64,000 bases of DNA from an uncultured delta proteobacterium. GTDB taxonomy: Bacteria; Desulfobacterota; Desulfomonilia; Desulfomonilales; Desulfomonilaceae. The notes beneath the pieces were generated by a model, which made no database searches, was not told where the DNA came from, and saw nothing but the letters and a program-made list of their open reading frames with translations. Positions 1 to 64,000 of the stretch are shown one piece after another. Where the stretch lies: positions 2,016,001 through 2,080,000 of the forward strand of contig CAWBKB010000001.1 in the NCBI GenBank assembly GCA_963789265.1. Reading direction: 5' to 3'. A program made the position numbers and the translations under genes. How positions within the stretch are numbered: position 1 is the stretch's first letter; each line of letters begins with the position of its first letter.

Positions 1-1185
1 TCGATTTCAACTCCAGGATCACCTTTCCCAAAGGGCTGCTCCAGAGCAGTCAAATATCCTTGAAATATTTCGTTGATGGGGACGGAAATTAGTTCCACTT
101 CAAGGTTTTCGGCCAATGCTTGTGCGTCAGAAAGGGTTCCATCCGAGGTGAATTGCGAGGGCATGGTAACCCCAACCACGTGCTCCTTACCCAGGGCTTG
201 CACTGCGATGGCCGCGGTCAAGGCCGAATCGATGCCGCCGCTGAGCCCTATGACCACCTTCTCGAAATCGTTCTTGTGCACGTAGTCTTTGGTCCCCAGG
301 ACAAGGGCCTCATAAATCTCTTTTACCTTATCAAGTGGCGGAACAGTAGTCGGGGGCACATATCCACGGTCCGGAGAGCTCTCCTCCTGTTTCAGCGCCA
401 CCACCGGTTCGACAAGGTTCCAAACTCGCCGGTGCCCGAACATTCCATCAATCTTGAGATCCGTTACCAACAGGTCTTCTTCGAAACGGCGGGCACTGGC
501 TATGAGTTCGCCGGTGGGACCAACAACCATGCTTCCGCCGTCAAAAATCAACTCGTCTTGGCCTCCGACCATGTTGTTGTAGAATACCGTGGTTCTGGGT
601 AGTCGTTGCAAAGCGGCTCACGATCTCGCGGCGCACGTCGAGTTTGCCGGCGAAGTAGGGGGAACCGGATATATTCAGCACAATGTCGGCTCCATTCTTC
701 ATGGCGCACATTTCCGTCACAGAGCCGGGAATCCAAATATCTTCACAAATTGTGACGGAAATCCTGCACCCGCGTATCTCGAAGACGAAGCAGCCCAATC
801 CCGGGAAAAAGTATCGTTTCTCGTCAAAAACACCGTAATTAGGGAGTTCGATCTTGCAGTAGATTCCGAGGACGCGCGAATTGCCCAGCAGAGCCGCGGC
901 ATTGTAAACTCTCCCATCTCGAGCGTGCGCAAAGCCTACCAGAACGGCTGTGTCGCGGCAGTGCTCCTTTAGCTGTTCCAACGCCTCCCGATTGCTGCCG
1001 AGAAACCGCCGTTTCATCAGCAGATCTTCGGGTGGATAGCCGCAGAGAGCCAGCTCGGGAAAGGTAACAATGTCCGCGGCCGCCTCTTCGGCTTGCTCGA
1101 TCCACTGCACGATCTTGCCGACGTTACCCTCGAAATCGCCCACTGTGGGGTTTATCTGCGCCTGCGCTATCCTTAATAGGTTCAT
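1..1185 (-). CDS. nadE: Glutamine-dependent NAD+ synthetase (3' end runs off window; +1 frameshift near 597)
   Basis: N-terminal nitrilase domain (AQINPTVGD, FPELALCGYPPEDL, LPNYGVFDEKRYF, ICEDIW). The shifted frame continues NMVGGQDELIFDG...GLSGGIDS...GVTMPS (synthetase domain). Confidence 0.93.
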
Positions 1186-1256
1186 CTCACTTCACTCCGC
1201 AAGAATTACCCCTTAAGTATAGACCATTATCCCTGTAAGAAAGGTTTCTCAAAATT

Positions 1257-1287
1257 AAATGACCCCCGGCAAAGCCGAAGGTCATTT
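1257..1287 (-). terminator. Hairpin / probable intrinsic terminator after glnA
   Basis: AAATGACCTTCGGC-TTT-GCCGGGGGTCATTT followed by AATTTT on the minus strand. Confidence 0.55.
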
Positions 1288-1320
1288 AACTAGATCGTCA
1301 TTCAAGCCCCCGTATGAGGC

Positions 1321-2732
1321 TCAAATATCAAAGTAGAGAGCGAACTCATAAGGATGAGGTCTCATCCGTATAGGGTTCAACTCGGCATTGGTCTTGTAAT
1401 CAATCCACATATCAATGGCATCCTGCGTGAAGACATCTCCCTTTAGCAAGAATTCCTGATCGGTCTCAAGGGCCTTCAGCGCCTCCCCCAGACTGCCGGG
1501 AGTAGAAGGGACACTCTTCAACTCTTCGGGAGAAAGAGCGTAAATATCTTTGTCCAAAGGCTCACCAGGATCCATCTTGTTTTCGATGCCGTCAAGGGCA
1601 GCCATCAGTACGGCGCTGAAAGCCAAATAGCCGTTGCAGGATGGGTCAGGGGTTCGGTACTCGATGCGTTTAGTCTTGGGAGATGGACTGTACATCGGGA
1701 TACGGCAGCACGCAGATCGGTTTCGTGAAGAATACGCCAGGTTCACAGGCGCTTCGAAGCCGGGCACCAGCCTCTTGTATGAATTTGTCGTGGGGTTGCA
1801 GATCCCGCACAGTGCAGGCGCATGCTTTAATATGCCGCCTATGGCCCACAGGCATTCCTGAGACACTCCGGCATACTTGTCGCCTGCAAACAGGTTCGTT
1901 CCACCTTTCCAGATACTCGTATGTGTGTGCATGCCCGACCCGTTGTCTTCGAACAGGGGCTTGGGCATGAAGGTCACAGTCTTGCAATGGCGTTTTGCCA
2001 CATTCTTGAGGACGTACTTGAACCACATGAGTTGGTCGCCCATCTGCACCAGCGGCGCAAACCTCATGTCAATTTCACCTTGGCCCGCGGTGGCAACCTC
2101 ATGATGTTGGGCCTCGATGCTTATGCCCAGGCTTTCCAAAATCAGCACCATCTCGGTTCGGATGTCCTGTTGAGAATCAGTGGGAGAGACAGGAAAATAC
2201 CCTTCCTTATGTCGAGGCTTATACCCCAGGTTCGGATTCTCATCTCGGCCCGTATTCCACCAGCCTTCAACAGAATCGACTTCGTGGAAGCCGTGATTAG
2301 AGCCATAGCTATAGCGCACGTCGTCAAAAATAAAGAATTCCGCTTCCGGCCCGAAGTAGGCCGTGTCGCCGACCTTTGTATATTTGAGGTACGCTTCGGC
2401 TTTGTAAGCGATGTTGCGCGGGTCTCTCGTGTAACGCTCTTTGGTGACCGGATCCACGATGTTGCAGATCAGTGAAAGAGTCGGATGCTGCATGAATGGA
2501 TCCATCACAGCCGTATTTGGATCGGGAATAACTAACATGTCGGAAGCGTGAATGGGCTGCCATCCCCGTATGGATGACCCGTCAAATCCGAATCCGGATT
2601 CGAATGAGTCCTCCTCAAGCTCGTGCATCGGCACGCTGAAGTGCTGCCACATGCCGGGAAAATCCATAAACTTGAGGTCCAGCATCACTGCTTTGTTCTC
2701 TTTGGCGAACTCGATTACCTGCTTGGCTCCAT
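1321..2732 (-). CDS. glnA: Glutamine synthetase type I (true start at 2732; one base missing near 2724)
   Basis: [66 protein letters not shown] plus ATG at 2732 gives [22 protein letters not shown] if one A is restored. Confidence 0.96.
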
Positions 2733-2873
2733 GCCTTACTCCTTTTGCATAAACGTTTTATTTCCCGGTCCTCGCATATCGGGACCTGTGTCGAACTCGC
2801 GGGAATATCTGTGACAATTTCCAGCATCTGTTCCGGACAGAACGTTTTGCCGCCACGCCGACTCCATCATGCT

Positions 2874-4480
<1,607 letters not shown>

Positions 4481-5049
4481 TTTTGTAATCCCTCCCTAAA
4501 GCTGTGTGGTGTGGTCCCGCGTACCGCCGGGCCGGCTGTGGCTTCTGCGTGCTCCCGGAGGTATTCCGGCATCTGCACGCACCTCCACGGTCGTGCCGAT
4601 GGCAGCAATCAGCGTGCCACAACTGACAGCAGGGAGGAATATGAATATAGGGTACTGATATAACAGTACTCTTCCGGGCACGGCAGAGGCTTTCCTCTGT
4701 TGCCGGAGCCAAGAATTAGTACCCTAACGTACTATTTTGTAATCAAAAACTACCTCTATGTAGGAACCATGTATCCCAAGGCATTCCACGGATCAGGAAT
4801 GCCGGTGATTGGTTCCGCGCATATCGTTTGATTCACCTCCTAGAATCTATCCGACGTCCTTTCGCTCTTTTAATCCGATTCGCTATAGCGCCCTCTGAAG
4901 CACAAGCCGGGGCCACTCACAATTGACGCTATAGCGGATTCTCGAAAGTAATGACGAATTGGACATGGACGTCCCGCCGAGGCGAAACCGGCCAGTCCGG
5001 CAGAGCGGCTCCATTCCGCACGAACTCTTGTGAGAATCTCTATCATATC

Positions 5050-6688
<1,639 letters not shown>

Positions 6689-6825
6689 TTTTGCAACCTC
6701 TCCGAGGATGCGTCTGTTCGGGCCCGTAGCTTGCCGGCTCTTAGCTCGTAACCAGTGAGCGCACCCTGTCTCGTATGGCAGTCATAGCCACCGTACAAAC
6801 GGCGGCACCGATTCGTCGTGCGATA

Positions 6826-6841
6826 TGCAATCGGGATGCCA
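6826..6841 (-). promoter_or_regulatory. Sigma54 -24/-12 promoter for amtB2-glnK2
   Basis: TGGCATCCCGATTGCA (GG-N10-GC), ~140 bp upstream of the amt start. Confidence 0.8.
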
Positions 6842-7489
6842 GAAGGAGCCAGGGTCATCTTTAACAAGCCTAACTCGCTGACTTGACAGCGGATATCCCT
6901 TACGTGTGAAAAGCGCAGTTTCTCGTGTTATAAGTGACTAATCGTACGTCAAGGTACCTTTAGCTCTAATGTGTTACCCGGCCGTACGAAGCCGCTTAGC
7001 GTAGACCACGAATTCTTGTACCAGTAACCTACTGATTCTTTCCAAGATTCCCAGCTTTTGCGCCGTCTTGGTCCGGTCTTTAGAGCTGCGCGCGTTCGCA
7101 AGCTCGGCAGCATTTCGGCTGAAGCGTCACAGTGCGTCCCGTCAGACCAACCCGGGCGCCGGCACTAATCGCCACCGACAAAAACGCATCCAACCTGCCC
7201 GCATAATGCTTGCACACTCGCTCCCATGCTGCGTGACGCCCCTTGACGTTGCTGACGCATAGAATTAGTACAGTGCTGTACGATTCTGAAATAAAAAGGT
7301 ACTTCCCGGTAGGAACTCTCTCCTGGTATTCCGTTGATTGGACGGCTCCTTGAGGTTGGTTCCCTTCGTCTCACTTGTTGTCGGTTACATTGGCCATTCC
7401 CCTTTTTCCAGGTTTCTGTTGGAGCGGGCACATCATTCTGAGCCTACACCCCGATACGGGCATAGGCGTAAAAATAAGCTTCAGGTCCT

Positions 7490-7595
7490 CTTCGTCCCGG
7501 AGGGACATCCTGATAATAGCCCGGCGATTTATCGCCGGGAATGAACCGCCAAGAGACTTTTCTTCGTCCCCGAGGGGCGCCCCTCGGGGACGAAG
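7490..7595. repeat. REP-like palindromes
   Basis: GTCCCGGAGGGAC, CCCGGCGATTTATCGCCGGG and the perfect hairpin CTTCGTCCCCGAGGGG-CG-CCCCTCGGGGACGAAG. Confidence 0.6.
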
Positions 7596-7720
7596 ATTGA
7601 ATCATTGCTTATCGTCTACCCGGCAATCCCGCGTTCTGCGCGAGACCGGGCTACTATCATTGAGTCCCTACAGGGCTCACAGAGCGCAGCTCGTTATTTT
7701 AACGCCTGTGCGGGTACGGC

Positions 7721-8089
<369 letters not shown>

Positions 8090-8270
8090 TCATTCATGTT
8101 TGTTAGATCCTGCCCGGGCGGTGGCTTCCAGACGTACAGATCGCAGTGCTTTCCACAGCTGTATCGGATTGGCTCCCTCGACCCGGCCATGCACCAGGAT
8201 CGGGATAGCACGTGAAACTCGATGATCGCGATACTTTGTCCCGGGCGATCCACACCTACCATGCTCGGTT

Positions 8271-9985
8271 CTACCCAACGAACACGTCCTTGGCTTCGGG
8301 GTAAGCAGGCATACCGAACTCGGGGACGTCGAGACCTTCCACCTCAACCTCTTTCGGGACGCGCAGTGGGACGATACGATTTACGATTTTGAACACCACG
8401 TAAGTGAGACCGAACGCGTAAAGAGCAATGAGCGTGGCTCCGCCGAGCTGCGTAAAGAACTGGGTCACATCCCCATGAAGTAGGCCGGTAACACCTTGGC
8501 CGGCTTTACCGACGTAAGTCGTCGCTCCCACGCCGTTCCAGCCGGACCCGTAGGTGCCGTCTGCAAAAATACCAAGAGCAACCGCGCCCCACCAGCCGTT
8601 ATATCCGTGCACGGAGATGGCTCCGCAGGGGTCATCAACTTTGATTGTCCGCTCATTAAAGAGAAACCCCCAGGCAAACGATGATGCCGGCAACTATACC
8701 GATGATGACCGCGGAGTTTGGTGAAACAAACGCACAGGGCGCAGTGATTGCAACGAGGCCGGCCAGCATGCCGTTGCACGCCATTGAGATATCCGGTTTG
8801 CCGAAAAGGAAGTACCAGAAGATCAGTGCCGTAGCCGAAGCCGAGACCGCGGCGAGATTTGTGTTCACCGCTATCACGGCGATGCGCAGGTCCGTCGCAC
8901 CAAGGGTGGAACCGGGGTTAAACCCCATCCAGCCGAATAGAAGAATGAAAGTGCCGATCACGACGAAGGCAATGTTGTGAGCTGGAAAGGGCCGTGGCTT
9001 GCCGTCCGGGCCGTACTTGCCGAGGCGAGGGCCGAGGATGACCGCGAGGGCCATCGCGGCGAAACCGCCTACCGCGTGAACAACGGTCGAGCCCGCGAAA
9101 TCCACGTACCCGTGAGCCAATCCCAAGGTGGCGCCCAATTGCGAGAGCCAGCCACCACCCCAGGCCCAGCAACCGGACATTGGATAAAGGATGCCGCCCA
9201 TGAAGATTTCCGTCAGAAACGAATGCCCAAAAAGTGATTCGCTCGCAGATGGCTCCCACGATGATGTACCCTGCGGTCTCCATGAACACGACCTCGAATA
9301 GAGTCAGACAGTTACTCCCGGCGTCGTAGGCCGGACCGCCCAGGAAGAAGCCGCTGCCTCCCAGAAATCCCCACTGGCCGCCTCCTATGAGAAAGTGGGT
9401 CAGAGTTGGGGTCCCTCCGATATTTGTCGGTGCGGCATTGATTGCAACGGCGCCGTACTGGAAGGCGTAGCCACAGACATAGTATGCCAAGAACGCGAAA
9501 ACGTACGCAGCGAAGTTGAGCATCATGAGATGCGCGGCGTTCTTCCTGCGCACCAAGCCGCACGTGAGTAAGGCGAAGCCCGCTTGCATGAAGAGAACCA
9601 GGTATCCTGTGATGAGAGTCCAACTAAAGTTGGCCCCAATCCGGTTGTGACCTACCGTATCCGCCAGCTTGACAGCCAGCGGCTCTTTAGCTGCCTGGGC
9701 CTTGTACTCCTCGAACTCCTTTAACTTTTGCGCATAGTCGGGCGCGGTCTTATCAGTGGGTTCGGTGACGACAAAAGAATTGCCGGCCCCATCAATGGCA
9801 TTTGACTTGTCGCCGGTGGCTATGCCCGCAGGATCGGGCTTCGGCACCGGAGCAGGCGTCGCCGTCGCTTGAGGGGCTCCTGCTGGAGGTGTGGCTTCCT
9901 CAGCAAGAACCGGACTCGTCATCAGCGTCCAGGCGACGAGTATTGAAACGGTCAGAAGTACGCATATAGTTTTTCTTTTAGCCAT
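8271..9985 (-). CDS. amt: Ammonium transporter (copy 3, divergent, long N-terminal extension); split into 3 ORFs by +1 frameshifts near 9217 and 8664
   Basis: FMQAGFALL, DFAGSTVVH, GWMGFNPGS, DDPCGAISVHG across ORFs 8918..9985, 8656..9201 and 8271..8693. Confidence 0.9.
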
Positions 9986-10449
9986 TCTCTGCTTCTCCTC
10001 CTATGAAACTCCATCGTTTCTCAAGCCGGAAGTATTGGTCGCCTTCGGCTCGAAATCTCGGTTTTCAAACACGGTCTAACGTCTGAACCCAAAGTCAGGG
10101 GTCTTTGACCGGGTTTTCGCATTGTGATGCCCGCGATTTTTCCAAGCCGGTGACAATGGGCGTGCCGCAACGGATCTTTTCTGTGAAAGGCCCGTCTAGC
10201 ACGGCTCTCATGTCTGGAGTTCCGGCTTATCCTTCTCCACTTCTGCCGAACCCCGAGCCATCAACATCTCAGTTTCGCTGCTGCCCGTGCCCGAGCGTGC
10301 TTAGAAGGATTCATTATTCAAACCTCGCCCTGGCCGCGCTCACTCGAGCCCGTCGCCCGGCCCTCAGGTGCTGGCCTGTCAGAGCTCTATACGGTAAAGC
10401 GGTCGTACTTGTTGGTTCCCGAAGGTGGGCCAAAATTCACGGTGGGATG

Positions 10450-10465
10450 TGCAATCGGAATGCCA
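10450..10465 (-). promoter_or_regulatory. Sigma54 -24/-12 promoter upstream of amt3
   Basis: TGGCATTCCGATTGCA; 15/16 identical to the site at 6826. Confidence 0.8.
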
Positions 10466-10597
10466 GAACAGGCAAGAGCGGAGTTGTGTGTGCTTATATT
10501 GTTGACATAACGGGAGATATTGTGCACCGGCAACGAGGCACATTCCGGTGCTCATGATTAATTCATCATACGTGAAGGTATCTTCAGCCACAATATA

Positions 10598-12162
10598 TTA
10601 CGTTCGGGTACGAAAACGCCGGGCATCGATCCCGAACCTCTGAACGCGTAACCCCATGATTCTTTCGGAAATTCCGAGCGCCCACGCGGCTTTTGCTCTG
10701 TTCCCCCGGCAAGCCTTCAGCGCGTCTACTATCAAGTCTCGTTCTACCCGCTCCAACGTCCCCTCCAGAGTCCCCGAGTGGGCTGTTCCGCTGGCCTCGG
10801 CCGTCTGGAGCGTCGGCGGAAGATGGTGCCCGCGTATTACCTGATCCGAACTCAGGAGAACGGCCCTTTCCAAGCAGTTCTCCAACTCTCGGACGTTTCC
10901 GGGCCAGTGGTAACTCATGAGCATGTCGATGGCAGGCGTTGAAATGCGTCGGATCACCTTGTTATTGGCCTTGCTGTACCTTCTCCACAAAAAAGTCGGC
11001 CAGGAGCGGTATGTCGGTCTTGCGTTCACGCAAGGGCGGAACATGAATTGGAAAAACGTCGAGCCGGTGGTCCAGATCCTGCCGGAATCGTCCTTCCGCG
11101 ATCAACAGCTCCAAGTTCCGATTTGTGGCGGTTATGATTCGGACATTGGTCTTAATGGTCGCTGTGCCGCCCACTCGCTCGAATTCTCTTTCCTGCAATA
11201 CCCTGAGAAACTTGATCTGGGTGGTTGGAGACAAGTCTCCGATTTCGTCGAGAAAGATTGTTCCCCCGTGCGCAAGCTCAAAACGCCCTTTGCCGCGTCG
11301 CTATGGCGCCGGTAAAAGCACCTTTTTCATGCCCGAAAAGCTCGCTTTCCACAACGCTTTCCGGCAGAGCCCCACAGTTGACCTTGATGAAAGGGTTTGC
11401 GGCCCGCAAACTGTTGAAGTGGATCGCGTGAGCCACAAGCTCTTTGCCTGTGCCGCTCTCTCCCCTGATCAGGACCGTGGTATCGCTCCTCGACACTTGA
11501 GCTATCAGGTCGTAAACGGTTTGCATGCCCTTCGAGTTGCCGATGATATTGGAGGGACGAAAGCGCTCCTTGAGCTGATCTTGGAGCCGCAGATTTTCCT
11601 CAAGCAGGCGATGCCGTTCCTCCTGAGCAGATCGCCTGAGACGGACTGCCTGAGCAATCATGGAAGCTATGATGGACAAAAGCCTCACATCTTCTTCGAA
11701 AGCTACCCCGTCCTCGAATAATCGGTCCGCGCTCAATGCCCCGATCACCTCGTTTTCGAGTTTGATGGGAACGCATATAAAGGAGATATCTGCCTTGCTG
11801 AGACCTTTTCGAGCGCCGGTGCGGTCGAGGAATAAAGGTTCTATGGAAATCTGAGGCACCACTGCGGGCCGGCCGGTCTTTATCACCTTCCCCGTAACGC
11901 CTTCTCCGGGCCTGTATTTTCCTCTTTCCATCTGGCTCTCAGACAGGCCGTGAGCGGCTTCAATAAATATTTCCCCGGTCTCCCGGTTTAGGAGAGTCAG
12001 GGTGCCGCGTACCATGCCCATGTTATCGGCCATGGATTCAAGCACAGGCCCTACCACGTCTCTGAGGTCCATGCTGCGATCCAGGCTCTGACTTACTTCA
12101 AAGAGAAGTAAAAGTTCCCGAACCTCTCTTTTAATTCTTGGTTGTTGCTGGCGAGTTGCCAT
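10598..12162 (-). CDS. NifA-like sigma54-dependent activator (GAF-AAA+-HTH); frameshifts near 11293 and 10990
   Basis: GAF domain, [48 protein letters not shown]-terminal HTH. Confidence 0.9.
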
Positions 12163-12482
12163 TGTTTCTCCGCAATGTCACTTCATGGTTAGGGGTTCAA
12201 GCAAATCTTACGAAAATGTAGGACGCTTGAATTCTATTGTCAAAGGTTGATTTACTTCGACACATAAAAAGTTCTAAGAAACGCTTTGATCTTGACTTGA
12301 GGCAGGCCGCTTTGCTTGATCTCCGGCAGCTCTTGGCGCATCATCGGCGGTCATGGAATTGCGCCGTTGATTGCACGTGTGTCCGCGTTTTGGTCCGCCT
12401 CCTGCGGGAACGCCAAGACGGTGTGCCTCGGACCTTCGTACTTCTTTTTCGCCAATACGGGACGTTAAGAGCCGTAAGGAAG

Positions 12483-12558
12483 GAGATTGCTTCGCTGCGC
12501 TCGCAATGACAGGGAGAGGGAATGTCATTGCGAGGAGTTAAACGACGAAGCAATCCCC
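12483..12558. repeat. Dispersed palindromic repeat (GTCATTGCGAG/GAAGCAATC type)
   Basis: GAGATTGCTTCGCTGCGCTCGCAATGAC ... GTCATTGCGAGGAGTTAAACGACGAAGCAATC. Confidence 0.65.
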
Positions 12559-12676
12559 ACGGTGATAATCCACGACCGTATTTATGAAAACCCGTATTTT
12601 GATCTGAGCTTCCCCTGAGGAACCTTTACCAAACGGCTCATACTAACTAATTAGCGTCTCCATTACGAAACATGGG

Positions 12677-13564
12677 TTGTTATTTGCCGGAGTTGATGAA
12701 GTGACCAACGGCAGGAGAGATGATATATTTGGCTTCATGGGTCCGACTCCGATAGGTCCGCGGATTATCCCTGGCTCTGCTCTTGTTGCAGGCGTGTTGG
12801 TCTTGTTTGCTCTAATTGGCGGAGCGCTGGTTGTCTACCATAAAATTGCAGCGGGATTGCCCGAAACCATCGATCTGAAATCATATCAACCCAAAGGCTC
12901 TTCGAAGTCTTACTCGGATGAAGGGTCTACTTCGGGCCGGTTTTATACGGAGCGACGATTCCCCGTAACTTTGGACGCCGTACCCAAACATGTTCAAGCG
13001 GCTTTCATCGCAGCGGAGGATGCTCGCTTCTACAGTCACCCCGGTGTGGATCCGGAAGGAATCTTACGAGCTTTCGTAAAAGACCTTTTGTCGTGGGATT
13101 TCGCTCAGGGGGGCAGCACCATTACCCAGCAATTAGCCCGAAGCATGTTGCTGACTAGGGAAAAGACCATCTCACGCAAGCTTCGGGAAATTATACTGGC
13201 CCTTCGCATAGAGCGATCCAACTCCAAATCTCAGATCCTGGAGACCTACCTCAATGAGGTCTATCTGGGCCGCGGCGCCTATGGAATCGAGGCCGCGGCT
13301 CACGCTTATTTCGGAAAAAAAACGGCTGACCTCACGATCGGTGAAGCGGCGTACCTAGCCGGACTCGTTCAAAATCCGGCCAAATATGCACCCAACCATG
13401 CGAACATGGCAGAAGCTCGCAGAAAATATGTGTTGGCTGCCATGCTGAAGATGAAAAGCATTTCCAAAGACCAATACAAGAAAGCTCTGCAGGAAAAGCC
13501 TGCCTTCGTGCTCCACGGGCCCGATCATGGGGTGGGGGACTCCAGTTGGCAGAAGAGATTCTGA
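12677..13564 (+). CDS. Peptidoglycan transglycosylase (GT51) domain protein without a transpeptidase domain
   Basis: TM anchor; EDARFYSHPGVD, GGSTITQQL, RKLREI, YLNEVYLG, GIEAAA..YF. Confidence 0.88.
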   Translation: MLFAGVDEVTNGRRDDIFGFMGPTPIGPRIIPGSALVAGVLVLFALIGGALVVYHKIAAGLPETIDLKSYQPKGSSKSYSDEGSTSGRFYTERRFPVTLDAVPKHVQAAFIAAEDARFYSHPGVDPEGILRAFVKDLLSWDFAQGGSTITQQLARSMLLTREKTISRKLREIILALRIERSNSKSQILETYLNEVYLGRGAYGIEAAAHAYFGKKTADLTIGEAAYLAGLVQNPAKYAPNHANMAEARRKYVLAAMLKMKSISKDQYKKALQEKPAFVLHGPDHGVGDSSWQKRF

Positions 13565-13580
13565 AGCGAAAGGCAATAAC

Positions 13581-13610
13581 TCACCGCTGAGCACGCAGAG
13601 ATCGCGGAGA
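13581..13610 (+). repeat. CACCGCNGAG-N-CGCNGAG dispersed repeat (further copies near 15962-15991 and 25103-25132; inverted partial near 13735)
   Basis: Similar ~30-bp motif found just downstream of three genes. Confidence 0.5.
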
Positions 13611-13859
13611 ATTCTGTTTGCGCTGCCTGTCCACACGATGGAGCACGGCTAATTGGGGTCTGTCACAGTTAATGCCTTTCCAACTTGACTGTACTCACCC
13701 GTGATTGACGTGGCAATGAATTAGTCGTTTCATTTCTCTGCGTTCTCGGCGCATCCCACGTCTCGCGGGACGGTGATCCCACCGCGGAACGCGGGATTGA
13801 TTGCTCGAGGAACGGTTGCGCGAAATCAAAATGAACCCTTGACAGCAAAGGAGGGCTCT

Positions 13860-15149
13860 ATGGGTAGACTTACCTTGCCGCCGGGCTTCCAAGACATGCT
13901 AACCTTCGGACTTGTTGAATCCCTGTTGGACCGGCGCTCCCGACGCTTCTTTATGGGCGCGGAGATACCTGACGGCGTATTTGCTTACAAATCACATCAT
14001 GACATACTGCCCCTCTCTGAACTGGAGAAACTGCTGGTGGTGACCGCATGCGGTGGAAACACCAACTGGCACTACATGATCTATCGCGGCCGGAGGTATG
14101 CCCCGTATCTCTCCAATTATGCTGCCGCCGCTGGAGGTCGCACTTTTCCTTCTTCCGCGGGTTTTCATACGAGCATGACCTTCTTTACCGACGATGAAGG
14201 GGTCTACGTGCTAGATGCCCACGATGCCCCCGCTCTGGCCGAAAGGGATGAGACGGGCTCTCTTGATCTGGAGCGTGTCTTGAGCGCTCTGAGGAATCGA
14301 GTAAAGAAGATTCAAGAAGGGCGGCTAGGCGTACCGCCGGAAGTCCCGTACACGGCCGAGCATAACACATGGGTCGTCAATCACCCTGGAACTCTCCTGG
14401 TGATTCCGGTAGGAGACCTGGCACAGCACGTTCTGCTAAATCTTTGCTACATGTTGCAAAACGGCTTTGTCATCACTGACGACATCAACCGACGTCCTGT
14501 GCCGGGTATCAAACGATTCAGTCATCTTGTAGACCCCAAAAGCACACAGGCTCTCACTTACGTGGAACAATGGTCCCTTGCGGAACTTACGGTAGAACTT
14601 TCCGCCAGTTGCTACGCAGGGAATCTCATTCTCCAGGCTATGGGTCTGGGAGGCTGGATGTTCAACGGAATCGATCCGTTCAGCGTGCTCGGCGCTAGCA
14701 ACGACCCAAGTGTCCCCGGTTTGGGATTCAGGTACGATTTGAACGAACACTGGCCTTATCCCAACCCTACGGGTCTGGAGGGGGTTATGGAAGGCTTCTG
14801 TCCCCCGCACTACGCCAACATGCGGGCGGCAGTGGAGGCAGTCTGTGAGCGCAAATTCGGCCGCGGCGGCCCGTTTCATTCTCAGACCCCGGGTCCCTGG
14901 AAAGACTCCGAGAAAGTGCGGTCATCCGCCCAAGTACACAGCGACGAATTTCGCGAATGCGTCGCTATTCAGGCTCAATATATTTTAGACACGTTCGGGA
15001 AGTTCCCGGGCACCGTGCCGTCGATTCTAGTTATTACTTGCTTGCAAGCTCACCATTTGGATTTGGAGTTTTATGACAAATTTTACGAGCCGGGAGCGTA
15101 CTTGAGAACGCACGCAGCACATATAGCCCGATGGCATTCTCACGATTGA
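13860..15149 (+). CDS. Conserved hypothetical protein, nitroreductase-like
   Basis: Long ORF with RBS; RRSRRF, PSSAG and LQAMGLGGW resemble nitroreductase-fold motifs. Confidence 0.6.
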   Translation: MGRLTLPPGFQDMLTFGLVESLLDRRSRRFFMGAEIPDGVFAYKSHHDILPLSELEKLLVVTACGGNTNWHYMIYRGRRYAPYLSNYAAAAGGRTFPSSAGFHTSMTFFTDDEGVYVLDAHDAPALAERDETGSLDLERVLSALRNRVKKIQEGRLGVPPEVPYTAEHNTWVVNHPGTLLVIPVGDLAQHVLLNLCYMLQNGFVITDDINRRPVPGIKRFSHLVDPKSTQALTYVEQWSLAELTVELSASCYAGNLILQAMGLGGWMFNGIDPFSVLGASNDPSVPGLGFRYDLNEHWPYPNPTGLEGVMEGFCPPHYANMRAAVEAVCERKFGRGGPFHSQTPGPWKDSEKVRSSAQVHSDEFRECVAIQAQYILDTFGKFPGTVPSILVITCLQAHHLDLEFYDKFYEPGAYLRTHAAHIARWHSHD

Positions 15150-15243
15150 ACTCAATCGACTCCCACCTGTTGCTTTCAAGACATACTGGTTTTAATCTGG
15201 TCCGAGCGACTGAATAAATTGCTAACCCAGGAAAGGAAATCCA

Positions 15244-15952
15244 ATGACCCCACCGCGAGAGTAAACTTCGCCCCACCTGCGCCGCCTGCCCCAACGAGAC
15301 ATCGAATATGATCTGTATGCACAGCGAAGGCTCAGGCCATAAGGGATGCCCGACTTTAACCCGTAAGGATACCTTGGCTCGAGCAAATCGGGAATATGAA
15401 GATCCTGAAACCCGACTGTTTGCGCACCAGGCTTCAGCCCAGGAGGCGGCGTGTTATGCAAACCGGCACGAACGTCCATACGTATTGCAGCCCACCAAGA
15501 CTCGAATTGTGGAAATATGTGAGTTTGCCGACCGGATGAACTACAAACGTTTGGGCCTTGTCTTCTGTGTTGGTCTCAAGAATGAGGCCGCAATTGTCGA
15601 AAACGTACTGAAAAAAAATGGCTTTGACATCGTGTCCGTCTGTTGTAAGGCGGGAAGAACTTCGAAAGATCTCATCGGAATAGGAGATGACGACAAGGTC
15701 CATCAGGGATCAGACGAGAGCATGTGTAATCCCATTTTTCAGGCAAAATTAGTCAATGAGGAGAAGACTGATTTCAATGTCTTGCTCGGTCTTTGCGTGG
15801 GTCATGATTCACTTTTTTTCAAGCACGCGCAAGCCTACACAACTGTTTTGGCGGTAAAAGATCGTGTGACCGGCCACAATCCTTTGGCTGCGGTTTATCT
15901 GCATGGTTCCTATTACAAAAAGTTGCTCTCGGGACCCGCGAAAACCGATTAG
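15244..15952 (+). CDS. DUF1847-family Cys-rich metal-binding protein (probable start 15244, extra C near 15250)
   Basis: TRIVEICEFA..M.YKRLGLVFCVGL, SVCCKAG, MCNPIFQA, GLCVGHDSLF, KDRVTGHNPLA. Confidence 0.85.
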
Positions 15953-16526
15953 GGCGACGGTTCACCGCGGAGGGCGCCGAGACCGCAGAGGATTTTGTTT
16001 TGTTCGCATTTCTGTGGGATGTGACATCGCGCATCAAGTTTGTGACAATGACCCTGATGAATTCGGGTTAGAGCAGTGTTGTAGGATGTGCTGAGCGAAG
16101 TGAAGCGCATCTGTGGCGGGTCGGCCGTGGGTGGGAGTAGGCCGGGACGCGAGCGATGCGCTTCCCCCCTGCATTCGCAGGGTTCAGCGCATCCCACGCG
16201 ACTATTCGCTCTTCACAATAACATGGGATACAAGGCCCTGCGCGTAGGTGAATGGATGCCCCGTGAAGGGATTCTCTGTTTGCACATCTAGAGGATTCCA
16301 GTTAAACATTCGGATACATCTTCCAAAATTTGTTCATTGAAATTGTTCTGGTTTTCCTTTGACCGGTAACTTCGGGTAAGCTATTGTGCATCTGCTTCCG
16401 GTGGAACTGGTCCAGTCAAGTCTGACAATGCACAATGGGGTTCGGTGGTTCATGCCGCTTGTTTTCGTCTGATTTTCAGGAACCAAGGCATGGCCACCGC
16501 CCGAAAATCTTTTGGAGGTATAGAAT

Positions 16527-17372
16527 ATGGCAAGAAGAGCAAAAACAGCTAAGACGCAGACGCAGGGCGACCTTGCAGCGGATCAAGCATTCTTGGCAGC
16601 CATAGTGGAGTCTTCAGATGATGCAATTATAGGAAAAAAGCTGGACGGTACGATCCTTAGCTGGAATGCCTCGGCAACCAGCATGTATGGATATTCCGCT
16701 GAGGAAGCAATCGGCCGGTCCATCATGATTGTAGTTCCGTCCGATCGCGAAGACGAAATACCTAACATTCTCTACAAAATCAGCCGCGGGGAAACCGTAG
16801 ACCATTATGAAACCATGAGGATGAACAAGGCCGGTCGGCAATTTCATGTCTCTCTCACTGTTTCTCCAATCCGGGACGAGAGTGGAGAGATAGTGGGCGC
16901 GTCAACGATTGCCCGCGACATCAGTCAGCGGCTTATGGTTGAAGAGGCCTTAGCCAAGCAACGGGTCGCGCAAGCAATTTTGGATATCTCCACTCCGGTG
17001 ATGCAGGTGTGGGAAGGTGTGGTATGTGCACCCCTCATTGGCACTCTTGATAGCCAGCGCACTCAGCAGCTTATGGAGCTCCTTTTGCAGCGTATCGTGG
17101 AGACCGGGGCATCCGTTGCCCTTGTCGATGTCACCGGTGTACCCTCCGTTGACACCCAGACCGCTCGACACCTCATTGAGACCGCAACCGCTGTGAAATT
17201 GTTGGGCGGCCAAGTTATTCTGACCGGAATACGTCCGGTAATTGCACAGACATTGGTTCACTTGGGGGTTGATCTGTCGGAAATCGTTACCCGCTCATCT
17301 TTGGCCACCGGTTTTCGAGCGGCCTTGGAATCTTTGGATCTTGAGATCGTAAATAAAAGAGAATCGCGATAA
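16527..17372 (+). CDS. rsbR: Stressosome sensor RsbR (PAS + STAS)
   Basis: N-terminal PAS (ESSDDAIIG..WN); STAS PLIGTLDS, DVTGVPSVDT, TGIRP. Confidence 0.9.
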   Translation: MARRAKTAKTQTQGDLAADQAFLAAIVESSDDAIIGKKLDGTILSWNASATSMYGYSAEEAIGRSIMIVVPSDREDEIPNILYKISRGETVDHYETMRMNKAGRQFHVSLTVSPIRDESGEIVGASTIARDISQRLMVEEALAKQRVAQAILDISTPVMQVWEGVVCAPLIGTLDSQRTQQLMELLLQRIVETGASVALVDVTGVPSVDTQTARHLIETATAVKLLGGQVILTGIRPVIAQTLVHLGVDLSEIVTRSSLATGFRAALESLDLEIVNKRESR

Positions 17373-17409
17373 TCTCGTTAAACCGAACCGGTAGATACGG
17401 AGACCTATA

Positions 17410-17769
17410 ATGGCGGATCAAACGGTTTCGATAATCAAAGTGCGCGACATTCTTATTGCGACAATGCCGGCCGATCCGGACGATGCAACTGTAACATCGC
17501 TCCAGGAACGGATTTTGGAAACTATGGACACAACAAGGGCCAAGGGTCTGGTCCTGGATGTTTCGGGAGTGGAAACGCTGGATTCCTTCTTTGCTCGAAC
17601 GACCATCGAAACGGCTCAAATGATACACCTCATGGGAGGGCGCACGGTTATCGTTGGGATGCGCCCCAGCGTAGCAATAACAGCGACTCAACTGGGTTTG
17701 GCCTTGAAATTAAAGCGCGTAAAGTCCGCGGTTAATGTGGACCGCGCTCTGGATATATTGAGCCAGTGA
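17410..17769 (+). CDS. rsbS: Stressosome antagonist RsbS
   Basis: Single STAS domain with LDSF phosphosite, VGMRPSVAIT. Confidence 0.88.
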   Translation: MADQTVSIIKVRDILIATMPADPDDATVTSLQERILETMDTTRAKGLVLDVSGVETLDSFFARTTIETAQMIHLMGGRTVIVGMRPSVAITATQLGLALKLKRVKSAVNVDRALDILSQ

Positions 17770-17785
17770 CCCCGGAGGCAGGGCA

Positions 17786-18196
17786 ATGAGCGATGAGAAT
17801 GAAGGACAGATGTCCATTGCTTCCGAAGGCGATCTGGTCACGGCTCGAAAGACCGCCCGAACCTTGGCGACTAATCGCGGGTTTGGTATAACTGACACAA
17901 CGCGTATAGTTACCGCAACTTCTGAACTGGCCCGCAATATTATCACATACGCAGGTTCCGGCCTTATGCTCTGGAAATCACTGGACACCGGGATCAATGT
18001 GGGCATAGAGTTGGTATTTGAGGATCACGGGCGAGGGATAACGGATGTGGAACTGGCGATGCAAGAGGGGTTCTCCACCGGCGACGGATTGGGAATGGGA
18101 TTGCCCGGCTCGAAACGATTGATGGACCAAATGGAAGTTGTTTCCGAAGCGGGCAAAGGAACAACTGTTACCATCAGGAAGTTCAGGAAGAAATAA
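17786..18196 (+). CDS. rsbT: Stressosome kinase RsbT
   Basis: SELARNI, EDHGRGI, GFSTGDGLGMGLPGSKRLMD. Confidence 0.92.
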   Translation: MSDENEGQMSIASEGDLVTARKTARTLATNRGFGITDTTRIVTATSELARNIITYAGSGLMLWKSLDTGINVGIELVFEDHGRGITDVELAMQEGFSTGDGLGMGLPGSKRLMDQMEVVSEAGKGTTVTIRKFRKK

Positions 18197-19300
18197 TTGA
18201 AGATCCGGACCGGCCGTCACTTCGCTGCCGGCCGCGGTCTTTCTGAAGGCAATCGTTTGGTACAACTTGAACAGCTAGTCATACATGTCTCCCACGGCAC
18301 TGAGGTGGAAGAGGCTCGGCGAACGGCAAGACAAACAGCAATTGTTGTTGGATTCGATGAAAAAGTAACAGAAGAGATCGTAATTGTCGCAAGTGAACTT
18401 GCATCCAATCTTATAGTGCATGCGCGCGACGGCATGTTGGTGTTCACCAAGATCAGGGAACGTGGCCTCGATGGAGTTCAGATCGAGTCTCATGACATGG
18501 GACCCGGCATTGCGGATGTGAATCAGGCGCTCGGGGACGGATTTTCCAGCGCGGGTGGTTTGGGCTACGGGCTGGGGACAATCAACCGATTTATGGACGA
18601 ATTGGAGATCAATTCGCGGCGGGGACCCGAGGCCGGCACGCACATAATTTGCAAAAGGTGGATCCGCAAACGCGGAGTGAGCCTCGTGCCCTGCCCGCTC
18701 TCTTTCGGCGCAGCCACGCGCTGTCATCCTATCATGAAGGAGAACGGGGACACTTTCGTCATAGAAAAGCGGGATCGGTGCGCTCTCATCGGGGTAATAG
18801 ATGGGCTCGGGCATGGCCAGTTCGCTCATCGAGCCGCGCAGGCAGCGAGCCAGTATGTGGAAAGCCATTTCGAGGAATCTGTTGCATCCATTTTTCGCGG
18901 TGCGGGGAGAGCATGCCGTGGCACTAGAGGGGTAGTCATGGCCCTTGCCAGGTTCGACTGGGAATTGGATACCAAGAGCGCACGAGTCAGCACTCGCGTG
19001 AGTTTCGCCAGTGTCGGGAACATTGAAACGCGAGTGTTCGGAAGCCTTCTGCCCGTGCATTTCGCGGTCAATCGCGGCATTGTCGGGGTCAACGCCAGGG
19101 AACCCATGGTCACTGAGCACCAGTGGGAACCGAATCTTCTTATGGTCATGCACTCGGACGGTTTGAGTTCTCATTGGCGATGGAACGATTTTCCCCAACT
19201 TGCCGAAGCTCCTGCGAATGTTATCGCCCCGCGACTGCTTGATGCTCTCGCTAAGGACAATGATGATGCCACGGTGGTAGTAGTGAAACGCGCGGAATGA
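18197..19300 (+). CDS. rsbX: RsbT-like HATPase fused to a PP2C/SpoIIE phosphatase (RsbX-like; start may be 18257)
   Basis: SELASNL, GLGYGLG; ENGD, DGLGHG, HSDGL, DDATVVV. Confidence 0.85.
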   Translation: MKIRTGRHFAAGRGLSEGNRLVQLEQLVIHVSHGTEVEEARRTARQTAIVVGFDEKVTEEIVIVASELASNLIVHARDGMLVFTKIRERGLDGVQIESHDMGPGIADVNQALGDGFSSAGGLGYGLGTINRFMDELEINSRRGPEAGTHIICKRWIRKRGVSLVPCPLSFGAATRCHPIMKENGDTFVIEKRDRCALIGVIDGLGHGQFAHRAAQAASQYVESHFEESVASIFRGAGRACRGTRGVVMALARFDWELDTKSARVSTRVSFASVGNIETRVFGSLLPVHFAVNRGIVGVNAREPMVTEHQWEPNLLMVMHSDGLSSHWRWNDFPQLAEAPANVIAPRLLDALAKDNDDATVVVVKRAE

Positions 19301-19361
19301 ACTGCAAGACAGGTACCCGCGTGACTCACCTCGTGCGTAGTCCGGCAATCAGTGAAAGATT

Positions 19362-20649
19362 ATGAAAAAAGACGTGCAAACGCTAAGGGATCGACATCAA
19401 GACACCGTCCGGGAGCTTGACCAAGCACGTGAAGTCATTAGATGGCTGGAAGAGGAACTCGCAGAAACGAACCGTGGTTTAATTTCTCTGACCATAGAAT
19501 TGGAAAAGGCGAATGAACGGCTAAGAGAGGAGATTGAGGAGCACAAAGAAGCGGAAGAAGCTCTGAGTAAGAGGAACAGAGACATCGAAGCCATATTGAA
19601 CAGTACGACCGACTCGGCCTTCCTGCTCTCCATTGAAGGGCGCTTCATCGCTCTGAATGACGCAACTGCTCAGCGATTTGGGAAAGACGTAGACGAAATG
19701 ATAGGAAAGCCGTTTTCCGCTTTTCTGCCATCTGAGGCGGCCGCATACCGGACGGCACGTCTTAACGATGTCATTAAGGTTCGGAGACCCGTCCGATTCG
19801 AAGATGTGAGAAATGGAAGGACTTACGATTCGACCTTTTACCCTATCCTCGGGCCTGACGGTGTCGTTGAGGGCATCGCGGCCTTTGTGAGCGACGTGAC
19901 AGACCGCATGCGGCTCCGGTCGGAGCGGGAGTGTTTGATTGACGAGCTTGAAGTCAAGAAACGCCGAACTGGAAAGATTCATCTATTCCGTCTCTCATGA
20001 TCTCAGAAGCCCGCTTATTACCATAAAGACTTTTTTAGGATTCGTCAGAGATGGGATGGCCAAGGGAACTGCTGACAGCCTGGAATCAGACATGTCTCGC
20101 ATCGATAAAGCTGCGGACAAGATGGGAGAACTCTTGGACGAGATTCTGGAGTTGTCGCGAATCGGACGTTTGTCGAATCCACCATCCAGCGTGCCGGCGG
20201 AAGAACTGGTGAAGGAGGCCCTGGAACTCCTGGGTGGAGCGATAGCCCAAAGCGGTGCGGAAGTGCAGATGGCCTCGGACCTTCCGTTTCTGTATGGTGA
20301 CCGTACACGCCTGGTAGAGATGTTTCAAAACCTGATACACAATGCTGTTAAGTTTAGAGGCGACCAACCTCATCCCAAAGTGGAGATAGGATGCAGGAAA
20401 CAAGATGACGAACTAGTCTTTTATGTACGTGACAACGGAATAGGAATAGATGCACGGTACCATGAAAAGATATTCGGCCTCTTTGACCAACTTAATCCAA
20501 CAGAAGAAGGAACCGGAATTGGTCTAGCCTTGGTCAAGCGAATCATCGAGGTGCACGGCGGACGAATTTGGGTCGAGTCCGAAGGCGCGGGACATGGTTC
20601 CACTTTTTGTTTCGCGTTGCCCGGCAGCACTCTTGGCAAGGAGTCATGA
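19362..20649 (+). CDS. PAS sensor histidine kinase, probable stressosome output; +1 frameshift near 19959
   Basis: N-terminal coiled coil ELAETNRGL; PAS; SHDLRSPL; QNLIHNA; DNGIG; GTGIGL. Confidence 0.88.
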
Positions 20650-21800
20650 CATCAGTGCGCATTGTTGTTGCCCCGGACTCGTACAAAGGTAGCGTATCCG
20701 CCCCGCGCGTTGCCGATGCAATCAGAAAAGGCATTTTGCGGGTCTTCCCGGACGCCGAGGTAGCGGTGGTACCCATTGCCGACGGGGGTGAGGGGACCGT
20801 GGAAGCGCTCGTCGCAGCTACCGGCGGACAGGTGCTTCACGAATCGGTGACTGGTCCTCTCGGAAAGCCGGTAAACGCTCACTGGGGAATACTGGGTGAC
20901 GGGAAAACTGCGGTTATAGAAATGGCGTCGGCATCGGGATTGTCCCTGGTCCCTCAAGACAAGCGCGATCCGCGAATTGCTACGTCCCGTGGGACGGGAC
21001 AGTTGATGAAAGCGGCACTTGATCGCGGGCTACGCAAAATGATCATTGGCATCGGTGGCAGCGCGACCAATGATGCAGGTTCGGGGATGGCGCGGGCACT
21101 GGGAGTCAAGTTTCTCGACGCAAACGGGGAGGAGCTTCCACCAGGAGGGGCGCCGCTGGCTCAACTGGCCGAAATAGATATCAGTGAGATTGATATTCGA
21201 CTACAGCACACGGAGATTATCGTCGCTTGCGACGTCGATAATCCTCTGTGCGGCGCTAGTGGCGCTTCAGCGGTTTACGGGCCTCAAAAAGGTGCCACCC
21301 CGGAAATTGTAACCGAACTGGATGCAGCACTTAAGAATTTTGCTGAATTGGCCCGAAAAGTCACCGGCAGAGACGCGGCCGAGAACCCCGGTGCCGGAGC
21401 TGCCGGCGGACTTGGAGCGGGGCTGATGTTTTTCACCAATGCGGTCTTGCGCCCCGGGATAGATGTAGTCATCGAGGCGACAGGGCTGGATTCGCTCACG
21501 AAAAACGCAGATCTTGTCATCACCGGCGAGGGCTGCACAGATTTTCAGACAGTGTTCGGCAAGGCACCATTGGGGGTAGCCCGCCTTGCGAAACAGAACG
21601 GCAAGCCGGTCATCTGTTTGTCGGGAAGCTTAGGACCAGGCGCCGAAAATGTATTGCAACACGGTATTGATGCGCTCATGTCCGTGGTGCCTCGCCCTAT
21701 GAGTGTGGATGAATGCATGCAATCCGGAGCATCCCTGGTTGAGAGCGCTTCCGAGCGCCTGGGGCGGTTCTTGAAGATTGGCAAGTTACTCCCGGAGTAG
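20646..21800 (+). CDS. glxK: Glycerate kinase
   Basis: APDSYKGS, ADGGEGT, GIGGSATND, DVDNPLCG, GAGAAGGLG, ITGEG. Confidence 0.93.
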   Translation: MTSVRIVVAPDSYKGSVSAPRVADAIRKGILRVFPDAEVAVVPIADGGEGTVEALVAATGGQVLHESVTGPLGKPVNAHWGILGDGKTAVIEMASASGLSLVPQDKRDPRIATSRGTGQLMKAALDRGLRKMIIGIGGSATNDAGSGMARALGVKFLDANGEELPPGGAPLAQLAEIDISEIDIRLQHTEIIVACDVDNPLCGASGASAVYGPQKGATPEIVTELDAALKNFAELARKVTGRDAAENPGAGAAGGLGAGLMFFTNAVLRPGIDVVIEATGLDSLTKNADLVITGEGCTDFQTVFGKAPLGVARLAKQNGKPVICLSGSLGPGAENVLQHGIDALMSVVPRPMSVDECMQSGASLVESASERLGRFLKIGKLLPE

Positions 21801-21810
21801 GAGAGAAATA

Positions 21811-22383
21811 ATGGAGCCTCAGGAAATTAGAGAAGAAGTGAAGGAAAGACTTGAGCACACGAGAGAAGCATGGATCAATTATTTGGCGCTGACCACTGTG
21901 GTCCTGGCTGTATGTGCTACCCTGGCCAGCTTTCAGTTGGAGCATTATTCCGTTGAATCGGTGCTCGAACAGGGGTTGGCGTCTGACCAGTGGGCTTATT
22001 ACCAGTCCAAAGGCGTTAAGAGATATCTGTACGGATTACAACAAGACAAGCTGGAATTAGAGCTGAACACGATTGAGAAGAACATCACTCCCGAACTTAA
22101 GGATCGATATGAAAAAGCTATTACATCCTATGGGAGCAAGGCGAAGACTTATGACAAACAAAAAGTCGAGATCATGAAGCAAGCCAAGGAGCACGAAAGA
22201 CAGAGGGATGAAGCTCAGGAACGTCGCGAGACTTTCGGACATGCCATCATTTTTCTGCAAATGGGCATCCTGCTCTGTTCCATGGCAGCACTCATAAGAA
22301 GGAAGTATATGTGGGTTATTGGATCCCTTATAGGGGCGGTTGGCATCGTCTATTTCGCCAATGGTTTTCTGCATTTCATGTAA
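21811..22383 (+). CDS. DUF4337-like membrane protein
   Basis: TM helix, SDQWAYYQSK, coiled coil, two C-terminal TM helices. Confidence 0.8.
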   Translation: MEPQEIREEVKERLEHTREAWINYLALTTVVLAVCATLASFQLEHYSVESVLEQGLASDQWAYYQSKGVKRYLYGLQQDKLELELNTIEKNITPELKDRYEKAITSYGSKAKTYDKQKVEIMKQAKEHERQRDEAQERRETFGHAIIFLQMGILLCSMAALIRRKYMWVIGSLIGAVGIVYFANGFLHFM

Positions 22384-22501
22384 CCGAAAAACGGCATCCC
22401 TCTAGTTCTGATGGGAACATCACGAGTGCAACATGACTCCTGATTCAAACCAGAGGGATCGGAAGCAGCCAGCAAACTGACGTAAGAGTAGAGTAATAGA
22501 A

Positions 22502-23753
22502 ATGAGTCCTCCAGCGGCTGTTACCGAAATTTTGAATTCCCGCTGTTGTGTCGTGGGTGGCGGTCCGGCCGGTATGATGCTGGGATTTCTCCTCGCTCGT
22601 GCCGGAGTAGAAGTTTCTTGTGCTCGAAAAGCATTCCGACTTCCTCCGAGATTTCCGCGGGGATACGATTCATCCGTCCACTCTTGAAATCATGCACGAA
22701 CTGGGAATTCTTGATGATTTCTTGAAACTCCCTCATCAAGAACTGCGGCAGCTTGGAGTCCGGATTGGCGACGAGGCCATAATTACGCATGATTTCACGC
22801 ACCTGCCCACTCACTGTAAGTTCCTTGCGTTCATGCCTCAGTGGGACTTCTTGAATTTTCTCGTCAGACAGGCCCGACGCTATCCCACGTTTCATCTCAG
22901 AATGGAGGCGAAGGTCACAGAACTGGTGAAGGTTGGGGGCCTCATGGCTGGAGTGCTTGCTGAGACACCGGCGGGCCGACTCGAAGTCCGCAGCGACCTC
23001 GTTATTGGAGCAGACGGCCGACATTCGGCGGTGCGTGAAAGGGCAGGCCTGGAAATCATGGAACTCGGAGCACCTATCGATGTTCTCTGGCTGCGATTGT
23101 CCAGACGTCAAAACGATCCAGAGCTAGGTGTGGGCACATTTGACTACGGCAAGATACTTATCATGATCGACCGTGGTGACTACTTTCAGTGCGGTTTCAT
23201 CATCCGTAAAGGCGCTTTCGACGAAATTCAACAGCGAGGGCTGGCCACATTCCGCGACGAAATTGCCACGTTAGTACCGTTCATGAAAGATCGGGTCGGC
23301 GAGATCCATGACTGGAGTGACATTCATGTTTTGACCGTCAGAGTCGATCGGCTGCGTCAGTGGTCTCGCCCGGGGCTCCTGTGCATTGGTGATGCAGCTC
23401 ATGCCATGTCCCCGGTAGGTGGAGTCGGAATCAACCTTGCCATCCAGGATGCTGTTGCAACAGCAAATATACTGGCAAAGCCGCTACAACAGTCCACTAT
23501 TGGGACGGAGCACCTCGAGGCCGTGCAGCGACGCCGCGAACTGCCTACCCGCATTGTCCAACGGCTCCAAGTCTTAACCCAGGAGCGACTCATTCGACCG
23601 GTCCTGGAGAGCCATGAACACTTTGCTCCACCTTGGGGCGTAAGGCTATTAGACAGATGGCCGATTTTGCGCAGGATCCCTGCTCGACTGGTTGGGATCG
23701 GATTTCGCCCCGAACACGTCCGAACACCTGATGTGGGCAATGCCGAGCACTGA
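22502..23753 (+). CDS. FAD-dependent oxidoreductase/monooxygenase; +1 frameshift near 22615
   Basis: VGGGPAG, DFRGDTIHPST, GADGRHS, GDAAHAMSPVGGVGINLAIQD. Confidence 0.9.
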
Positions 23754-23867
23754 TGCAGAAACTGGCAACTCATATCAACTCCCAAAGCTAGAAAGCTACG
23801 GGAGTTGGTGCCATTCACCTGAGGAGCAAATCACGTCTTCTCCAGTAAGCGCAAGCAAACGCGTCGG

Positions 23868-25028
23868 CTACGTGCCGCCAGTATGAAAGCGTTTGTGCAA
23901 CAATTTCTCGTCCAGTGGAACTTCCTTGAGTTTGTTCACGATTCGAGGCGAAGCGCTGCCGTCGCCGTACGGATTGATCAGGTCGGCAAGACCAGCTCTA
24001 AACTCCCCGGAGATCGCCTGTTTGATGGCTTGCACGATCTCGTCTCTACTGTAGCCCGCGTTTATCACATTCTTCCCGTGTAAACGTCCAGCCTGCCGAT
24101 TGCCGATATTCACGACGGGGAGTTTGAAAGAAGCAGCTTCAAGAATCCCGGAGGAAGAATTGCCGACCATGGCCGTTACTTGGTTCATAAGGCTGAAATA
24201 GATTTCTGTCCCCAGATTCACTACTACCTGACTGCGCTCCTTGTGCCGACCGGCAAACTCATGAATCATTCTGATGATGATATGGTTTTGTGTGTCCGAG
24301 TTCGGATAAGTGAATATGACTTCGCAATCCATCCGTTCCAGTGCCGCCAGAAGCTCACTCATCTGCGTTTCTGTATGCTGGAACTCAAGAGTTACCGGGT
24401 GATACGTTACAATAAGCGTGCAATCGTGGAGGCTTAGTCCGTGCCGTTCGTTCAGCTCATGGGGGCTTAATAAACGGATCTCAGACAGGTTATCTAGGCT
24501 GGGAGCCCCGCTTACAACCACTCGCCACGGTTCTTCTCCCATCTGAATGATTCTCCGGGCGTAGGTATCGGTGGACGCAAAGTGCAAGTGACTCATTTTC
24601 GTTATTGCATGGCGGATCGACTCGTCTATAGCGCCTTCGGTGGACTCACCGCCATGAATATGGGCCACGGGAATGTTGAAAGTCAGTGATGCTGCAACGG
24701 CTGCCAGCATTTCCAAACGATCCCCCAAGACCAGGAGAACATCAGGACGAAACTGAGAGTAGGACTGAGCGAATCCGATTATCCCAAGGCCCAAAGATTT
24801 TGCAAGGCTTTCGGAAGTGTCGGACATGAGCAGCATCTCAACGCGATCGCCGATTTCGAATCCATCTGCTTCTATCGTCTTAACGGTACAGCCGAATTGA
24901 GGGGCAAGATGCATGCCGGTCACGATGAGATGCAGCCTAAGGCCCGAATCCTGTTGTATGCGCCGAAGTATGGGCCGATAGATGCCGTAGTCGGACCGGG
25001 CGCCCGTGACCACGCCTATGGTCCGCAT
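23868..25028 (-). CDS. neuC: NDP-N-acetylglucosamine 2-epimerase, hydrolysing (NeuC/LegG)
   Basis: TGARSDYG, LGDRLE, HIHGGE, DESIRHAITK, GNSSSG. Confidence 0.92.
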   Translation of the reverse strand: MRTIGVVTGARSDYGIYRPILRRIQQDSGLRLHLIVTGMHLAPQFGCTVKTIEADGFEIGDRVEMLLMSDTSESLAKSLGLGIIGFAQSYSQFRPDVLLVLGDRLEMLAAVAASLTFNIPVAHIHGGESTEGAIDESIRHAITKMSHLHFASTDTYARRIIQMGEEPWRVVVSGAPSLDNLSEIRLLSPHELNERHGLSLHDCTLIVTYHPVTLEFQHTETQMSELLAALERMDCEVIFTYPNSDTQNHIIIRMIHEFAGRHKERSQVVVNLGTEIYFSLMNQVTAMVGNSSSGILEAASFKLPVVNIGNRQAGRLHGKNVINAGYSRDEIVQAIKQAISGEFRAGLADLINPYGDGSASPRIVNKLKEVPLDEKLLHKRFHTGGT

Positions 25029-25168
25029 CTTCTAAGCCCCCGCGAGTCAGGCAAGTAGTATGGGTTCATGATTAGTTTGTCAGGTCGGCTTTTGGAAATA
25101 GTTTACCGCTGAGAACGCGGAAGTCGTGGAGAAGTCTGGTTCGCTATTGATTTAACCGCGTACCGGTC

Positions 25169-26164
25169 TCAGATAACGTATGCATTGGACCTGTAGACGC
25201 CAATGTTGCGTTCCATCCAGTCAATGGTTTTTCTGAGACCCTGCTCGAGTGTATGTTGCGGCTGCCAACCAAGGATTTGCCTGGCTTTACGACTGTCCGC
25301 GCACAGACGATAAACTTCGCTCTTTTCCGGCCGTTGCCGCTGGATCTCCGATTCGATGGGCAATTCTTTGCCTAGCACCCGTAGGATTGTGCCGGCCAAC
25401 TCTTTGACGGAGATCTCTTGGCCGGTCCCCAGGTTCATCACCTGACCGACCGCTTCTTTACGCTCGGCCGCAAGGATGAAGCCTTCAACTGTGTCCGCGA
25501 CAAAATTGAGATCTCGTGTGGGTTCCAGATTCCCCAGGCGCAAGGAAGACTCTTTGAGCGCCTGGCTTATGATGGTGGGGATTATCGCTCTGGCTGATTG
25601 TCTCGGTCCGTAACAGTTGAAAGGGCGAACTATCGCGACGGGCAGGCCGTACGATCGGTGAAAGGCTTCGGCCATCATGTCGGCTGCTATCTTACTCGCG
25701 GAGTAAGGAGATTGTCCCTGCAGAATGTGTTTCTCATCAATCGGAACGTATTGAGCAGTTCCGTAAACCTCGCTGGTGGAAGTGTGCACAATCTTCCGAA
25801 CTTCACCGGCGAGCGCTTCGTGAAGTACGTTCAGCGTCCCTTCCACGTTCGTTTGCACGTAAGAGAGCGGAGCACGGTATGAATAGGGTATGGCGACCAG
25901 AGCTGCCAAATGGAAAACGGTGTCTGCGCCCCGCATGGCAGCTCGTACAGTGTCACGGTCGCGCACGTCGCCGAGGATTATTTCGACGGAGTCTTTTGCA
26001 GCCGAACTGTCGAGCCATCCCCACGAATTGGACGAATTGTATCGGACCAGCGCCTTGGTTCGGGCGCCCAATGTAACCAGCCGCTCGGCCAGGTGACTGC
26101 CTATAAAGCCCCCTGCTCCCGTCACCAGGACAGTTCTCCTGGTCCAATCCGCGGCCGCGTTCAC
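25169..26164 (-). CDS. legB: NAD-dependent 4,6-dehydratase (LegB-like)
   Basis: TGAGGFIGSH, YNS.NSWGWLD, IPYSY, STSEVYG, YSASK. Confidence 0.85.
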   Translation of the reverse strand: MNAAADWTRRTVLVTGAGGFIGSHLAERLVTLGARTKALVRYNSSNSWGWLDSSAAKDSVEIILGDVRDRDTVRAAMRGADTVFHLAALVAIPYSYRAPLSYVQTNVEGTLNVLHEALAGEVRKIVHTSTSEVYGTAQYVPIDEKHILQGQSPYSASKIAADMMAEAFHRSYGLPVAIVRPFNCYGPRQSARAIIPTIISQALKESSLRLGNLEPTRDLNFVADTVEGFILAAERKEAVGQVMNLGTGQEISVKELAGTILRVLGKELPIESEIQRQRPEKSEVYRLCADSRKARQILGWQPQHTLEQGLRKTIDWMERNIGVYRSNAYVI

Positions 26165-27249
26165 AATGCCCCTTTCGCGTAGTCGCTTAACGCTCTCTCG
26201 TAGTCCTCCAACTTTCCGATATCTTGCCAGTACTCTCGAACAGGAAAACTCACCACCCGGTAGTTTTCTTGAAGGAGACGTCTGACCAGATCAGGTATGT
26301 CATAGCGTTGTCCTTCCGGAATCAAACTACAGACTCCGGGACTGAGGAGGTAAATGCCGGCATTTACAAACTGGCGGATGACCGGCTTCTCAGAGATTCC
26401 CGTGATATCAACCCCATTGGTCTCGATCACTCCATACGGAACCTCTATATCGTACTGCTTCACAGCGATCGTCATGTGAGCGCCATGATCCTCATGGAAA
26501 TTCATCATTGCACGAAAATCCACTGACGTCAGTACGTCTCCATTAATTACCAGCAACGGTTCCTCACACGCGGCCAAATGGCACAATGCGCCGGCTGTTC
26601 CAAGAGGCTCGCCCTCACCCACGTAATTCATTTGGACCCCGTAGCCCCGTCCATCGCCGAAATATTGTTCGATCACTTCCCGCTTGTAATGAGTAGTGAC
26701 GTGGACACTCCTAATTCCCGATTCCCGTAACTGGCCTATTATCCTCTCCAGGAGAGGTTTATCGCCGACCGGTAGCATGGGTTTGGGAACAACTTCGGTG
26801 AGAGGCCGCAACCGAATGCCGTATCCTCCCGCCATGACCACGGCCTTTAGAGGCGACTCTCCGCCCTGAACCAGGTCCCGGAGCAGCACCAGATCGACGA
26901 GGCGCTGCCGGTCGTCAAGCAGAGGGATGTGCCGTAAGAAGTCCTTCTTCATAAGGCGTAATAGTTCGGCATCGGGGGTTCCTACCGGGGCGGTGACAGG
27001 TTCAGGATTGGGCTTGCAGGCTCGATTCTCCAGGAGATCCTTCACCGGGGAATCAAGATCGAACGAGGCCAGGATGGCCCGCCGGATGTCCCCATCCGTT
27101 ACTGTTCCTACGAGTCGGCCTTGGGAATCCGCCACGAGGACGATTTCTTTTCCGTTGCGGTCGATGCAGGCCATCGCCTCTTTTATGGAAGCGGAGGGCG
27201 CAATACATAAGTCAGATAAGTTAGGGCGCATGATCGCCTTTCTTCTCAA
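26161..27249 (-). CDS. CBS-domain nucleotidyltransferase (PtmE/LegX-like)
   Basis: TDGDIRRA (CBS); MAGG.G.RLRPLT..PKPML; LGTAG. Confidence 0.88.
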   Translation of the reverse strand: MRRKAIMRPNLSDLCIAPSASIKEAMACIDRNGKEIVLVADSQGRLVGTVTDGDIRRAILASFDLDSPVKDLLENRACKPNPEPVTAPVGTPDAELLRLMKKDFLRHIPLLDDRQRLVDLVLLRDLVQGGESPLKAVVMAGGYGIRLRPLTEVVPKPMLPVGDKPLLERIIGQLRESGIRSVHVTTHYKREVIEQYFGDGRGYGVQMNYVGEGEPLGTAGALCHLAACEEPLLVINGDVLTSVDFRAMMNFHEDHGAHMTIAVKQYDIEVPYGVIETNGVDITGISEKPVIRQFVNAGIYLLSPGVCSLIPEGQRYDIPDLVRRLLQENYRVVSFPVREYWQDIGKLEDYERALSDYAKGAL

Positions 27250-27271
27250 ATCAGTCGGGTAGAAGAAGTTT

Positions 27272-28482
27272 TCACGAAACCGGATGCCGTAATTTCCACT
27301 CTTCGTTCACTTTTTTCCACAGATGCGGGGATCTGAACTTGTCGCATAACTCATGGAACCGGTCCGGTTTCAGGCCGACGTAGTCCATTACTTCGTTGAA
27401 ATACAGATCGGGAAACTCTCCATCAAAACGACGGACCAACGTAACGCCCTCTTCGCGGGTGAGGTGCTTGTTGCGAATTTCCTGCGAAGCGTCATAAGAA
27501 GCCCTGCCGAGACCGAACTTAATGTAGGTCGTGTAATAGTGCAAGTCGTCGATCTTGTCGTCGATGCTATTGTATTTGCTGTACGTGCCCTGCGATCGAA
27601 ACGGCCGGGCCTGAAAACCGGTATGCTCCGCTGCGTAATAATAAGCCTCCTGCGGAATCCATTTGACATAATACCCGAGGTAATGGACCTCTACAGGGAT
27701 TTCTTCCATCTCCTCGGCATCCAGCGGCAGGTAGGCCATAAGATCGGCCAGATTCAAGTCGTAGGTGTCCAACAGCTCCCGTATCGACACACCGCCAAGA
27801 TAGATCCCCTCGAGGTTCTGCATCGTGTAAAACGATTTGTCCCGCAAAGAAGTCCGGTTGTCCGCAATGGGATTTCCGTATTCCGCCTCATTCTCGCCGT
27901 AAAAGACTAGCGGAATTTTCCATTTCACCGCGATTTTCGGTCCGATGTTCTTTTTGGCCAAGAATAAAAGTCTGGAAAGGATGCAGCAGGTTCTCGATTC
28001 CAAGCCTTGTGAGAAGCCGGGCCACCTTCCCATTTTGCTTGAAGGCTATGTTGTCGAAACCTCCGACGGCTATCCAGTTGAGGTAGTTCTGCAGTCCGTA
28101 ATCGGTGTAAAGCAGCGGCGACCACGTGACTGTGAGGGGATGCATGCCGTACTTGTATTTCAACAAATGGGCGGCATACGCGCTGTCCTTGCCGCCGCTG
28201 CCGGGCAAGATGCAATCGTACTGTCCGTCGTTCCGTCGGTGTTTGTCGAGCAGTCTCAAAAGTTTCTTGTTCCCTCGCGTCCCAATCCGTTTGCTCTTTC
28301 TTTTCCGCGTAACGACAAGCGTCGCATAGCCCGTCTTCACCAATGCGCAAGGTCGGCGCCCTTCTGTCCGGTTTGTGCCTGAACTCCGGGTACGAGTTGG
28401 GTCGCTGATTAGACATCACACACCGTTTGCAAAAGACCACTTCACTAGGAAGCCCGTAATATGCTTCAAGATCTTCAGGCAT
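27272..28482 (-). CDS. N-acetyl sugar amidotransferase (WbpG/PseA/PtmG-like); frameshifts near 28264 and 27952
   Basis: CKRCVMSNQRP, CDAC, PP-loop SGGKDS, YGENEAEYG, KFGLGRA..DASQEIR. Confidence 0.88.
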
Positions 28483-28489
28483 TCTCCTC

Positions 28490-29202
28490 CTACTCCTGGT
28501 TCCCGCTATTTCCCAGCAACACCTTAAGCCGTTCGTACATTCTCAATCCGTCCGGACCACTTCGCTCGGGATGAAATTGAAAGGCGCATACATTTCCGCG
28601 TTTGAGGCTGGAACAGAATTCCAGATCGCCGTATTTACTTGTTGAGAGCGTAACCTCGGGATTCTGCGGTACTGCATAGAACGAGTGAACAAGGTACATG
28701 TGTACGTCCCGTCCCTTAAATCGTGCAAAGGAGTCCCAATCCAGGGGTCTCGTCGGTCCGCTGAGGATCCTTCTTGAGCTTGGAGGGGATTGGGCCGGAA
28801 GATACGGTTCCACCCGATCTGAGGAACTTTCAAAGGGCCACGCGGACCGTGGGGCTTCTCGAAGCGCACTACCGGGCCGTCTACGATACTCAGCCCTTTA
28901 TGCAGACCGAATTCCTGACTCTCGGTCATCAACAACTGTAGTCCAAGGCATATACCGATCAAGGGTTTTGCGGAGGCGGCCAAATCTTTGAGGGGCTCGA
29001 CCAAGTCCAGCCTGTGAAGCGAATTCATTGCATCGCCGAACGCTCCCACCCCGGGCAAGATCACTGCATCTGCGGAGAGAATATGCCTTTTCTCCGCAGT
29101 GATCAAAGCGCGTATGCCCACATGCTCGCAGGCATGTTGCACGCTGAAAAGGTTTCCGAGACCGAGATCGACTATGGCCAGTTGAGGTCCGCGATCGTCC
29201 AT
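28490..29202 (-). CDS. hisH: HisH-like glutaminase subunit of the amidino-modification module; frameshift near 28702
   Basis: GNLFSV, LPGVGAF, GICLG.QLL, VHSFY, QFHPERS. Confidence 0.88.
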
Positions 29203-29204
29203 GT

Positions 29205-30065
29205 TCAGTCCGACTTCTGAAAGCGGCAGTTCAGGCCGAGGTCGGTCAGATAGCCTTTGAGCTCCGGTATAGAAGCATCCTGAATCTTGGGTCCCGGGGC
29301 ACCCTTACGAAGAAACTCGATGTTGCCCTCATCGTGGAAGTCATCGCCGTTCGGTGGACGATGTCTAGCACAGTTGTAATGAAACATTGAAGCTATACTC
29401 ACTGCGTCCGCTTTTCCTTCGATCACCACATCTGCAACATGATTCGGAGCGCCTGCGCCTCCGGAGGCTATGACCGGTATAGAAACCGACTCCGCGATCT
29501 TCCTGGTGAGTTCCAGATCAAAACCTTTGCCTGTCCCTTCCATGTTTATTGAGGTCACAAGGAGCTCTCCGGCGCCAAGTTCGGTTGCTCGTAAAGCCCA
29601 TTCGAACGCGTCCAGCCCTGTCCGCTCTCGCCCGTAGTCCGTGTACTGCTCGTATGTGCCATCTGATTTTCTGATTGCCTCAATCGACACTACTATTGTC
29701 GACGAGCCAAAAGTGCGGGTCGCTTCTTCTATAAGAGCAGGCCGTCGTACTGCGGCGGTGTTTATGGCAACCTTGTCTGCTCCTGCTCTCAATGCTTCAC
29801 GTATGTCCTCTAAGTTCCTCAACCCGCCGCCTACAACCAAGGGTATAAAAATCTCTCTCGCGGTTCGTTGTATAATTTGATTGAGACTGTTCCTGCCGTA
29901 GAGGCTGGCAACCGCATCGATGTAAATCAATTCGTCCGCGCCGGTCTCATAATAGTGCCTGGCGAAGTATTCGGGTTTACCGAGCACGCGAAGGCCCTCG
30001 AAATTGATGCCTTTCACCAAATTGGGCCCTTTGATGTCAAGTCGAGGTATAATGCGAACGTTCAC
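29205..30065 (-). CDS. hisF: HisF-like protein (AglZ/HisF2 type) of the amidino-modification module
   Basis: IPRLDIK, VKG, GGG, GADKV, GAGELL, ASGGAG; located inside the sugar cluster. Confidence 0.88.
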   Translation of the reverse strand: MNVRIIPRLDIKGPNLVKGINFEGLRVLGKPEYFARHYYETGADELIYIDAVASLYGRNSLNQIIQRTAREIFIPLVVGGGLRNLEDIREALRAGADKVAINTAAVRRPALIEEATRTFGSSTIVVSIEAIRKSDGTYEQYTDYGRERTGLDAFEWALRATELGAGELLVTSINMEGTGKGFDLELTRKIAESVSIPVIASGGAGAPNHVADVVIEGKADAVSIASMFHYNCARHRPPNGDDFHDEGNIEFLRKGAPGPKIQDASIPELKGYLTDLGLNCRFQKSD

Positions 30066-30090
30066 TGGTGAACCTGATGCATCGCTTTGT

Positions 30091-30768
30091 CTACGAGCCC
30101 GATATCTTCGCTGGGATTACTGTCGGCCTGGCTGGAACGCCCAAGACCATGGTACGAGGAGGGACATCTTCCACCACCACCGCGCCGGCACCTACAATTG
30201 CTGCCTCGCCTATGGAGATCAACTGTCTGACAGCAGCTCCGCACCCAATGTGAGCTTCGGCGCCAACCCGCACTGTGCTGGCCAGTACAGCGCCGCTGGC
30301 CACATGGACATGATCGCCGATCACGCAATCATGCTCAACCACGGCACCACTGTTGACTATGACATTGCGACCGAGTTTCGCACCCGTGTTCACAATGCAT
30401 CCCGGAAGCAATTGGCAGCCTGCACCGATTTCAGCCCACGGGGAACAAAGTGACGTCGGGTGTTTAATCGTCAGCGGACGCAAGCCCTTAGAAATCCCAT
30501 GTTGAAAAAGTCGCTTGCGGGGCCGATTGTCACCCACTGCACCGACACCTACAACAAAGAATCCCGCCCCGTCTGCTATGACTTCCGGCAAAATTGAATC
30601 GTCGCCGAGAATTGGAACATCCAGCAACCTTTGGCCCCATCGGGAACTATCCTGGTCGAGAATAACCAAAGATAACCGGGAATTATTAGTTCGCAAACTT
30701 TCGATTAAGACCTTTGCGTGACCGCCTCCCCCGAATATCACGCACAGATTCGTTGAATGTACCGGCAT
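30091..30768 (-). CDS. NeuD/PglD/LegH-family acetyltransferase
   Basis: GGGGHAKV, hexapeptide repeats, EHDC, GVPAR. Confidence 0.88.
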   Translation of the reverse strand: MPVHSTNLCVIFGGGGHAKVLIESLRTNNSRLSLVILDQDSSRWGQRLLDVPILGDDSILPEVIADGAGFFVVGVGAVGDNRPRKRLFQHGISKGLRPLTIKHPTSLCSPWAEIGAGCQLLPGCIVNTGAKLGRNVIVNSGAVVEHDCVIGDHVHVASGAVLASTVRVGAEAHIGCGAAVRQLISIGEAAIVGAGAVVVEDVPPRTMVLGVPARPTVIPAKISGS

Positions 30769-30778
30769 TTGATAAGTC

Positions 30779-31828
30779 TCAATCCAGGAGATCCAGAGTG
30801 ATGACCGAGTTCACACCAAGATCCAGGCGGGTCTTGCGCCCTATTATCTTCGCCATATAAGTGGGCGCCAGCCCTCCGGAGCTGCGGCGCAGGGTCAGAT
30901 CTTCAGCCACGATGGTCCGACCCGCCGGAATCGGCCGGGCCGCCACGACAAATTTTCTCGCAACGAGTCTCATCCGGAGTTCTGAAGGCGTCGGCACTTT
31001 GACTCCATCCCCCAGTGCGCTCTCTACCACACGAACCGCTTCAACCATAGAAGCGAATTCAACAGGATTTAAAGAGGCATTGTGGTCCGGTCCCGACATA
31101 GCCCGGTCGAGGGTCAGGTGCTTCTCGATGAGTCGTGCGCCCCTGGCTACGGCTGCCAGAGTAACTTCAAAGCGGGGTGTGTGATCCGAAAATCCCACCG
31201 GATAGCCGAAAGTCTGCGCCAGAGTATCCATAGCCCTGAGGTTGCACCACGCAGGCTGAGCCGGGTAATCCGACACGCAGTGTAAGAGGATCAATTCGGC
31301 GTTGCCGGTCCTCTCGATGGTACGGACTGCTGCTTCCACCTCGGCGAGATAGGCCATACCCGTGGAAAGTATGACCGACTTGCCCTTAAGCGCCACTCGT
31401 CGGAGGAAAGCCAGGTTCGCAACATCTCCGGACGCAATCTTGAAGCACGGGAGGCCGAGATCTTCGAGGAAATCTGCGCTGTCATCATCGTGAGGAGTTG
31501 AAAGGAAAAGAATGCCATTGCTGTCAGCATAGCATTTCAATTCGGTAAACTCGCCCTGACTCAATTCCAGTTGTTTAAGCATCTCGTACTGGCCTAAATG
31601 GTCGGGGACGTTACGGCGTTGATAATCGGCCATCTCAGCTTCAGGCGTGGCAAGTTTATCGGCCCGGAACGTCTGAAATTTGACCGCATCGGCGCCGACA
31701 TTCAGCGCCGCATCAACTAGCTTTTTCGCGGTCTCAACATCCCCGTTATGGTTGACCCCGGCTTCGGCAACGATAAAACAGCGTTCATCCGGGCTTATTC
31801 GAAATGCTCCGACATTAACCGACTTCAT
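30779..31828 (-). CDS. neuB: Nonulosonic acid synthase (NeuB/LegI)
   Basis: AEAGVNHNGD, KFQTF, LSTGM, LHCVSDYP, GFSDHT, EKHLTLD, C-terminal SAF domain. Confidence 0.93.
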   Translation of the reverse strand: MKSVNVGAFRISPDERCFIVAEAGVNHNGDVETAKKLVDAALNVGADAVKFQTFRADKLATPEAEMADYQRRNVPDHLGQYEMLKQLELSQGEFTELKCYADSNGILFLSTPHDDDSADFLEDLGLPCFKIASGDVANLAFLRRVALKGKSVILSTGMAYLAEVEAAVRTIERTGNAELILLHCVSDYPAQPAWCNLRAMDTLAQTFGYPVGFSDHTPRFEVTLAAVARGARLIEKHLTLDRAMSGPDHNASLNPVEFASMVEAVRVVESALGDGVKVPTPSELRMRLVARKFVVAARPIPAGRTIVAEDLTLRRSSGGLAPTYMAKIIGRKTRLDLGVNSVITLDLLD

Positions 31829-32540
31829 TTCGGTAGCGATCCTTTAAGATCAAATCCGCCAGGTACAGGTCCCAGGGAGTGTCGATATCCAGCGACCGTT
31901 CGGGTGGCATGATAAACGAAAAGGTGTTGTCCGTGTCAAATGTTTCTCGTTGCATCAATATTTCGTAACGAGCCAAGTAAAGGGCTCCGTTTAGAACATA
32001 CAGTGGAGGCAAGTCCTGACGCCGCTCCATTGGCTGATCCAGCTTTATGAAATCCGTCATGCGACCGTCATCATGTATCCGCTTCATCCAGTAAGGGTGG
32101 GCCTCAGCCGGTGTGACGCTCACGACGGCATCCGCGTTTTTCTCGACAGCCAAAGTAATAGCGTTATCAATGTCTTCGGATACTCGTAGTGGTGACGTTG
32201 CTTGGAGAAGCATTATGAAATCGGGCCGATAACCTTCATTTTCTTCCAGCCACCGGGCTGCGTGCAAAACTGGCGCTACGCCCGGTGTGTCATCCTGCGC
32301 GAGATTCTCCGGGCGCATGAATGGTGCCTCAGCGCCGTATCGAAGCACAACCTCGATGATCTCATGTGAATCTGTGGAGACGATCACGCGATCGAGAAAG
32401 GTGGCTGCAAGTGCAGCTTCAATTGTCCATGCAACAAGAGGCTTGCCTGCCACCGGCCTCAAGTTCTTGCCGGGTATTCCCTTCGAACCACTGCGAGCTG
32501 GTATGATAGCTACACAGACAGGTCTCGTTGTCTCAACCAA
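31815..32540 (-). CDS. neuA: Acylneuraminate cytidylyltransferase (NeuA/LegF)
   Basis: IPARSGSKGIPGKN, VSTDS, LQATSPLR, NGALY, DIDT. Confidence 0.92.
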   Translation of the reverse strand: MVETTRPVCVAIIPARSGSKGIPGKNLRPVAGKPLVAWTIEAALAATFLDRVIVSTDSHEIIEVVLRYGAEAPFMRPENLAQDDTPGVAPVLHAARWLEENEGYRPDFIMLLQATSPLRVSEDIDNAITLAVEKNADAVVSVTPAEAHPYWMKRIHDDGRMTDFIKLDQPMERRQDLPPLYVLNGALYLARYEILMQRETFDTDNTFSFIMPPERSLDIDTPWDLYLADLILKDRYRNEVG

Positions 32541-32951
32541 GTGAGTCCCCTTGTTTTATTCGCAACTCCCAATTTCCGTTATAATCTCCCTAAACTGATT
32601 TGAGTCCATAGCAACAGCGGACGTTGTCAGCATCTTGGAGGTTGGATAATTCCGTACAGCTCCGCTTTGGTCCTAAGCTATTAAGTCTCTGATATTCCAA
32701 CCGTTGTCCTAAGATCTATCTAAACGGCCTCGACTCGTTAGCTTCAGGTGGTGCATAGTTAGTGACTATGTTAGCGATTATACTATCCCCAAAGCAAGCG
32801 GGCAAGCAACTGTGCGTTCGAATGCGTTATAATGACTTTGAAGTTTGAAAGCAGGTAAGATGAATTTGATATAGGATCGGTACGGATCGGAGCACGCTCG
32901 TTTCGAATATGCCGACATCCTATAACGGCCGCCGTAGGGCCGCCCATAATC

Positions 32952-32981
32952 TTGACATTATGGCGTGGCGGATGCTATTTT
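32952..32981 (+). promoter_or_regulatory. Sigma70-type promoter for tRNA-Met
   Basis: TTGACA ... TGcTATTTT just upstream of the tRNA. Confidence 0.55.
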
Positions 32982-32991
32982 CAATCCGTAT

Positions 32992-33068
32992 GGCGGTGTA
33001 GCTCAGCAGGTTAGAGCATGCGGCTCATATCCGCAGTGTCCGGGGTTCAAGTCCCTGCACCGCCACCA
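32992..33068 (+). tRNA. tRNA-Met(CAT), elongator type; integration target
   Basis: GGCGGTG/CACCGCC acceptor stem, GCGG-CTCATAT-CCGC anticodon arm, GTTCAAG T-loop, encoded CCA. Confidence 0.93.
33039..33068 (+). repeat. Left att core (30 bp)
   Basis: TCCGGGGTTCAAGTCCCTGCACCGCCACCA, identical at 48190-48219. Confidence 0.95.
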
Positions 33069-33118
33069 CTTAACCATAGAATATAACGAGACTATCACTC
33101 CTCCCTACCCCCGAATAG

Positions 33119-33138
33119 TTGTGTGCAAATTGTGTGCA
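33119..33138 (+). repeat. Tandem TTGTGTGCA pair, probable integrase arm sites (second pair at 48117-48136)
   Basis: Same 9-mer doublet with 11-bp period, ~50 bp inside both att sites, in the same orientation. Confidence 0.75.
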
Positions 33139-33205
33139 GATCCTCTGTGATGGGAAATCAGACGGGGAACACGTAAATATATGGGACGTGGTTCCCGTAA
33201 AAATC

Positions 33206-33305
33206 GGTCCACTCGGTCCATTCGGGACTTTTGTTGTAATTTCGAGGGATTGCCGAAATTTAAAGCGGTCCACAAGTGGTCCACTTGGGGGGTAAAGTGG
33301 TCCAC
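33206..33305 (+). repeat. Left GGTCCAC iteron-like array (5 copies)
   Basis: Copies start at 33206, 33215 (GGTCCAT), 33267, 33278, 33299. Confidence 0.85.
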
Positions 33306-33317
33306 TGCTTGATTTTA

Positions 33318-34484
33318 TTACTGATTTGACTTTTTCAGGGGGGTGACAGTTGCTTTTCTTTGAATTGATCGAAGTGCGTTAACTTCCAGGTGGGAATATC
33401 GCTTGGTCTGCTCAAGATTGCTGTGCCCCAAAAACTTGGAGACTTTGTAAAGGGATTGGCCGTCGTTCACTGCTTGTGAGGCAATACTGTGGCGCGTGCC
33501 CTGATATAAGGTGATGTGAGCAACCCCAGCTTTTTCACGGGCTGCGTTCCATTGGTTCCTGCACCAATTCCGACCATGAGGCTTACCGGTCGAATCGCAA
33601 AAGACAAATCCCTCGGCATCCACATGGCGCGGTCTCGTCAAATAGAGTTCTTTCCAATTGGGGTCGAGAGGAACAATGCGAATTCGCTTTGACTTGGTAA
33701 ACGGCCGCAGGTCGTTATCAGCGAAGGCCCGCTGTATAGTCACTAGATCATTTTTTAAGTCGATATCGTGATGCTGAAGGGCTCGGGTCTCTCCGGGCCT
33801 CGTTCCGTGCGTAGCTGAGAAGAGGATCATAAGGTGCGCGTCAGCGGTCAGGTTCGCAAAGATAAGGTCCTGTGTCTCGACGTCCGCCCACTTCCACTCC
33901 GGGTCCGGCAGAGTACTTGCCCTGAATTCCATCGGGAACTTGGGGATTGCCTGTATAACCTCTTCCTCGTACGCATCCTTGAAGATCTTGTGAAGGGCGC
34001 TCATGATATTCCAGAGGCTTTTGGGGGAGTAATCAAGCGACAGGTAGAATTGTTTCAGGTCGCGCCCGCGGATCTCTGTAATGGGCTTCTCCTTGAAGTA
34101 GGGAAGGAATATGTTGCGCACGTAGTTCCTGAGCGAGCCCAAGTAGGTAATTGACAACTCATTCCGATCTTTGCGACGCTGGCAATTGCTCAGCCACTCT
34201 TCTGCGTAGACGGAGAAGCTGTGGAGTGATTTTTTCGTCTTGGAATAGAAGTCCGGGTCGAATGTCCCGCTTTGTATCTCGCCTGTTATTTGCGCCAGGG
34301 TATATTCGGCGTGCTCACGACTGTGAAAACTTCTGTGTTGCTTGTCGGCCCAGATCTCAATTCCGCCTGACAGACGGATTTTCCAGCGGTTGCCCCGATT
34401 CTTGTACACCTTCCCCAGAGCAGGCATTGTCCACACCTCCGGCGTTTGGGGGAAAGCATACTTTGTTTTTGACTTTGGGGGCAA
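33318..34484 (-). CDS. int: Tyrosine recombinase / phage integrase
   Basis: GTRPGE, TKSKR, YQGTRHS, LGHSN..TKRY; adjacent to the tRNA att site. Confidence 0.93.
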   Translation of the reverse strand: MPPKSKTKYAFPQTPEVWTMPALGKVYKNRGNRWKIRLSGGIEIWADKQHRSFHSREHAEYTLAQITGEIQSGTFDPDFYSKTKKSLHSFSVYAEEWLSNCQRRKDRNELSITYLGSLRNYVRNIFLPYFKEKPITEIRGRDLKQFYLSLDYSPKSLWNIMSALHKIFKDAYEEEVIQAIPKFPMEFRASTLPDPEWKWADVETQDLIFANLTADAHLMILFSATHGTRPGETRALQHHDIDLKNDLVTIQRAFADNDLRPFTKSKRIRIVPLDPNWKELYLTRPRHVDAEGFVFCDSTGKPHGRNWCRNQWNAAREKAGVAHITLYQGTRHSIASQAVNDGQSLYKVSKFLGHSNLEQTKRYSHLEVNALRSIQRKATVTPLKKSNQ

Positions 34485-34883
34485 CTATTTTTCCGTTTTT
34501 GATTGCTCGCGGGAAAGTTCGCGCTCTAACCAAGCCAGATACTCGGGGAGCTGTTGATCCGTCAAACGCAGACCGGTTGCCTTGTGGATATTGCTCCTGA
34601 GCCTCTTAAACTGGCGTTTAAACCTGTAGTGTTGGCGTATTCGGCGGACACTTCCCTTGATCCACGCCAAGGGGCCTTGAGCGGGACACCAGCCCGGTAG
34701 TCGCAATATCTTGGCGAGGGCTTCCACCTGCACGGTAAGCCAGTGGTGAACAGCCCAGCCGTTTGGATCTCCCGATTCGCTGGACAGATAGGCTGGGTAT
34801 CCCAACAGCCGGGCCGCATCCCACGCGACCGCGGTGAGAAATGATTTGAACAACGACCATGCAAATTTCAGCCAGTCTCTCAT
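34485..34883 (-). CDS. Hypothetical protein
   Basis: ORF abuts or overlaps its neighbours in the operon. Confidence 0.55.
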   Translation of the reverse strand: MRDWLKFAWSLFKSFLTAVAWDAARLLGYPAYLSSESGDPNGWAVHHWLTVQVEALAKILRLPGWCPAQGPLAWIKGSVRRIRQHYRFKRQFKRLRSNIHKATGLRLTDQQLPEYLAWLERELSREQSKTEK

Positions 34884-35164
34884 AGGTTTTCCCTCTCTTC
34901 CGAATAGCAGATGCGGCGCATGATATAATCAGCAGCTTCCCGTTGCGCCGGCGTAATTGGTCGTGGAACCGGATGCGCCCTTAGTATTTTCTCGAGTGCA
35001 CGTAGGGCAACGACGACCGTTTCAGCGGCCCGAACTGCCTTAGCGCCGGCTTCGGGTGCGTACCAATTTTCAACGTCGTGCATTAAAGATTCCGCTTCAC
35101 TTTGCAGTTGCCGAACCTTATCTATGATCTTTCGGAATTCTCCGCACGTATACCCGGGAGTCAT
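34880..35164 (-). CDS. Hypothetical protein (MTPGYTCGEF...)
   Basis: ATGA overlaps with both neighbours. Confidence 0.6.
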   Translation of the reverse strand: MTPGYTCGEFRKIIDKVRQLQSEAESLMHDVENWYAPEAGAKAVRAAETVVVALRALEKILRAHPVPRPITPAQREAADYIMRRICYSEERENL

Positions 35165-35640
35165 GCTGACCTCGCTTCCAATCGGGATTGATGATCTCGC
35201 CAAAACCTCAACAAAATGCTCTCGCAGAGTGTTGCCGCAACTTCCTGGCTCCCAGCGAATAAGAAGGGTATGGCATATCTGTGCTGTAGCGCCACCACGG
35301 ATTCCCAGGCGCTCCTGGGGTTCATTTGGCTGCGGTAATTGCCTTGGAGTAGATCTGAATACCGGGCTTCCACGACCACATAGAAATGCAGGATGGACGC
35401 GGCCCGCTCCAATTCTCTCGTGAACCGTTCGCGGGAGACGGTTAAACAGCCGATCAAATCGTCCAGGGTTTTGCGTTCGATTGAAACCCAGCTTTGGAAG
35501 CCGTCCAGCGAATAATCGCCAGTCGGAAGGCACGTCCGGACGGTTGGCAGAGAAAAGTAATTTTCCCATGGCGCGGGGTCCGGTTCCCGCGTATCAATCA
35601 AGAAAAGCGGCAGAGGTTCGCTCTTGGCCATGCTACTCAC
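35161..35640 (-). CDS. ERCC4/XPF-domain nuclease
   Basis: IDTREP, LPTGDYS, IERKTLDDL, VVVEA. Confidence 0.85.
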   Translation of the reverse strand: MSSMAKSEPLPLFLIDTREPDPAPWENYFSLPTVRTCLPTGDYSLDGFQSWVSIERKTLDDLIGCLTVSRERFTRELERAASILHFYVVVEARYSDLLQGNYRSQMNPRSAWESVVALQHRYAIPFLFAGSQEVAATLCESILLRFWRDHQSRLEARSA

Positions 35641-38085
35641 CCCTGTGCCGACTTAAATTGAGCGCAACTGGTAGCGTCCCGTCTCTCCACTGGCTTGGGG
35701 CAACACCACTCAAGATCACACTGGCTACACGCAAGACTTTGCTTCCCGAAATTACCAGGCACCACGTTGTCCGCTTGGCCTTCGGCCCTCAGTCCTATGC
35801 CGCGCCAAACCTTGACCCGAGCGCTTGCGGGGCCTACTTTGCCCTTTATAATGCCCGCTCTGCCTAGAAGATTTTCGTTGAACGGCGCACGCTTCAAGGG
35901 CTGCTCTCGCACATCCTCACAATGTGACTGATACGCCTTGTAAAGCTCCGAAACGGGTACAGTCGCGGAGATGTGGACCACACAATGCTTGTCCAGGAAA
36001 TCGCCTAGTTTATCGGCGTCTTGCCGGTAATCAGCAACTGCCAACTTGACCTTCTCGGGAGGATTGAGGCCGCTCTGTTGCCACTGCCGAAGCCCAGTCA
36101 GCATCCAGTTTAAAATGCCAGGCGCTTCGGCCTTCAGTTTGTCACCCAGAGTGACATCCTTATCCTCTCCCTCGAATTGCCGGGTAAATGGAATAAGTTG
36201 CGGGCGCCTCCAAAACGCCTCAGACGCGTCCCGCACTTCTGGTCGATTGTTCGCGCAAATGAAGACTTTGGCTTCAGGAGTAAACTCGAAAAATTCCCTG
36301 CGCAAAAAGCGAGCAGTAACCTTACCGTCTCCAGAGACTTTCTTGATAGTTTCGGCGTCGAATCGTTTCCCCTTCGGTTCAGAGGCAGACACGAACCGAG
36401 CGCCCCGGAGTCTGGCCAGGTCATTGCGAGGCGAATCGTCGTTTCTGCGCTCCATGAATGTGGCGGCGGGCGTATCAATAGCGTAGTCCCCCAATACCGC
36501 AGAGATGGTGTTTACAAGCACGGATTTGCCGTTACTGCCTTTTCCCCAGAGAAAAAACCAACATTGTTCGGTGGTCAGCCCGGTAAGGGCGTAGCCCAAC
36601 ACCCGCTGCATATAAGCGGTTAATTCGGCGTCGCCTTCGGTAATCTCTGTGATGAATTGATCCCACCGCGGGCAAACGGCCGCTGCGTCATAGTCAACAG
36701 GCGCTACCCTCGTAATGAGATCATTTGGCGAATGTGGTCGTAACTCGCCGGAGGCAAGGTCAACGGTGCCGTTCCTCACGTTCAAGAGCAAGGGGTTAGT
36801 ATCAAACACGTCTGGGAGTACACTGATTTCCTGCTCAGACGGGAGTAGCTGAATCATGGCGTTGATCTTGGAAACGCTCTCGCACTTCCGGGCGAACTTA
36901 GTCAGAGCTTCTTGCTGGTCCTTGTCCGTCAGATTCGCCGCTTCGCCGTGAAGTCCCCTTACTACGTCCTTGGCAGCGGCCTGAACCCGTGAAAGTTGAT
37001 CCTGCGCCCATCTAGTTCCGTCATAATGGTACCATCCTCCCAACTGTCCGCAGAACTTGATTTTGCCTTGAACAGCAGCGGCCAAGCGCTCAGCGTTTCC
37101 CATGTCGCTGAGGTGGTGGGAATCAGACTTGCCCTTTTCTTGAGCCTGGCGCCGGCGCTCGGCACGAATTGCCGATACGAATTCGTACTCCGGGGTCTCT
37201 TCCGCCAAATAAAGCAACGTGTAATATGTCCCCTCGCGACCCTCCTTCTCGAGGAAATCAGAGAGGTCCCCCCCTTCGGGCAGGTTGGGCAGGTTCAGGA
37301 TTTTGACGCTTTTCGCAAATCCGTGGAGGGTATCAGCTACCGCTCGGGCGTGACTCTGACCCGGTTCGTCATTATCGGGGATGATCCATACTACGCGATC
37401 TTTGAGAGGCTCGTGAATCGCATATTTTTTGACCAGGCCCGGCCATTTACTGCCATGCCGGTCAGCGCCCTGCGGAGGCGTCGTGGCCACAAATCCGAGA
37501 GACCGGGCCGCCAGAAACATCTTTCTCTCCTTCGACTACGAGAACCGGCTTTTCCGGATCCGCGGCCAACAACTCCGGCAGCCCGAATAGGACGCGAGGG
37601 ATGCCGTTTAGATCCCAGGCCCAACCGTCCTTGCCCTTTGGGTCCGGGCGCCGCACGGGGAAATCTCCTTTTGGGTCCGTCCTGCATACCTCATAGAGCA
37701 ATTTTCCTGACTCATCGTGGTACGGGTAGGTCGCGATGATCCTGGCGTACTGCTTCCGTTTTTTCTTGGAAGTTTTTCCTTTATCCGGCTTGGGCTTCCC
37801 GGCCCCTTCAGCGATCCAATTGCAGGCGTCCAGAAATGAGCACTCTTTGGCCGCCATAACGAATCCGATGGGGGGGTAATGCGTATTGCTGGAAAAATCA
37901 TGAGCGTGGTCTTCGTAGATTTTGAGGCTTTCAGTGCTCTCTGATGGATTCTCGATGCTCTTTATAAATCCGCTCGCATTAGGCTCTTTCCCCAGGCGAC
38001 GGCATATCTCGGGCAGGGAAATCAACTTATTGTAATAGTCGGTATTGACTTTGGAGTTCGCGTCAGGTAGGCTCTGATCTGACAT
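35637..38085 (-). CDS. Toprim primase fused to a P4/D5-family SF3 helicase; +1 frameshift near 37515
   Basis: VVEGEKDV, IIPDNDEPG, GGDLSD (Toprim); LSDMGNAER, NGTVDL, GKGSNGKS (Walker A), KKVSGDG, AFWRR. Confidence 0.9.
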
Positions 38086-38331
38086 TTATGGTTCCTCATA
38101 CTGCCCCGGCCGCCAACCGGGGTTTTGTTTATTTGGTTTTCGTTTCTCGGCCTTGAACTGTTTGGCCAGTACTAGCCACTCCGGAATGCTGCCTTCTGGC
38201 CAGTAAAATCGCCCGCGGGGGCTCACAAACGGAGTCGGAAATGCTCCTTGGTCCATGAGGATCAAAAGTTGCTCCACTGTGAGGTGCAACAAATCAGCGA
38301 GACCATGCACATCAATCCCGTTTGTCATCAT
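38086..38331 (-). CDS. AlpA/excisionase-like HTH protein
   Basis: Short winged-HTH with G.FPTP and W..GSI.EW pattern, upstream of the primase. Confidence 0.65.
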   Translation of the reverse strand: MMTNGIDVHGLADLLHLTVEQLLILMDQGAFPTPFVSPRGRFYWPEGSIPEWLVLAKQFKAEKRKPNKQNPGWRPGQYEEP

Positions 38332-38521
38332 TTTTCAGTTTGGCCCCTACAGCCCCGGCTCCGAAATAATGAGCACAGTGGCGGCTGAATTCCCGTAGTT
38401 CGTCACGCACATGTTTGAATTCCCCGCGCCTCATCCGCTCTATCGTTGACCGATGGATGCCCAGCAATATGGCCACACATGGCTGGGAGCATTCAGGCGG
38501 TATGTGTCGATCGGAATCCAT
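38312..38521 (-). CDS. Hypothetical protein
   Basis: GAGG RBS; operon position. Confidence 0.5.
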   Translation of the reverse strand: MDSDRHIPPECSQPCVAILLGIHRSTIERMRRGEFKHVRDELREFSRHCAHYFGAGAVGAKLKNDDKRD

Positions 38522-38533
38522 CTCATTTCCTCG

Positions 38534-38767
38534 TCAGGCCGCGCCCTGGCCTGAGTTTTGGGTGATGTCAGGTACTCGCTCCATTAACCGCTGAAATGTC
38601 CATTCTGGGCCGAAGAATCGTTTCAACTTGCGCTCAAGGTTGCCTGGAGCACGCGTGAGCCAACCGTTTTCCAGTTTGGATAGAACCGATTGCTGCACTC
38701 CCAACTTCATCGCCAAATCCCTCTGACTGATTTGTCGTTGAAGCCGCATGAAAAGCAGGTAATTCAT
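38534..38767 (-). CDS. XRE/Cro-like HTH regulator
   Basis: ISQRDLAMKLGVQQSVLSKLENG; AGGAGG RBS. Confidence 0.85.
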   Translation of the reverse strand: MNYLLFMRLQRQISQRDLAMKLGVQQSVLSKLENGWLTRAPGNLERKLKRFFGPEWTFQRLMERVPDITQNSGQGAA

Positions 38768-38830
38768 AAGGTCCTCCTATCGTTTGGTCACACTTACTGT
38801 GACCTGGTAGACAAAAAAAGGGGCTTACCC

Positions 38831-39439
38831 TCACCGGTTTATTAAAACATCCCCTCGGTAACCGTCAGTGCGTCGCAGGGATTTTGAGACAGTACGATCC
38901 AGGGTTACCCCTAGAGTTTTTTCGATATGTCGAGCAATCGCTTTCACGGAGATGAATGTTGCGCTCATCATAACCATGCCCTGCCAGGGATTCATGCCAA
39001 GCCACGCCTTAAACGTCTCGCGCGCCACATCCAGCGGTTCCACAACCATCATGCACGTGCGCACATTTTTAGCGGTCGTATGATGTTCTTTCGGGTTCTC
39101 GCGCTTTTCGCTTGATATGGATAAAGCGATACTCACGTCATAGCCCCATGCCCGGCAGTACTCCATGACTAGAATAGGCTCCCAGGCCAACGAGAGTTGA
39201 GGTTGTTGCCGGTCCGTCGCGTGGCCGATCAGCATTTGAATATGGTCCGCCCGGTATACTCCATAATGCGAAGCCTGGACTACGATTCCTGTGAGAATGG
39301 CCTTTGGCTCAGGGAATATCATATAGCCGCGAGAATCCCTGTCCACAGGCAGGACGCCTGCATCATCCCAATGTTTGATCGTTGTGCGGCCCACTTCAGG
39401 AAAGCAGTTTTGAATGTTCTTTGGCGAAAATGTCTGCAT
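38831..39439 (-). CDS. Hypothetical protein with MerR-like N-terminal HTH
   Basis: RTTIKHWDDAGVLP..RDSRGY.IF. Confidence 0.6.
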   Translation of the reverse strand: MQTFSPKNIQNCFPEVGRTTIKHWDDAGVLPVDRDSRGYMIFPEPKAILTGIVVQASHYGVYRADHIQMLIGHATDRQQPQLSLAWEPILVMEYCRAWGYDVSIALSISSEKRENPKEHHTTAKNVRTCMMVVEPLDVARETFKAWLGMNPWQGMVMMSATFISVKAIARHIEKTLGVTLDRTVSKSLRRTDGYRGDVLINR

Positions 39440-39583
39440 AGTAACCTCGTTGTGTTCACAGTCAGTGTGACGGGAAGAGACATATAGGAGAATTTTCTGA
39501 GTGTCAACGACTTTCTATGATTTGTTTTGGGTCTATTTTATTTTTTTGCCGTCCAGCTATAGAAGCCCGCACTGACAGTGGTT

Positions 39584-39599
39584 TGGCACACTTGTTGCT
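39584..39599 (+). promoter_or_regulatory. Sigma54 -24/-12 site in the divergent control region
   Basis: TGGCACACTTGTTGCT. Confidence 0.65.
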
Positions 39600-39827
39600 G
39601 AAGGCTGTCAACGCAGATTTTAGGCAGTAATACCTTGAAATGTTTCGAGCGCTAGCAAACAACTACCAAGTCACCTCTCCAAACCCCTGCATGGAAGCCC
39701 ATAAGTGGCACCCTGCATGAAGAAAACAACTACCAGCCATTTCGCAGCGTCCATGATGTCCAATAATCTCGCGCGGTTATAAGGCCGCGGAGTGCATCAT
39801 TTATTTGAAATCATTACCATTTTGGGC

Positions 39828-39856
39828 TTGACTCGTCGCGCGCGGAAAGATATCAT
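39828..39856 (+). promoter_or_regulatory. Sigma70 promoter
   Basis: TTGACT-N17-TATCAT. Confidence 0.6.
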
Positions 39857-40004
39857 GCCCCCCATCTGCATCCAAAATCGCAATCCCCTCCCTTGTATCA
39901 GACTGGTACTCAGGTCCTATACTATAAACCGCAAAAGCCCCCGTTGGAGACAGGAGCTCCGTCGAGGGCTGATGCCACACCTATGCGTCAAAGGAAGGTG
40001 CAGC

Positions 40005-40472
40005 ATGGCAATAATCTATCGTTTCTCGAGCCGCGAAGCAATTTCAAAAGAAGCGCGGCCCACAACGCCATACGTTCCCCCTTGGGAGCAATACTCGCCC
40101 GTACGAAGGGTTATTTTGCCAGACTTTTTCTATCCGGATGTTGAGGTTGTTCGCCGGCAAGATTCTGGGTGCAAACTTGACTACAAAGGTTTCTACTTCC
40201 GATTGATAGTCTGTAAAAAGCCCGGAGAGAGCATCAGAGCGTTTTGCAAGAGAACTGGATATAGCAAGTCAGCGTTCTATCATTTGAGGCAAAATCCAAG
40301 TTCAGTTGCTTCAAACAGGCGTGTAAATCCAAAACTGGCCGACAACCTGGGGGTCGATCCAGGCTGGCTCGAATTGGGGTTGGATTTTGGCCCGCTGCGC
40401 GAGCGAGGTAAATGGCCGCACGTTGAACTGGCGCAAACCGCCGTACCCTCAAAAGTTCGATCCCTGCAATAA
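40005..40472 (+). CDS. HTH-containing putative regulator (paralog 1)
   Basis: AAGGAAGG RBS; SIRAFCKRTGYSKSAFYHL ... LADNLGVDPGWL (XRE-like). Confidence 0.6.
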   Translation: MAIIYRFSSREAISKEARPTTPYVPPWEQYSPVRRVILPDFFYPDVEVVRRQDSGCKLDYKGFYFRLIVCKKPGESIRAFCKRTGYSKSAFYHLRQNPSSVASNRRVNPKLADNLGVDPGWLELGLDFGPLRERGKWPHVELAQTAVPSKVRSLQ

Positions 40473-40537
40473 TTTCTTAACTCCCCGGTCTGCCTGGGCC
40501 GGGGTCCACACTGCCTATGCATAAAGGAAGGTGTAGC

Positions 40538-40869
40538 ATGTCAAAGTCTATCGTTTCCAAGGAAGCAAAACAAACTGTTCTTCGCGAAAGCGCCGATTAC
40601 CGAATAAGCCATTACTCTATAGAGGAACTCCGCGAATGCGGAGAGAAATTGAGGGCACTCCTGAACGAGATACTCCCTGGCAGGACGGTTCCGAACTGGG
40701 CGCAAGCGCTGGGGGTGAGCGAAAATTTGCTTTTAAGGGTTTCTGGGGGGCACAAAAGGCTTCACGATAACCGACATGTTGAGCGTCACCCAAGGCTTAG
40801 TCCGTCTCAGTACTCCGGCGTGGGACGTGGCAAGTTGGTGGTGGGTCGGCCCCGCTGCGGAGGAGGTGA
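40538..40869 (+). CDS. HTH-containing putative regulator (paralog 2); probable +1 frameshift near 40755
   Basis: Same leader as paralog 1; WAQALGVSENLL; corrected C-terminus ...GPLRRR resembles GPLRER of paralog 1. Confidence 0.5.
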
Positions 40870-41092
40870 GATTGTGGAGAGCTCGCGAAACCGATTCTGA
40901 GGAAGTTCCCGTGCCAGTGCAGTAACCTTTACATCCCCGCTCTTCGGGGCGGGGACCCTCCCTCCCCCGTACCCGATCAGCATACGAAATTCCCGATTTT
41001 GACAAATAGTGCTACGATTACCCTCCGGGCGATCCCCGATCCGGCCGGCGCCGGGGAAGTGAGAAGGTGGGGCGTAACACGATCTCCAATGG

Positions 41093-41419
41093 CTACAGAG
41101 AGAGCACACAGAGGTCGTTGTTCTTGGGCCGGGGCTTCACGGTACGCTTAATCTCCGCTTCCATTCGATCCTCTGCCATGTCCAGGTCGTACCGCGCCTG
41201 TGCGTTCAACCAAAACTGCGGAGTGGTCCTGAAATACCGCCCCAGCCGCATGGCCGTGTCTGCCGTGACGCTGCACTTGCCGTTGAGAATACGATTTACG
41301 GTTGAAACACTAATCCTCAGAGCTTCGGCAAGCTTGTGCTGAGTCAAGCCCAAAGGGTCCATGAATAGTTCCTTTAGTGTCTCGCCCGGGTGAATAGGCG
41401 GTAATTTTCTCGTTTTCAT
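41093..41419 (-). CDS. higA: HigA-family antitoxin
   Basis: PPIHPGE.L, TADTAMRL.RYF.TTPQFWLNAQ.RYDL. Confidence 0.92.
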   Translation of the reverse strand: MKTRKLPPIHPGETLKELFMDPLGLTQHKLAEALRISVSTVNRILNGKCSVTADTAMRLGRYFRTTPQFWLNAQARYDLDMAEDRMEAEIKRTVKPRPKNNDLCVLSL

Positions 41420-41461
41420 AATGTTTTTTCCTATAGATTCTATAATATATTTGTTTCATAC

Positions 41462-41740
41462 TCAGTGATAATCGACCAGTTCTAGATCGTGAATGTATCC
41501 ATCCTTCCAAGCGAAGCACAATCGCCAGTTGCCACTGACCCGTAAGCTATGCTGACCCCTCCGCTGCCCCTTCAATGCCTCCAGCCCCCCACCGGGAATA
41601 GCGGCCAAGTCTTCCAGGCGCACAGCATCTTGCATCGCTCCAAGCAACAGCCTAAGTCTCCTGTGAAGGTGCTCAGGACTCCTTGAATGCTTCCGGTTAG
41701 ACAGCTTCTCCAGTTCCTTGTCTGCAACGCTCTTAATCAT
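41462..41740 (-). CDS. higB: HigB (RelE/ParE-family) toxin, probably leaderless
   Basis: MIKS..DK, LEALKG.R.GQHSLRV..NWRLCF.W, VDYH; TTGCAT-N17-TATGAT ends 6 nt before the ATG. Confidence 0.9.
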   Translation of the reverse strand: MIKSVADKELEKLSNRKHSRSPEHLHRRLRLLLGAMQDAVRLEDLAAIPGGGLEALKGQRRGQHSLRVSGNWRLCFAWKDGYIHDLELVDYH

Positions 41741-41806
41741 GTATATATCATATTGCGCAACGCGGGACAATGCAAGTTCAAAAATGAAAGACATCCAATC
41801 GGCAGG

Positions 41807-42043
41807 CTACCACCCCTTATTCCACCACGGCCCGATCTGCCAGAACGATGTAACCCCTTCTCTGCGGTTGAAAACGGGGAATCCGGCCGCCCGGAGTGCT
41901 TCCAGGTCCCGGTAAATCGTTCGGTATTTTGCCTCGAGTACCCGACAGAGTTCTTCCACCTGGCAACCCGATGGATTTGCCGACAGGTAGCGGACCAGCT
42001 TCCACTGACGAATTAGTGATGTGTTTGGGTGGTCTTTTGCCAT
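41807..42043 (-). CDS. Stand-alone winged-HTH of the WYL-regulator N-terminal type
   Basis: ELC..LE...RTIYRDLEAL.AAGFPV; no WYL domain follows. Confidence 0.7.
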   Translation of the reverse strand: MAKDHPNTSLIRQWKLVRYLSANPSGCQVEELCRVLEAKYRTIYRDLEALRAAGFPVFNRREGVTSFWQIGPWWNKGW

Positions 42044-42057
42044 GGTACGATAGGCAG

Positions 42058-42567
42058 TTAATTATCGTGTTGCGTCTCGCTTGCTTGCTTCCCCTGGAAG
42101 TCGAGAATCCAATCCGTGAGTTTTGAGCGGTCTACCAATTCGCAGCCGTTCGATTGCGCCAGGGTTCGGGCTCCCTTTGTGAAAAGGCTGTTCGTCACAA
42201 CCTGCGCCTCGCTGCATTTATAGTAGGTCTTTCCTGCTACCGCGTCCGATATTGCCCTTCGACTCACCGATTTACCGTGACGCTTGCATTGAATCGCAGT
42301 TCTGGTGCCGTTCGATACTGCTATGAGGTCAACGCCAAGGTCACCGCTGTCAGGCGTAAATTGTACCCGCTTCCCCTGATGCTGGAGCAAACGTGCAACG
42401 TAATTCTCAAACTCGCGCCCGCTCATGAGATCGACCCTGGAAATGTCCAGAGCCCTTATCCTTCGCTCTATCCTCCGCCGTTGCTTCACGCCCCTCCAAA
42501 CGCCCCAGGCGACCACGAGTACTATGCCGAGTAAGAAGAGAAGAGTCAATAAGCTGCTGTCGTCCAT
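42058..42567 (-). CDS. Membrane-anchored Mrr-family restriction endonuclease
   Basis: N-terminal TM; MSGREFE, GDLGVDL, IQCKR, VTNS.FT..A..LA. Confidence 0.85.
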   Translation of the reverse strand: MDDSSLLTLLFLLGIVLVVAWGVWRGVKQRRRIERRIRALDISRVDLMSGREFENYVARLLQHQGKRVQFTPDSGDLGVDLIAVSNGTRTAIQCKRHGKSVSRRAISDAVAGKTYYKCSEAQVVTNSLFTKGARTLAQSNGCELVDRSKLTDWILDFQGKQASETQHDN

Positions 42568-42640
42568 CTGAGCCCCCCTGAATAAAGTTACGACTCCGCG
42601 CGAACGCAATCAAGAGAAATCTGTGTCGCCTCAACTGCCT

Positions 42641-42950
42641 TCACAGGACCCGCGTGGTTGCGATTTCAGGCGAGAGATAGGGATTGATGCCCGGAGAGCC
42701 TGAACCTCGCTGAGATTTGACTACACGGAGCCAGTGGCGCACCTTCTTGGCTACCTTCTGTTCACTGAACATGCAGAGAAGAATTAGACCGTCCAGGGTG
42801 AAGTACCGTTCGCGAGTCGGAGGACGATGTACATCATGTGTAGGCGATACGCCTATTCGAGTGGAATTATAGTCGAATCCGGCCCGTATCAGCCAGGATG
42901 TTTATTTGGGTGCAATCATTGTCGAATTCGTCCTTATGGGTTTTGAGCCC
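42641..42950 (-). pseudogene. Degenerate Bro-N/antirepressor-like fragment
   Basis: HKDEFDNDCTQ in one frame, RYFTLDGLILLCMFSEQKVAKKVRHWL in the next; no start found. Confidence 0.5.
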
Positions 42951-43051
42951 AGCCGCAACGAGAAACGACCGGGCTCTTGCCCTGGCTCGGAAGGGTTTGA
43001 CCAGGGCGCCCAGGCCGCCGAAAACTACTTGGAAAACGGCGGCCTATCGAG

Positions 43052-43121
43052 TTATCCACAACCCTCCGGGGGACCGAGAAGTTATCCACAGGTTACTTCC
43101 GGGAGGGAAAAGTTATCAACA
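43052..43121 (+). promoter_or_regulatory. Three phased DnaA boxes
   Basis: TTATCCACA at 43052 and 43082; TTATCAACA at 43113. Confidence 0.75.
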
Positions 43122-43158
43122 GCCCCTGCCTCCGCAGGAGGTGCGAAAAAATTACGCA

Positions 43159-44175
43159 TCATGAGTACGAAACCTCCGTGGGATCATTGGTGGAGACGAT
43201 TTTGGGGGCGTTGTAGGCAGCATAACGAAGAAAATAATTGGCGAGTCGATCCCGAACCGCTTGAAAAAATTCTGAGATGTCGATCTTGGGTTTTTCTTGG
43301 ATTATGTGCCGCGTTCCTTGCAAGAGTCCTGCTGCCCCATTCACCACAAACTGTGTCTCGCCTGCTGTCAAAATGATGCAGTTGTTATCAGCGTCCAGGA
43401 TGATCGAGGGGCCAATATCCTGATTCTCTTTTGCGGACAGGATCATGACCCGTCCCTTGTCATCTTGCGCCCATCTGTAGATTCCTTGCCCGTTGAGATC
43501 AACCTCGCCAGTGATCGCGACTCCGCCGGCGATCAGTTCAGAGGGCTTCCAGGAGGTTCCTGCCATAACGGATTTAACGCCTCGAACCTCGCCTTTGCGG
43601 TACTTGCTCTCGTCGTTCTTTTGCTCCTGCTGGTCTTCCGTTTGGCCGGGCGCCACCGAAAAATGTCCTGCCCCTGTCCAATCCAGCAATGCTAGAGTTT
43701 CTGCTTTGCCGTTGTCATCCATCAGGAGGGTATGGCCGGCCTCGCTCTTCAGGAGTCTTATGCGAGTACCCTGGCGCACATCATTATCGCTGTAGACCTT
43801 AGCTTCCGCGGGAATCATCTCCGATTTGTCATCCTTAGAAGCGTTCCACGCAGAGAACGGGAAGACAATCGGGCTCGCATAATAGTCACCGCCAGGGAAG
43901 GCCACAGTAACGAGTTCCTTCGGGACAGGGCACCACCACATTCCCATGTCGCCATTACCGGCCGAACCGCCCATCGGCAACCAGGACATTTCGCACCAGT
44001 TCGACCAATTCCTGTAGTCTCCGTCTTCGAGCAGGCTTCGGATCTCAACTCGGACGCGACCTTTTCGTAACGGGTCTTTCAGGTCCTTGACGACTCCCAC
44101 GTGGCAACTTGCACCTTGGAGAATGTGGTGCGCCTCGCGCGGAATCGGGATTTTATTTTGTCGGGGGTCCGTCAT
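43159..44175 (-). CDS. Phage baseplate spike protein (gpV/Gp5 OB-fold, VgrG-like)
   Basis: GVV...DP..KGRVRV, WC, GMWW.P...E.V.VAF.GGD...PIV, followed by beta repeats KSEAGHTLLMDD. Confidence 0.8.
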   Translation of the reverse strand: MTDPRQNKIPIPREAHHILQGASCHVGVVKDLKDPLRKGRVRVEIRSLLEDGDYRNWSNWCEMSWLPMGGSAGNGDMGMWWCPVPKELVTVAFPGGDYYASPIVFPFSAWNASKDDKSEMIPAEAKVYSDNDVRQGTRIRLLKSEAGHTLLMDDNGKAETLALLDWTGAGHFSVAPGQTEDQQEQKNDESKYRKGEVRGVKSVMAGTSWKPSELIAGGVAITGEVDLNGQGIYRWAQDDKGRVMILSAKENQDIGPSIILDADNNCIILTAGETQFVVNGAAGLLQGTRHIIQEKPKIDISEFFQAVRDRLANYFLRYAAYNAPKIVSTNDPTEVSYS

Positions 44176-44272
44176 TGGATTGCACTCCTTAGAAGAAAAT
44201 CCCGCCCCACGGCCATAGGAATGGTTGAGACTCCGGGAGGCGGGCCTATCCGCCTGACGAGCGGGTAAAACG

Positions 44273-44650
44273 TTAAAATTCCAAAGTTTCGACTGGTTGT
44301 CCTACGTCGGTTGCGTGTGTAATCGCCATGCCATGTTTGACCTGACCATCGGCAACCGGAAAAACGGCATTCCCAGCGCCAAAACAGAAGGGGCCGACTG
44401 GTACGGCAGCGCCACTAACCCTCGTGCGCCTCAACACGAAGCTTGATACCACCACGCATGTTTCGGGATCTAAGCAGCCGTAATTGCTGGCTGAATGCCG
44501 TGAAATCACTTCACCGACAACATTTGCACTCCCCTGGCTAGAAATCGGTTGCACCGACATGTCGCCGATGATTTCAACGATGTCTCCTGCCTGAGTCTCT
44601 GGCGTGCATGTGAACATGTCAGACAGCGGTTCACCTGCGACTTTATTCAT
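44273..44650 (-). CDS. Putative capsid decoration/cement protein (DUF2190-like)
   Basis: 125 aa, beta-rich: AGDIVEI, VVGEV, GAAVPVG, GMAITHATDVGQPVE. Confidence 0.45.
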   Translation of the reverse strand: MNKVAGEPLSDMFTCTPETQAGDIVEIIGDMSVQPISSQGSANVVGEVISRHSASNYGCLDPETCVVVSSFVLRRTRVSGAAVPVGPFCFGAGNAVFPVADGQVKHGMAITHATDVGQPVETLEF

Positions 44651-44858
44651 TTTGCCCCCCGATCTTGACCCATCCTTTTGTAGCCAACTTTTGCACCGCC
44701 TCTCGAATGTCTTCCTCCATGAGCCTATCAGCAGCATCCTTCTTTCGGTTTGCCATCTCAAGTTCCGTATCCCGCGGGCCCGCTCCGTCTGTGCAGTGCT
44801 CGAAGCTGAACACCGTTTCGCCGTCGATCACTTCAGCATGTGGTATTGTCGCATTCAT
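44643..44858 (-). CDS. Hypothetical protein
   Basis: Translationally coupled within the operon. Confidence 0.5.
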   Translation of the reverse strand: MNATIPHAEVIDGETVFSFEHCTDGAGPRDTELEMANRKKDAADRLMEEDIREAVQKLATKGWVKIGGQNE

Positions 44859-45011
44859 CGGTTGTTTCTCCTCGCCTTGGCCACGTTCCGATAGTAGGTA
44901 CGGCGCTCTTCCAGCAGATCCACGTCCTGACAGGTCTCAATGTGGCGTCTGGTCCTTAATCTCTTCACGGCTGAGCTTCAACTGAACATTAACGCTGTCA
45001 GCTTTGAGCAT
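44855..45011 (-). CDS. Small hypothetical protein (extra base near 44950)
   Basis: Overlaps both neighbours; reads MLKADSVNVQL...ERRTYYRNVAKARRNNR when corrected. Confidence 0.4.
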
Positions 45012-45805
45012 CAGGCAACCTCGGCTTTGGCCAGCGCCGCCTCAGCCCGCGGAAGGTATGCTCTTATGGCGGCCCGGACCATGCACTCATCTTCATCCGC
45101 TCCACTCGGTAGCCGCGTGCTCAGACCCCATGGCATCGACCATGTGTAACGGGTTATCTCCCCCTTGCTCCTGTCAAGCTCACCGCCGAGCGGCCGTAAG
45201 GTGTCACCGGCTTTACGTTTGGATAGAAAACCCATCACGGCCGTCTCTAAATGTTTTTCCAGACAACCGCCCAGGTCGCGGAGTCGTTCCAAATCATTCA
45301 TATACACATTAAGATGGAATCCGACCCGGCGACCGGAAAACATCGGCCGAATGTGGCCGCAATGAGCTTTGGCATACTTTTTGACAGCGGCCCTCATGAA
45401 AAATGCCCTCTCGTCCGGCTGAACCGGCAAAAACTCGTCTGCCAAGTCGCTGGGGACAACCCAGATGTAATTCGTGCACTGCTCAGACGCCCGGAAATTA
45501 GGCACGTTCAGCTTACCCTCAGTGAACACCGACTCGGGGCTCTTCGGCTGGTAATCTCTCACAGCGGCCCAGAAATGGTCCGACAGAGGATCGTCTAGTT
45601 CCCTGAACTTCTCGAAATAGCTGTTTTCGTACGCGACCATAATCCTGGTCAGACCCGGCACCCGAGGCGGCTCTACCGGCTCCGGCAACTGCGCCGCATA
45701 GAATGATACCGCTTTCTCAGCCGCATCCACAATGTGGCCCGTGGCCGCCAACCTCCGGTAATCTTCGTCCGAAACTCGTAATACCAAACCCAAATCGTGC
45801 GCCAT
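45011..45805 (-). CDS. Hypothetical protein with ~5 tandem ribbon-helix-helix-like units
   Basis: AGGAGG RBS; repeated beta-helix-helix units ending AV/AI..Y/F. Confidence 0.6.
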   Translation of the reverse strand: MAHDLGLVLRVSDEDYRRLAATGHIVDAAEKAVSFYAAQLPEPVEPPRVPGLTRIMVAYENSYFEKFRELDDPLSDHFWAAVRDYQPKSPESVFTEGKLNVPNFRASEQCTNYIWVVPSDLADEFLPVQPDERAFFMRAAVKKYAKAHCGHIRPMFSGRRVGFHLNVYMNDLERLRDLGGCLEKHLETAVMGFLSKRKAGDTLRPLGGELDRSKGEITRYTWSMPWGLSTRLPSGADEDECMVRAAIRAYLPRAEAALAKAEVA

Positions 45806-46102
45806 AAAGCCTCCTGAAAAAACCCAATAATGGTTGACTGCTCATTATCAAAGACTCGCTCGATGTCAAGGAAAATTAACCGCGCAAGTTAATCCAGTTT
45901 AATACGTTTAATGAGTTAAGAGAAAAAATATCAAAAACGGCATATACGGGGGAGAGATTGCCCTAAAATCGCCGACCCCGGGGGGGGGCCTTTTCAGACA
46001 TAGGGGGGGGTATACTTGTGGTACCATCGCGCCACGCTTGGTGTTTCAGTGCGGGGTGAGCTTGTGCGGTGAAACTTCTATCGTGCTCTGGTCTGTTGTA
46101 GA

Positions 46103-46420
46103 TCAACTCTCGTCGTCGTCGTCCAGCGCTGCCTTCGCTACGAACGCGTCAATCCTTTTGATCAACGGCTCCCAGCTTTGCGGCATGTATCCGTCCAAAC
46201 ACGCCATGATCATGAGGTTTATTCCCTCGGTTATAGCCTCCCGAGCTTCAACGAGAAGGGAAATTGCATCGTCGGTGCCTTCCCCGAGATATCCATCAAG
46301 GGCCTTTTGGCGGTTGGCGGGTAACTGAGCAACCAGCTTTTTCAATTCGATCATTGCCGGGTGCTTCGAGATGTCTCCGGGCTTTTTGCGAACGTTGGTT
46401 CCATCGTTTGCATTTTTCAT
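46103..46420 (-). CDS. Hypothetical protein
   Basis: ATGA overlap with the serine recombinase; GGAGG RBS. Confidence 0.6.
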   Translation of the reverse strand: MKNANDGTNVRKKPGDISKHPAMIELKKLVAQLPANRQKALDGYLGEGTDDAISLLVEAREAITEGINLMIMACLDGYMPQSWEPLIKRIDAFVAKAALDDDDES

Positions 46421-47121
46421 GCGGCCCTCCTGTAAATCTTGGCAACCAGGACATCCGACCATACAGCGCCAGTCCGGGTCTGATAACCTTCCTGGTTCAA
46501 TTCCCGCGCTATCGCCCTGAATCCATGTCCATCTGCTTTGAGCTCGTGAATACGTGCAATGATCTTCTGCTCGGTAGGCTCCGGGACCAATACTTTGAGC
46601 GGTCGATCTTTGCCGGCCTGAACCTTTTCTTCAACCCCGAATCCAAAAGGAACATGACCGCCTGTCTTCTCGTTCCGCTCTTGCTTGTCTTTCATGATGG
46701 CCAGGGTGCGCTCACTCGTCACGTCACGTTCGAACTGAGCAAAGGCGCTCATCATACTGAAAAACAACTTACCTGCGGCACTGGTAGTGTCGATGGACTC
46801 GCTGACACTGATGAAGTCCCGGCCCAGCTTGTTCAACTTCTCAGCCGTTGCAATAGAATCCTGAGTCGAACGGAAAGCTCGGTCTAGTTTGAACACGATC
46901 AGACCGGCAACTTTGCCACTGTAAACCTCATCTAGGCAGGCTTTGAATCCGTGGCGTAGGTGGATACTCTTAGCGGATACACCGTCGTCGTAATAGATGC
47001 AGTTCAGTTCGAGGCCCTTGGCCTGAGCATAGGCTGAGATTCGCTCGCCCTGCATTTTCAAGGACAAGCCGTCTTTGGCCTGCTTCGCGCTGCTCACCCG
47101 AACATAACCGTTGACTTTCAT
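46417..47121 (-). CDS. Serine recombinase (resolvase family with recombinase-domain C-terminus)
   Basis: YVRVSS, DDGVSA, FKLDRAFR, DTTSAAG, AQFER...ERT, GGHVPFGF. Confidence 0.92.
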   Translation of the reverse strand: MKVNGYVRVSSAKQAKDGLSLKMQGERISAYAQAKGLELNCIYYDDGVSAKSIHLRHGFKACLDEVYSGKVAGLIVFKLDRAFRSTQDSIATAEKLNKLGRDFISVSESIDTTSAAGKLFFSMMSAFAQFERDVTSERTLAIMKDKQERNEKTGGHVPFGFGVEEKVQAGKDRPLKVLVPEPTEQKIIARIHELKADGHGFRAIARELNQEGYQTRTGAVWSDVLVAKIYRRAA

Positions 47122-47159
47122 AATCCATCCTCCCTTTTCTTTCGTCTACCCCTCTATAC

Positions 47160-47175
47160 TGCACATTCCATGCCA
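47160..47175 (-). promoter_or_regulatory. Sigma54 promoter upstream of the serine recombinase
   Basis: TGGCATGGAATGTGCA, ~40 bp before the ATG. Confidence 0.65.
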
Positions 47176-47454
47176 CTCTTCGCCCCGCGAGGCCACAATA
47201 TACAGCCTCCAAAGCGGCCCGTCGCGCAGATATGGTATGGTAAATCTCCTCGGGCCTGCTACAATGCGGAAATAATGCCGTGAGTGTCCGAAAAGTAAGG
47301 CAGAGTGTAGCTTATTGGGATCGCCCGACTTTTGGGGCAGTGTTTGAGCATAAAAAGCCCATTAACAGCCACTTTGGGTATTTAAAACCGCTCCATGAGA
47401 GGCCCAGGAAGGCGAGACCGCGTACTTTGCCAGGATCGGAGCAACCCTAGATGT

Positions 47455-47619
47455 TGGCACGAAGATTGCTTCTTATTATATGGCACGGTAATTGCTAAGA
47501 CATGGACCCGCAAGAGTGGCCCGGGCCTTGCATTATTAGCAGGTAGTATGCCATGAGACTATTTTGGCACGTGGCTAGAATTCTGTGACTAATTCCCTCT
47601 AAATGGCCCGCTTCCTGCA
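47455..47619. promoter_or_regulatory. Array of sigma54 -24/-12 motifs (5 matching, 1 partial)
   Basis: 47455 TGGCACGAAGATTGCT; 47481 TGGCACGGTAATTGCT; 47517 TGGCCCGGGCCTTGCA; 47538-47553 (minus) TGGCATACTACCTGCT; 47565 TGGCACGTGGCTAGAA (partial); 47604 TGGCCCGCTTCCTGCA. Confidence 0.8.
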
Positions 47620-47972
47620 TGTATTCCACGATAACACACCGCTTCTCACAATCGCTGATCTGAAACTCCGAGTAAACTAGGTGCATATACACCATATTTG
47701 CATCGAAATTAGAGCGCTGACATGGCAATGCTGGAGAGGCTTTGACCAGGTGGTCATCGGTAACAGCAGGCTCAGTGAGGAGTTAGAGAGGTTCCCAAAC
47801 TGGCCCGAGCGGTCAGTTTTCCGTGTTTCGCAAGAATCGCAATGGAAGTATGCATTGACGCATGGACCGGACAAGAAAACCGCGGGATTCCGCGGAGGCG
47901 TGGACGTGAGGAACCGGCAATCGCCACACTCTGAAAGTTTCTATAAACCTACTTCTTCAATGAAATCAATTA

Positions 47973-48071
47973 GTGGACCGTTTTTTATAAAAGTGGACCG
48001 TTTGTGGACCACTTTGCATTTTTATAAGTCTCTGGAATCAGGATATATGGACCGAGTGCACCGAGTGGACC
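47973..48071 (-). repeat. Right GGTCCAC iteron-like array (6 copies, inverted relative to the left array)
   Basis: GTGGACC at 47973, 47993, 48004, 48065; ATGGACC at 48047; GTGCACC at 48056. Confidence 0.85.
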
Positions 48072-48189
48072 GTTTTTTTATTCCTAACATAAAGTAAAAA
48101 AGCATAAGAAAAGGGGTTGTGTGCAGGTTGTGTGCAGGCGGGTATGGTGGTCAGTAAGTTGTAGTAATAACAGGGTTATTTGGTAGGCT

Positions 48190-48219
48190 TCCGGGGTTCA
48201 AGTCCCTGCACCGCCACCA
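48190..48219 (+). repeat. Right att core (duplicated tRNA-Met 3' end)
   Basis: Identical to 33039-33068. Confidence 0.95.
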
Positions 48220-48500
48220 GCTAACCTGGCACTACCATTGCGGATTCCTTGTGCACTAAGAATCTTCGGTGTACCGCCGATCACTCCCAAAGCATCGTTC
48301 AAAGGCTGTACAAGGCAATTTCGCTAATATTCCATTCCTGAGTGCAGTGTCTTATATCGGGTGATGTTGCGTGCGCTTGCAGTCCTGCCCGCATTACACC
48401 TCATCGGGTATTTTCAAGTAGAAGCGCGGGATGGCTAAAGCGCCAGGCAACCGGCCCTTGAACAATCATCCAAAACAGCGTATAAAAATATGTTCGGGAC

Positions 48501-49082
48501 ATGAGAATAATTGCGGGCCGTTTCAAAGGATTGCGACTGCCTTCGCCCAAGAAAAAGGGGGTGCGCCCGACTACCGACCGAGTGCGGGAGGCATTGTTCA
48601 GCACCCTGGGCCCCGATGTCACAGATTCCCGCGTGCTCGACCTTTTCGCCGGGACAGGCGCTTTTGGCTTTGAAGCCCTCAGCCGCGGCGCAGCTTCAGT
48701 GGTGTTCGTGGACAGCGATCGCCAGGTAGCCCGCACCTTATCAAGGACGTGCCACGGTCTGGGAGTGGTAGACCAAGTCCGGATTCTGACCATGTCCGCC
48801 GAACAGGCCGTCAAAAGGCTCTCAGGGTCCGAAGAAAGATTCGAAATCATTTTTCTCGATCCCCCGTACGGGGAGCAATTGATTCCAGAGATGGTTTATA
48901 ATCCGATCTTTGCGAGCCTGTTCGAACGCAACGGCCTCCTGATCGTTGAAAGAGAAGAGAGGGCTTCGGAACTTGCTGTGCCCACAAGGTTCGAGAAGGA
49001 GTTCAATCGAAAATACGGTAGCACGATTATCGAAATATTTCGGTATAACATGAGCGATGTTTCAACCTTTCCATTGAGGTAG
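48501..49082 (+). CDS. rsmD: 16S rRNA m2G966 methyltransferase
   Basis: MRIIAG, RPTTDRVREALF, LDLFAGTG..G.EALSRGA, FLDPPY. Confidence 0.93.
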   Translation: MRIIAGRFKGLRLPSPKKKGVRPTTDRVREALFSTLGPDVTDSRVLDLFAGTGAFGFEALSRGAASVVFVDSDRQVARTLSRTCHGLGVVDQVRILTMSAEQAVKRLSGSEERFEIIFLDPPYGEQLIPEMVYNPIFASLFERNGLLIVEREERASELAVPTRFEKEFNRKYGSTIIEIFRYNMSDVSTFPLR

Positions 49083-49094
49083 GGAATAGAGGGT

Positions 49095-49643
49095 ATGGGA
49101 GAAAAAATTGCTGTTTATCCGGGAACTTTTGACCCGTTTCATAACGGGCATCTGGAAATCATCCGCCGCGCTCTGGGCACGTTTGACCGCATAATCGTCG
49201 CGCTCGGCCTTAATCCTGAGAAGGAAACCATATTCACGCTGGAGGAGCGTTTGGACATGATCCGATGCAGCGTGGACGGCGACCCTAGAATAGAATGCGA
49301 TGCCTTCGACGGCCTTCTTGTGCGATATGCCGAGAGGAAAAACGCCCACGCGATTATTCGTGGACTCAGGGCGGTTTCTGACTTTGAGTATGAGTTTCAG
49401 CTTGCCTTGATGAATCGTAAACTTAGCCGGCGCATCGAAACGTTCTTTCTTATGACCGCACATCGCTATCTCTACGTGAGTTCGAGGATTATCAAAATGA
49501 CGGTAATGGCCGGTGGCTCGCCGGAAGGGTTGGTCCCCGATTACGTCTTCCAGGTCTTGAAGAAGAAGTTTCCGGCAATCGGAGAAGGCGACGATCCATT
49601 GAATTCCGACCTCCGGAGCAAAGATGAAGACGATGTTATCTGA
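49095..49643 (+). CDS. coaD: Phosphopantetheine adenylyltransferase
   Basis: YPGTFDP.HNGH, RGLRAVSDFEYE. Confidence 0.95.
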   Translation: MGEKIAVYPGTFDPFHNGHLEIIRRALGTFDRIIVALGLNPEKETIFTLEERLDMIRCSVDGDPRIECDAFDGLLVRYAERKNAHAIIRGLRAVSDFEYEFQLALMNRKLSRRIETFFLMTAHRYLYVSSRIIKMTVMAGGSPEGLVPDYVFQVLKKKFPAIGEGDDPLNSDLRSKDEDDVI

Positions 49644-50811
49644 AAGAGCAACCCAACTGAAGCCGTCCGCCACCTTGGCTATCTCCGCGAAGGCAAAGGA
49701 ACTTAAGAGCCAGGGAGTGGATGTTGTAGGTTTCGGAGCGGGTGAACCGGATTTTCCGACCCCTTCGCATATCAGAGAAGCGGCCAAGAGATCGTTGGAC
49801 CGCGGGGAGACATTTTACACGCCCGTCAGCGGTATAGTTGAACTGAAAAAAGCAGTGGTCCGCAGGTTTGCGGCAGACTACGACCTGGAATATTCCCCGG
49901 AAAATATCGTGGTTTCCTGCGGAGCCAAGCACAGCTTGTACAACATCTTCCAAGCCGTCATTCAGCCCGGTGACGAGGTGCTGGTCTTTGCGCCGTACTG
50001 GGTTTCTTATCCCGAGATGATAGCCCTCGCCGGCGGCACTCCTGTGATCGTTGCCACTGAAGAGCAGAATGGCTTTGTGCCTGAGGCCGTGGAGATAGAA
50101 TCTCGGATAACTTCATCGACCAAGGCAATACTGATCAATTCTCCGTCCAATCCCACGGGGGTAATCTATCCCGGACATTTGTTGGAAAAAGTGGGAGAAC
50201 TTGCGGAAAAACACGATCTGCTCGTCATTTCAGACGAGATCTACGACAAACTGGTCTACGACGACCGAGCTTTTAGACCTTTCGCCTCGTTACCCGGAAT
50301 GAAGGATCGCACCATTCTGGTGAACGGAGTCTCGAAAACTTATGCCATGACCGGATTGCGCATAGGCTATTTGGCTTCCAAGCGAGCCGAACTGGTCAAA
50401 GCGGCCACCAGCATCCAGAGCCAGTCCACATCCAACCCGAACAATACGGCACAGGCTGCGGCCGTGGAGGCGCTGACCGGACCGCAGGACGAGGTCGAAC
50501 GAATGCGCGGGATCTTCGAACGGCGCAGAAACATGATGGCGGACGAAATAGAGAAGATTCCTCAGCTCTCCGCCTTCAAACCGGAAGGTGCATTCTACTT
50601 TTTCGTGAATGTTTCGAAACTGTGCGGGAAGAGGGGTATGTCGAACTCGGCGGACATCGCAAGTTATTTGCTGGAGCGTCACCACGTGGCTTGCGTTCCG
50701 GGAGGGCCGTTCGGATCTGAAGATCATATCCGCCTCTCCTTTGCAGCCGGCGAGGAAGTGATGCTCAGGGGGTTGGAACGTATTCGCACGGCCTGCGACG
50801 AGCTGACATGA
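49624..50811 (+). CDS. PLP-dependent aspartate aminotransferase (class I)
   Basis: GAGEPDF, NSPSNPTG, SDEIY, SKTYAMTGLRIG. Confidence 0.92.
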   Translation: MKTMLSERATQLKPSATLAISAKAKELKSQGVDVVGFGAGEPDFPTPSHIREAAKRSLDRGETFYTPVSGIVELKKAVVRRFAADYDLEYSPENIVVSCGAKHSLYNIFQAVIQPGDEVLVFAPYWVSYPEMIALAGGTPVIVATEEQNGFVPEAVEIESRITSSTKAILINSPSNPTGVIYPGHLLEKVGELAEKHDLLVISDEIYDKLVYDDRAFRPFASLPGMKDRTILVNGVSKTYAMTGLRIGYLASKRAELVKAATSIQSQSTSNPNNTAQAAAVEALTGPQDEVERMRGIFERRRNMMADEIEKIPQLSAFKPEGAFYFFVNVSKLCGKRGMSNSADIASYLLERHHVACVPGGPFGSEDHIRLSFAAGEEVMLRGLERIRTACDELT

Positions 50812-51581
50812 CCGATAATCGTCCTCTCATCCTGCTTACAAACGACGATGGAATCCATGCAGAGGGGCTACGTAAGCTGACATCCGCGGCCGCAAAGCTG
50901 GGCCGGGTCCGTATTGTGGCACCGGAGAACGAACAGAGCGCTGTAGGCCACTCCATAACACTGTATGATCCCATCAAAGCCCACGAAGTGACCAAGGACG
51001 GTCACTTCTACGGATATGGAATAGGCGGCACGCCTGCGGATTCGGTAAAGCTGGCGGTGCATTCGCTGTTGCCGCGATTGCCCGATTTGGTCATCTCCGG
51101 AATAAACAACGGCGCCAATCTTGGAATCAATGTCCTCTATTCGGGGACTGTTTCAGCGGCTACAGAGGCGGCCATACTCGGTGTTCCGGCCATGGCGGTG
51201 TCGCTGGCTCAACGGAAAGACCCGCCTTTTGACTGGGCCCTGGCTCATATCGAAACATTAGGCGCATGGGTTCTGAAATGTGGCCTGCCGCAAGGAGTCG
51301 CTCTGAATGTCAACATACCGGCCATCCCGCCGGACCAAATTCGTGGGTTCAAGTTAACCCGACAGGGACTCTCCAAATTTCGAGAGTCTTTCGAGCAACG
51401 CGAAGACCCCAGAGGAAACCGCTATTACTGGCTTGCCGGTGAAGCCACTGCCGCAGAAACGGATCAGGGTGTGGACGTCACGGCAGTGAAGGACGGTTAT
51501 GTATCCGTAACCCCCCTCTTCTACGATCTCACGGCTCATCCGTACACGGAAGAATTGACATGTTCTCTGAAGAAGCTCTAA
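50808..51581 (+). CDS. surE: 5'/3'-nucleotidase SurE
   Basis: LTNDDG, GTPADSV, SGINNGANLG, YSGTV. Confidence 0.95.
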   Translation: MTDNRPLILLTNDDGIHAEGLRKLTSAAAKLGRVRIVAPENEQSAVGHSITLYDPIKAHEVTKDGHFYGYGIGGTPADSVKLAVHSLLPRLPDLVISGINNGANLGINVLYSGTVSAATEAAILGVPAMAVSLAQRKDPPFDWALAHIETLGAWVLKCGLPQGVALNVNIPAIPPDQIRGFKLTRQGLSKFRESFEQREDPRGNRYYWLAGEATAAETDQGVDVTAVKDGYVSVTPLFYDLTAHPYTEELTCSLKKL

Positions 51582-52307
51582 ACAACGGTACGAACAACAT
51601 CGAGATAAAAGAAATAGAAACAATTCTCGGCCATTCCTTCAGGAATCCTTCCCATTTACTCAGCGCTCTGACCAGGCGTAGCTTCTGGCACGAAAACAGA
51701 GACACGTGCAGCGAGCACAATGAGCGCCTCGAGTTCCTTGGGGACGCAGGTACTCGGCCTGGTGATCGCGGACATACTGTATCGCGAATTCCCCGACGAT
51801 GAGGAAGGAGAGCTTCAGAAGAAAAGGGCCAGCCTCGTGAATCGGGCTGCACTTGCACAACTCATGAGGCACCTCAACCTGGCTCGTTTCTTGAGAATGG
51901 GCAGAGGAGACGAGTTGTCCGGCTGTCGTGAGAGAGATTCCATTCTCGCTGACACTTTGGAGGCATTGATTGCGGCGGTTTACCTGGATGGAGGCTTTGC
52001 TCATGCCGAGAAGCTCATAGAAAAGCATTTCTATCCGCTTATAGAAAAATGTTCCACTCGGGAAGGGATGGACGACTTCAAGAGCCTCTTGCAGGAAAAG
52101 GCGCAGGCAGAACTGGGGATTACCCCCACTTACGAAGTTGTGGATCACTGGGGCGAAGAGCATCGGAAGACTTTTTCGGTTGCAGTCTATCTGGGATCGG
52201 AAATTGCCGGACAGGGGATAGGTAAAAACAAGAGAGAAGCCGCACAAAAAGCCGCACGTGACGCCTTCGCGAAATTGGATTCAGCATCCGCGAATAAGGT
52301 CCCCTAA
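51560..52307 (+). CDS. rnc: Ribonuclease III; +1 frameshift near 51748
   Basis: NERLEFLGDA, ADTLEALIAAVYLDGG, dsRBD DFKSLLQE. Confidence 0.92.
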
Positions 52308-52342
52308 GTTTCGCGTTTCACAAATACGGTTTCAATTGCACA

Positions 52343-52403
52343 GTAGGACCGGCATCTTGCCGGTCGTTGGAAAGAACGAATAACCGGCAAGATGCCGGTC
52401 CTA
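52343..52403. repeat. GTAG-type REP hairpin
   Basis: GTAGGACCGGCATCTTGCCGGT ... ACCGGCAAGATGCCGGTCCTAC. Confidence 0.7.
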
Positions 52404-52539
52404 CTGAGGGTAGCCGAACCAGATGCAGTGAAACAGATGTGACGTCTCCGATACCCATCTGAGCCAATACGTCAACAAACTTACAAAATTGAGTGCTATA
52501 GTCTTTGCCAAAAGTTTTGTCCGATTGACAAAATCACAC

Positions 52540-52598
52540 CGTCGCCCCGGACTCCGATCCGGGGTCCAGACTGGGTTCCCGCGTACGCGGGAATGACG
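52540..52598. repeat. Palindromic repeat (GTCATTCCCGCG type)
   Basis: CCCCGGACTCCGATCCGGGG and TTCCCGCGTACGCGGGAATGAC. Confidence 0.55.
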
Positions 52599-52681
52599 GC
52601 GAAATGTCCATCGCGACGCGTGTTCAGCATTATTGGGATTGCTCGGCCAAAAGGACATTACTTTTGGCAAAAGTTGTAATC

Positions 52682-53440
52682 ATGCCCTCTTCCGTGAATC
52701 CGGAATCATGTATCGGTACCGCCGGTGGCCATGGATCGGAAGGTCTAGTGTGGCCGAGGCTCATCAAGGGAACCTTAATCGAGCGGTATAAGCGATTTCT
52801 GGCCGACATCAGATTGCGCAACGGCCGAGTTGTTACAGCGCACTGCCCGAACTCGGGCAGCATGATGGGATGTTCCGAGCCTGGGAGGCCGGTATACATT
52901 TCCCGCAGCAACAATCCCAAAAGGCGCCTTGCGTATACCTGGGAAATGATCGAGATGCCGTCTTCACTGGTGGGCGTGAATACCTTGGTCCCCAACCGAC
53001 TAGTGAAACAGGCGATAATTGAGGGCAAGATAAAGGCCCTGGCCGGATACGAAAGAGTGACCGGCGAAGTCAAGTGCAGTCCGCATTCGCGTTTGGATCT
53101 GGCGCTCGATGGCTTTGACGGGAGACGCTGTTTTGTTGAAGTGAAGAACTGCACTCTAATTGAAAACGGCATAGCCTATTTTCCCGATGCAGTAACCGCG
53201 CGGGGGCTCAAGCATTTGAAGGAACTTGAGGAACAGGTTCGAGTGGGCAATCGGGGAGTGATTTTCTTCCTCATTCAGCGCATGGATGCTACAGCCTTCT
53301 GCTCGGCTGACCATATCGACCCGGCTTACGGTCGCGAACTGCGCAGTGTGGTGAGCAACGGCGTTGAAGTACTGGCTTACGACGTGCATATAACACTCAA
53401 ACGAATAGCACTGAACAGGCAGATCCCTTGCGAATTTTGA
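52682..53440 (+). CDS. sfsA: DNA/RNA nuclease SfsA (start uncertain)
   Basis: RYKRFLAD, HCPNSGSM, VEVKN, FPDAVT.RG.KHL. Confidence 0.93.
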   Translation: MPSSVNPESCIGTAGGHGSEGLVWPRLIKGTLIERYKRFLADIRLRNGRVVTAHCPNSGSMMGCSEPGRPVYISRSNNPKRRLAYTWEMIEMPSSLVGVNTLVPNRLVKQAIIEGKIKALAGYERVTGEVKCSPHSRLDLALDGFDGRRCFVEVKNCTLIENGIAYFPDAVTARGLKHLKELEEQVRVGNRGVIFFLIQRMDATAFCSADHIDPAYGRELRSVVSNGVEVLAYDVHITLKRIALNRQIPCEF

Positions 53441-53526
53441 GAAGAAAGAAAATAGACCGGACCACTTGTTTCTGATGCTTTGCCTTCAGGTGCGGCGTGG
53501 TTAACCAGAACGATTCGTATTTTTTC

Positions 53527-53592
53527 ATCTGTGGCCATCTGCGCAATCTGTGGATTAGAAGAAATCCGCAGATTTCACAGATAGCCGCAGAT
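53527..53592. repeat. ATCTG-type inverted repeat
   Basis: ATCTGTGGCCATCTGCGCAATCTGTGGATT ... AATCCGCAGATTTCACAGATAGCCGCAGAT. Confidence 0.55.
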
Positions 53593-53614
53593 TGAGTAGA
53601 CGGGCAAAAATCCC

Positions 53615-53733
53615 GGGGTCAGACCCTGTATTTTGCAGCAGAAAATCGCAGCATATATGGACTCCATGACTCCACACCGTGAGGGGGACCGTGCAGGGCG
53701 AAAGGAAAAAGCCAAGAAACAAGACCTGACCTC
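53615..53733 (+). mobile_element. MITE-like element, copy 1
   Basis: GGGGTCAG...CAAGACCTGACCTC ends; direct repeat of 54114-54230. Confidence 0.7.
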
Positions 53734-53761
53734 TGCCCCGAAAGCGGCAACCGGCGGAGTT

Positions 53762-54076
53762 TCACGCGGCCGCGTCAGGCAATTTCATTGGACGCGGGGT
53801 GACAGTCTTGCGAATCTCCGCCTCTGCAACATCCTTGGCCGTCTCGAGATCGTAGCGAGACTGAAGATTCATCCAAAAGCCGGGAGTCATCCTGAAATAT
53901 CGCGCCAGGCGTAACGCCATTATCGCCGTGATTGCACGTTTCCCGTTTACGATCTGATTCACCGTCCTCGGATCTACGCCAAGATGGCGAGCGAGCGCAT
54001 TTTGGCTCAATCCCAAAGGCTTCATAAATTCTTCCAAGAGTATTTCACCCGGATGTATTGGCGGTAACTTCTTCAT
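53762..54076 (-). CDS. higA: Orphan HigA-family antitoxin
   Basis: LPPIHPGEIL, ITA.MALRLARYF..TPGFWMNLQ.RYDL; no toxin upstream. Confidence 0.9.
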   Translation of the reverse strand: MKKLPPIHPGEILLEEFMKPLGLSQNALARHLGVDPRTVNQIVNGKRAITAIMALRLARYFRMTPGFWMNLQSRYDLETAKDVAEAEIRKTVTPRPMKLPDAAA

Positions 54077-54113
54077 GTTTCGCTCACCTTCCTTGGTCAA
54101 TCTCTCAGTCTCC

Positions 54114-54230
54114 GGGGTCAGGCTTGTATTTTGCTGCAGAAGGTCGCAGCATGTATGGACTTCATTACTCCACCGTGAGCAAGATTGTGCAGGGCGCAAG
54201 GAGGTAAGTCAAGAAACAAGACCTGTCCCC
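54114..54230 (+). mobile_element. MITE-like element, copy 2
   Basis: GGGGTCAGGCTTG...CAAGACCTGTCCCC inverted ends; interior reads GLHYSTVSKIV. Confidence 0.7.
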
Positions 54231-54280
54231 TTACTGCAGGCGGGTCGTTCTCAGAAGGAAGCATCCTCCTGTACCGGAGA

Positions 54281-54871
54281 CTAGTGTCCAAGGGGAGTCT
54301 TCAACACTAAGAATTGCAGCAGAAGGAGTACCAGGTAGATCACCAAACCTAGTCCAACGAAACTGAGGGCCATTAGGCCCTTTGTTTTCCACGGCTTAGC
54401 TATAGGCTGAGGATACATGTTGATGCTTTGCGCGACGCATTGATCACTCCGTACGATGAGCGGGGTCGGGAGATCAATGTTGATTGACAGCAACTCGCAA
54501 CCTACTACTTCATTGGGCGCAAGACTCTCAAATATGAGTACGTACCGGTTATCTGTCTCAACGTGTTCAGCAAAGTGGCGTGGTGGCCAGATGTTCAGGC
54601 AGGGTGGCTTCCAATTAAAGACCAACTCGACATTCTTAGCCGTTTCTGTTCCGGCATTTCTTAGAAGCAACGACATCGTGTGAACGGTTTGTGCAGGCGA
54701 GAGTTGGTTCCCTTGTTGGTCCAGTAATGGCTGCTGAACGAGAAAAGTGAAGGTGTGCGGGGCTGCTAAGAACAACTTTGCCTTTGGTTTGAACAGGTGG
54801 TTCAGAGCCCAAGTGACGAGCGGAACGATCACCGAAACAAGTTCTTTGCCGTAGCTTTCAACGAATGTCAT
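54281..54871 (-). CDS. Hypothetical membrane protein
   Basis: GGAGG RBS; N- and C-terminal TM segments. Confidence 0.7.
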   Translation of the reverse strand: MTFVESYGKELVSVIVPLVTWALNHLFKPKAKLFLAAPHTFTFLVQQPLLDQQGNQLSPAQTVHTMSLLLRNAGTETAKNVELVFNWKPPCLNIWPPRHFAEHVETDNRYVLIFESLAPNEVVGCELLSINIDLPTPLIVRSDQCVAQSINMYPQPIAKPWKTKGLMALSFVGLGLVIYLVLLLLQFLVLKTPLGH

Positions 54872-55117
54872 GATGCCTCCGTGTGGCCGCCCACAAGAGC
54901 TGATGGAGGTAAAATGATCAGCTCGCTCGCAAGAAAGCCAGCTTTAGCCCGTCGCTGAAGATACTCCCCCAGCCCAGGACCAGCCAATCACGATTTTTGC
55001 TGCCAGCAGCATGCGCAGTTAGTCGGCCTCAGAATTAGACCACTTCTCGGCAACTTTCGCCCCGAGGCAACGATGCAGCGGAGTAGGAGAGGACTTACGG
55101 CCGGGCCCACCTAGTTG

Positions 55118-55822
55118 TCATTTGGCCCACTCGGTAAAGCGCTCAAGGAGTTTTTTGCCGTTAATCAGTTCCAGTCTATATGGTAACCACGGTTTGATTG
55201 CAGGGTCTTCGGTTATTTTGGGAGCAAAGTCGGAAGTAGTTGTGACGACACCTTTGGACGCACCCATGTCTGCCGCAAGCACGCCCATTAATGCTCTAAC
55301 TTCCTGAGCTGTGACTAGATGGCCTGGACTATAGCGTTTTACTTGCTCAATAAAACGCACAGTGCAAAATCCTTTCTTTACAGCAATCACGTCTCTTCCA
55401 CCATCGCCACTGTGGGGCGTTAAGATTACCTCATCATACCCAGCCTTCTTGTAGCTGCCAGCTATGATCTCCTCCCATATTCGCGGTGGAATCTCGAATG
55501 CCGCGGTCGGATCTCTTTCCAGGTGTCGTATGATTTCAAACCACGGAATCGCAACGGCTTGGATCAACACGCCCTCGCGCGTCCGTCCACCATGTACAGT
55601 GATCGTTTGTTGCAGAAGAATTTCAAGAGGCGGTTTTTCCAAGAATGAGCCGACTGCTTTCAAATGGACATCCAGATCTGCCTTGCCACCAATCACTACA
55701 GGGCTCAAGACGATGCGGGATATGGAACCGCAGTGAGGACAAGGATTTCGCTCGCCAGAGTTCAGATGAGCGGGTTCCTCCAAAACTTTGCCACAACCTA
55801 CGCATGTAACCGCGTCCACCAT
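55118..55822 (-). CDS. Mrr-family restriction endonuclease with N-terminal Zn ribbon
   Basis: CxxC...CPHCG; WEEIIA..Y, LTPHSGDGGRD, EQVKRY, VTTSDF. Confidence 0.85.
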   Translation of the reverse strand: MVDAVTCVGCGKVLEEPAHLNSGERNPCPHCGSISRIVLSPVVIGGKADLDVHLKAVGSFLEKPPLEILLQQTITVHGGRTREGVLIQAVAIPWFEIIRHLERDPTAAFEIPPRIWEEIIAGSYKKAGYDEVILTPHSGDGGRDVIAVKKGFCTVRFIEQVKRYSPGHLVTAQEVRALMGVLAADMGASKGVVTTTSDFAPKITEDPAIKPWLPYRLELINGKKLLERFTEWAK

Positions 55823-56161
55823 ACGCCTACACCTCGAAAGAATGGTCTAAGTCCGGTCTTTCCGACCATACCTCGCCTCTGCAGTGCGGTCAATGGCCGA
55901 CAAGATGGCTCCTCACCCCGGCCGAGTGCGAATGGGTAACCCCATGATTGTTGATTCCATCCTGTCGGGGCTAGAAACAAAGAAAACCCTTTGAGCGGTC
56001 GACTTATTTCGTGAAAACGCAAGTTATAGCGTTCCTACATCACGCCTCAACTGTCCACTGCGAACGCTACGGGATAGGACAATAGAAATCCCCGTGCAAC
56101 AGCATTGAAACCTATCCTCTCATGGGATTCTCCACTTGCATTGGAATTTTCGGGATTTATG

Positions 56162-56902
56162 TCAAGGCAGCTTTTTTTCGGGGCATTTCATGATGTGAAT
56201 AGTATCAAAGAAAATCCTTACATTTTCTCCGAATTTATCAATATTGTTGGGACGATCACCTTTGCCATCCTTGGCAATAACTCTATATTCCCACACACCA
56301 GAGGCATCAGAGTAGAAAGGGACCTCAAATTTCTGCCATTTATCTTGGGCGAGCTCATTGGCACGCACATAGCGAATCGCTACTCTGCGATGGACTGGTC
56401 GCAGGTCTATTAAACCCTCGTCTTTTATTTGATTCACATCTAATGTGAGAAGTACCAAGTGCTGCCGGAGATGTTCCGGTTTAGGGATTCCCATAGCCCT
56501 AATCTTGAAAACTGCGAAATAAGAGCCTGGCATCGGGAAATCAGTAGAATAAGGCCCGTAGATAACCGACTTAATGGGCTGTTCAACTTTAATACCTGCC
56601 TCTTCTTTAGTCCACTCCCAAATCGGATTCTTTGCTCCGAGATTTTTGTACGCTGCCTCTTCTGCAATACGATGACCATGATGGTGCATTAACTGCCCCT
56701 TTTCTTCATCCTCTTGACCCTGGTTGGCCTCGTTTGCACACAAATAGGTTCGAATAAGTTTTGGTCTGGCCAAAAAGTATCTTGCTAAAGTAATAATCAC
56801 GTACGCCACGCTACCGCCGACTACACCGGCAAAGCCCTTCCAAAAAATTTGCGACAAAGCATCCATTTTTTTCACTCCAGAACTCTTCCGAAAACAAAAC
56901 AC
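56162..56902 (-). CDS. Hypothetical protein (N-terminal TM; start may be 56866)
   Basis: Long AT-richer ORF; IYGPY motif and a beta-rich domain. Confidence 0.6.
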   Translation of the reverse strand: MFCFRKSSGVKKMDALSQIFWKGFAGVVGGSVAYVIITLARYFLARPKLIRTYLCANEANQGQEDEEKGQLMHHHGHRIAEEAAYKNLGAKNPIWEWTKEEAGIKVEQPIKSVIYGPYSTDFPMPGSYFAVFKIRAMGIPKPEHLRQHLVLLTLDVNQIKDEGLIDLRPVHRRVAIRYVRANELAQDKWQKFEVPFYSDASGVWEYRVIAKDGKGDRPNNIDKFGENVRIFFDTIHIMKCPEKKLP

Positions 56903-57380
56903 GGCCGTGCCATAACAAGTTTCTCCGTTATGTGTAGCATACCAAGAGCTATATGCGTGAGATTTAGTTCTTTTTGGCCATTCTTTCGCATAACTTTGGG
57001 TAAGACAATATTGCCTGTCTGATCAAATGATCGGCGGGGGGGACAGTGATGGCGAAATGCGGAGAGCTGCCCTAGCGGTCGCCGCGGTCATGTCGACTGT
57101 CCGGGGGCTTTTGGGGATCAAAATACCAGCGCGACAGGGCCACCTTTTCAGGACGAGAACTCTCAAACCTCGCATCAAAGGGGACAAATGGCATTTTTGT
57201 GATAGGCCGCGCGATGGGCCTTTTGTTTTTAGCTCAGGTGCATCAGCGTGTAGTTCTGTGCCACATGATGACATAATATCAAGTACTTACATGGATCGGT
57301 TTAAACAAGGCCAAAAAGAACACGGTAAAACAGAAGGCCATCCCCATTTTTTCCAAGTGGCCTTCATGATTGGTTTTTTG

Positions 57381-57457
<77 letters not shown>

Positions 57458-57591
57458 AAGGAATCTGCATTGTTAAACGGCGAAATTGCCATGACCGCGA
57501 CGGTTGCCTCGCCACAAATTTGTACAAATTCGGCGGAATGAATTAAACTTCCGCAGCACCTCGAAGTCGTTGTGCAACTTCTCATCCTTGG

Positions 57592-57668
57592 TGGGGAGAG
57601 TGGTGGGACTCGAACCCACGGCCTCAGGGGCCACAACCCTGTGCTCTGCCAACTGAGCTACACCCTCC
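57592..57668 (-). tRNA. tRNA-His(GTG)
   Basis: G-1, GAGGGTG/CACTCTC stem, TT GTG GC loop, C73, CCA. Confidence 0.95.
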
Positions 57669-57761
57669 ACAAAGCTTAAAATTACAGGCTTCGATGCTCG
57701 AAGTCAACTTATCATCTCCATAGACCCGGGTACCAGCGCAGCGGAATCCCAACGCACCGGT

Positions 57762-58802
57762 CTACCTCGACCGGCGGTTGCCGGGAAAGGTTGAGCCTTC
57801 CTTCGCGGCCGTCTTGAGCTTAACGGTCAGCCCCCTGATTCTATTTACCACAAGTACCCGCAACTCAGGTCGAGGGTGATGACCGAGCGCACTCTGGTAC
57901 AACCGGATTGCTCGTTCAAGCTCGTTGGCATTTTCCAGCACCAGAGCCAGATAGTAAAGAGCTTCCGGATCGCCGGGGTCGCACTTTACGGCCTGTTCGA
58001 AATCTTCCCGGCCCTGTTCTCTGTTGCCCATTTGTTCATTCGTAAGTCCCTTTTGAACAAAACCTCCCCTGAACGAAGGTGAAATACGAACCGTTGCCTC
58101 GAAGTCGGTCAAGGCCCCTTTTAAGTTCCCGTTATTCCTGCGGAGTAGTCCTCTCCTGTAATAAGCCTGAAACATAGCGGGGTCCAAGCTGATGGCTCGT
58201 GAGTACAGGGCTTCGGCGCCTTGAACGTCAGCCGTCCTTGCTCGACGATTCGCAAGATGCCAGCAGCCCACAGCAAACGAGGTCAACGGCCGCAGGCGAG
58301 TCTTGAGCAAGGCGATCCAAACGGCCAGATTCTCTTTCCATTCGGGCCGCGGATCCGATTTCAGAGCATCGCGATAAAGCGCAATTGCCTCGGAGATATG
58401 TTCCCCGCCGCGCTCGTAGATTCCTGCCAGGTTTTCTAATGCCCGATAATTCTCGTGATCGATTTCGAGGACTTTCTTATAGTCTTCTACAGCCTTGCCG
58501 GGCTGGTTTATCATCTCGTATGCCATTCCCCTTCCCTGCAAGGCCGGAACTTGCCGGGAAGCGTCCTTCGCTTCCTCGGTATACAATTTGACGGCGTCCC
58601 GGTAACTGCCCCGATTATAGGCTTGATCAGCCGGGCTAACAACAGACACCGGACTCCAGGGCAACTCAGGGATGAGTCGGTCTGCCGCGCTTGCAATAAG
58701 CGAGCAAGCAGTCACGACAAGGACAACCGCGAGCACACGCCTAAAGATGTTCCAAAGACACCGGTAAGAATTTTGGACAGATACGCTCATAGGCTTGCCC
58801 AC
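57762..58802 (-). CDS. Tetratricopeptide-repeat protein, probably exported
   Basis: Signal/TM segment followed by multiple TPR motifs (A...RG.AY, ALYYLA). Confidence 0.85.
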   Translation of the reverse strand: MGKPMSVSVQNSYRCLWNIFRRVLAVVLVVTACSLIASAADRLIPELPWSPVSVVSPADQAYNRGSYRDAVKLYTEEAKDASRQVPALQGRGMAYEMINQPGKAVEDYKKVLEIDHENYRALENLAGIYERGGEHISEAIALYRDALKSDPRPEWKENLAVWIALLKTRLRPLTSFAVGCWHLANRRARTADVQGAEALYSRAISLDPAMFQAYYRRGLLRRNNGNLKGALTDFEATVRISPSFRGGFVQKGLTNEQMGNREQGREDFEQAVKCDPGDPEALYYLALVLENANELERAIRLYQSALGHHPRPELRVLVVNRIRGLTVKLKTAAKEGSTFPGNRRSR

Positions 58803-59273
58803 GAATCTATTGCCGGGGTGCCATGACAGTCACTGGGCTCTGAAGCACCGGTCCACTTTCTGTCGCCCCGATGAGGCTCAAACGGCCGGCGTCCCGGAGG
58901 GATTTTAGATAGTGGACCGGTCCTGCGCAGAATGCGGGATTGCCGGGAGACTTCTTTTAAAGGATAATTCTTGATTTGCTCTCCTGAATCGAATGCTTGC
59001 TCCAGGCTAACGTTGTTCATGGACGCGTTCAACGATATGTGATAGATAGGGCTTCGATGTGGCTCCGGTACGTGCTCGCACCAGAGATTCTTATCAGCAA
59101 TCGTGCGGAAACGGAAGAGCAGTTTTCAGAAACCGCAGGAATCTAAATGCTGTGCCGGGTCGGCCGCGTGTGCGGAGCGTACGGAGGTCTCATACGAATG
59201 CGCCGTCAAAGATGTGACAATCCTGACAGGATACGGTTGGGCAGTCCTGCGTTTCGCGCGGTACTGGATCACC

Positions 59274-59402
59274 CCTACATTTCCCCGCGTAGGCGGACTT
59301 GACGATGGCGGGCAAGATGCCCACCCCCTGGGGGCTACGGTTCCTCGCGTAGGCGGACGTGACGACAACGCACGTAGGGGCGGGTTTGAAACCCGCCCCT
59401 AC
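59274..59402. repeat. REP-like cluster
   Basis: Direct repeat CGCGTAGGCGGAC.TGACGA x2; hairpin GTAGGGGCGGGTTTGAAACCCGCCCCTAC. Confidence 0.65.
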
Positions 59403-59438
59403 TCGGTGTCACTTGCATGAAAGCGAATCGGTCTCACA

Positions 59439-60104
59439 ATGCCGAACAGACAGACTCACGAGACAAAAAAACCGACCGTAATGGTGCCTGACAGCGACCG
59501 GGGAAGGCATAGTGGTTGCTGTTTCATGCTCTTGATCCTTGCTTTGCTCGCACCCGCGATCTCATCAATCGCGGAACCGGTTCAACTGCCTGTCCCAAAG
59601 CACGCCGAATACCGGATCGCGATTCATTGTGCGCTGAATGTCTTACAACTGTGGCGTAATGACCAACTGGTCATAGAATATCCTATCGAAATCGGTAAAG
59701 GAGGGACGGGAAAGCGCAGAAACGGAGATCATCGTACCCCCGTGGGAGATTATGAGATCTCGTGGATGGCTTCTCGGGACAGTGCCGGAGGCCACAAAAT
59801 AATGGACCGTAGAAGTTGGTGCAAAGAAGACTGTTTTAGTGACGCGCCAACGGGCCCTCCTCTTGAAAAACTGTGGACAGATCCATACGGGGGAGACGAG
59901 GCCACGGTTATCAGCATTAATTATCCCAATGTGAAAGACAGACAGAGAGGCTTCACCGGCGACTGCATCCATATCCATGCCAACAAAAAGGCGAGAGATG
60001 GCATCATGGCCAAGTCTTACGGATGCATCCACATGTACCCGAAAGATGCAAAAGAACTGTACGAAATGGTGGAAGTCGGGACGCCGGTCAAGATTCTGCC
60101 TTGA
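59439..60104 (+). CDS. L,D-transpeptidase (YkuD family)
   Basis: GDHRTPVG.Y, INYPN, IHIH...SYGCIHM, VGTPVKI. Confidence 0.88.
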   Translation: MPNRQTHETKKPTVMVPDSDRGRHSGCCFMLLILALLAPAISSIAEPVQLPVPKHAEYRIAIHCALNVLQLWRNDQLVIEYPIEIGKGGTGKRRNGDHRTPVGDYEISWMASRDSAGGHKIMDRRSWCKEDCFSDAPTGPPLEKLWTDPYGGDEATVISINYPNVKDRQRGFTGDCIHIHANKKARDGIMAKSYGCIHMYPKDAKELYEMVEVGTPVKILP

Positions 60105-60137
60105 ACCATCGCCGAAGACGGTGGTAGGCCAGCATGT

Positions 60138-61568
60138 TCACTTCTGGTGAGGGGCTTTCATAAACAGATATTCGCCTACATAGGTGATACCGCGCGTGAA
60201 GCGTTTCGCGTCCTGGAGATCGGTCAAAGCTGCACGCATCTGCCGGAAAATTGTCGACGGCCTTAAATAGTAAGATTTCCACGCTTTGTGAGCGAAAATG
60301 TTTATCTCGTCTCCGGAGAGGCCAGGATAGTCATATCTCGCGGTCAAATGTCCTGAAGAAGTAATGCCGACTCCGTCCCTGAGGTAGCCCTCCTCGCGAA
60401 GGTACGAGTTGAACCTGGTGCCCTCATAGGCTGACGCTATGGCAAATTGGGCCGTGTCGGGACTAAGTTTTAAAGCATAGTGCAGTGTCTCGGACATGGT
60501 CTCTGCGGTTTCACCAGGCAAGCCAAACACGAAGCATCCGTGAACCCGCAATCCAAGGCGTCGGCATTCCTTCATGAATTCGTACGCCTGCCTTGTGTTC
60601 GCACCTTTATGTACCGTCCTTAGAATGTCGTCGCTTCCCGACTCAAAACCCACCACAAGGTTGCGAACCCCCGCTGCTTTCATCTTCGCGAGAATTTCCC
60701 CCGGCAACTCGTAGCGGCTACAGCATGACCAGGTGATGTCTTTGCCGCGCAGAGCATCGCACAATTCCAAAACTCTCTCCCGGTCGCACGTGAAAGTGTC
60801 GTCCTCAATCTGGATCTCTTTGATCTGCGGGAGGGTATTATGAATCCAGATCATCTCGTCGGCAACGTCACTTATGTTTCGGGTTCGATACCGGTGGCCG
60901 GTAAACGCCTGAGGCCACAAGCAATATGTGCAGTGGCTGGGACAGCCTCGGCCCGAAAAGATGGAAATGTAAGGATAGTTCAGATAAGGGATCCAGTAGC
61001 GCAGCAACGGGAGATCGCGTCGTATTATTCGGGAGACCCACGGGAGCGAATCCAGATCTTCGAACTTGGGTCTGTCAGGGTTGGTTACGATCTCCTCGCC
61101 GTCCTTCCAAGTAAGCCCTTTGATCTCTGAAATGGGACGATTGCAGCACAGGTCTCGAAGGGGTTCTTCGACTTCACCCCGTATGGCAGCGGCAATTCCC
61201 GGAGCGGAGACAACCTTTTCAGGGACTACTGTGGCATAAGGACCGGCGAACATTACGAGCGAATGCCTTCGAGCTTCAGAAAGAAGCCGGGCAGTCTCCT
61301 GGTCATAGCCGATGGTTTCTTGATTACCGTAAAAGACATATATATCGTATTCGGGGACTGTGCGTAGAAACTCATCCCGCGTCAGACCTTCGACATTGCA
61401 ATCCAAGGCACGAGCGGTTGGGACGGCACCCGCTGCGTAACAGATCCACAATGGAATCCAATGACTGGCCATGCTTCCTTCAGCATTGTACGTAGCTTGG
61501 TACCGACCGCCTGCGCAGGAATCCATGCTGGGGATATTGGGAGGAACGAGAATCAGCGCGCTTTTCAT
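60138..61568 (-). CDS. B12-binding radical SAM protein (HpnJ-like)
   Basis: AGGRYQA, GRGCPSHCTYCLWPQ, DDTFT, GFESG, GLPGET. Confidence 0.82.
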   Translation of the reverse strand: MKSALILVPPNIPSMDSCAGGRYQATYNAEGSMASHWIPLWICYAAGAVPTARALDCNVEGLTRDEFLRTVPEYDIYVFYGNQETIGYDQETARLLSEARRHSLVMFAGPYATVVPEKVVSAPGIAAAIRGEVEEPLRDLCCNRPISEIKGLTWKDGEEIVTNPDRPKFEDLDSLPWVSRIIRRDLPLLRYWIPYLNYPYISIFSGRGCPSHCTYCLWPQAFTGHRYRTRNISDVADEMIWIHNTLPQIKEIQIEDDTFTCDRERVLELCDALRGKDITWSCCSRYELPGEILAKMKAAGVRNLVVGFESGSDDILRTVHKGANTRQAYEFMKECRRLGLRVHGCFVFGLPGETAETMSETLHYALKLSPDTAQFAIASAYEGTRFNSYLREEGYLRDGVGITSSGHLTARYDYPGLSGDEINIFAHKAWKSYYLRPSTIFRQMRAALTDLQDAKRFTRGITYVGEYLFMKAPHQK

Positions 61569-61580
61569 GGAACCGCAATC

Positions 61581-62660
61581 TTAGTTATCAAAGTTCTCTT
61601 TAATTGCTTCAGTTTGAAAATGAATAGCAAGAGGATCGATGAGTTCGTCAAGTTTTCCTGCCATTATGCTTTCCAATTTGTAAAGAGTCAAACCGACGCG
61701 GTGGTCCGTCACGCGATTTTGAGGAAAGTTGTACGTCCGTATCCTCTCCGAGCGATCTCCGGAGCCTACTTGGCTTTTGCGCTCCTTACTGATCTCGGAT
61801 CGGCGTTCGGCTTCCATCCTGTCGAGCAGACGTGCCTTGAGAATCTTCAAAGCCTTGGCCTTGTTCTTATGCTGAGATTTCTCGTCCTGGCAGGTGACCA
61901 CGAGATTGGTCGGCAAATGGGTCACGCGCACAGCGGAGTCGGTGGTGTTGACACTCTGACCGCCGGGACCGGAAGATCTGTACACATCTATCTTGAGGTC
62001 CTTGGGGTCTATTTCCACTTCGAGGTCATCGGCCTCGGGGAGCACGGCTACTGTTACGGCAGACGTGTGTATCCTGCCCTGGGACTCGGTTGTGGGCACC
62101 CGTTGTACTCTGTGCACACCACTTTCGTACTTGAGACGGGAATAGGCCCCATGTCCATGCACCAGCGCTATCACCTCTTTAATTCCTCCGGCAGCGGCTG
62201 AGGACAAGGACATCATTTCAACTTTCCATCCTCTCAGCTCCGCATACCGGCAATATGCTCTGAAGAGATCCCCTGCAAACAGAGCCGCCTCTTCGCCCCC
62301 TGTTCCGGCCCTTATTTCGAGGAACGTGTTTCTGGAATCATTGGGATCCTTTGGTAGAAGAAGCACACTGAGTTGCTTCTCGATCTCGGCTTGCCGCTCT
62401 TTTAGGGCCGGAAGGTCTTCGCGTGCCATCTCCACGAGTTCAGGATCTTCTTGCGCTGATATAATCCCCTCCAGCTCCTCAATTTCGCGCACTACCCCTG
62501 TCAGTCCCCGATAGGCCTTGATAATATCATCAAGGTCGGCCTGCTCTTTTGCGGCCTTCTTAAGCTTATTGGGATCCGAGATGGTTTCCGGACGCGACAA
62601 CTCGCTGCTGAGCTCTTCGTACCGCCGGCTCAATTCTTCTAGTTTATATATTACCTGCAT
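61581..62660 (-). CDS. prfA: Peptide chain release factor 1
   Basis: [15 protein letters not shown] (PxT), [12 protein letters not shown]. Confidence 0.96.
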
Positions 62661-62669
62661 TCACTGGAA

Positions 62670-63638
62670 TCAGGCAGGGAACTCACCCCTGGCCCGTAGC
62701 TCCTCTTTTTCCAAAGTAGTCTTCAGCGCTATCAGCGCCACTTCAATCTGATCGTCGTCGGGCTCCCGCGTTGTAAGTTTTTGTAGCCATAGTCCCGGCA
62801 GAAGCAATAAGTTCAACAACGGATTGTTCAGCCGTTCTCCTAGACGTATGATCTCATAAGAACACCCGGCTATAGGGAGCAGGAGAACTATTTTAACAAG
62901 TATAAAGAAAATGTTGGTTGAGATCTTGTTCCCCATAATGTCTTTCGGCAGCAGGGGAAATACTGCTGAGAACAGAAAAATGCTAAAAACCAGTACCAGC
63001 AAAAGAAACGCAGTGCCACAACGGGCATGAAGCGTAGGATACTTCCACGCGTTTTCCACGGTCAATTCTTCACCTTTTTCATACGTGTGAATCGACTTGT
63101 GCTCAGCACCGTGATATTCGAAAACTCGCCGAATTTCTTTGAGCAATGAGATCAGCACTATATACCCGACAAAGATGCTGACCTTTATGACACCGTCGAT
63201 TATGTGAAACCATACGCTCCGCACCCCGATATCGGTTCCCGCAAGAGCGCCTATTCCCAGGGTCGCGAGATGCGGTATCACCACGAACAGGATGACGGCC
63301 GAGCCAAGGGCAAATGCAATGGTCCCGCCCAGCGCCCATGGTCCGAGCTTCTCTTCTTCCTCTCCCAATGCCTCTTGGGCGGAGTAAGTCAGTGCCTGAA
63401 TCCCGTTAAAGAGGGCCTCGTAGAGTACGATGCATCCGCGCAAGAATGGTTTCTTAAGAATGGGCCATCTCTCCATAGGGGAGTGCCATCGATCTTCGCG
63501 AACCGCCAGTTCTCCGTCCGGTCTCCGCACCACAACTGTGAAGGTCTTGGGGGCCCGCATCATGATGCCTTCGATTACAGCTTGGCCGCCAACTTTGATC
63601 TGATTGCTGTCAGTTCCTGAATTATTGCTGATTAACAT
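62670..63638 (-). CDS. DUF1385-family membrane protein
   Basis: GGQAVIEGIMM, YHGAEHK, H.RCGT.F, LQKLTTREP. Confidence 0.9.
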   Translation of the reverse strand: MLISNNSGTDSNQIKVGGQAVIEGIMMRAPKTFTVVVRRPDGELAVREDRWHSPMERWPILKKPFLRGCIVLYEALFNGIQALTYSAQEALGEEEEKLGPWALGGTIAFALGSAVILFVVIPHLATLGIGALAGTDIGVRSVWFHIIDGVIKVSIFVGYIVLISLLKEIRRVFEYHGAEHKSIHTYEKGEELTVENAWKYPTLHARCGTAFLLLVLVFSIFLFSAVFPLLPKDIMGNKISTNIFFILVKIVLLLPIAGCSYEIIRLGERLNNPLLNLLLLPGLWLQKLTTREPDDDQIEVALIALKTTLEKEELRARGEFPA

Positions 63639-63754
63639 GAAGCTCCATTGTGCCTATTCCATAGGTTGGGACTGTGGATTATGCTTGTCAGGCGGAACCT
63701 ATAAATCCATTTCCCCACCCGCGACGGCCGACTGTCCGGTCCGCTCCCAGGCGT

Positions 63755-64000
63755 TTACTTCTTAGCAGATGCGGCTTTTTCCTTGGTCTTTTCTTTTGCC
63801 TTTGGCTTTGATTTCGCCGCGATGGTAGCCTTGGCCGCAGTCTCCGCTTTCTTGCGTACCTTAGCGGGCTTCTGGCCGGTGGCGATCGGTTTGTCTCCGT
63901 ATTTCTTCATGAAGCGCTCGACACGTCCGGCGCTGTCCACCAGTTTTTGTTTGCCGGTGAAGAAAGGGTGGCACGAGGAGCATATTTCCAGCTTGTATTC
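63755..64000 (-). CDS. rpmE: 50S ribosomal protein L31 (5' end outside window) with Lys/Ala-rich tail
   Basis: [26 protein letters not shown]. Confidence 0.93.

Follow-up and report, generated by a model that had tools for sequence, protein, structure and literature searches.

Genomic islands and phage satellites face a problem of timing: an origin of replication must stay silent while it sits in the chromosome, yet replicate fast once it is out. To our knowledge, the known solutions to premature firing are regulatory, such as repressors or induction by a helper phage. An island in the genome of a soil bacterium raises the question of whether architecture could serve as well, for at its two ends, outside the probable arm sites of its integrase, stand mirror-image arrays of the heptanucleotide GGTCCAC. 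The answer we prefer, with chances a little better than even, is that these arrays are iterons of the island's primase-helicase and constitute opposed halves of an origin split by the attachment site nested between them.

The window, by which we mean the whole stretch of 64,000 nucleotides that was analysed, contains a mobile island of 15.15 kb, inserted in the 3' end of tRNA-Met and bounded by 30-bp direct repeats (Table 1). It has what an attachment site requires, a tyrosine recombinase and an identical core at both ends, and the tRNA was the sole match when the whole element was scanned with Rfam. Two open reading frames near the right end, 47681-48097 (+), which runs across the right array, and 47495-47728 (-), are without family match and were treated as non-genes. 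Contigs from three soil-metagenome runs of one study included neither the joint of a circle nor that of an empty site among those listed, and no RNA data set was listed, which has no bearing on excision or expression; the loose contig ends at 33068 in these runs have no match to the sequence past 48219.

Table 1. Coordinates of the island's features and of its target, numbered from the first nucleotide of the window.
Feature	Position	Strand	Remarks
tRNA-Met (CAT), integration target	32992..33068	+	ARAGORN; Rfam tRNA 66 bits
30-bp direct repeat of tRNA-Met 3' end	33039..33068	+	30/30 identical with 48190-48219
Left doublet TTGTGTGCA x2, probable integrase arm-type sites	33119..33139	+	11-nt spacing; 50 nt from core
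Left iteron array (putative)	33206..33305	+	inner pair 33206/33215, 9-nt period; outer triple 33267/33278/33299
Tyrosine integrase, 388 aa	33318..34484	-	directed towards attL; Pfam Phage_integrase 2.3e-18; phrog_1 3.1e-38
ERCC4-domain nuclease, 159 aa	35161..35640	-	Pfam ERCC4 4e-10; homologues in L027-L031
Primase-helicase, C-terminal part	35637..37520	-	rest of Toprim, D5_N, SF3 helicase, winged-helix C-terminal domain, Cys-rich tail
Primase-helicase, N-terminal part, other frame	37462..38085	-	frame switch ~37507-37515
orf81, small protein resembling HTH_17/MerR, possible excisionase or regulator	38086..38331	-	rival candidate for binding the arrays
Small serine recombinase, 234 aa	46417..47121	-	Resolvase 1.8e-34; relatives 228-233 aa, so natural length
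Right iteron array (putative), inverse of the left	47973..48071	-	outer triple 47973/47993/48004; inner triple 48047/48056/48065, 9-nt period
Most A+T-rich 40 nt of either arm, candidate unwinding segment	48073..48112		82.5% A+T; adjoins right inner triple
Right doublet TTGTGTGCA x2, probable integrase arm-type sites	48117..48137	+	11-nt spacing; 53 nt before core
attR core (30-bp repeat, copy 2)	48190..48219	+	identical to 33039-33068

Within each arm the GGTCCAC sites keep one orientation throughout. Exact copies begin at 33206, 33267, 33278 and 33299 on the plus strand and at 47973, 47993, 48004 and 48065 on the minus strand, and are joined by three sites with one mismatch (GGTCCAT at 33215, ATGGACC at 48047 and GTGCACC at 48056). 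A preliminary description of this DNA had counted five copies on the left and six on the right; those totals stand for sites but not for exact copies, there being four exact and one variant on the left, and four exact and two variants on the right. The near-mirror spacing that it reported was borne out, with start-to-start distances of 9/52/11/21 on the left and 20/11/43/9/9 on the right, separators of 2 nt in the inner clusters of both arrays and an A+T-rich spacer between the two sub-clusters of each arm. A repeat search returned an inverted repeat of 88 nt (33199-33286 against 47991-48078, 70% complementary). The abundance of the heptamer across the window is unremarkable (13 copies against 7.5 expected, with at least 13 in 6 of 100 shuffles). 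Its clustering is non-random, because none of 200 dinucleotide-preserving shuffles of the 15,181-nt element placed four or more same-strand copies of any exact 7-mer within 100 nt, the highest such count being three in 40 shuffles and two in the other 160. No further iteron-like cluster was found inside the element.

The second family of repeats, the TTGTGTGCA doublets, has the same orientation at the two ends, and its earlier identification as probable integrase arm sites gained support: this is most likely what the doublets are, because they follow the integrase family and match the annotated arm-repeat doublets of P4. Among 18 relatives, 11 have in the scanned stretch an exact doublet of at least 6 nt at 11-nt spacing, two (L023 and L025) have doublets, recognised by eye, nearer the stop, two have imperfect ones and three have none; doublets were verified on both arms in L028, L029, L031 and L032. 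More distant integrase homologues (11 loci in the phylum sample, 32-38% identity) do not inform this question, since the majority combine a tRNA-fragment core, within a few tens of nucleotides of the stop, with an absence of doublets.

The island's candidate initiator is an SF3 primase-helicase of the SaPI/P4 type, whose C-terminal domain is a winged helix. Besides D5_N (1.5e-34) and phrog_6088 (4.7e-151), the protein matches the DUF5906 and Pox_D5 domains; it scores 301 bits against the P4-family primase model TIGR01613, for which the cut-off is 108.7, and its best solved relative is PriRep5 of SaPI5 (PDB 7OLA, E 3.3e-10). The gene occupies two frames in this assembly and is a single open reading frame of 801-896 aa in relatives; the base at 37515 is absent from just one independent contig, of depth 4.1, in run X1. 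The ERCC4 gene overlaps the stop of the primase-helicase gene and leaves no intergenic space 3' of it, and no origin directly follows: the left array lies 2.3 kb past the stop, beyond the three genes ERCC4, orf132 and int, in the first non-coding stretch after that string. The serine recombinase was considered as a binder of the arrays and rejected, since L031 has the recombinase without end arrays.

The staphylococcal pathogenicity islands offer the closest comparison. According to the accessible parts of two reports (PMC9371898; bioRxiv 10.64898/2026.10.17.759575), a SaPI origin comprises 6-12 iterons of five to seven nucleotides, to which the C-terminal winged helix binds; they form two halves of opposed orientation with an A+T-rich region in the middle, as in SaPI5 with 6 + 5 iterons and neighbours 2 nt apart. 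On the same partial texts, the window shares with SaPIs (PriRep5 of SaPI5, Rep of SaPIbov1) the self-loading SF3 primase-helicase with C-terminal winged helix, and short iterons (5-7 nt) with a period of about 9 nt and some 11 sites in two opposed halves, here five plus-strand sites on the left and six minus-strand sites on the right. The claim that the arrays look like primase-helicase iterons gains support from motif length, 9-bp period, site number and opposition of the halves, and also from their likeness to compact origins directly after homologous primase-helicase genes. In SaPIs, however, the origin occupies about 300 bp without interruption and follows rep directly, its A+T-rich centre measuring about 102 bp in SaPI5, whereas the halves in the window stand at opposite ends of the element and their centre is the attachment site, the core plus four arm sites. 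After excision this centre would measure 285 bp including the tRNA core, with arms of 55-61% A+T, a core of 33% and an element average of 47%; in the compact relatives it spans 55-150 bp. The preliminary description was right that the halves, 14.7 kb apart when integrated, come near each other only in the excised circle, and the symmetric structure of about 0.45 kb that it foresaw there would measure 247 + 237 = 484 bp from outermost site to outermost site with one copy of the core.

P4 resembles the window in its P4-family primase, in type-1 iterons (TGTTCACC) that share GTYCAC with GGTCCAC and are spaced at 9-11 nt, and in arm-repeat doublets of one orientation on either side of the core; the iteron cluster of its crr lies 117 nt from an attP arm doublet. 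In its record, ori (9310-9413) and crr (4291-4590), both with type-1 iterons, are 4.7 kb apart. Unlike the window, P4 has iterons on only one side of attP, and its ori and crr are not parted by integration. The two helicase domains share only 23% identity, and the integrases are without detectable BLAST similarity.

Replicons closer to home carry the compact version. Mirror-image triplets occur within 400 nt past the primase-helicase stop at 5 of 13 fetched homologue loci (32-44% identity), as against 18 of 1000 control windows under the same fixed criterion, the remaining 8 of 13 failing this strict test; L056 and L057 also have such triplets after the stop by eye. The compact origins of L056, L058, L059, L061, L064 and L067, whose primase-helicases come from the same phylum as the window, and that of L031, are like the window's arrays in their mirror-image triplets and 9-10-nt period, and unlike them in being contiguous, beginning 0-300 nt after the stop and having no attachment site associated. 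L059 pairs TGGAC with GTCCA in the same polarity as GTGGACC and GGTCCAC in the window. A metagenome scan with the primase-helicase gave six loci, none of them close (best 37% over the helicase) and none of help in tracing covariation. At three loci with distant homologues of the L028-type primase-helicase, no compact array follows the stop, which leaves the tRNA-Gly lineage without an independent compact comparator.

The layout with arrays at the ends is confined, among the 18 relatives, to four in which the integrase gene lies on the tRNA side, after the primase-helicase. The symmetry sought by the proposed survey of related elements does recur there with a different motif: GACAGTA/GACGGTA arrays occupy both ends of L028 and L029, which use tRNA-Gly, and the one assembled end of L027. 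L030, with a primase-helicase 64% identical to the window's, has TGGACC/TGGCCCC triplets; in its element in genome G025 the strict triplet pattern gave only two left-end clusters, the contig stopping before the right end, and a loose pattern gave noise (22 matches against 16 in the control). The array motif changes fully, from GGTCCAC to GACAGTA, where the doublets are nearly alike (TTGTGTGCA and CGTGTGCAAA). The layout recurs at three tRNA targets and with iterons of two unrelated sequences, which suggests that it is selected and not accidental. L031 shares the tRNA-Met core with the window, has an integrase 69% identical and doublets on both arms, and is without end arrays, its compact mirror array lying directly 3' of its own primase-helicase; L032 has the same core and doublets only, the two integrases being 63-69% identical to the window's.

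Read together, these comparisons would be accommodated by the following scheme. The island would be an integrative element with a self-loading primase-helicase of the P4/SaPI type, whose integrase binds the TTGTGTGCA doublets, one per arm around the 30-bp core, through its N-terminal domain, and whose 5 + 6 GGTCCAC sites outside the doublets serve as iterons, to which the primase-helicase binds through its winged-helix C-terminal domain. Because the outer arrays best fit such iterons, the attachment site appears to lie inside the origin, within the central spacer of two opposed halves, here and, with another iteron, in the tRNA-Gly lineage; in related replicons the origin is compact and directly 3' of the primase-helicase gene. 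Integration would distribute the two halves between attL and attR, and excision would bring them back within 285 bp. The anatomy of the ends, its conservation and its likeness to compact origins are observed; we infer from sequence that the primase-helicase binds the GGTCCAC sites and that origin function demands both halves in cis and in proximity, which would tie replication to excision. Against this scheme count the 285-bp centre, the distance of the left array from the stop, the two-frame gene, the eight strict failures among 13 loci and the three L028-type homologues that have no compact array, as do the distance between ori and crr in P4 and the right half's own A+T-rich segment, given which the halves might act apart or singly.

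Iterons of the primase-helicase need not amount to a split origin. Each half could act alone, or the two by looping, without being joined and with replication not tied to excision; we consider this unlikely, although P4 has iterons at two places 4.7 kb apart, the six sites of the right half and the adjoining A+T-rich segment all lie within attR, and the two sub-clusters of each arm enclose an A+T-rich spacer. Halves that work alone are at odds with the single site orientation per arm, when compact relatives and, in the accessible texts, SaPIs have opposed halves, and with SaPIbov1, which according to part of one report requires both flanking iteron sets and the centre (bioRxiv 10.64898/2026.10.17.759575). 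Two lineages whose iterons differ, moreover, both preserve the nesting of attP between the halves. Replication might also have nothing to do with the arrays, if they are sites of an accessory recombination protein (orf81 as excisionase, or another element-specific factor) that would give attL and attR their shape or bring them together, a reading that we rate as rather improbable. Excisionase sites in lambda and L5 occupy the space between the core and the arm sites of a single arm, which is bent by the binding, whereas here both arms have arrays, in mirror image and beyond the arm sites. Atlas leads at 0.94 connect orf81 to HTH_17/MerR clusters, it is without a match in Pfam and NCBIfam, and its similarity to P4 Vis is weak (29% over 52 aa, E 0.019). 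It is 54% identical to its counterpart in L030, which has the same motif, so it too co-varies with the motif in this closest pair, and the pair cannot discriminate between primase-helicase and orf81. The 9-11-nt direct-repeat period would suit filament-forming winged-helix excisionases, as described in the accessible part of PMC11963761. Yet L027-L029, where the layout is the same, contain no homologue of orf81 by BLAST at E 1e-3; like mirror arrays follow primase-helicase genes directly in other replicons, far from attachment sites; and the related integrases of L031 and L032 use the same core without arrays. An open reading frame upstream of the L031 primase-helicase, taken by eye for an orf81 homologue, was dropped for want of similarity.

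That the arrays are additional arm-type sites of the integrase is highly improbable. They do flank the core on both arms, the left one adjoins the end of the integrase gene, and arm sites of mixed orientation are annotated in P4; but the integrases of L031 and L032 have doublets only despite the same tRNA-Met core, which places GGTCCAC outside the set of arm sites, it is the doublets and not the arrays that track the integrase family, the array motif differs entirely between elements with near-identical doublets, and fifteen sites would far exceed the need of a tetramer. Repeat arrays flanking a central site are also known for packaging (pac) and partition sites, and L028 encodes a capsid-like protein (Phage_capsid_4, 2.8e-09), for which reason the group of elements may be phage satellites. 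A pac or partition site assembled over the junction nevertheless strikes us as scarcely credible, since terminase small subunit, ParA/ParB and ParM/ParR families were not detected in the window element and the likeness to origins beside primase-helicase genes is more specific.

If the arrays are indeed halves of an origin, a further proposition follows the same geometry, though we hold it only tentatively and think it on balance doubtful: with the attachment site lying in the origin's unwinding spacer, integration would disassemble the origin, only the excised circle would load two helicase hexamers, and integrase and initiator would compete over some 480 bp. Such competition would provide a built-in hand-over, in which the origin is silent while the integrase complex is in place, and re-integration is barred once helicases are loaded. 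An origin that is whole only in the circle would be a cis-acting interlock, and as such a simple structural solution to premature firing. Our literature searches found no precedent for a split replication origin. Functions made only in the excised circle are familiar from the junction promoters of insertion sequences and from Tn916, with its transcription across the joint, which resemble the window in that a cis element exists only after circularisation and differ from it in being promoters. Short repeats in mirror image, placed at either end beyond the arm sites, would then be a signature by which replicative islands, and their exact ends, could be recognised in genomes. In the present 6.06-Mb genome the pattern GGTCCACN{2,6}GGTCCA occurs four times, three of them at the two ends of the island.

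The GGTCCAC arrays at the two ends of this 15.15-kb island are most simply accounted for, on sequence grounds, as putative iterons of the element's own replication origin, with the attachment site lying inside the origin's spacer. The island is inserted at the 3' end of a tRNA-Met gene, is bordered by a 30-bp direct repeat and carries most of its genes on the minus strand. The positions of the array sites (see table) bear out the spacings given in the preliminary description, and three of the eleven sites take the dyad form AAGTGGTCCAC. The number of GGTCCAC copies in the window as a whole is ordinary (13 against 7.5 expected, with at least 13 in 6 of 100 shuffles); their clustering is unusual, as 200 dinucleotide-preserving shuffles never placed any 7-mer four times on one strand of the element within 100 nt, and of four closely spaced pairs of the motif in the 6-Mb genome three lie at the island ends. 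No further iteron-like cluster was found inside the element.

Features of the tRNA-Met island, by position in the window
Feature	Coordinates	Strand	Remarks
tRNA-Met	32992-33068		3' end is the insertion site
30-bp direct repeat, left copy	33039-33068		
GGTCCAC, exact, left	33206, 33267, 33278, 33299	+	
GGTCCAC, one mismatch	33215, 48047, 48056		
Tyrosine integrase	33318-34484		
ORF without assigned function			between tyrosine integrase and ERCC4-domain nuclease
ERCC4-domain nuclease	35161-35640	-	159 aa
P4-family primase-helicase	35637-37520		
Primase-helicase, N-terminal part	37462-38085		
orf81	38086-38331	-	small HTH protein
Two Cro-like HTH proteins			after orf81
HigB/HigA	within 41093-42609	-	cargo
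Small HTH_11 protein	within 41093-42609	-	cargo
Mrr-type (Mrr_cat) nuclease	within 41093-42609	-	N-terminal membrane-like segment
Phage_base_V-domain protein			between Mrr-type nuclease and serine recombinase
Small serine recombinase	46417-47121	-	234 aa
GGTCCAC, exact, right	47973, 47993, 48004, 48065	-	
30-bp direct repeat, right copy	48190-48219		

Between each array and the adjacent core lie the TTGTGTGCA doublets, and the two kinds of repeat behave differently among relatives. A search of 122 genomes of the class for the integrase family gave matches in 12, the window's own included, and the DNA beyond each integrase stop was inspected at 18 loci (44-69% identity). At most of them a doublet with exactly 11-nt spacing directly follows the integrase stop (for example GTATGCAAA, GTCCGCAA or CTGCAAA), with a tRNA 3' fragment some 55 nt further on, and the doublet therefore tracks the integrase. 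A scan for exact doublets of at least 6 nt recovered 11 of the 18; beyond these, the doublet lies closer to the stop at loci L023 and L025, is imperfect at two and is absent from three. The P4 record likewise annotates 12-bp arm repeats as adjacent doublets that flank the core on both sides in one orientation. From this covariation and the annotated P4 layout we read the TTGTGTGCA doublets as putative integrase arm sites, as the preliminary description had done. At L024 (G038:C247) a second doublet, two copies of TTTCTGCAA, lies beyond the tRNA-Gly core, an arrangement that would fit two tandem elements of this family at one tRNA-Gly.

An array between integrase stop and doublet is found at only four of the 18 relatives (L013, L016, L017 and L018), the four with the integrase gene on the tRNA side. 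Larger stretches were then compared, with four complete elements delimited by their repeats. The symmetry that the preliminary description proposed to seek in related elements recurs, with a different motif, at both ends of two of them, L028 and L029 (tRNA-Gly; integrases 51-52% identical): direct doublets of CGTGTGCAAA or TGTATGCAAA, and outside these mirror-image GACAGTA/GACGGTA arrays in which each arm has five or six copies, at a period of 8-9 nt, and one flipped copy, with TATATATA on its inner side. L030, an element at tRNA-Ser, has two TGGACC/TGGCCCC triplets of 9-nt period at its sole assembled end. The elements L031 and L032 share an identical tRNA-Met core with the window (integrases 69% and 63% identical) and carry doublets on both arms without outer arrays; the integrase family therefore does not need the arrays. 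At a further locus, L093 (G412:C59), three copies of AGTCCCGCG (9-nt period), two of CGCGGGAC and one more of AGTCCCGCG follow about 60 nt past a tRNA-fragment core, and could belong, as an end array, to an adjacent tandem element of this type.

The window's primase-helicase belongs to the P4 family (TIGR01613, 301 bits against a cut-off of 108.7), is 23% identical to P4 alpha over the helicase (E 2e-13), and has SaPI5 PriRep5 as its best solved relative (7OLA, E 3.3e-10); its homologues are 64% identical in L030, 32% in L031 and about 26%, over partial length, in L027-L029, while L032 lacks one. In every array-bearing element the primase-helicase gene abuts the next gene without intergenic space, and the left array is the first non-coding DNA past that string of genes. 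In L031 the intergenic region directly past the primase-helicase holds a compact mirror array, in the order GAGCCATTT, GAGCCGTTT, GTGCCGTTT, spacer, AAATGGCAC, AAACGGCAC, TAATGGCAC. A search of a 401-genome sample of the phylum with the window's primase-helicase matched 14 genomes, the window's own included, and yielded 14 further loci (32-44% identity), of which 13 were compared and one, L039, which sits on a 2.8-kb contig, was left out. Under a fixed criterion (two or more copies of a 5-mer within a 14-nt step, the same for its reverse complement 30-220 nt on, and five or more copies in total), mirror-image arrays lie within 400 nt past the stop at 5 of the 13, compared with 18 of 1000 windows drawn at random from these loci; L056 and L057 have them too, by eye, and the remaining loci among the 13 showed no clear array. 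In these compact origins, triplets whose period is 9-10 nt flank 55-90 nt of sequence that is A+T-rich or alternates CG/TA. Read in the sense of the primase-helicase gene, the array of one such locus, L059, three TGGAC facing three GTCCA, agrees in core and polarity with the GTGGACC and GGTCCAC halves of the window.

Characterised satellites offer a parallel. Passages of the SaPI literature (PMC9371898; bioRxiv 10.64898/2026.10.17.759575) describe Rep proteins that recognise penta- to heptanucleotide iterons through a C-terminal winged helix, and an origin just past rep with 6-12 iterons, divided equally between the two flanks of an A+T-rich centre, at least two per side being oppositely directed; in SaPI5 the iterons are L1-L6 and R5-R1, separated by dinucleotides and with single copies inverted, and in SaPIbov1 the centre and both flanking sets are required. 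The window resembles this arrangement in its five and six sites, 2-nt separators and opposed halves, and the flipped copies of L028 and L029 also fit. In the P4 record ori and crr carry 16 type-1 iterons (TGTTCACC and variants), with a spacing of 9-11 nt, and 117 nt separate crr from the attP arm doublet; GTYCAC is common to the P4 iteron and GGTCCAC.

In the excised circle the putative iteron halves would come to lie 285 bp apart from inner triplet to inner pair (118 + 30 + 137 nt), within a full structure of 484 bp, as against 14.7 kb apart in the chromosome. That replication would depend on excision is the weakest step of this reading, because P4-family iteron clusters can sit kilobases apart. 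The would-be centre exceeds that of the compact origins in length and has a lower A+T content, and its most A+T-rich 40 nt (82.5%) fall wholly within attR. Alternatively, the arrays may serve orf81 in an accessory recombination role, since this protein resembles HTH_17/MerR-type proteins, and it covaries with the array motif in the sole close pair available, the window and L030; that the arrays of both arms lie beyond the arm sites, as seen from the core, counts against such a role. No earlier account of an attachment site splitting a replication origin was found in the main texts of papers outside subscription journals. Public soil-metagenome contigs contained neither circle junction nor empty site and are uninformative either way.

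The window's primase-helicase is split into two ORFs of 207 and 627 aa; in relatives it is a single ORF of 801-896 aa. The frame switches at about 37507-37515 in this assembly, within the overlap of the two ORFs, and the split is likely an assembly indel because one contig of public soil-metagenome run X1 (depth 4.1) has one base fewer at 37515. A second base is absent from the same contig at 40740, and the two differences point to single-base indel errors of the assembly.

In L027, L028, L029, L030 and L031 an ERCC4-domain nuclease (37-51% identity) is conserved next to the integrase or primase-helicase, and a longer ORF in another frame in the window (34880-35569) is probably spurious. The HigB/HigA, HTH_11 and Mrr_cat cargo may form a defence module. 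In L031 (element positions 4225-4430) and L032 (4005-4100), an ORF of 253 or 259 aa with no family match holds about eight repeats at the DNA level, ATACCACA and TACCGCA; their spacing is not divisible by three, and they are therefore not repeats of a peptide. The stretch from the serine recombinase gene to the right array (47122-47970) matches nothing in Rfam and lacks a convincing ORF; this gap of about 850 nt compares with about 260 nt in L028 and L029. The recombinase itself (228-234 aa; resolvase domain and the start of a Recombinase domain) is common to the window, L028, L029 and L031, and may be a multimer resolvase of the circular form.

Follow-up and report, generated by a model that had tools for sequence, protein, structure and literature searches.

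A tail spike gene and a head decoration gene in a tRNA-Met island have homologues in temperate myoviruses, one of which targets the same tRNA

How do genes for a tail spike and a head decoration protein come to lie in an integrated element with no core virion genes, and what might they do there? The question arose from a first-pass annotation of a 64-kb stretch of DNA (here called the window), which described a satellite with a minus-strand operon for a poly-RHH protein, two small ORFs, a DUF2190-like protein and a gpV/Gp5-OB spike. It proposed that the element may swap the spike and decorate the head of a contractile-tailed helper, or plug into a contractile injection system of the host.

The island occupies positions 33039-48226 of the window (15.2 kb) and sits at a tRNA-Met gene (Table 1). 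The att boundaries on which the annotation relied are real: a 37-nt direct repeat built from the tRNA-Met 3' end, identical at 35 of 37 positions, brackets the element, and a metagenome contig covers positions 48137-48700 across attR. The metagenome contigs come from three DNA runs of one study and cover parts of the window; no excision or circle joint was seen in them over those parts. The arms of the terminal inverted repeat measure 88 nt and are 70% complementary, and blastn extended the match to 122 nt at 70%. An Rfam scan returned the tRNA and the att fragment only.

Table 1. Positions of the island features in the window
Feature	Position	Strand	Remarks
tRNA-Met (CAT)	32992..33068	+	3' end is attL; ARAGORN; Rfam tRNA 66 bits
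attL core repeat	33039-33075		tRNA-Met 3' end
Terminal inverted repeat, left arm	33199..33286		Imperfect; GGTCCAC-rich; partner 47991-48078
Tyrosine integrase	33318..34484	-	PF00589 E 2.3e-18
ERCC4-type nuclease, backbone gene	35161..35640	-	PF02732 E 4e-10; phrog_3490 E 1.6e-18
D5-type primase-helicase	35637..38085	-	D5_N E 1.5e-34; two ORFs here, 207 + 627 aa
Three small regulators: excisionase-like and two HTH proteins	38086..38767	-	phrog_2790 E 0.0025; HTH_3 E 7.4e-8
Two paralogous HTH-like ORFs	39792..40900	+	Repeat at their starts; possibly repressors
HigB/HigA toxin-antitoxin pair	41093..41794	-	PF05015 E 1.8e-14; HTH_3 E 4.7e-10
Small WYL-type HTH protein, then Mrr-family nuclease	41807..42609	-	Mrr_cat E 3.2e-26; WYL E 4.8e-7
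BRO-N pseudogene fragment	42650..42960	-	Residues 44-128 of a 273-aa phage protein, two frames
Two perfect DnaA-box 9-mers (TTATCCACA), 30 nt apart	43052..43090	+	Just downstream of the spike gene
Central tail spike, gpV/gp5 type	43159..44175	-	338 aa; OB domain, beta-helix, C-terminal helix
Head decoration (cement) protein, DUF2190 fold	44273..44650	-	125 aa; 162 aa from upstream TTG
o71, ORFan	44643..44858	-	End overlaps decoration gene start by 8 nt
24-codon mini-ORF	44937..45011	-	Overlaps o264 stop; in frame with o71 across a single TGA
o264, first operon gene	45011..45805	-	Internal beta-alpha-alpha-like repeat
o119, ORFan	46103..46462	-	No family match
Small serine recombinase, backbone gene of the island family	46417..47121	-	234 aa; Resolvase E 1.8e-34
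Terminal inverted repeat, right arm	47991..48078		Partner 33199-33286
attR, displaced tRNA-Met 3' end	48190..48226	+	35/37 identical direct repeat

The backbone of the island belongs to a family that recurs in related genomes. The integrase is 55-69% identical to those of related islands in genomes G005, G006 and G025, and homologues of the ERCC4 nuclease (37-43%) are found in the G005 and G025 islands. In the G025 island the whole layout recurs, with serine recombinase, cargo, primase-helicase, ERCC4 nuclease and integrase; G005 and other relatives have parts of this backbone, and the cargo differs in each. One G005 island protein is 54-58% identical to o81, from the group of small regulators of the present island. 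Homologues of the serine recombinase adjoin primase-helicase genes in three related loci. A 42% identical homologue is found in the G025 island, and a gene of the viral contig G061 is 38% identical. A truncated large recombinase was considered for this gene and dropped, since the homologues in related islands, at 221-228 aa, show its length to be normal. The primase-helicase is at most 36% identical to ordinary GenBank phage primases. Its split into two frames is a one-letter indel near position 37515, and an intact 801-aa homologue in G005 aligns over both frames. Because a metagenome contig is one letter shorter exactly at the break, the frame break is probably an assembly error, and gene decay was dropped as its cause. 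With the sole primase break falling in an indel that the metagenome contig does not share, the island backbone looks functional.

The island has several further features. The two paralogous plus-strand ORFs may be repressors; their HTH label comes from a reading of the sequence, as neither has a family match. The second is hit by an assembly indel at 40740, where the contig is one letter shorter inside a G run. The Mrr-family nuclease matches the PADLOC ZorD nuclease domain (E 9.4e-20), and its N terminus shows a weak match to a membrane-protein domain (LapA_dom, E 1.5e-4, below the cut-off); together with the WYL-type HTH protein it is likely defence cargo. The two DnaA-box 9-mers are the sole matches to this motif in the 64 kb, where 0.41 would be expected, and at least two were found in 5 of 100 shuffles. 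No family match was obtained for o119 in Pfam (even at E<=10), PHROGs or NCBIfam.

The 338-aa protein is a spike, as the annotation had proposed. Residues 26-104 match PF04717 at E 5.7e-11, scoring 43 bits where the cut-off is 23.8. In the AF2 model (pLDDT 85) the stretch from 139 to 287 contains beta strands, and each of the 24 Foldseek matches in the PDB at E<=1e-3 is a spike (eCIS, VgrG, P1, P2 gpV and R2-pyocin). The Foldseek probability was 1.00 for P2 gpV (3qr8), the R2 pyocin spike (4s37), the P1 and Mu baseplates, VgrG and eCIS spikes, and TM scores were low (0.24-0.34) because the model is a monomer. The PF04717 OB domain and the beta-helical prism are shared with the central spikes of contractile tails (P2 gpV, Mu gp45, R2-pyocin, the T4 gp5 OB domain and the C-terminal half of VgrG), whereas the length of 338 aa, the extra C-terminal helix and the lack of a hub, gp25 or baseplate gene alongside set the island spike apart.

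The spike has 51 other homologues of 201-345 aa, and it keeps all 17 columns that are invariant among 40 spikes. The closest phage contig is G061, whose spike is 62% identical overall, with 67% identity over the N-terminal 254 residues (OB domain included) and 46% over the last 85. The next-closest homologues, P0003-P0010, are 46-55% identical and lie on contigs of 3.6-20.7 kb. No GenBank phage gave a spike match at E<=1e-5, and the spike family was found in 1 of 60 relatives and in none of 400 other genomes sampled from the phylum (E<=1e-20). In the related loci the spike lies inside a full baseplate module. A hub gene is directly upstream in all 31, and a gp25-like gene follows in 25, the other six contigs ending at that point. 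The presumed gp27-like hub of the related phages is the 394-aa gene preceding the spike, which is so named by position since it has no Pfam match. Neither hub, gp25 nor baseplate-J genes were found in the island or the genome, so the island spike stands outside any baseplate module.

The 125-aa protein had been annotated as DUF2190-like. It has no Pfam match even at E<=10, PF09956 included, so that its DUF2190 identity comes from structure. The AF2 model (pLDDT 87.5) is an all-beta fold, and its top BFVD match is the DUF2190 protein of Bacillus phage Taylor (E 2.3e-8, TM 0.76/0.68). In the PDB its best matches are, almost without exception, proteins that decorate or cement capsids; VIA Z scores were 8.5 for the phi29 gp8.5 base, 8.0 for an HFTV1 protein and 4.9 for lambda gpD. 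The fold is common to DUF2190 / Phage_cement_2 (PF09956) and to the cement proteins of TW1, HFTV1, T1 and YSD1 as well as to the phi29 gp8.5 base and lambda gpD. The island protein differs from DUF2190 proteins in having no Pfam match and in adjoining a tail gene rather than a capsid gene. Two of eight distant homologues touch PF09956 below the cut-off (E 0.003-0.006). The structure matches thus bear out both virion-protein folds of the annotation, that of the spike and that of the DUF2190 protein.

Searches with the single decoration sequence returned little: a word-based homologue search retrieved its own cluster only, and a scan of viral contigs gave no locus. The family profile had no meaningful match among PDB sequences, and it matched all five of the myovirus records, with E values from 3e-31 to 6e-44. 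The island protein keeps all 9 columns that are invariant among 9 decoration proteins. Its identity to each of the five phage homologues is 29-34%, and four of these share 49-78% identity with one another. The phage records checked place the decoration gene within the head region, at a distance of 13-20 kb from the spike. In G061 it is separated from the large terminase gene by 2.8 kb; no major capsid gene was recognized. A literature search found no paper that pairs DUF2190 with decoration.

The two genes belong to a minus-strand operon laid out as the annotation described, in the order o264, small ORFs, 125-aa protein and 338-aa protein. The "two small ORFs" are probably o71 and the 24-codon mini-ORF. 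The spike and decoration genes are co-oriented and 97 nt apart, each preceded by a Shine-Dalgarno-like sequence. The protein annotated as poly-RHH, o264, has a significant internal repeat (residues 104-144 against 211-250, score 60; none of 100 shuffles reached 60, the maximum being 41), and the protein may be a multi-RHH DNA binder. No family match was obtained for o264 or o71 in Pfam (even at E<=10), PHROGs or NCBIfam. Among 5.8 billion proteins a word-based search with o264 found its own cluster only, and the protein Atlas gave no usable match for either o264 or o71. A TTGACA hexamer upstream of o264 was considered as a promoter and was not accepted by the consensus promoter scan.

No other virion gene was found among 21 island ORFs searched with Pfam or 16 searched with PHROGs and NCBIfam, in line with the annotated absence of capsid, portal, terminase, sheath and tube genes within the att boundaries. 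Nor did the same three collections recognize a small terminase, a cos or pac site, a capsid-size gene or any of the helper-redirecting genes Sid/Psu, Cpm, TerS and Ppi in the island; several of its ORFs, being ORFans, carry no assignment.

A candidate source of the pair is a group of metagenomic temperate myoviruses in which both island virion genes have homologues. In G061 an attP adjoins a tyrosine integrase and is identical to 50 nt of the tRNA-Met of the island; G061 therefore targets the site that the island occupies. A frameshifted and truncated BRO-N fragment, 200 nt from the spike gene, also resembles this phage. By tblastn it is 57% identical to the G061 BRO protein over 58 aa and 42% over 26 aa in a different frame, and by blastn it matches G061 at 93% over 29 nt and 70% over 98 nt. 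A tblastx comparison of the island with two whole phage records gave matches at the spike and decoration genes, the serine recombinase, the BRO fragment and a piece of the tRNA, and at no other place; no pieces of phage neighbor genes were found flanking the spike or the decoration gene. At the nucleotide level the island resembles G061 in the spike, att and BRO regions and nowhere else. Of the backbone genes, the serine recombinase alone has a homologue in G061 or in the phage contig G063, and the island and G061 differ in how the serine recombinase, decoration gene, spike and BRO are ordered and oriented. An ATGA overlap is preserved at the stop codon of the spike gene, like the one between spike and gp25 in G061; the 26-codon frame downstream is unlike gp25.

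Three same-backbone islands that were read (G005 C693, G006 C22 and G025 C116) lack the spike/decoration pair, from which it follows that the island family has no need of virion genes; since these islands carry other cargo, the pair is accessory. The annotation had allowed for the case that relatives carry a full prophage at this site. Only one same-genus genome, G001, keeps both flanks together, and it has an unrelated 12.8-kb insert that is not a prophage.

Taken together, these comparisons suggest that the spike and decoration genes were derived from a contractile-tailed phage family that uses the same insertion site, and that a satellite may be tampering with the particles of its helper. 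Two marks of a satellite, an integrase with att sites and a replication protein of its own (the D5-type primase-helicase), are present in the island beside the lone spike and decoration gene and the missing core virion genes. The anatomy given in the annotation is seen in the locus, and the element may be a satellite in the functional sense as well. In the reading that we prefer, tentatively and with slightly less than even confidence, the pair is helper-derived virion cargo of such a satellite-like island. The island would be a self-replicating, tRNA-Met-integrating hitcher element whose variable cargo slot captured two virion genes from temperate myoviruses targeting the same tRNA-Met. The operon would be expressed while such a myovirus is multiplying in the cell. 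The island spike would seat on the gp27-like hub of the phage, replacing the phage spike or mixed with it, and the DUF2190 protein would bind the outer face of the capsid built by the phage. Particles would then carry tip and head-surface parts specified by the island, and the outcome might be that island spread is helped, that the phage is blunted, or both. Both genes are full length with every family-invariant column kept, which supports the cargo reading. Further support comes from the lack of phage neighbor pieces at either gene, the close pairing of two genes that are far apart in the phages, their different affinities, the attP of G061, and the functional-looking backbone whose cargo varies among related islands. 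Against it stand the BRO-N fragment, a recombination scar as expected for passive capture, the lack of nucleotide similarity to G061 beyond the spike, att and BRO regions, the absence of a resident helper, and the operon itself, in which o264 and o71 are ORFans and no promoter was flagged upstream by the consensus scan.

The same scar fits an inert leftover, which we regard as the main though somewhat doubtful alternative. A same-site myovirus prophage would have lain beside the island or recombined with it, and deletions and illegitimate recombination would have left a few genes, the spike and decoration genes being intact by chance or recency. Co-residence would be a natural route to this state because G061-type phages target the same att site. 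The BRO-N pseudogene beside the spike, in two frames and with its short 93% match to G061, is the kind of fragment that marks a prophage remnant, and the ATGA overlap at the spike stop agrees with it, although the frame that follows is not gp25. The absence of the pair from the three same-backbone islands and the lack of any packaging or size-redirection function recognized in the island by Pfam, PHROGs or NCBIfam would also be expected of a leftover. However, a remnant should be collinear with an intact relative apart from deletions, and the island is not collinear with G061: its gene order and strands cannot be derived from that phage by one deletion. The unequal affinities of the two proteins (62% for the spike, 29-34% for the decoration protein) make a single simple deletion in a G061-like prophage unlikely, and the divergence from G061 (62% versus 29%) speaks against a single common donor. 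Fragments of phage flanking genes are missing, both ORFs are complete with all family-invariant residues, and the rest of the island appears intact.

Two other explanations were considered. As a defence decoy, the pair would put an ill-fitting spike on the hub and an ill-fitting cement protein on the capsid of incoming G061-type phages and so poison their assembly, protecting the host or the att site without island transfer. The neighboring cargo is of defence type (HigBA and the Mrr-family nuclease with its ZorD-like domain), the pair is accessory within the island family, and island and phage lineage compete for one att site. No PADLOC model, however, matches the spike, the decoration protein, o71 or o264, we know of no defence system acting through a spike homologue, and the conserved hub-side part of the spike fits productive incorporation equally well; we consider a decoy improbable. 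The annotation had also raised a contractile injection system of the host as a machine for the spike to plug into, and a tailocin or a type VI secretion system would be further candidates. This option draws on the eCIS and VgrG spikes among the best Foldseek matches, and it found no support in the host genome (6.06 Mb, 95.6% complete). There the island spike is the sole PF04717 match, and no sheath, gp25/TssE, Baseplate_J, HK97-type capsid or terminase match was found. With the tail proteins of five related phages as queries, tblastn hit the island spike only, and none of the structural genes of G061 or G063 were found elsewhere. At this level of completeness a missed injection system is possible but unlikely, and we give this option hardly any credence. 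The search for a myovirus prophage or eCIS called for in the annotation thus came out empty; no resident helper is present.

The same-tRNA-Met temperate myoviruses make the swapping of the spike and the decoration of a helper head, as first proposed, plausible in that a candidate helper exists. The lack of a packaging or capsid-size gene, the BRO-N scar and the three islands without the pair weigh against that proposal. Its strongest form, a satellite that supplies a baseplate part, with both the island spike and the cement protein built into the particles of a helper myovirus, we judge unlikely.

Known elements offer partial parallels. P4, a satellite of the myovirus P2, is small, integrates and encodes a tyrosine integrase, a D5-type primase-helicase and a head-surface protein. 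The island likewise has a tyrosine integrase, a D5-type primase-helicase, a head-surface gene and a likely contractile-tailed temperate partner, but it has no homologues of Psu, Sid, Delta or Epsilon and no recognizable cos site, and it carries a tail spike, which P4 lacks. The Psu-Delta-Sid operon is named in PMC10085698. Unlike Psu, the island decoration gene is a homologue of a gene of the phage itself. Capsid-forming PICIs and the Streptomyces satellite MiniFlayer, which has a tail-fibre gene, bring virion parts of their own, according to PMC10085698 and PMC10690885. The island would resemble them as a mobile element that supplies some structural proteins and takes the rest from a helper, but those satellites encode capsid, portal and packaging genes, of which the island has none, and the island part is a baseplate spike. 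No precedent for a baseplate spike in a satellite was found in the satellite literature searched. According to PMC10085698, tail and lysis genes are "forbidden" for PICI and cfPICI in SatelliteFinder, and a survey of thousands of satellites found tail genes never or very rarely present and used them to exclude candidates. With its tail spike the island breaks the SatelliteFinder rule described for PICI and cfPICI. Isolated tail genes can also be retained by cryptic prophage remnants. The island is like such remnants in having intact isolated structural genes beside pseudogene fragments at a phage att site, and unlike them in that its backbone is a separate, apparently intact family and its two virion genes come from different phage modules with different divergence.

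Satellites are known for remodeling the heads of their helpers, and a few build their own capsids; the island makes it possible to ask, on a specific example, whether the tail tip of a helper is edited by hitcher elements too, with a named candidate partner in the metagenomic temperate myoviruses of a poorly studied bacterial family. Should the pair be inert, the locus would still document gene trade between phages and islands that share a tRNA site. If, on the other hand, the island does supply a baseplate part, its particles would differ in the tip that pierces the membrane, and their heads would be reinforced. The island would then be the first satellite shown to re-arm the tail tip of its helper, and satellite finders that disqualify tail genes would miss such a class.

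Both virion genes of the island, spike and decoration, are real. The 338-aa protein matched PF04717 (E 5.7e-11) and had 51 other homologues of 201-345 aa. Modeling with AF2, using 40 homologues as alignment, gave an OB domain, a long beta-strand region and a C-terminal helix (pLDDT 85). Foldseek returned 24 PDB matches to this model at E<=1e-3, all of them central spikes, including eCIS spikes, VgrG and the spikes of P1, Mu, P2 (gpV) and R2 pyocin. For the 125-aa protein, no match of its own was found in Pfam, PHROG or NCBIfam. An exhaustive HMMER search yielded eight distant homologues, two of which touched PF09956 (Phage_cement_2, the former DUF2190) below its threshold, and four of the nine family members matched, with E 2.5e-6 at best, a PHROG annotated as head scaffolding. 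The AF2 model obtained from the 9-sequence alignment was all beta (pLDDT 87.5). Its top BFVD match was a DUF2190 protein of Bacillus phage Taylor (E 2.3e-8, TM 0.76), followed by several DUF2190 proteins. The best PDB matches were capsid decoration or cement proteins of HFTV1, TW1, Pam3, BB1, phi29, T1, YSD1 and lambda (gpD); these alignments were limited to parts of domains (~53-55 residues). Z was 8.5 for the gp8.5 base of phi29, and most Z values were of a size that the tool rates as middling. The DUF2190-like call of the first-pass annotation was right, by structure only.

A direct-repeat search of the window located a second copy of the last 30 nt of tRNA-Met plus 7 nt beyond, identical at 35 of 37 positions. 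This repeat bounds the 15.2-kb island.

Features of the tRNA-Met island, in order from the tRNA gene
Feature	Window position	Strand
tRNA-Met gene	32992-33068	
Tyrosine integrase		
Two unassigned ORFs		
ERCC4-type nuclease		
D5-type primase-helicase		
Excisionase-like protein and HTH proteins		
Two paralogous ORFs with HTH-like sequence		plus
HigB/HigA		
Small WYL-type HTH protein and Mrr-family nuclease		
BRO-N fragment	42650-42960	
Two DnaA-box 9-mers	43052-43090	
Spike operon: spike gene (338 aa)	43159-44175	minus
Spike operon: decoration gene (125 aa)	44273-44650	minus
Spike operon: o71	44643-44858	minus
Spike operon: 24-codon mini-ORF		minus
Spike operon: o264	45011-45805	minus
o119		
Serine recombinase (234 aa)		
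Repeat of the tRNA-Met end	48190-48226	

The spike and decoration genes are 97 nt apart in an operon-like arrangement. Between 44643 and 45011 on the minus strand, the mini-ORF overlaps the o264 stop codon and shares the frame of o71, with one TGA between; the arrangement would fit either a coupled pair of small genes or a single gene of 122 codons that has a stop or is read through. The earlier label "poly-RHH" for o264 was confirmed by no family, although a significant internal repeat is present: residues 104-144 aligned with 211-250 at a score of 60, above 100 of 100 shuffles, and the repeated units are of strand-helix-helix character. Among 5.8 billion proteins, no o264 homologues were found beyond its own cluster. 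The two DnaA boxes, directly after the spike gene, are perfect, 30 nt apart and the sole two in the 64-kb window; the pair could be an island origin or a regulatory site.

No island ORF matched capsid, portal, terminase, sheath, tube or other baseplate families in Pfam, PHROGs or NCBIfam. The host assembly (6.06 Mb, nine contigs, 95.6% complete, 6% contamination) contained the island spike gene as its only PF04717 match and had zero matches to Baseplate_J, GPW_gp25, Phage_sheath_1, Phage_capsid, GpA_ATPase and TerL_ATPase. A tblastn search of it with every ORF from two related phage records found no further structural gene. These whole-assembly searches argue against the host injection system that had been offered as an option for the spike. 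No resident partner was recognised in the assembly; any helper would have to come from outside.

Scans of genomes, metagenomes and viral contigs yielded 31 loci with a full-length spike family member, several of them one contig in two collections. A homologue of a 394-aa gene, which we take from its position to be the hub, lay directly upstream of the spike in all 31, and was preceded by a tube-initiator-like gene in 29. A gp25-like gene followed the spike in 25, the remaining six contigs stopping just past the spike. At one locus, Pfam recognized a tube protein, a CIS tube protein, spike, gp25, baseplate J, a wedge component and a DUF4815 protein. Compared with these loci, only the window island has a lone spike. 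The decoration family profile matched all five spike-carrying viral records (E 3e-31 to 6e-44). In the closest phage contig, G061 (63 kb, 68% complete by CheckV), the decoration and spike genes share a strand, with the decoration gene ~14 kb upstream and 2.8 kb away from the gene for the large terminase. In the viral records G061, G062 and G064 (loci L044, L045, L046, L048-L050), a gene of ~326-648 aa directly follows the 123-124-aa decoration gene. Its N-terminus matched the decoration profile in three of the five phage records, and the product may be a decoration-anchored head fibre.

The island and G061 spikes are 62% identical overall; identity is 67% in the N-terminal 254 residues and drops to 46% in the C-terminal 85. 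G061 has no tRNA gene; a 50-nt stretch of it matches window 33019-33068, which is the 3' half of tRNA-Met, at every position, with a 411-aa tyrosine integrase 23 nt away. Judged from sequence, this stretch is an attP for the window tRNA-Met. Its layout at G061 46540-47892 (L053 6540-7892) is a textbook one, flanked by the integrase on one side and by terminase and head genes on the other. Both elements encode a small serine recombinase (38% identity). Of the G061 BRO-N protein, only a fragment is left in the window (residues 44-128, split between two frames; a 29-nt stretch is 93% identical at the nucleotide level).

Of 69 other genomes from the bacterial family, 23 had a primase-helicase homologue (E<=1e-20). 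The island of G005 (contig C693) shares integrase (55%), ERCC4 (37%), an intact 801-aa primase-helicase (64%) and o81 (54%), with different cargo. G025 (C116) has, at the same tRNA-Met, an island sharing integrase (69%), ERCC4 (43%), primase and serine recombinase (42%), and that of G006 (C22) shares the integrase (65%). The spike, the decoration gene and any Pfam-recognisable virion gene were absent from all three. Since none of these backbone-sharing islands carries the pair, the spike operon is placed, with HigBA and the Mrr nuclease, in a cargo slot that lies downstream of the serine recombinase. Among genomes of the same genus, only G001 has both flanks on a single contig, and its site contains an unrelated 12.8-kb insert (ORFs of 1074, 1068, 511 and 402 aa). 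Partial second copies of the tRNA-Met 3' end were seen 2-15 kb from the gene in G001 C33, G006 C22, G015 C22, G025 C116 and G033 C1. We read tRNA-Met as an integration hotspot across the family.

Measured against the att core, the interior of the island runs in the opposite orientation to that of its relatives (window 33069-33320 and 47959-48189; L106, L107). The integrase adjoins the tRNA (attL) in the window and lies at the far end, beside attR, in the G006 and G025 islands; by inference, integrated G061 would also carry it next to attR. An imperfect inverted repeat of 88-122 nt, rich in GTGGACC motifs, lies just inside both ends of the window island alone. Inversion of the whole island is conceivable, and a small serine recombinase is also encoded by it. 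One letter is missing from contigs of a metagenome run that contains this sequence at 37515, in a short homopolymer exactly at the primase frame break, and a second at 40740, in a G run. These contigs point to indel errors in the assembly, which probably break the primase-helicase gene in two and shorten a regulator gene on the plus strand; the split primase is thus probably not decay.

We tentatively favor a working role for the spike-decoration pair in particles of G061-type myoviruses, while rating it at slightly below even chances; as with known satellites, that role could be piracy, interference or a combination. Counted for function were the completeness of both genes with all family-invariant residues kept, the operon-like arrangement, and the finding that the island has no fragments of the phage genes neighboring spike or decoration. 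Somewhat less probable, at about one chance in three, is that the pair is an inert leftover of passive capture. The BRO-N scar, the att site shared with the phage (co-residence and recombination being easy), the sister islands without the pair and the lack of a recognisable packaging or size-redirection gene all favor such an origin. The decoration protein is only 29-34% identical to all five phage homologues, against 62% for the spike to G061, whereas among four of the five phages it is the decoration protein that is closer (49-78%, spike only 39-44%). These unequal affinities also count for function, as one deletion in one G061-like prophage does not account for them. A pure defence decoy appears unlikely. 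Service of the spike in a host injection system is highly improbable, as the assembly has a sole PF04717 match and no baseplate or sheath family match.

The island is built much like P4 (integrase, D5-type primase-helicase, head-surface protein, candidate myovirus partner), but the defining Psu, Sid and Delta genes are absent. One Streptomyces satellite has a tail-fibre gene, but along with its own capsid genes (PMC10690885). The satellite literature searched contained none with a central spike, which is no proof that none is described. The anatomy of the island is solid and unusual. The tRNA-Met segment is unchanged in 16 other genomes, which span several genera of the bacterial family, and is 94-98% identical wherever else a full-length match occurs. 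The G061 host therefore belongs to this family, though not necessarily to this genus, and the attP links an uncultured lineage of myoviruses with a family of hosts.

Follow-up and report, generated by a model that had tools for sequence, protein, structure and literature searches.

Five full predicted sigma-54 recognition sites and one partial site are packed into 165 bp (47455..47619, + strand) at the right end of an island of 15.15 kb, which has a tRNA-Met gene as its integration site, and the density of this array is a unique outlier in the host genome. Judged by its layout, the array forms the outward-facing half of a predicted divergent (bidirectional) sigma-54 control region. Comparable arrays are found in many uncultured phages, where they usually lie beside a terminase or late operon, with one locus per genome. 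Our leading reading, which we hold tentatively and place just short of probable, sees in the array a bank of tandem sigma-54 promoters that depend on an activator. As a class, such arrays look like a means, so far unrecognised, by which mobile elements engage the host sigma-54 machinery.

The sigma-54 (-24/-12) consensus has GG and GC exactly 10 nt apart within TGGCAC-N5-TTGCW. Sites 1 (47455-47470, +, TGGCACGAAGATTGCT) and 2 (47481-47496, +, TGGCACGGTAATTGCT) match it perfectly, and site 3 (47517-47532, +, TGGCCCGGGCCTTGCA), the inverted site 4 (47538-47553, -, TGGCATACTACCTGCT) and the last site (47604-47619, +, TGGCCCGCTTCCTGCA) are near-perfect, all five with the exact 10-nt distance. The partial site (47565-47580, +) reads TGGCAC and then gtggcTAGAA, without the -12 GC. 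Start-to-start spacings are 26, 36, 21, 27 and 39 nt, the 21-nt one separating sites 3 and 4, which form a face-to-face pair. The flanks fit the extended consensus in four of the five sites (T or G before TGG, G after TGGCMC), and the inner 5 nt vary among the sites, with both half-sites and the exact N5 spacing retained. An earlier note on this DNA had counted five full sites with GG-N10-GC spacing plus a partial one, two of them perfect and one inverted, and two further sites elsewhere in the element; sequence and pattern scans confirmed all of these, the further sites being at 39584-39599 (+) and 47161-47175 (-). Contigs from a public DNA run match 47499-47649 with one letter different; because this run may be the source sample, they give no independent support for the array. 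Over the array, the contigs of two DNA runs consist of near-identical fragments only, with no variant.

To place this density in context, we scanned both strands of the 6,061,876-bp host genome with the pattern TGGC[AC][CT]-N5-[CT]TGC[AT]. There are 100 matches genome-wide, five of which fall inside the 165-bp array, and no other two matches lie within 200 bp of each other anywhere in the 6.06 Mb. The Poisson expectation is 0.0027 matches per 165 bp (P(≥5) = 1.2×10−15; about 5×10−11 to 6×10−9 after genome-wide correction). The window, that is, the whole 64-kb stretch of DNA analysed, holds 9 matches, versus 0.65 ± 0.81 in 100 dinucleotide-preserving shuffles, none of which (0/100) reaches 9. 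The earlier note had proposed a genome scan for outlier density, and in that scan the array proved to be the only cluster of the genome. The host encodes rpoN (PF04552, E = 2.2×10−60) and about 40 genes for enhancer-binding activators (43 PF00158 matches, 37 with E ≤ 1×10−59). Among 401 genomes of the phylum, the host genome is the sole match to a triple-site pattern with gaps of ≤34 nt. In 69 related genomes, just four tandem site pairs lie outside the island's element family, and the tandem-pair scan of these genomes gave 8 real versus 7 reversed-control matches, i.e., about the control rate.

The island lies between two copies of a 37-nt direct repeat that are 95% identical. The attL copy (33039-33075) is the 3′ end of the tRNA-Met gene (32992..33075, +; ARAGORN and Rfam), and the attR copy of this 3′ end is at 48190..48226 (+). 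The island encodes a tyrosine integrase (33318..34484, -; Pfam Phage_integrase, E = 2.3×10−18) and a replication/excision module (35637..38331, -) with a D5-type helicase (35637-37520; Pfam D5_N, E = 1.5×10−34), a primase-like ORF (37462-38085; PHROG primase/helicase match, E = 5.8×10−8) and a small Xis/AlpA-like ORF (38086-38331; PHROG excisionase, a weak match with E = 0.0025). No capsid or terminase genes were found among the island ORFs scanned (Pfam and PHROGs), and PF00158 is absent from the 26 ORFs scanned, 22 in the island and 4 just outside. This gene set, in which an integrase, a primase/helicase and an Xis-like protein are present and capsid and terminase are missing, makes the island satellite-like and similar to phage P4. 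The integrase, Xis-like protein, primase and D5 helicase bear out the earlier description of a phage-satellite-like element, and the right att site near which the array had been placed is real, being the tRNA-Met 3′-end repeat at 48190-48226. The host genome has no second copy of the island and no resident phage with an array. One single sigma-54 site of the island (39584..39599, +, TGGCACACTTGTTGCT) is located ~190 nt upstream of ORF 39792-40472, for which the one lead from PADLOC, PHROGs, Pfam and the protein atlas is weak and XRE-like. Integrase arm-type repeats occupy 47972..48137 (+), with 3-4 copies of AGTGGACCG (47972-48078) and 2 copies of GTTGTGTGCA (48116-48137). Both are mirrored near attL, where 33199-33319 matches 47959-48078 in inverted orientation, and the arm-repeat blocks are 83-97% conserved in G026, a genome of the same genus. 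We rejected the array as a set of integrase arm sites because its motif was not found beside attL and the arm repeats are other motifs; the loose array-motif match nearest attL is at 34180 on the minus strand, inside the integrase gene.

A leftward operon (45011..47121, -) encodes a serine recombinase (46417-47121, 234 aa; Pfam Resolvase, E = 1.8×10−34), ORF119 (46103-46462) and ORF264 (45011-45805), the last two having no match in PADLOC, PHROGs, Pfam or the protein atlas. The predicted sigma-54 promoter of this operon (47161..47175, -, TGGCATGGAATGTGC) would start transcription ~28 nt before the ATG at 47121, and, unlike the array, it stands ahead of genes that it would drive. The array and the recombinase promoter are placed on either side of a conserved non-coding spacer of ~280 bp (47176..47454), an arrangement typical of divergent control regions that depend on an enhancer. 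The spacer shows 74% nucleotide identity to G026, versus about 67% for a span consisting mainly of the recombinase gene; its conservation comes in blocks, and its ORFs are in different frames in the host genome and G026. It is likely an enhancer region with activator and IHF sites, and possibly also the recombinase's own site. A 10-mer comparison with 246 other sigma-54 sites of the genome revealed no shared activator motif, and no repeated or palindromic spacer motif was common to the genome's other sigma-54 promoters.

On the other side, the last array site is followed by a conserved non-coding leader (47620..47940, +), whose conserved blocks include 47652-47678 (TCGCTGATCTGAAACTCCGAGTAAACT) and a palindrome, TGACCA-N2-TGGTCA, at 47743-47756. 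A terminator-like hairpin on the minus strand (47880..47895, CCGCGGAATCCCGCGG and then a T run), called by consensus scan only, faces transcription entering from the host side and is poorly conserved in G026. The only ORF downstream of the array, 47681-48097, was rejected as coding, its substitutions against its relative being even over the codon positions (27/24/27) and that relative having a stop after 47 codons; the earlier statement that no convincing ORF lies downstream is thus upheld. A structured RNA was likewise rejected. The leader folds have z-scores of -0.6 and +0.2, no stabler than shuffles, that of the spacer is +1.0, and the Rfam search downstream of the array gave nothing at the gathering threshold and, at the E-value threshold, no more than tRNA-like matches that echo attR.

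The homologous island end in G026 has four + strand sites at the same place, with spacings of 26, 67 and 25 nt; the earlier note had proposed looking for conserved arrays in homologous elements. Given this retention of four sites, the array sites are under selection. Sites 1, 2 and the last are alignable (orthologous) between the host genome and G026, and the array interior is not alignable. The last site and ~80 nt after it are orthologous in both elements, and in both genomes the site is 31-33 nt ahead of a conserved block. Of the nine full sites in the two elements, eight are co-oriented (rightward; P = 0.039, two-sided binomial test). It is also evident that the opposite half is preserved: the G026 recombinase (236 aa) shows 71% protein identity, the ORF order of the operon is conserved, and the 47161-47175 site is identical, falling in the most conserved 30-nt windows (83-93% identity).

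G026 has the only homologous element found in searches of the family and the order, which covered the same 70 genomes. Searching 401 genomes of the phylum for the recombinase yielded five relatives (39-44% identity), none with an array. In a metagenome scan with the recombinase alignment, 80 loci were kept, and the three closest (74-79% identity) have unrelated upstream DNA without sigma-54 sites. Because these close relatives of the recombinase lack the sites, the array travels with the island end and not with the recombinase. The recombinase had no match in viral contigs, an 18-mer search with the spacer gave four matches, all unrelated, and two arm/promoter patterns gave none. Two leader blocks had no match in the viral collection, and the leader showed no similarity to the fetched viral loci; its palindrome, with one mismatch allowed, has 30 matches in the family, of which eight were checked and none is further homologous.

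Sigma-54 promoters are textbook single sites for cellular stress, nitrogen and motility genes, and, to our knowledge and in the literature searched, phages are not known to rely on them. We defined the array class as three or more sites with gaps of ≤34 nt in non-coding DNA. The island array belongs to this class: sites 1-3 fit the triple pattern, the sites are closely packed and the DNA is mobile. In viral contigs, the stringent triple pattern occurs at no fewer than 121 loci, whereas its reversed control occurs at 7. In the 527 unique viral sites, the positions that the pattern does not impose show T/C before TGG in 83% and G/A after TGGCAY in 99%, followed by a purine in 77%. Same-strand spacings peak at 25-29 nt (178/303), a packing that the 26-39-bp spacings of the island array match. 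Viral arrays hold up to 10 sites, often on alternating strands; 78 of the 121 are on one strand, and the other 43 are of mixed orientation, many as face-to-face pairs, whose palindromic symmetry is limited to the motif positions. By crude ORF calls, 10 of the 27 one-strand arrays examined face an opposite-strand ORF.

Terminase genes lie within ~1.5 kb of the array in 8 of 14 annotated viral loci; such a terminase or late-operon neighbour, which is typical rather than defining of the class, was not found for the island array among the ORFs scanned. In L240 and L267, the array is followed in turn by an ORF, endolysin, a further ORF and TerL, and one prophage has three sites, a 169-aa ORF and TerL in order. 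All five near-complete array phages have one such locus each, 27 of their 28 stringent sites fall in the array, and none of the five carries a recognisable activator or sigma-54 gene. Moreover, 23 of 80 viral arrays are ≤500 nt from a contig end, two contigs have arrays at both ends, and a G/C tract lies ≤150 nt from the array in 49 of 121. A relaxed three-site scan of genome contigs gave at least 120 loci, mostly coding tandem repeats and including Actinomycetota, and among the loci listed the only ones that look like clear non-coding sigma-54 arrays are L150, L181/L219 and L201/L218; the relaxed-scan loci L182 and L194 have three sites each. Cultured-phage relatives of TerL show 36-44% identity, and the three checked (BcepC6B, VA-RY-3 and MEP301) have no arrays. 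Two arrays had no BLASTN match among 50,697 phage records, and a literature search, which covered few subscription journals, found neither sigma-54 site arrays in phages nor natural sigma-54 decoys.

If the array is a bank of tandem promoters, several sigma-54 holoenzymes would sit on it as silent closed complexes until an enhancer-binding activator arrives; because the island ORFs scanned include none, this activator would have to act in trans, supplied by the host or a helper phage. The spacer would hold the enhancer for both directions, the single promoter at 47161-47175 firing leftward into the recombinase operon and the active bank rightward from ~47630 into the conserved non-coding leader. 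From there, transcription would continue into the arm sites of the integrase and the adjoining att site, which is attR in the integrated island and attP once it is excised as a circle. By analogy with P4, the island copy may be a helper- or signal-responsive late-type promoter bank. Several observations argue against a promoter bank. The array is followed by no gene, stable fold or Rfam family, which leaves the supposed rightward transcript without a known job, and such a transcript would exit the island or, in the excised circle, run antisense to the integrase. A spacing of 26 nt puts the start of one site on the next, so the sites could not all fire together. The mixed orientation of 43 of the 121 viral arrays, the lack of an activator in the five phages and the single homologue also speak against it.

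The bipartite sequence, the spacing, the presence of rpoN and activators, and a spacer of enhancer-like length are all as in ordinary or divergent sigma-54 promoters; unlike these, which have one site, the array stacks 4-5 sites with no gene after them. The P4 late promoters Psid and PLL are activated by Ogr of the helper P2 and by P4 delta; they are of sigma-70 type, single, and drive known genes. The likeness to P4 lies in a satellite island with promoters of the phage late/packaging kind and an activator that is not self-encoded. In contrast to P4, the island sites are of sigma-54 type, multiple, and lead into non-coding DNA, with no helper phage identified. T7 has the tandem early promoters A1-A3, and lambda pR′ is a single late promoter before the lysis and terminase genes. 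The arrays share with T7 the stacking of several host-polymerase promoters at one phage locus, and with lambda pR′ the position of one locus ahead of lysis/packaging genes (array, endolysin and TerL in L240 and L267). Unlike those promoters, which are of sigma-70 type and need no ATP-dependent activator, the arrays hold as many as 10 sites, often strand-alternating, in phages without an activator gene. Orphan and intragenic sigma-54 sites have been mapped by ChIP in E. coli and Salmonella, as described in PMC4591121 and PMC3844500, and the latter suggests that a secondary site close to a promoter may accelerate the promoter search, or repress or activate a neighbouring promoter. The array, with its predicted binding, resembles these as sigma-54 sites without an obvious transcript, but the mapped sites are single, scattered and chromosomal, and none is described as an array or as belonging to mobile elements; PMC4591121 has no occurrence of tandem, closely spaced or multiple sites, of phage or prophage, or of titration.

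The earlier note had read the array as a decoy. Its sigma-54 sites, outlier density, island and attR stand; the decoy function itself is not borne out. In this reading, occupancy and not RNA would be selected: as the island or a phage replicates, hundreds of copies of a 3-10-site array would soak up sigma-54 polymerase, dampening host sigma-54 operons or the sigma-54-dependent late locus of a helper phage. Among such host operons, the earlier note had named the amt-glnK loci of the window as possible targets. We consider this reading a serious rival, though rather unlikely. It would agree with the fact that sigma-54 holoenzyme bound to promoters is transcriptionally inactive (PMC4591121). It would also fit the missing product downstream, the replication genes of the island, the confinement of sites to one locus (27/28) in phages without an activator or sigma-54 gene, the mixed and often face-to-face viral arrays (43/121), and the dense packing at 25-29 nt. 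Multicopy nifH promoter plasmids inhibit nif expression, which is a laboratory precedent, and 6S RNA is a sponge for sigma-70 holoenzyme. Both share with such a decoy the concept of a nucleic acid that keeps polymerase or activator from promoters; however, 6S is an RNA and acts on sigma-70 holoenzyme, multicopy inhibition is an artefact of the laboratory, and we know of no natural DNA decoy for sigma-54. A pure decoy is hard to reconcile with the orientation bias in the island pair and in viral arrays (78/121 on one strand), the conserved register in which the last site stands to the leader behind it, and the divergent promoter layout, or with the phage arrays preceding late/packaging operons. 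Furthermore, sites 26 bp apart cannot all hold holoenzyme, which limits the capacity to ~2-3 per array copy, and in the integrated single copy five sites among ~100 would do little.

A proposal that takes in both phages and satellites, and that we regard as doubtful, is that the arrays are a widespread undescribed device with which these elements, although they encode no activator, trap the sigma-54 RNA polymerase of the host at a single locus. The phage array would then be a master switch or hub by the packaging/late operon, and the island's rival copy would compete with the array of a helper for limiting holoenzyme or the activating factor. If so, the island array would be a DNA-level interference or eavesdropping device, a sharper form of the decoy. 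Stacked sigma-54 sites are very rare in the sampled cellular genomes (1/401) and common in viral contigs (at least 121 versus 7), and this pattern, if it holds up, would bear on how phages and satellites use or neutralise the sole form of bacterial polymerase that cannot start by itself. The island, where a single-site promoter with a gene adjoins a multi-site bank without one, offers a testable model, in that promoter output and polymerase capture can be separated experimentally.

An improbable alternative is a roadblock or insulator. Outward stacked closed complexes and the hairpin at 47880-47895 would halt host transcription crossing attR, so that neither the att arm nor the tightly silent recombinase operon, driven by sigma-54, is disturbed. 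Coming from the host flank, the array does precede the recombinase promoter and its enhancer, its + orientation would meet incoming minus-strand transcription head-on, the hairpin is on the minus strand, and the host flank has candidate minus-strand ORFs (48401-48850 and 49062-49787). These ORFs, however, may not be real genes, as they have no Pfam family and rsmD and coaD there are on the plus strand, the hairpin is not conserved in G026, and elongating polymerases usually displace bound proteins; arrays beside phage terminase genes would also be left unexplained. It is equally improbable that the phage array is part of a pac/cos site or origin, with sigma-54 or its holoenzyme as an architectural factor, and that the terminase-less island carries a mimic for recognition by a helper terminase. 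One locus per phage genome, the nearby terminase genes (8/14), the proximity to contig ends (23/80, with two contigs doubly ended) and the G/C tracts (49/121) are consistent with this, as is the conserved non-coding region kept after the array in an island without terminase. Against it, contig ends may be mere assembly breaks at repeats, the island leader is unlike any fetched viral locus or the viral collection, the host genome has no resident array-bearing phage, and no case in which sigma-54 serves in packaging is known to us.

That the motifs are not sigma-54 sites at all, and instead are iterons, operators of another protein or integrase arm sites resembling the consensus, is highly improbable: short-repeat arrays in non-coding mobile DNA are typical of iterons and sites 3 and 4 form a face-to-face pair, but the half-sites and N5 spacing are kept with the inner 5 nt variable, the non-imposed positions of the viral sites conform to the extended consensus of sigma-54, matches to the reversed control are rarer by a factor of at least 17, the arm repeats differ and mirror at attL, where the array motif was not found, and all four cellular genomes with such arrays in mobile DNA carry rpoN.

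Direct reading of the sequence and a pattern scan both recover five full predicted sigma-54 sites at 47455-47619, namely TGGCACGAAGATTGCT at 47455 (+), TGGCACGGTAATTGCT at 47481 (+), TGGCCCGGGCCTTGCA at 47517 (+), TGGCATACTACCTGCT at 47538 (-) and TGGCCCGCTTCCTGCA at 47604 (+), together with a partial site at 47565 (+) that has TGGCAC and lacks the -12 GC, matching the five full sites and one partial site in 165 bp counted in the earlier note. Across the whole 6,061,876-bp host genome (G000), the strict consensus TGGCAC-N5-TTGCW has 33 matches and a pattern covering all five array sites has 100, among which only the five array sites lie <200 bp from another match. The array, for which a genome-wide density test had been proposed, is thus the unique cluster in G000 (Poisson P = 1.2×10−15 for at least 5 matches per 165 bp; about 5×10−11 to 6×10−9 after genome-wide correction). 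The 64-kb window holds 9 matches versus 0.65 expected from shuffles, a number reached in 0 of 100 shuffles. With rpoN and 43 sigma-54 activator-domain matches in its genome, the host is equipped to read such sites.

A homologous element is found in only one of the 69 other family genomes, that of G026 from the same genus. Homology covers 44650-48140, the rest of the island is not shared, and the module in G026 is inserted at a tRNA end other than that used in G000. The recombinases show 71% protein identity, and DNA identity is ~67% over the recombinase-dominated span versus 74% in the non-coding 47133-47469. G026 bears four + strand sites at the position of the G000 array, so that the conserved array sought in homologous elements does exist in this single homologue. 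Array sites 1 and 2 are alignable between the two genomes, as are the last site and the next 80 nt, but the array interior is not. Site number, place and direction are thus kept, and the intervening sequence drifts. In the two genomes together, 8 of 9 full sites are oriented rightward (P = 0.039), a test of low power, since three of the four sites in G026 have orthologues in G000 and are thus non-independent. G000 and G026 have the same sequence at the minus-strand site 47161-47175, which sits ~40 nt from the start codon of the recombinase gene, within the most conserved part of the region. The conservation of this site and the position of the array point to a divergent predicted sigma-54 control region, whose putative layout places a leftward promoter with its operon on one side and four to five sites on the right, with 280 bp of conserved spacer in between.

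The island itself (15,151 bp) is bounded by a 37-nt repeat of the tRNA-Met 3' end at 33039-33075 and 48190-48226, which confirms a right att site near the array. It encodes a tyrosine integrase, a D5-type helicase with a primase-like ORF, a weak Xis-like ORF, HTH regulators, a HigB/HigA pair, an Mrr-type nuclease and a gpV-like spike domain. The gene for a 234-aa serine recombinase lies at its right end, with two ORFs without assigned function after it. No match to capsid, terminase or sigma-54 activator families was found among the island ORFs scanned; with its integrase and replication genes, the element is therefore aptly called satellite-like, as the earlier note had it. Both additional sites reported in the element are present, at 39584 (+) and 47161-47175 (-). 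The repeats AGTGGACCG and GTTGTGTGCA to the right of the array are taken to be putative integrase arm sites because both recur near attL. The cargo at 41093-44175 (-) comprises a HigB-like toxin with an HTH antitoxin, a small HTH_11 protein, the Mrr-type nuclease with a membrane-like segment at its N terminus, and a 338-aa protein with a gpV/VgrG-type OB spike domain.

To the right of the array there is no recognisable product, judged from sequence. The start of the ORF at 47681-48097 aligns with that of a 47-codon ORF in G026. With an even spread of substitutions over codon positions (27/24/27) and frames that part farther along, it is rejected as coding, in agreement with the claim that no convincing ORF lies downstream. 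Predicted RNA folds of the leader (47620-47940, either strand) and of the spacer (47176-47454) are no more stable than those of shuffles, and an Rfam search of the region returned nothing except tRNA-like echoes of attR. A tRNA-like acceptor/T-arm fold can be drawn for 48146-48215 (+), which comprises the island end and attR, with scores far under gathering thresholds (mascRNA-menRNA, 19.9 bits, E = 0.1; tmRNA-end, 19.5 bits). Conservation of the leader is blockwise, at 47652-47678, at a palindrome (47743-47756) and then at the arm sites. This perfect palindrome, TGACCA-N2-TGGTCA, is kept in G026, and 30 copies of its 18-nt form, with at most one mismatch, are spread over 23 of the 70 family genomes, versus 2 control matches. 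The eight copies fetched from elsewhere share nothing else with the island, so the motif may be a widespread operator of this family.

A relaxed three-site scan of cellular genomes, one per species, gave at least 120 loci, nearly all of them coding tandem repeats. Among the matches listed, three are clear non-coding sigma-54 arrays, all in phage or mobile DNA; L182 and L194, with three sites each, stand outside these. A Sphingobacteriales prophage has one divergent site and three sites at 29-nt spacing, the latter ahead of a small ORF and the large-terminase gene; a Saprospiraceae locus has five tandem sites; and a Desulfovibrionaceae element, which encodes an integrase and a replication helicase, has face-to-face palindromic site pairs, followed by 1.2 kb without an ORF of at least 90 aa. 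All four of the genomes concerned (these three and G026) carry rpoN. With an intermediate triple pattern, G000 is the sole match among 401 genomes sampled across the phylum (control, 0). At L218 4150-4450 (Desulfovibrionaceae MAG, G463:C235), ~7 units ~41 nt apart, each a face-to-face pair of sigma-54-type sites with a common palindromic -12 core (TTGCTATAGCAA), lie between an integrase/GIY-YIG/AAA_25 helicase module and the ORF-poor 1.2 kb; the symmetry is confined to motif positions, the inner 5 nt being asymmetric.

A stringent triple of TGGCAY-N5-TTGCW occurs at 121 or more loci in a viral-contig collection, versus 7 for a reversed control with a slightly looser pattern. The 121 matches listed have 3-10 sites, on a single strand in 78 and on both in 43; among these, many mixed arrays alternate strands in 26/21-nt steps, and same-strand spacings peak at 25-29 nt (178 of 303). 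The non-imposed positions of the 527 unique viral sites listed agree with the extended sigma-54 consensus, reportedly compiled by Barrios and colleagues in 1999, as do the host's own sites. In each of five near-complete phage genomes (55-94 kb) the stringent sites lie at a single locus (27 of 28 in total), and all five lack both activator domains and sigma-54 genes. Flanking DNA was available for 80 of the 121 loci. In 14 of them, a convenience sample chosen for long flanks and with crude ORF calls, a terminase gene lies within ~1.5 kb of the array at eight (ORFs against PHROGs), and two share the order array, ORF, endolysin, ORF, TerL. No array was found among the cultured phages examined. 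Taken together, the sequence comparisons indicate that 47455-47619 is very probably a selected array of sigma-54 sites, of a kind characteristic of phage and mobile-element DNA.

The array lies <500 nt from the contig end at 23 of the 80 flanked loci; either genome termini or breaks in assembly at repeats may account for this. The contigs of L275/L281 and of L304/L305 each have arrays ~500 nt or less from both ends, which suggests array-containing terminal repeats, or assembly breaks there. A G or C run (e.g. GGGGGNGGGG) lies within 150 nt of the array at 49 of the 121 listed loci (L228-L348), mostly upstream of the sites, and a tandem site pair in G068 (L224) is also near one; such a run could serve as an activator site or belong to a cohesive end.

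As to function, we rank first, tentatively, an activator-dependent bank of rightward-firing promoters: the sites would be tandem promoters, and an activator would trigger rightward transcription. This reading draws support from the direction bias of the sites, from the last site keeping its register relative to the leader, from the divergent layout, in which a predicted single-site promoter lies opposite, and from phage arrays being placed in front of late or packaging operons. Satellite phage P4 has late promoters, and these would be the closest analogue. Ranked second, and rather unlikely, is that the array would soak up polymerase, with which the lack of a downstream product, the absence of an activator in all five phages, the orientation-independent palindromic arrays and the dense packing are consistent; at 26-nt spacing each site would also obstruct its neighbour's start point. 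A roadblock is improbable, a mimic of a packaging site equally so, and that the sites belong to another protein is very hard to credit. A passage of PMC3844500 offers an intermediate view, in which secondary sites aid the polymerase's search for an adjacent promoter or modulate that promoter. PMC4591121 lacks the words 'tandem', 'phage' and 'titrat'. No description of sigma-54 site arrays or of a natural sigma-54 decoy was found in full-text literature covering few subscription journals, so an earlier description may exist.

Single sites also occur nearby. A good sigma-54-type site, TGGCACTACCATTGCG at 48227-48242 (+), begins on the host side, one base past the attR repeat. An rsmD-like methyltransferase gene and a coaD-like gene (Pfam) follow ~270 nt downstream. 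The site has no counterpart in G026; prior to island insertion it would have directly followed tRNA-Met. Near sites at 4604, 6826 and 10450, a PF00158 frame at 11043-11547 (-) (G000:C1:2027043-2027547) is broken by in-frame TGA and TAG stops and may be a broken sigma-54 activator gene. Beyond the window, a lone site at G000:C1:2466929 (-) has a 16-mer identical to array site 1, with a long perfect palindrome (CATGTCAGGATT...AATCCTGACATG) ~100 nt upstream; it looks like an ordinary promoter with an enhancer before a small, secreted-looking ORF.
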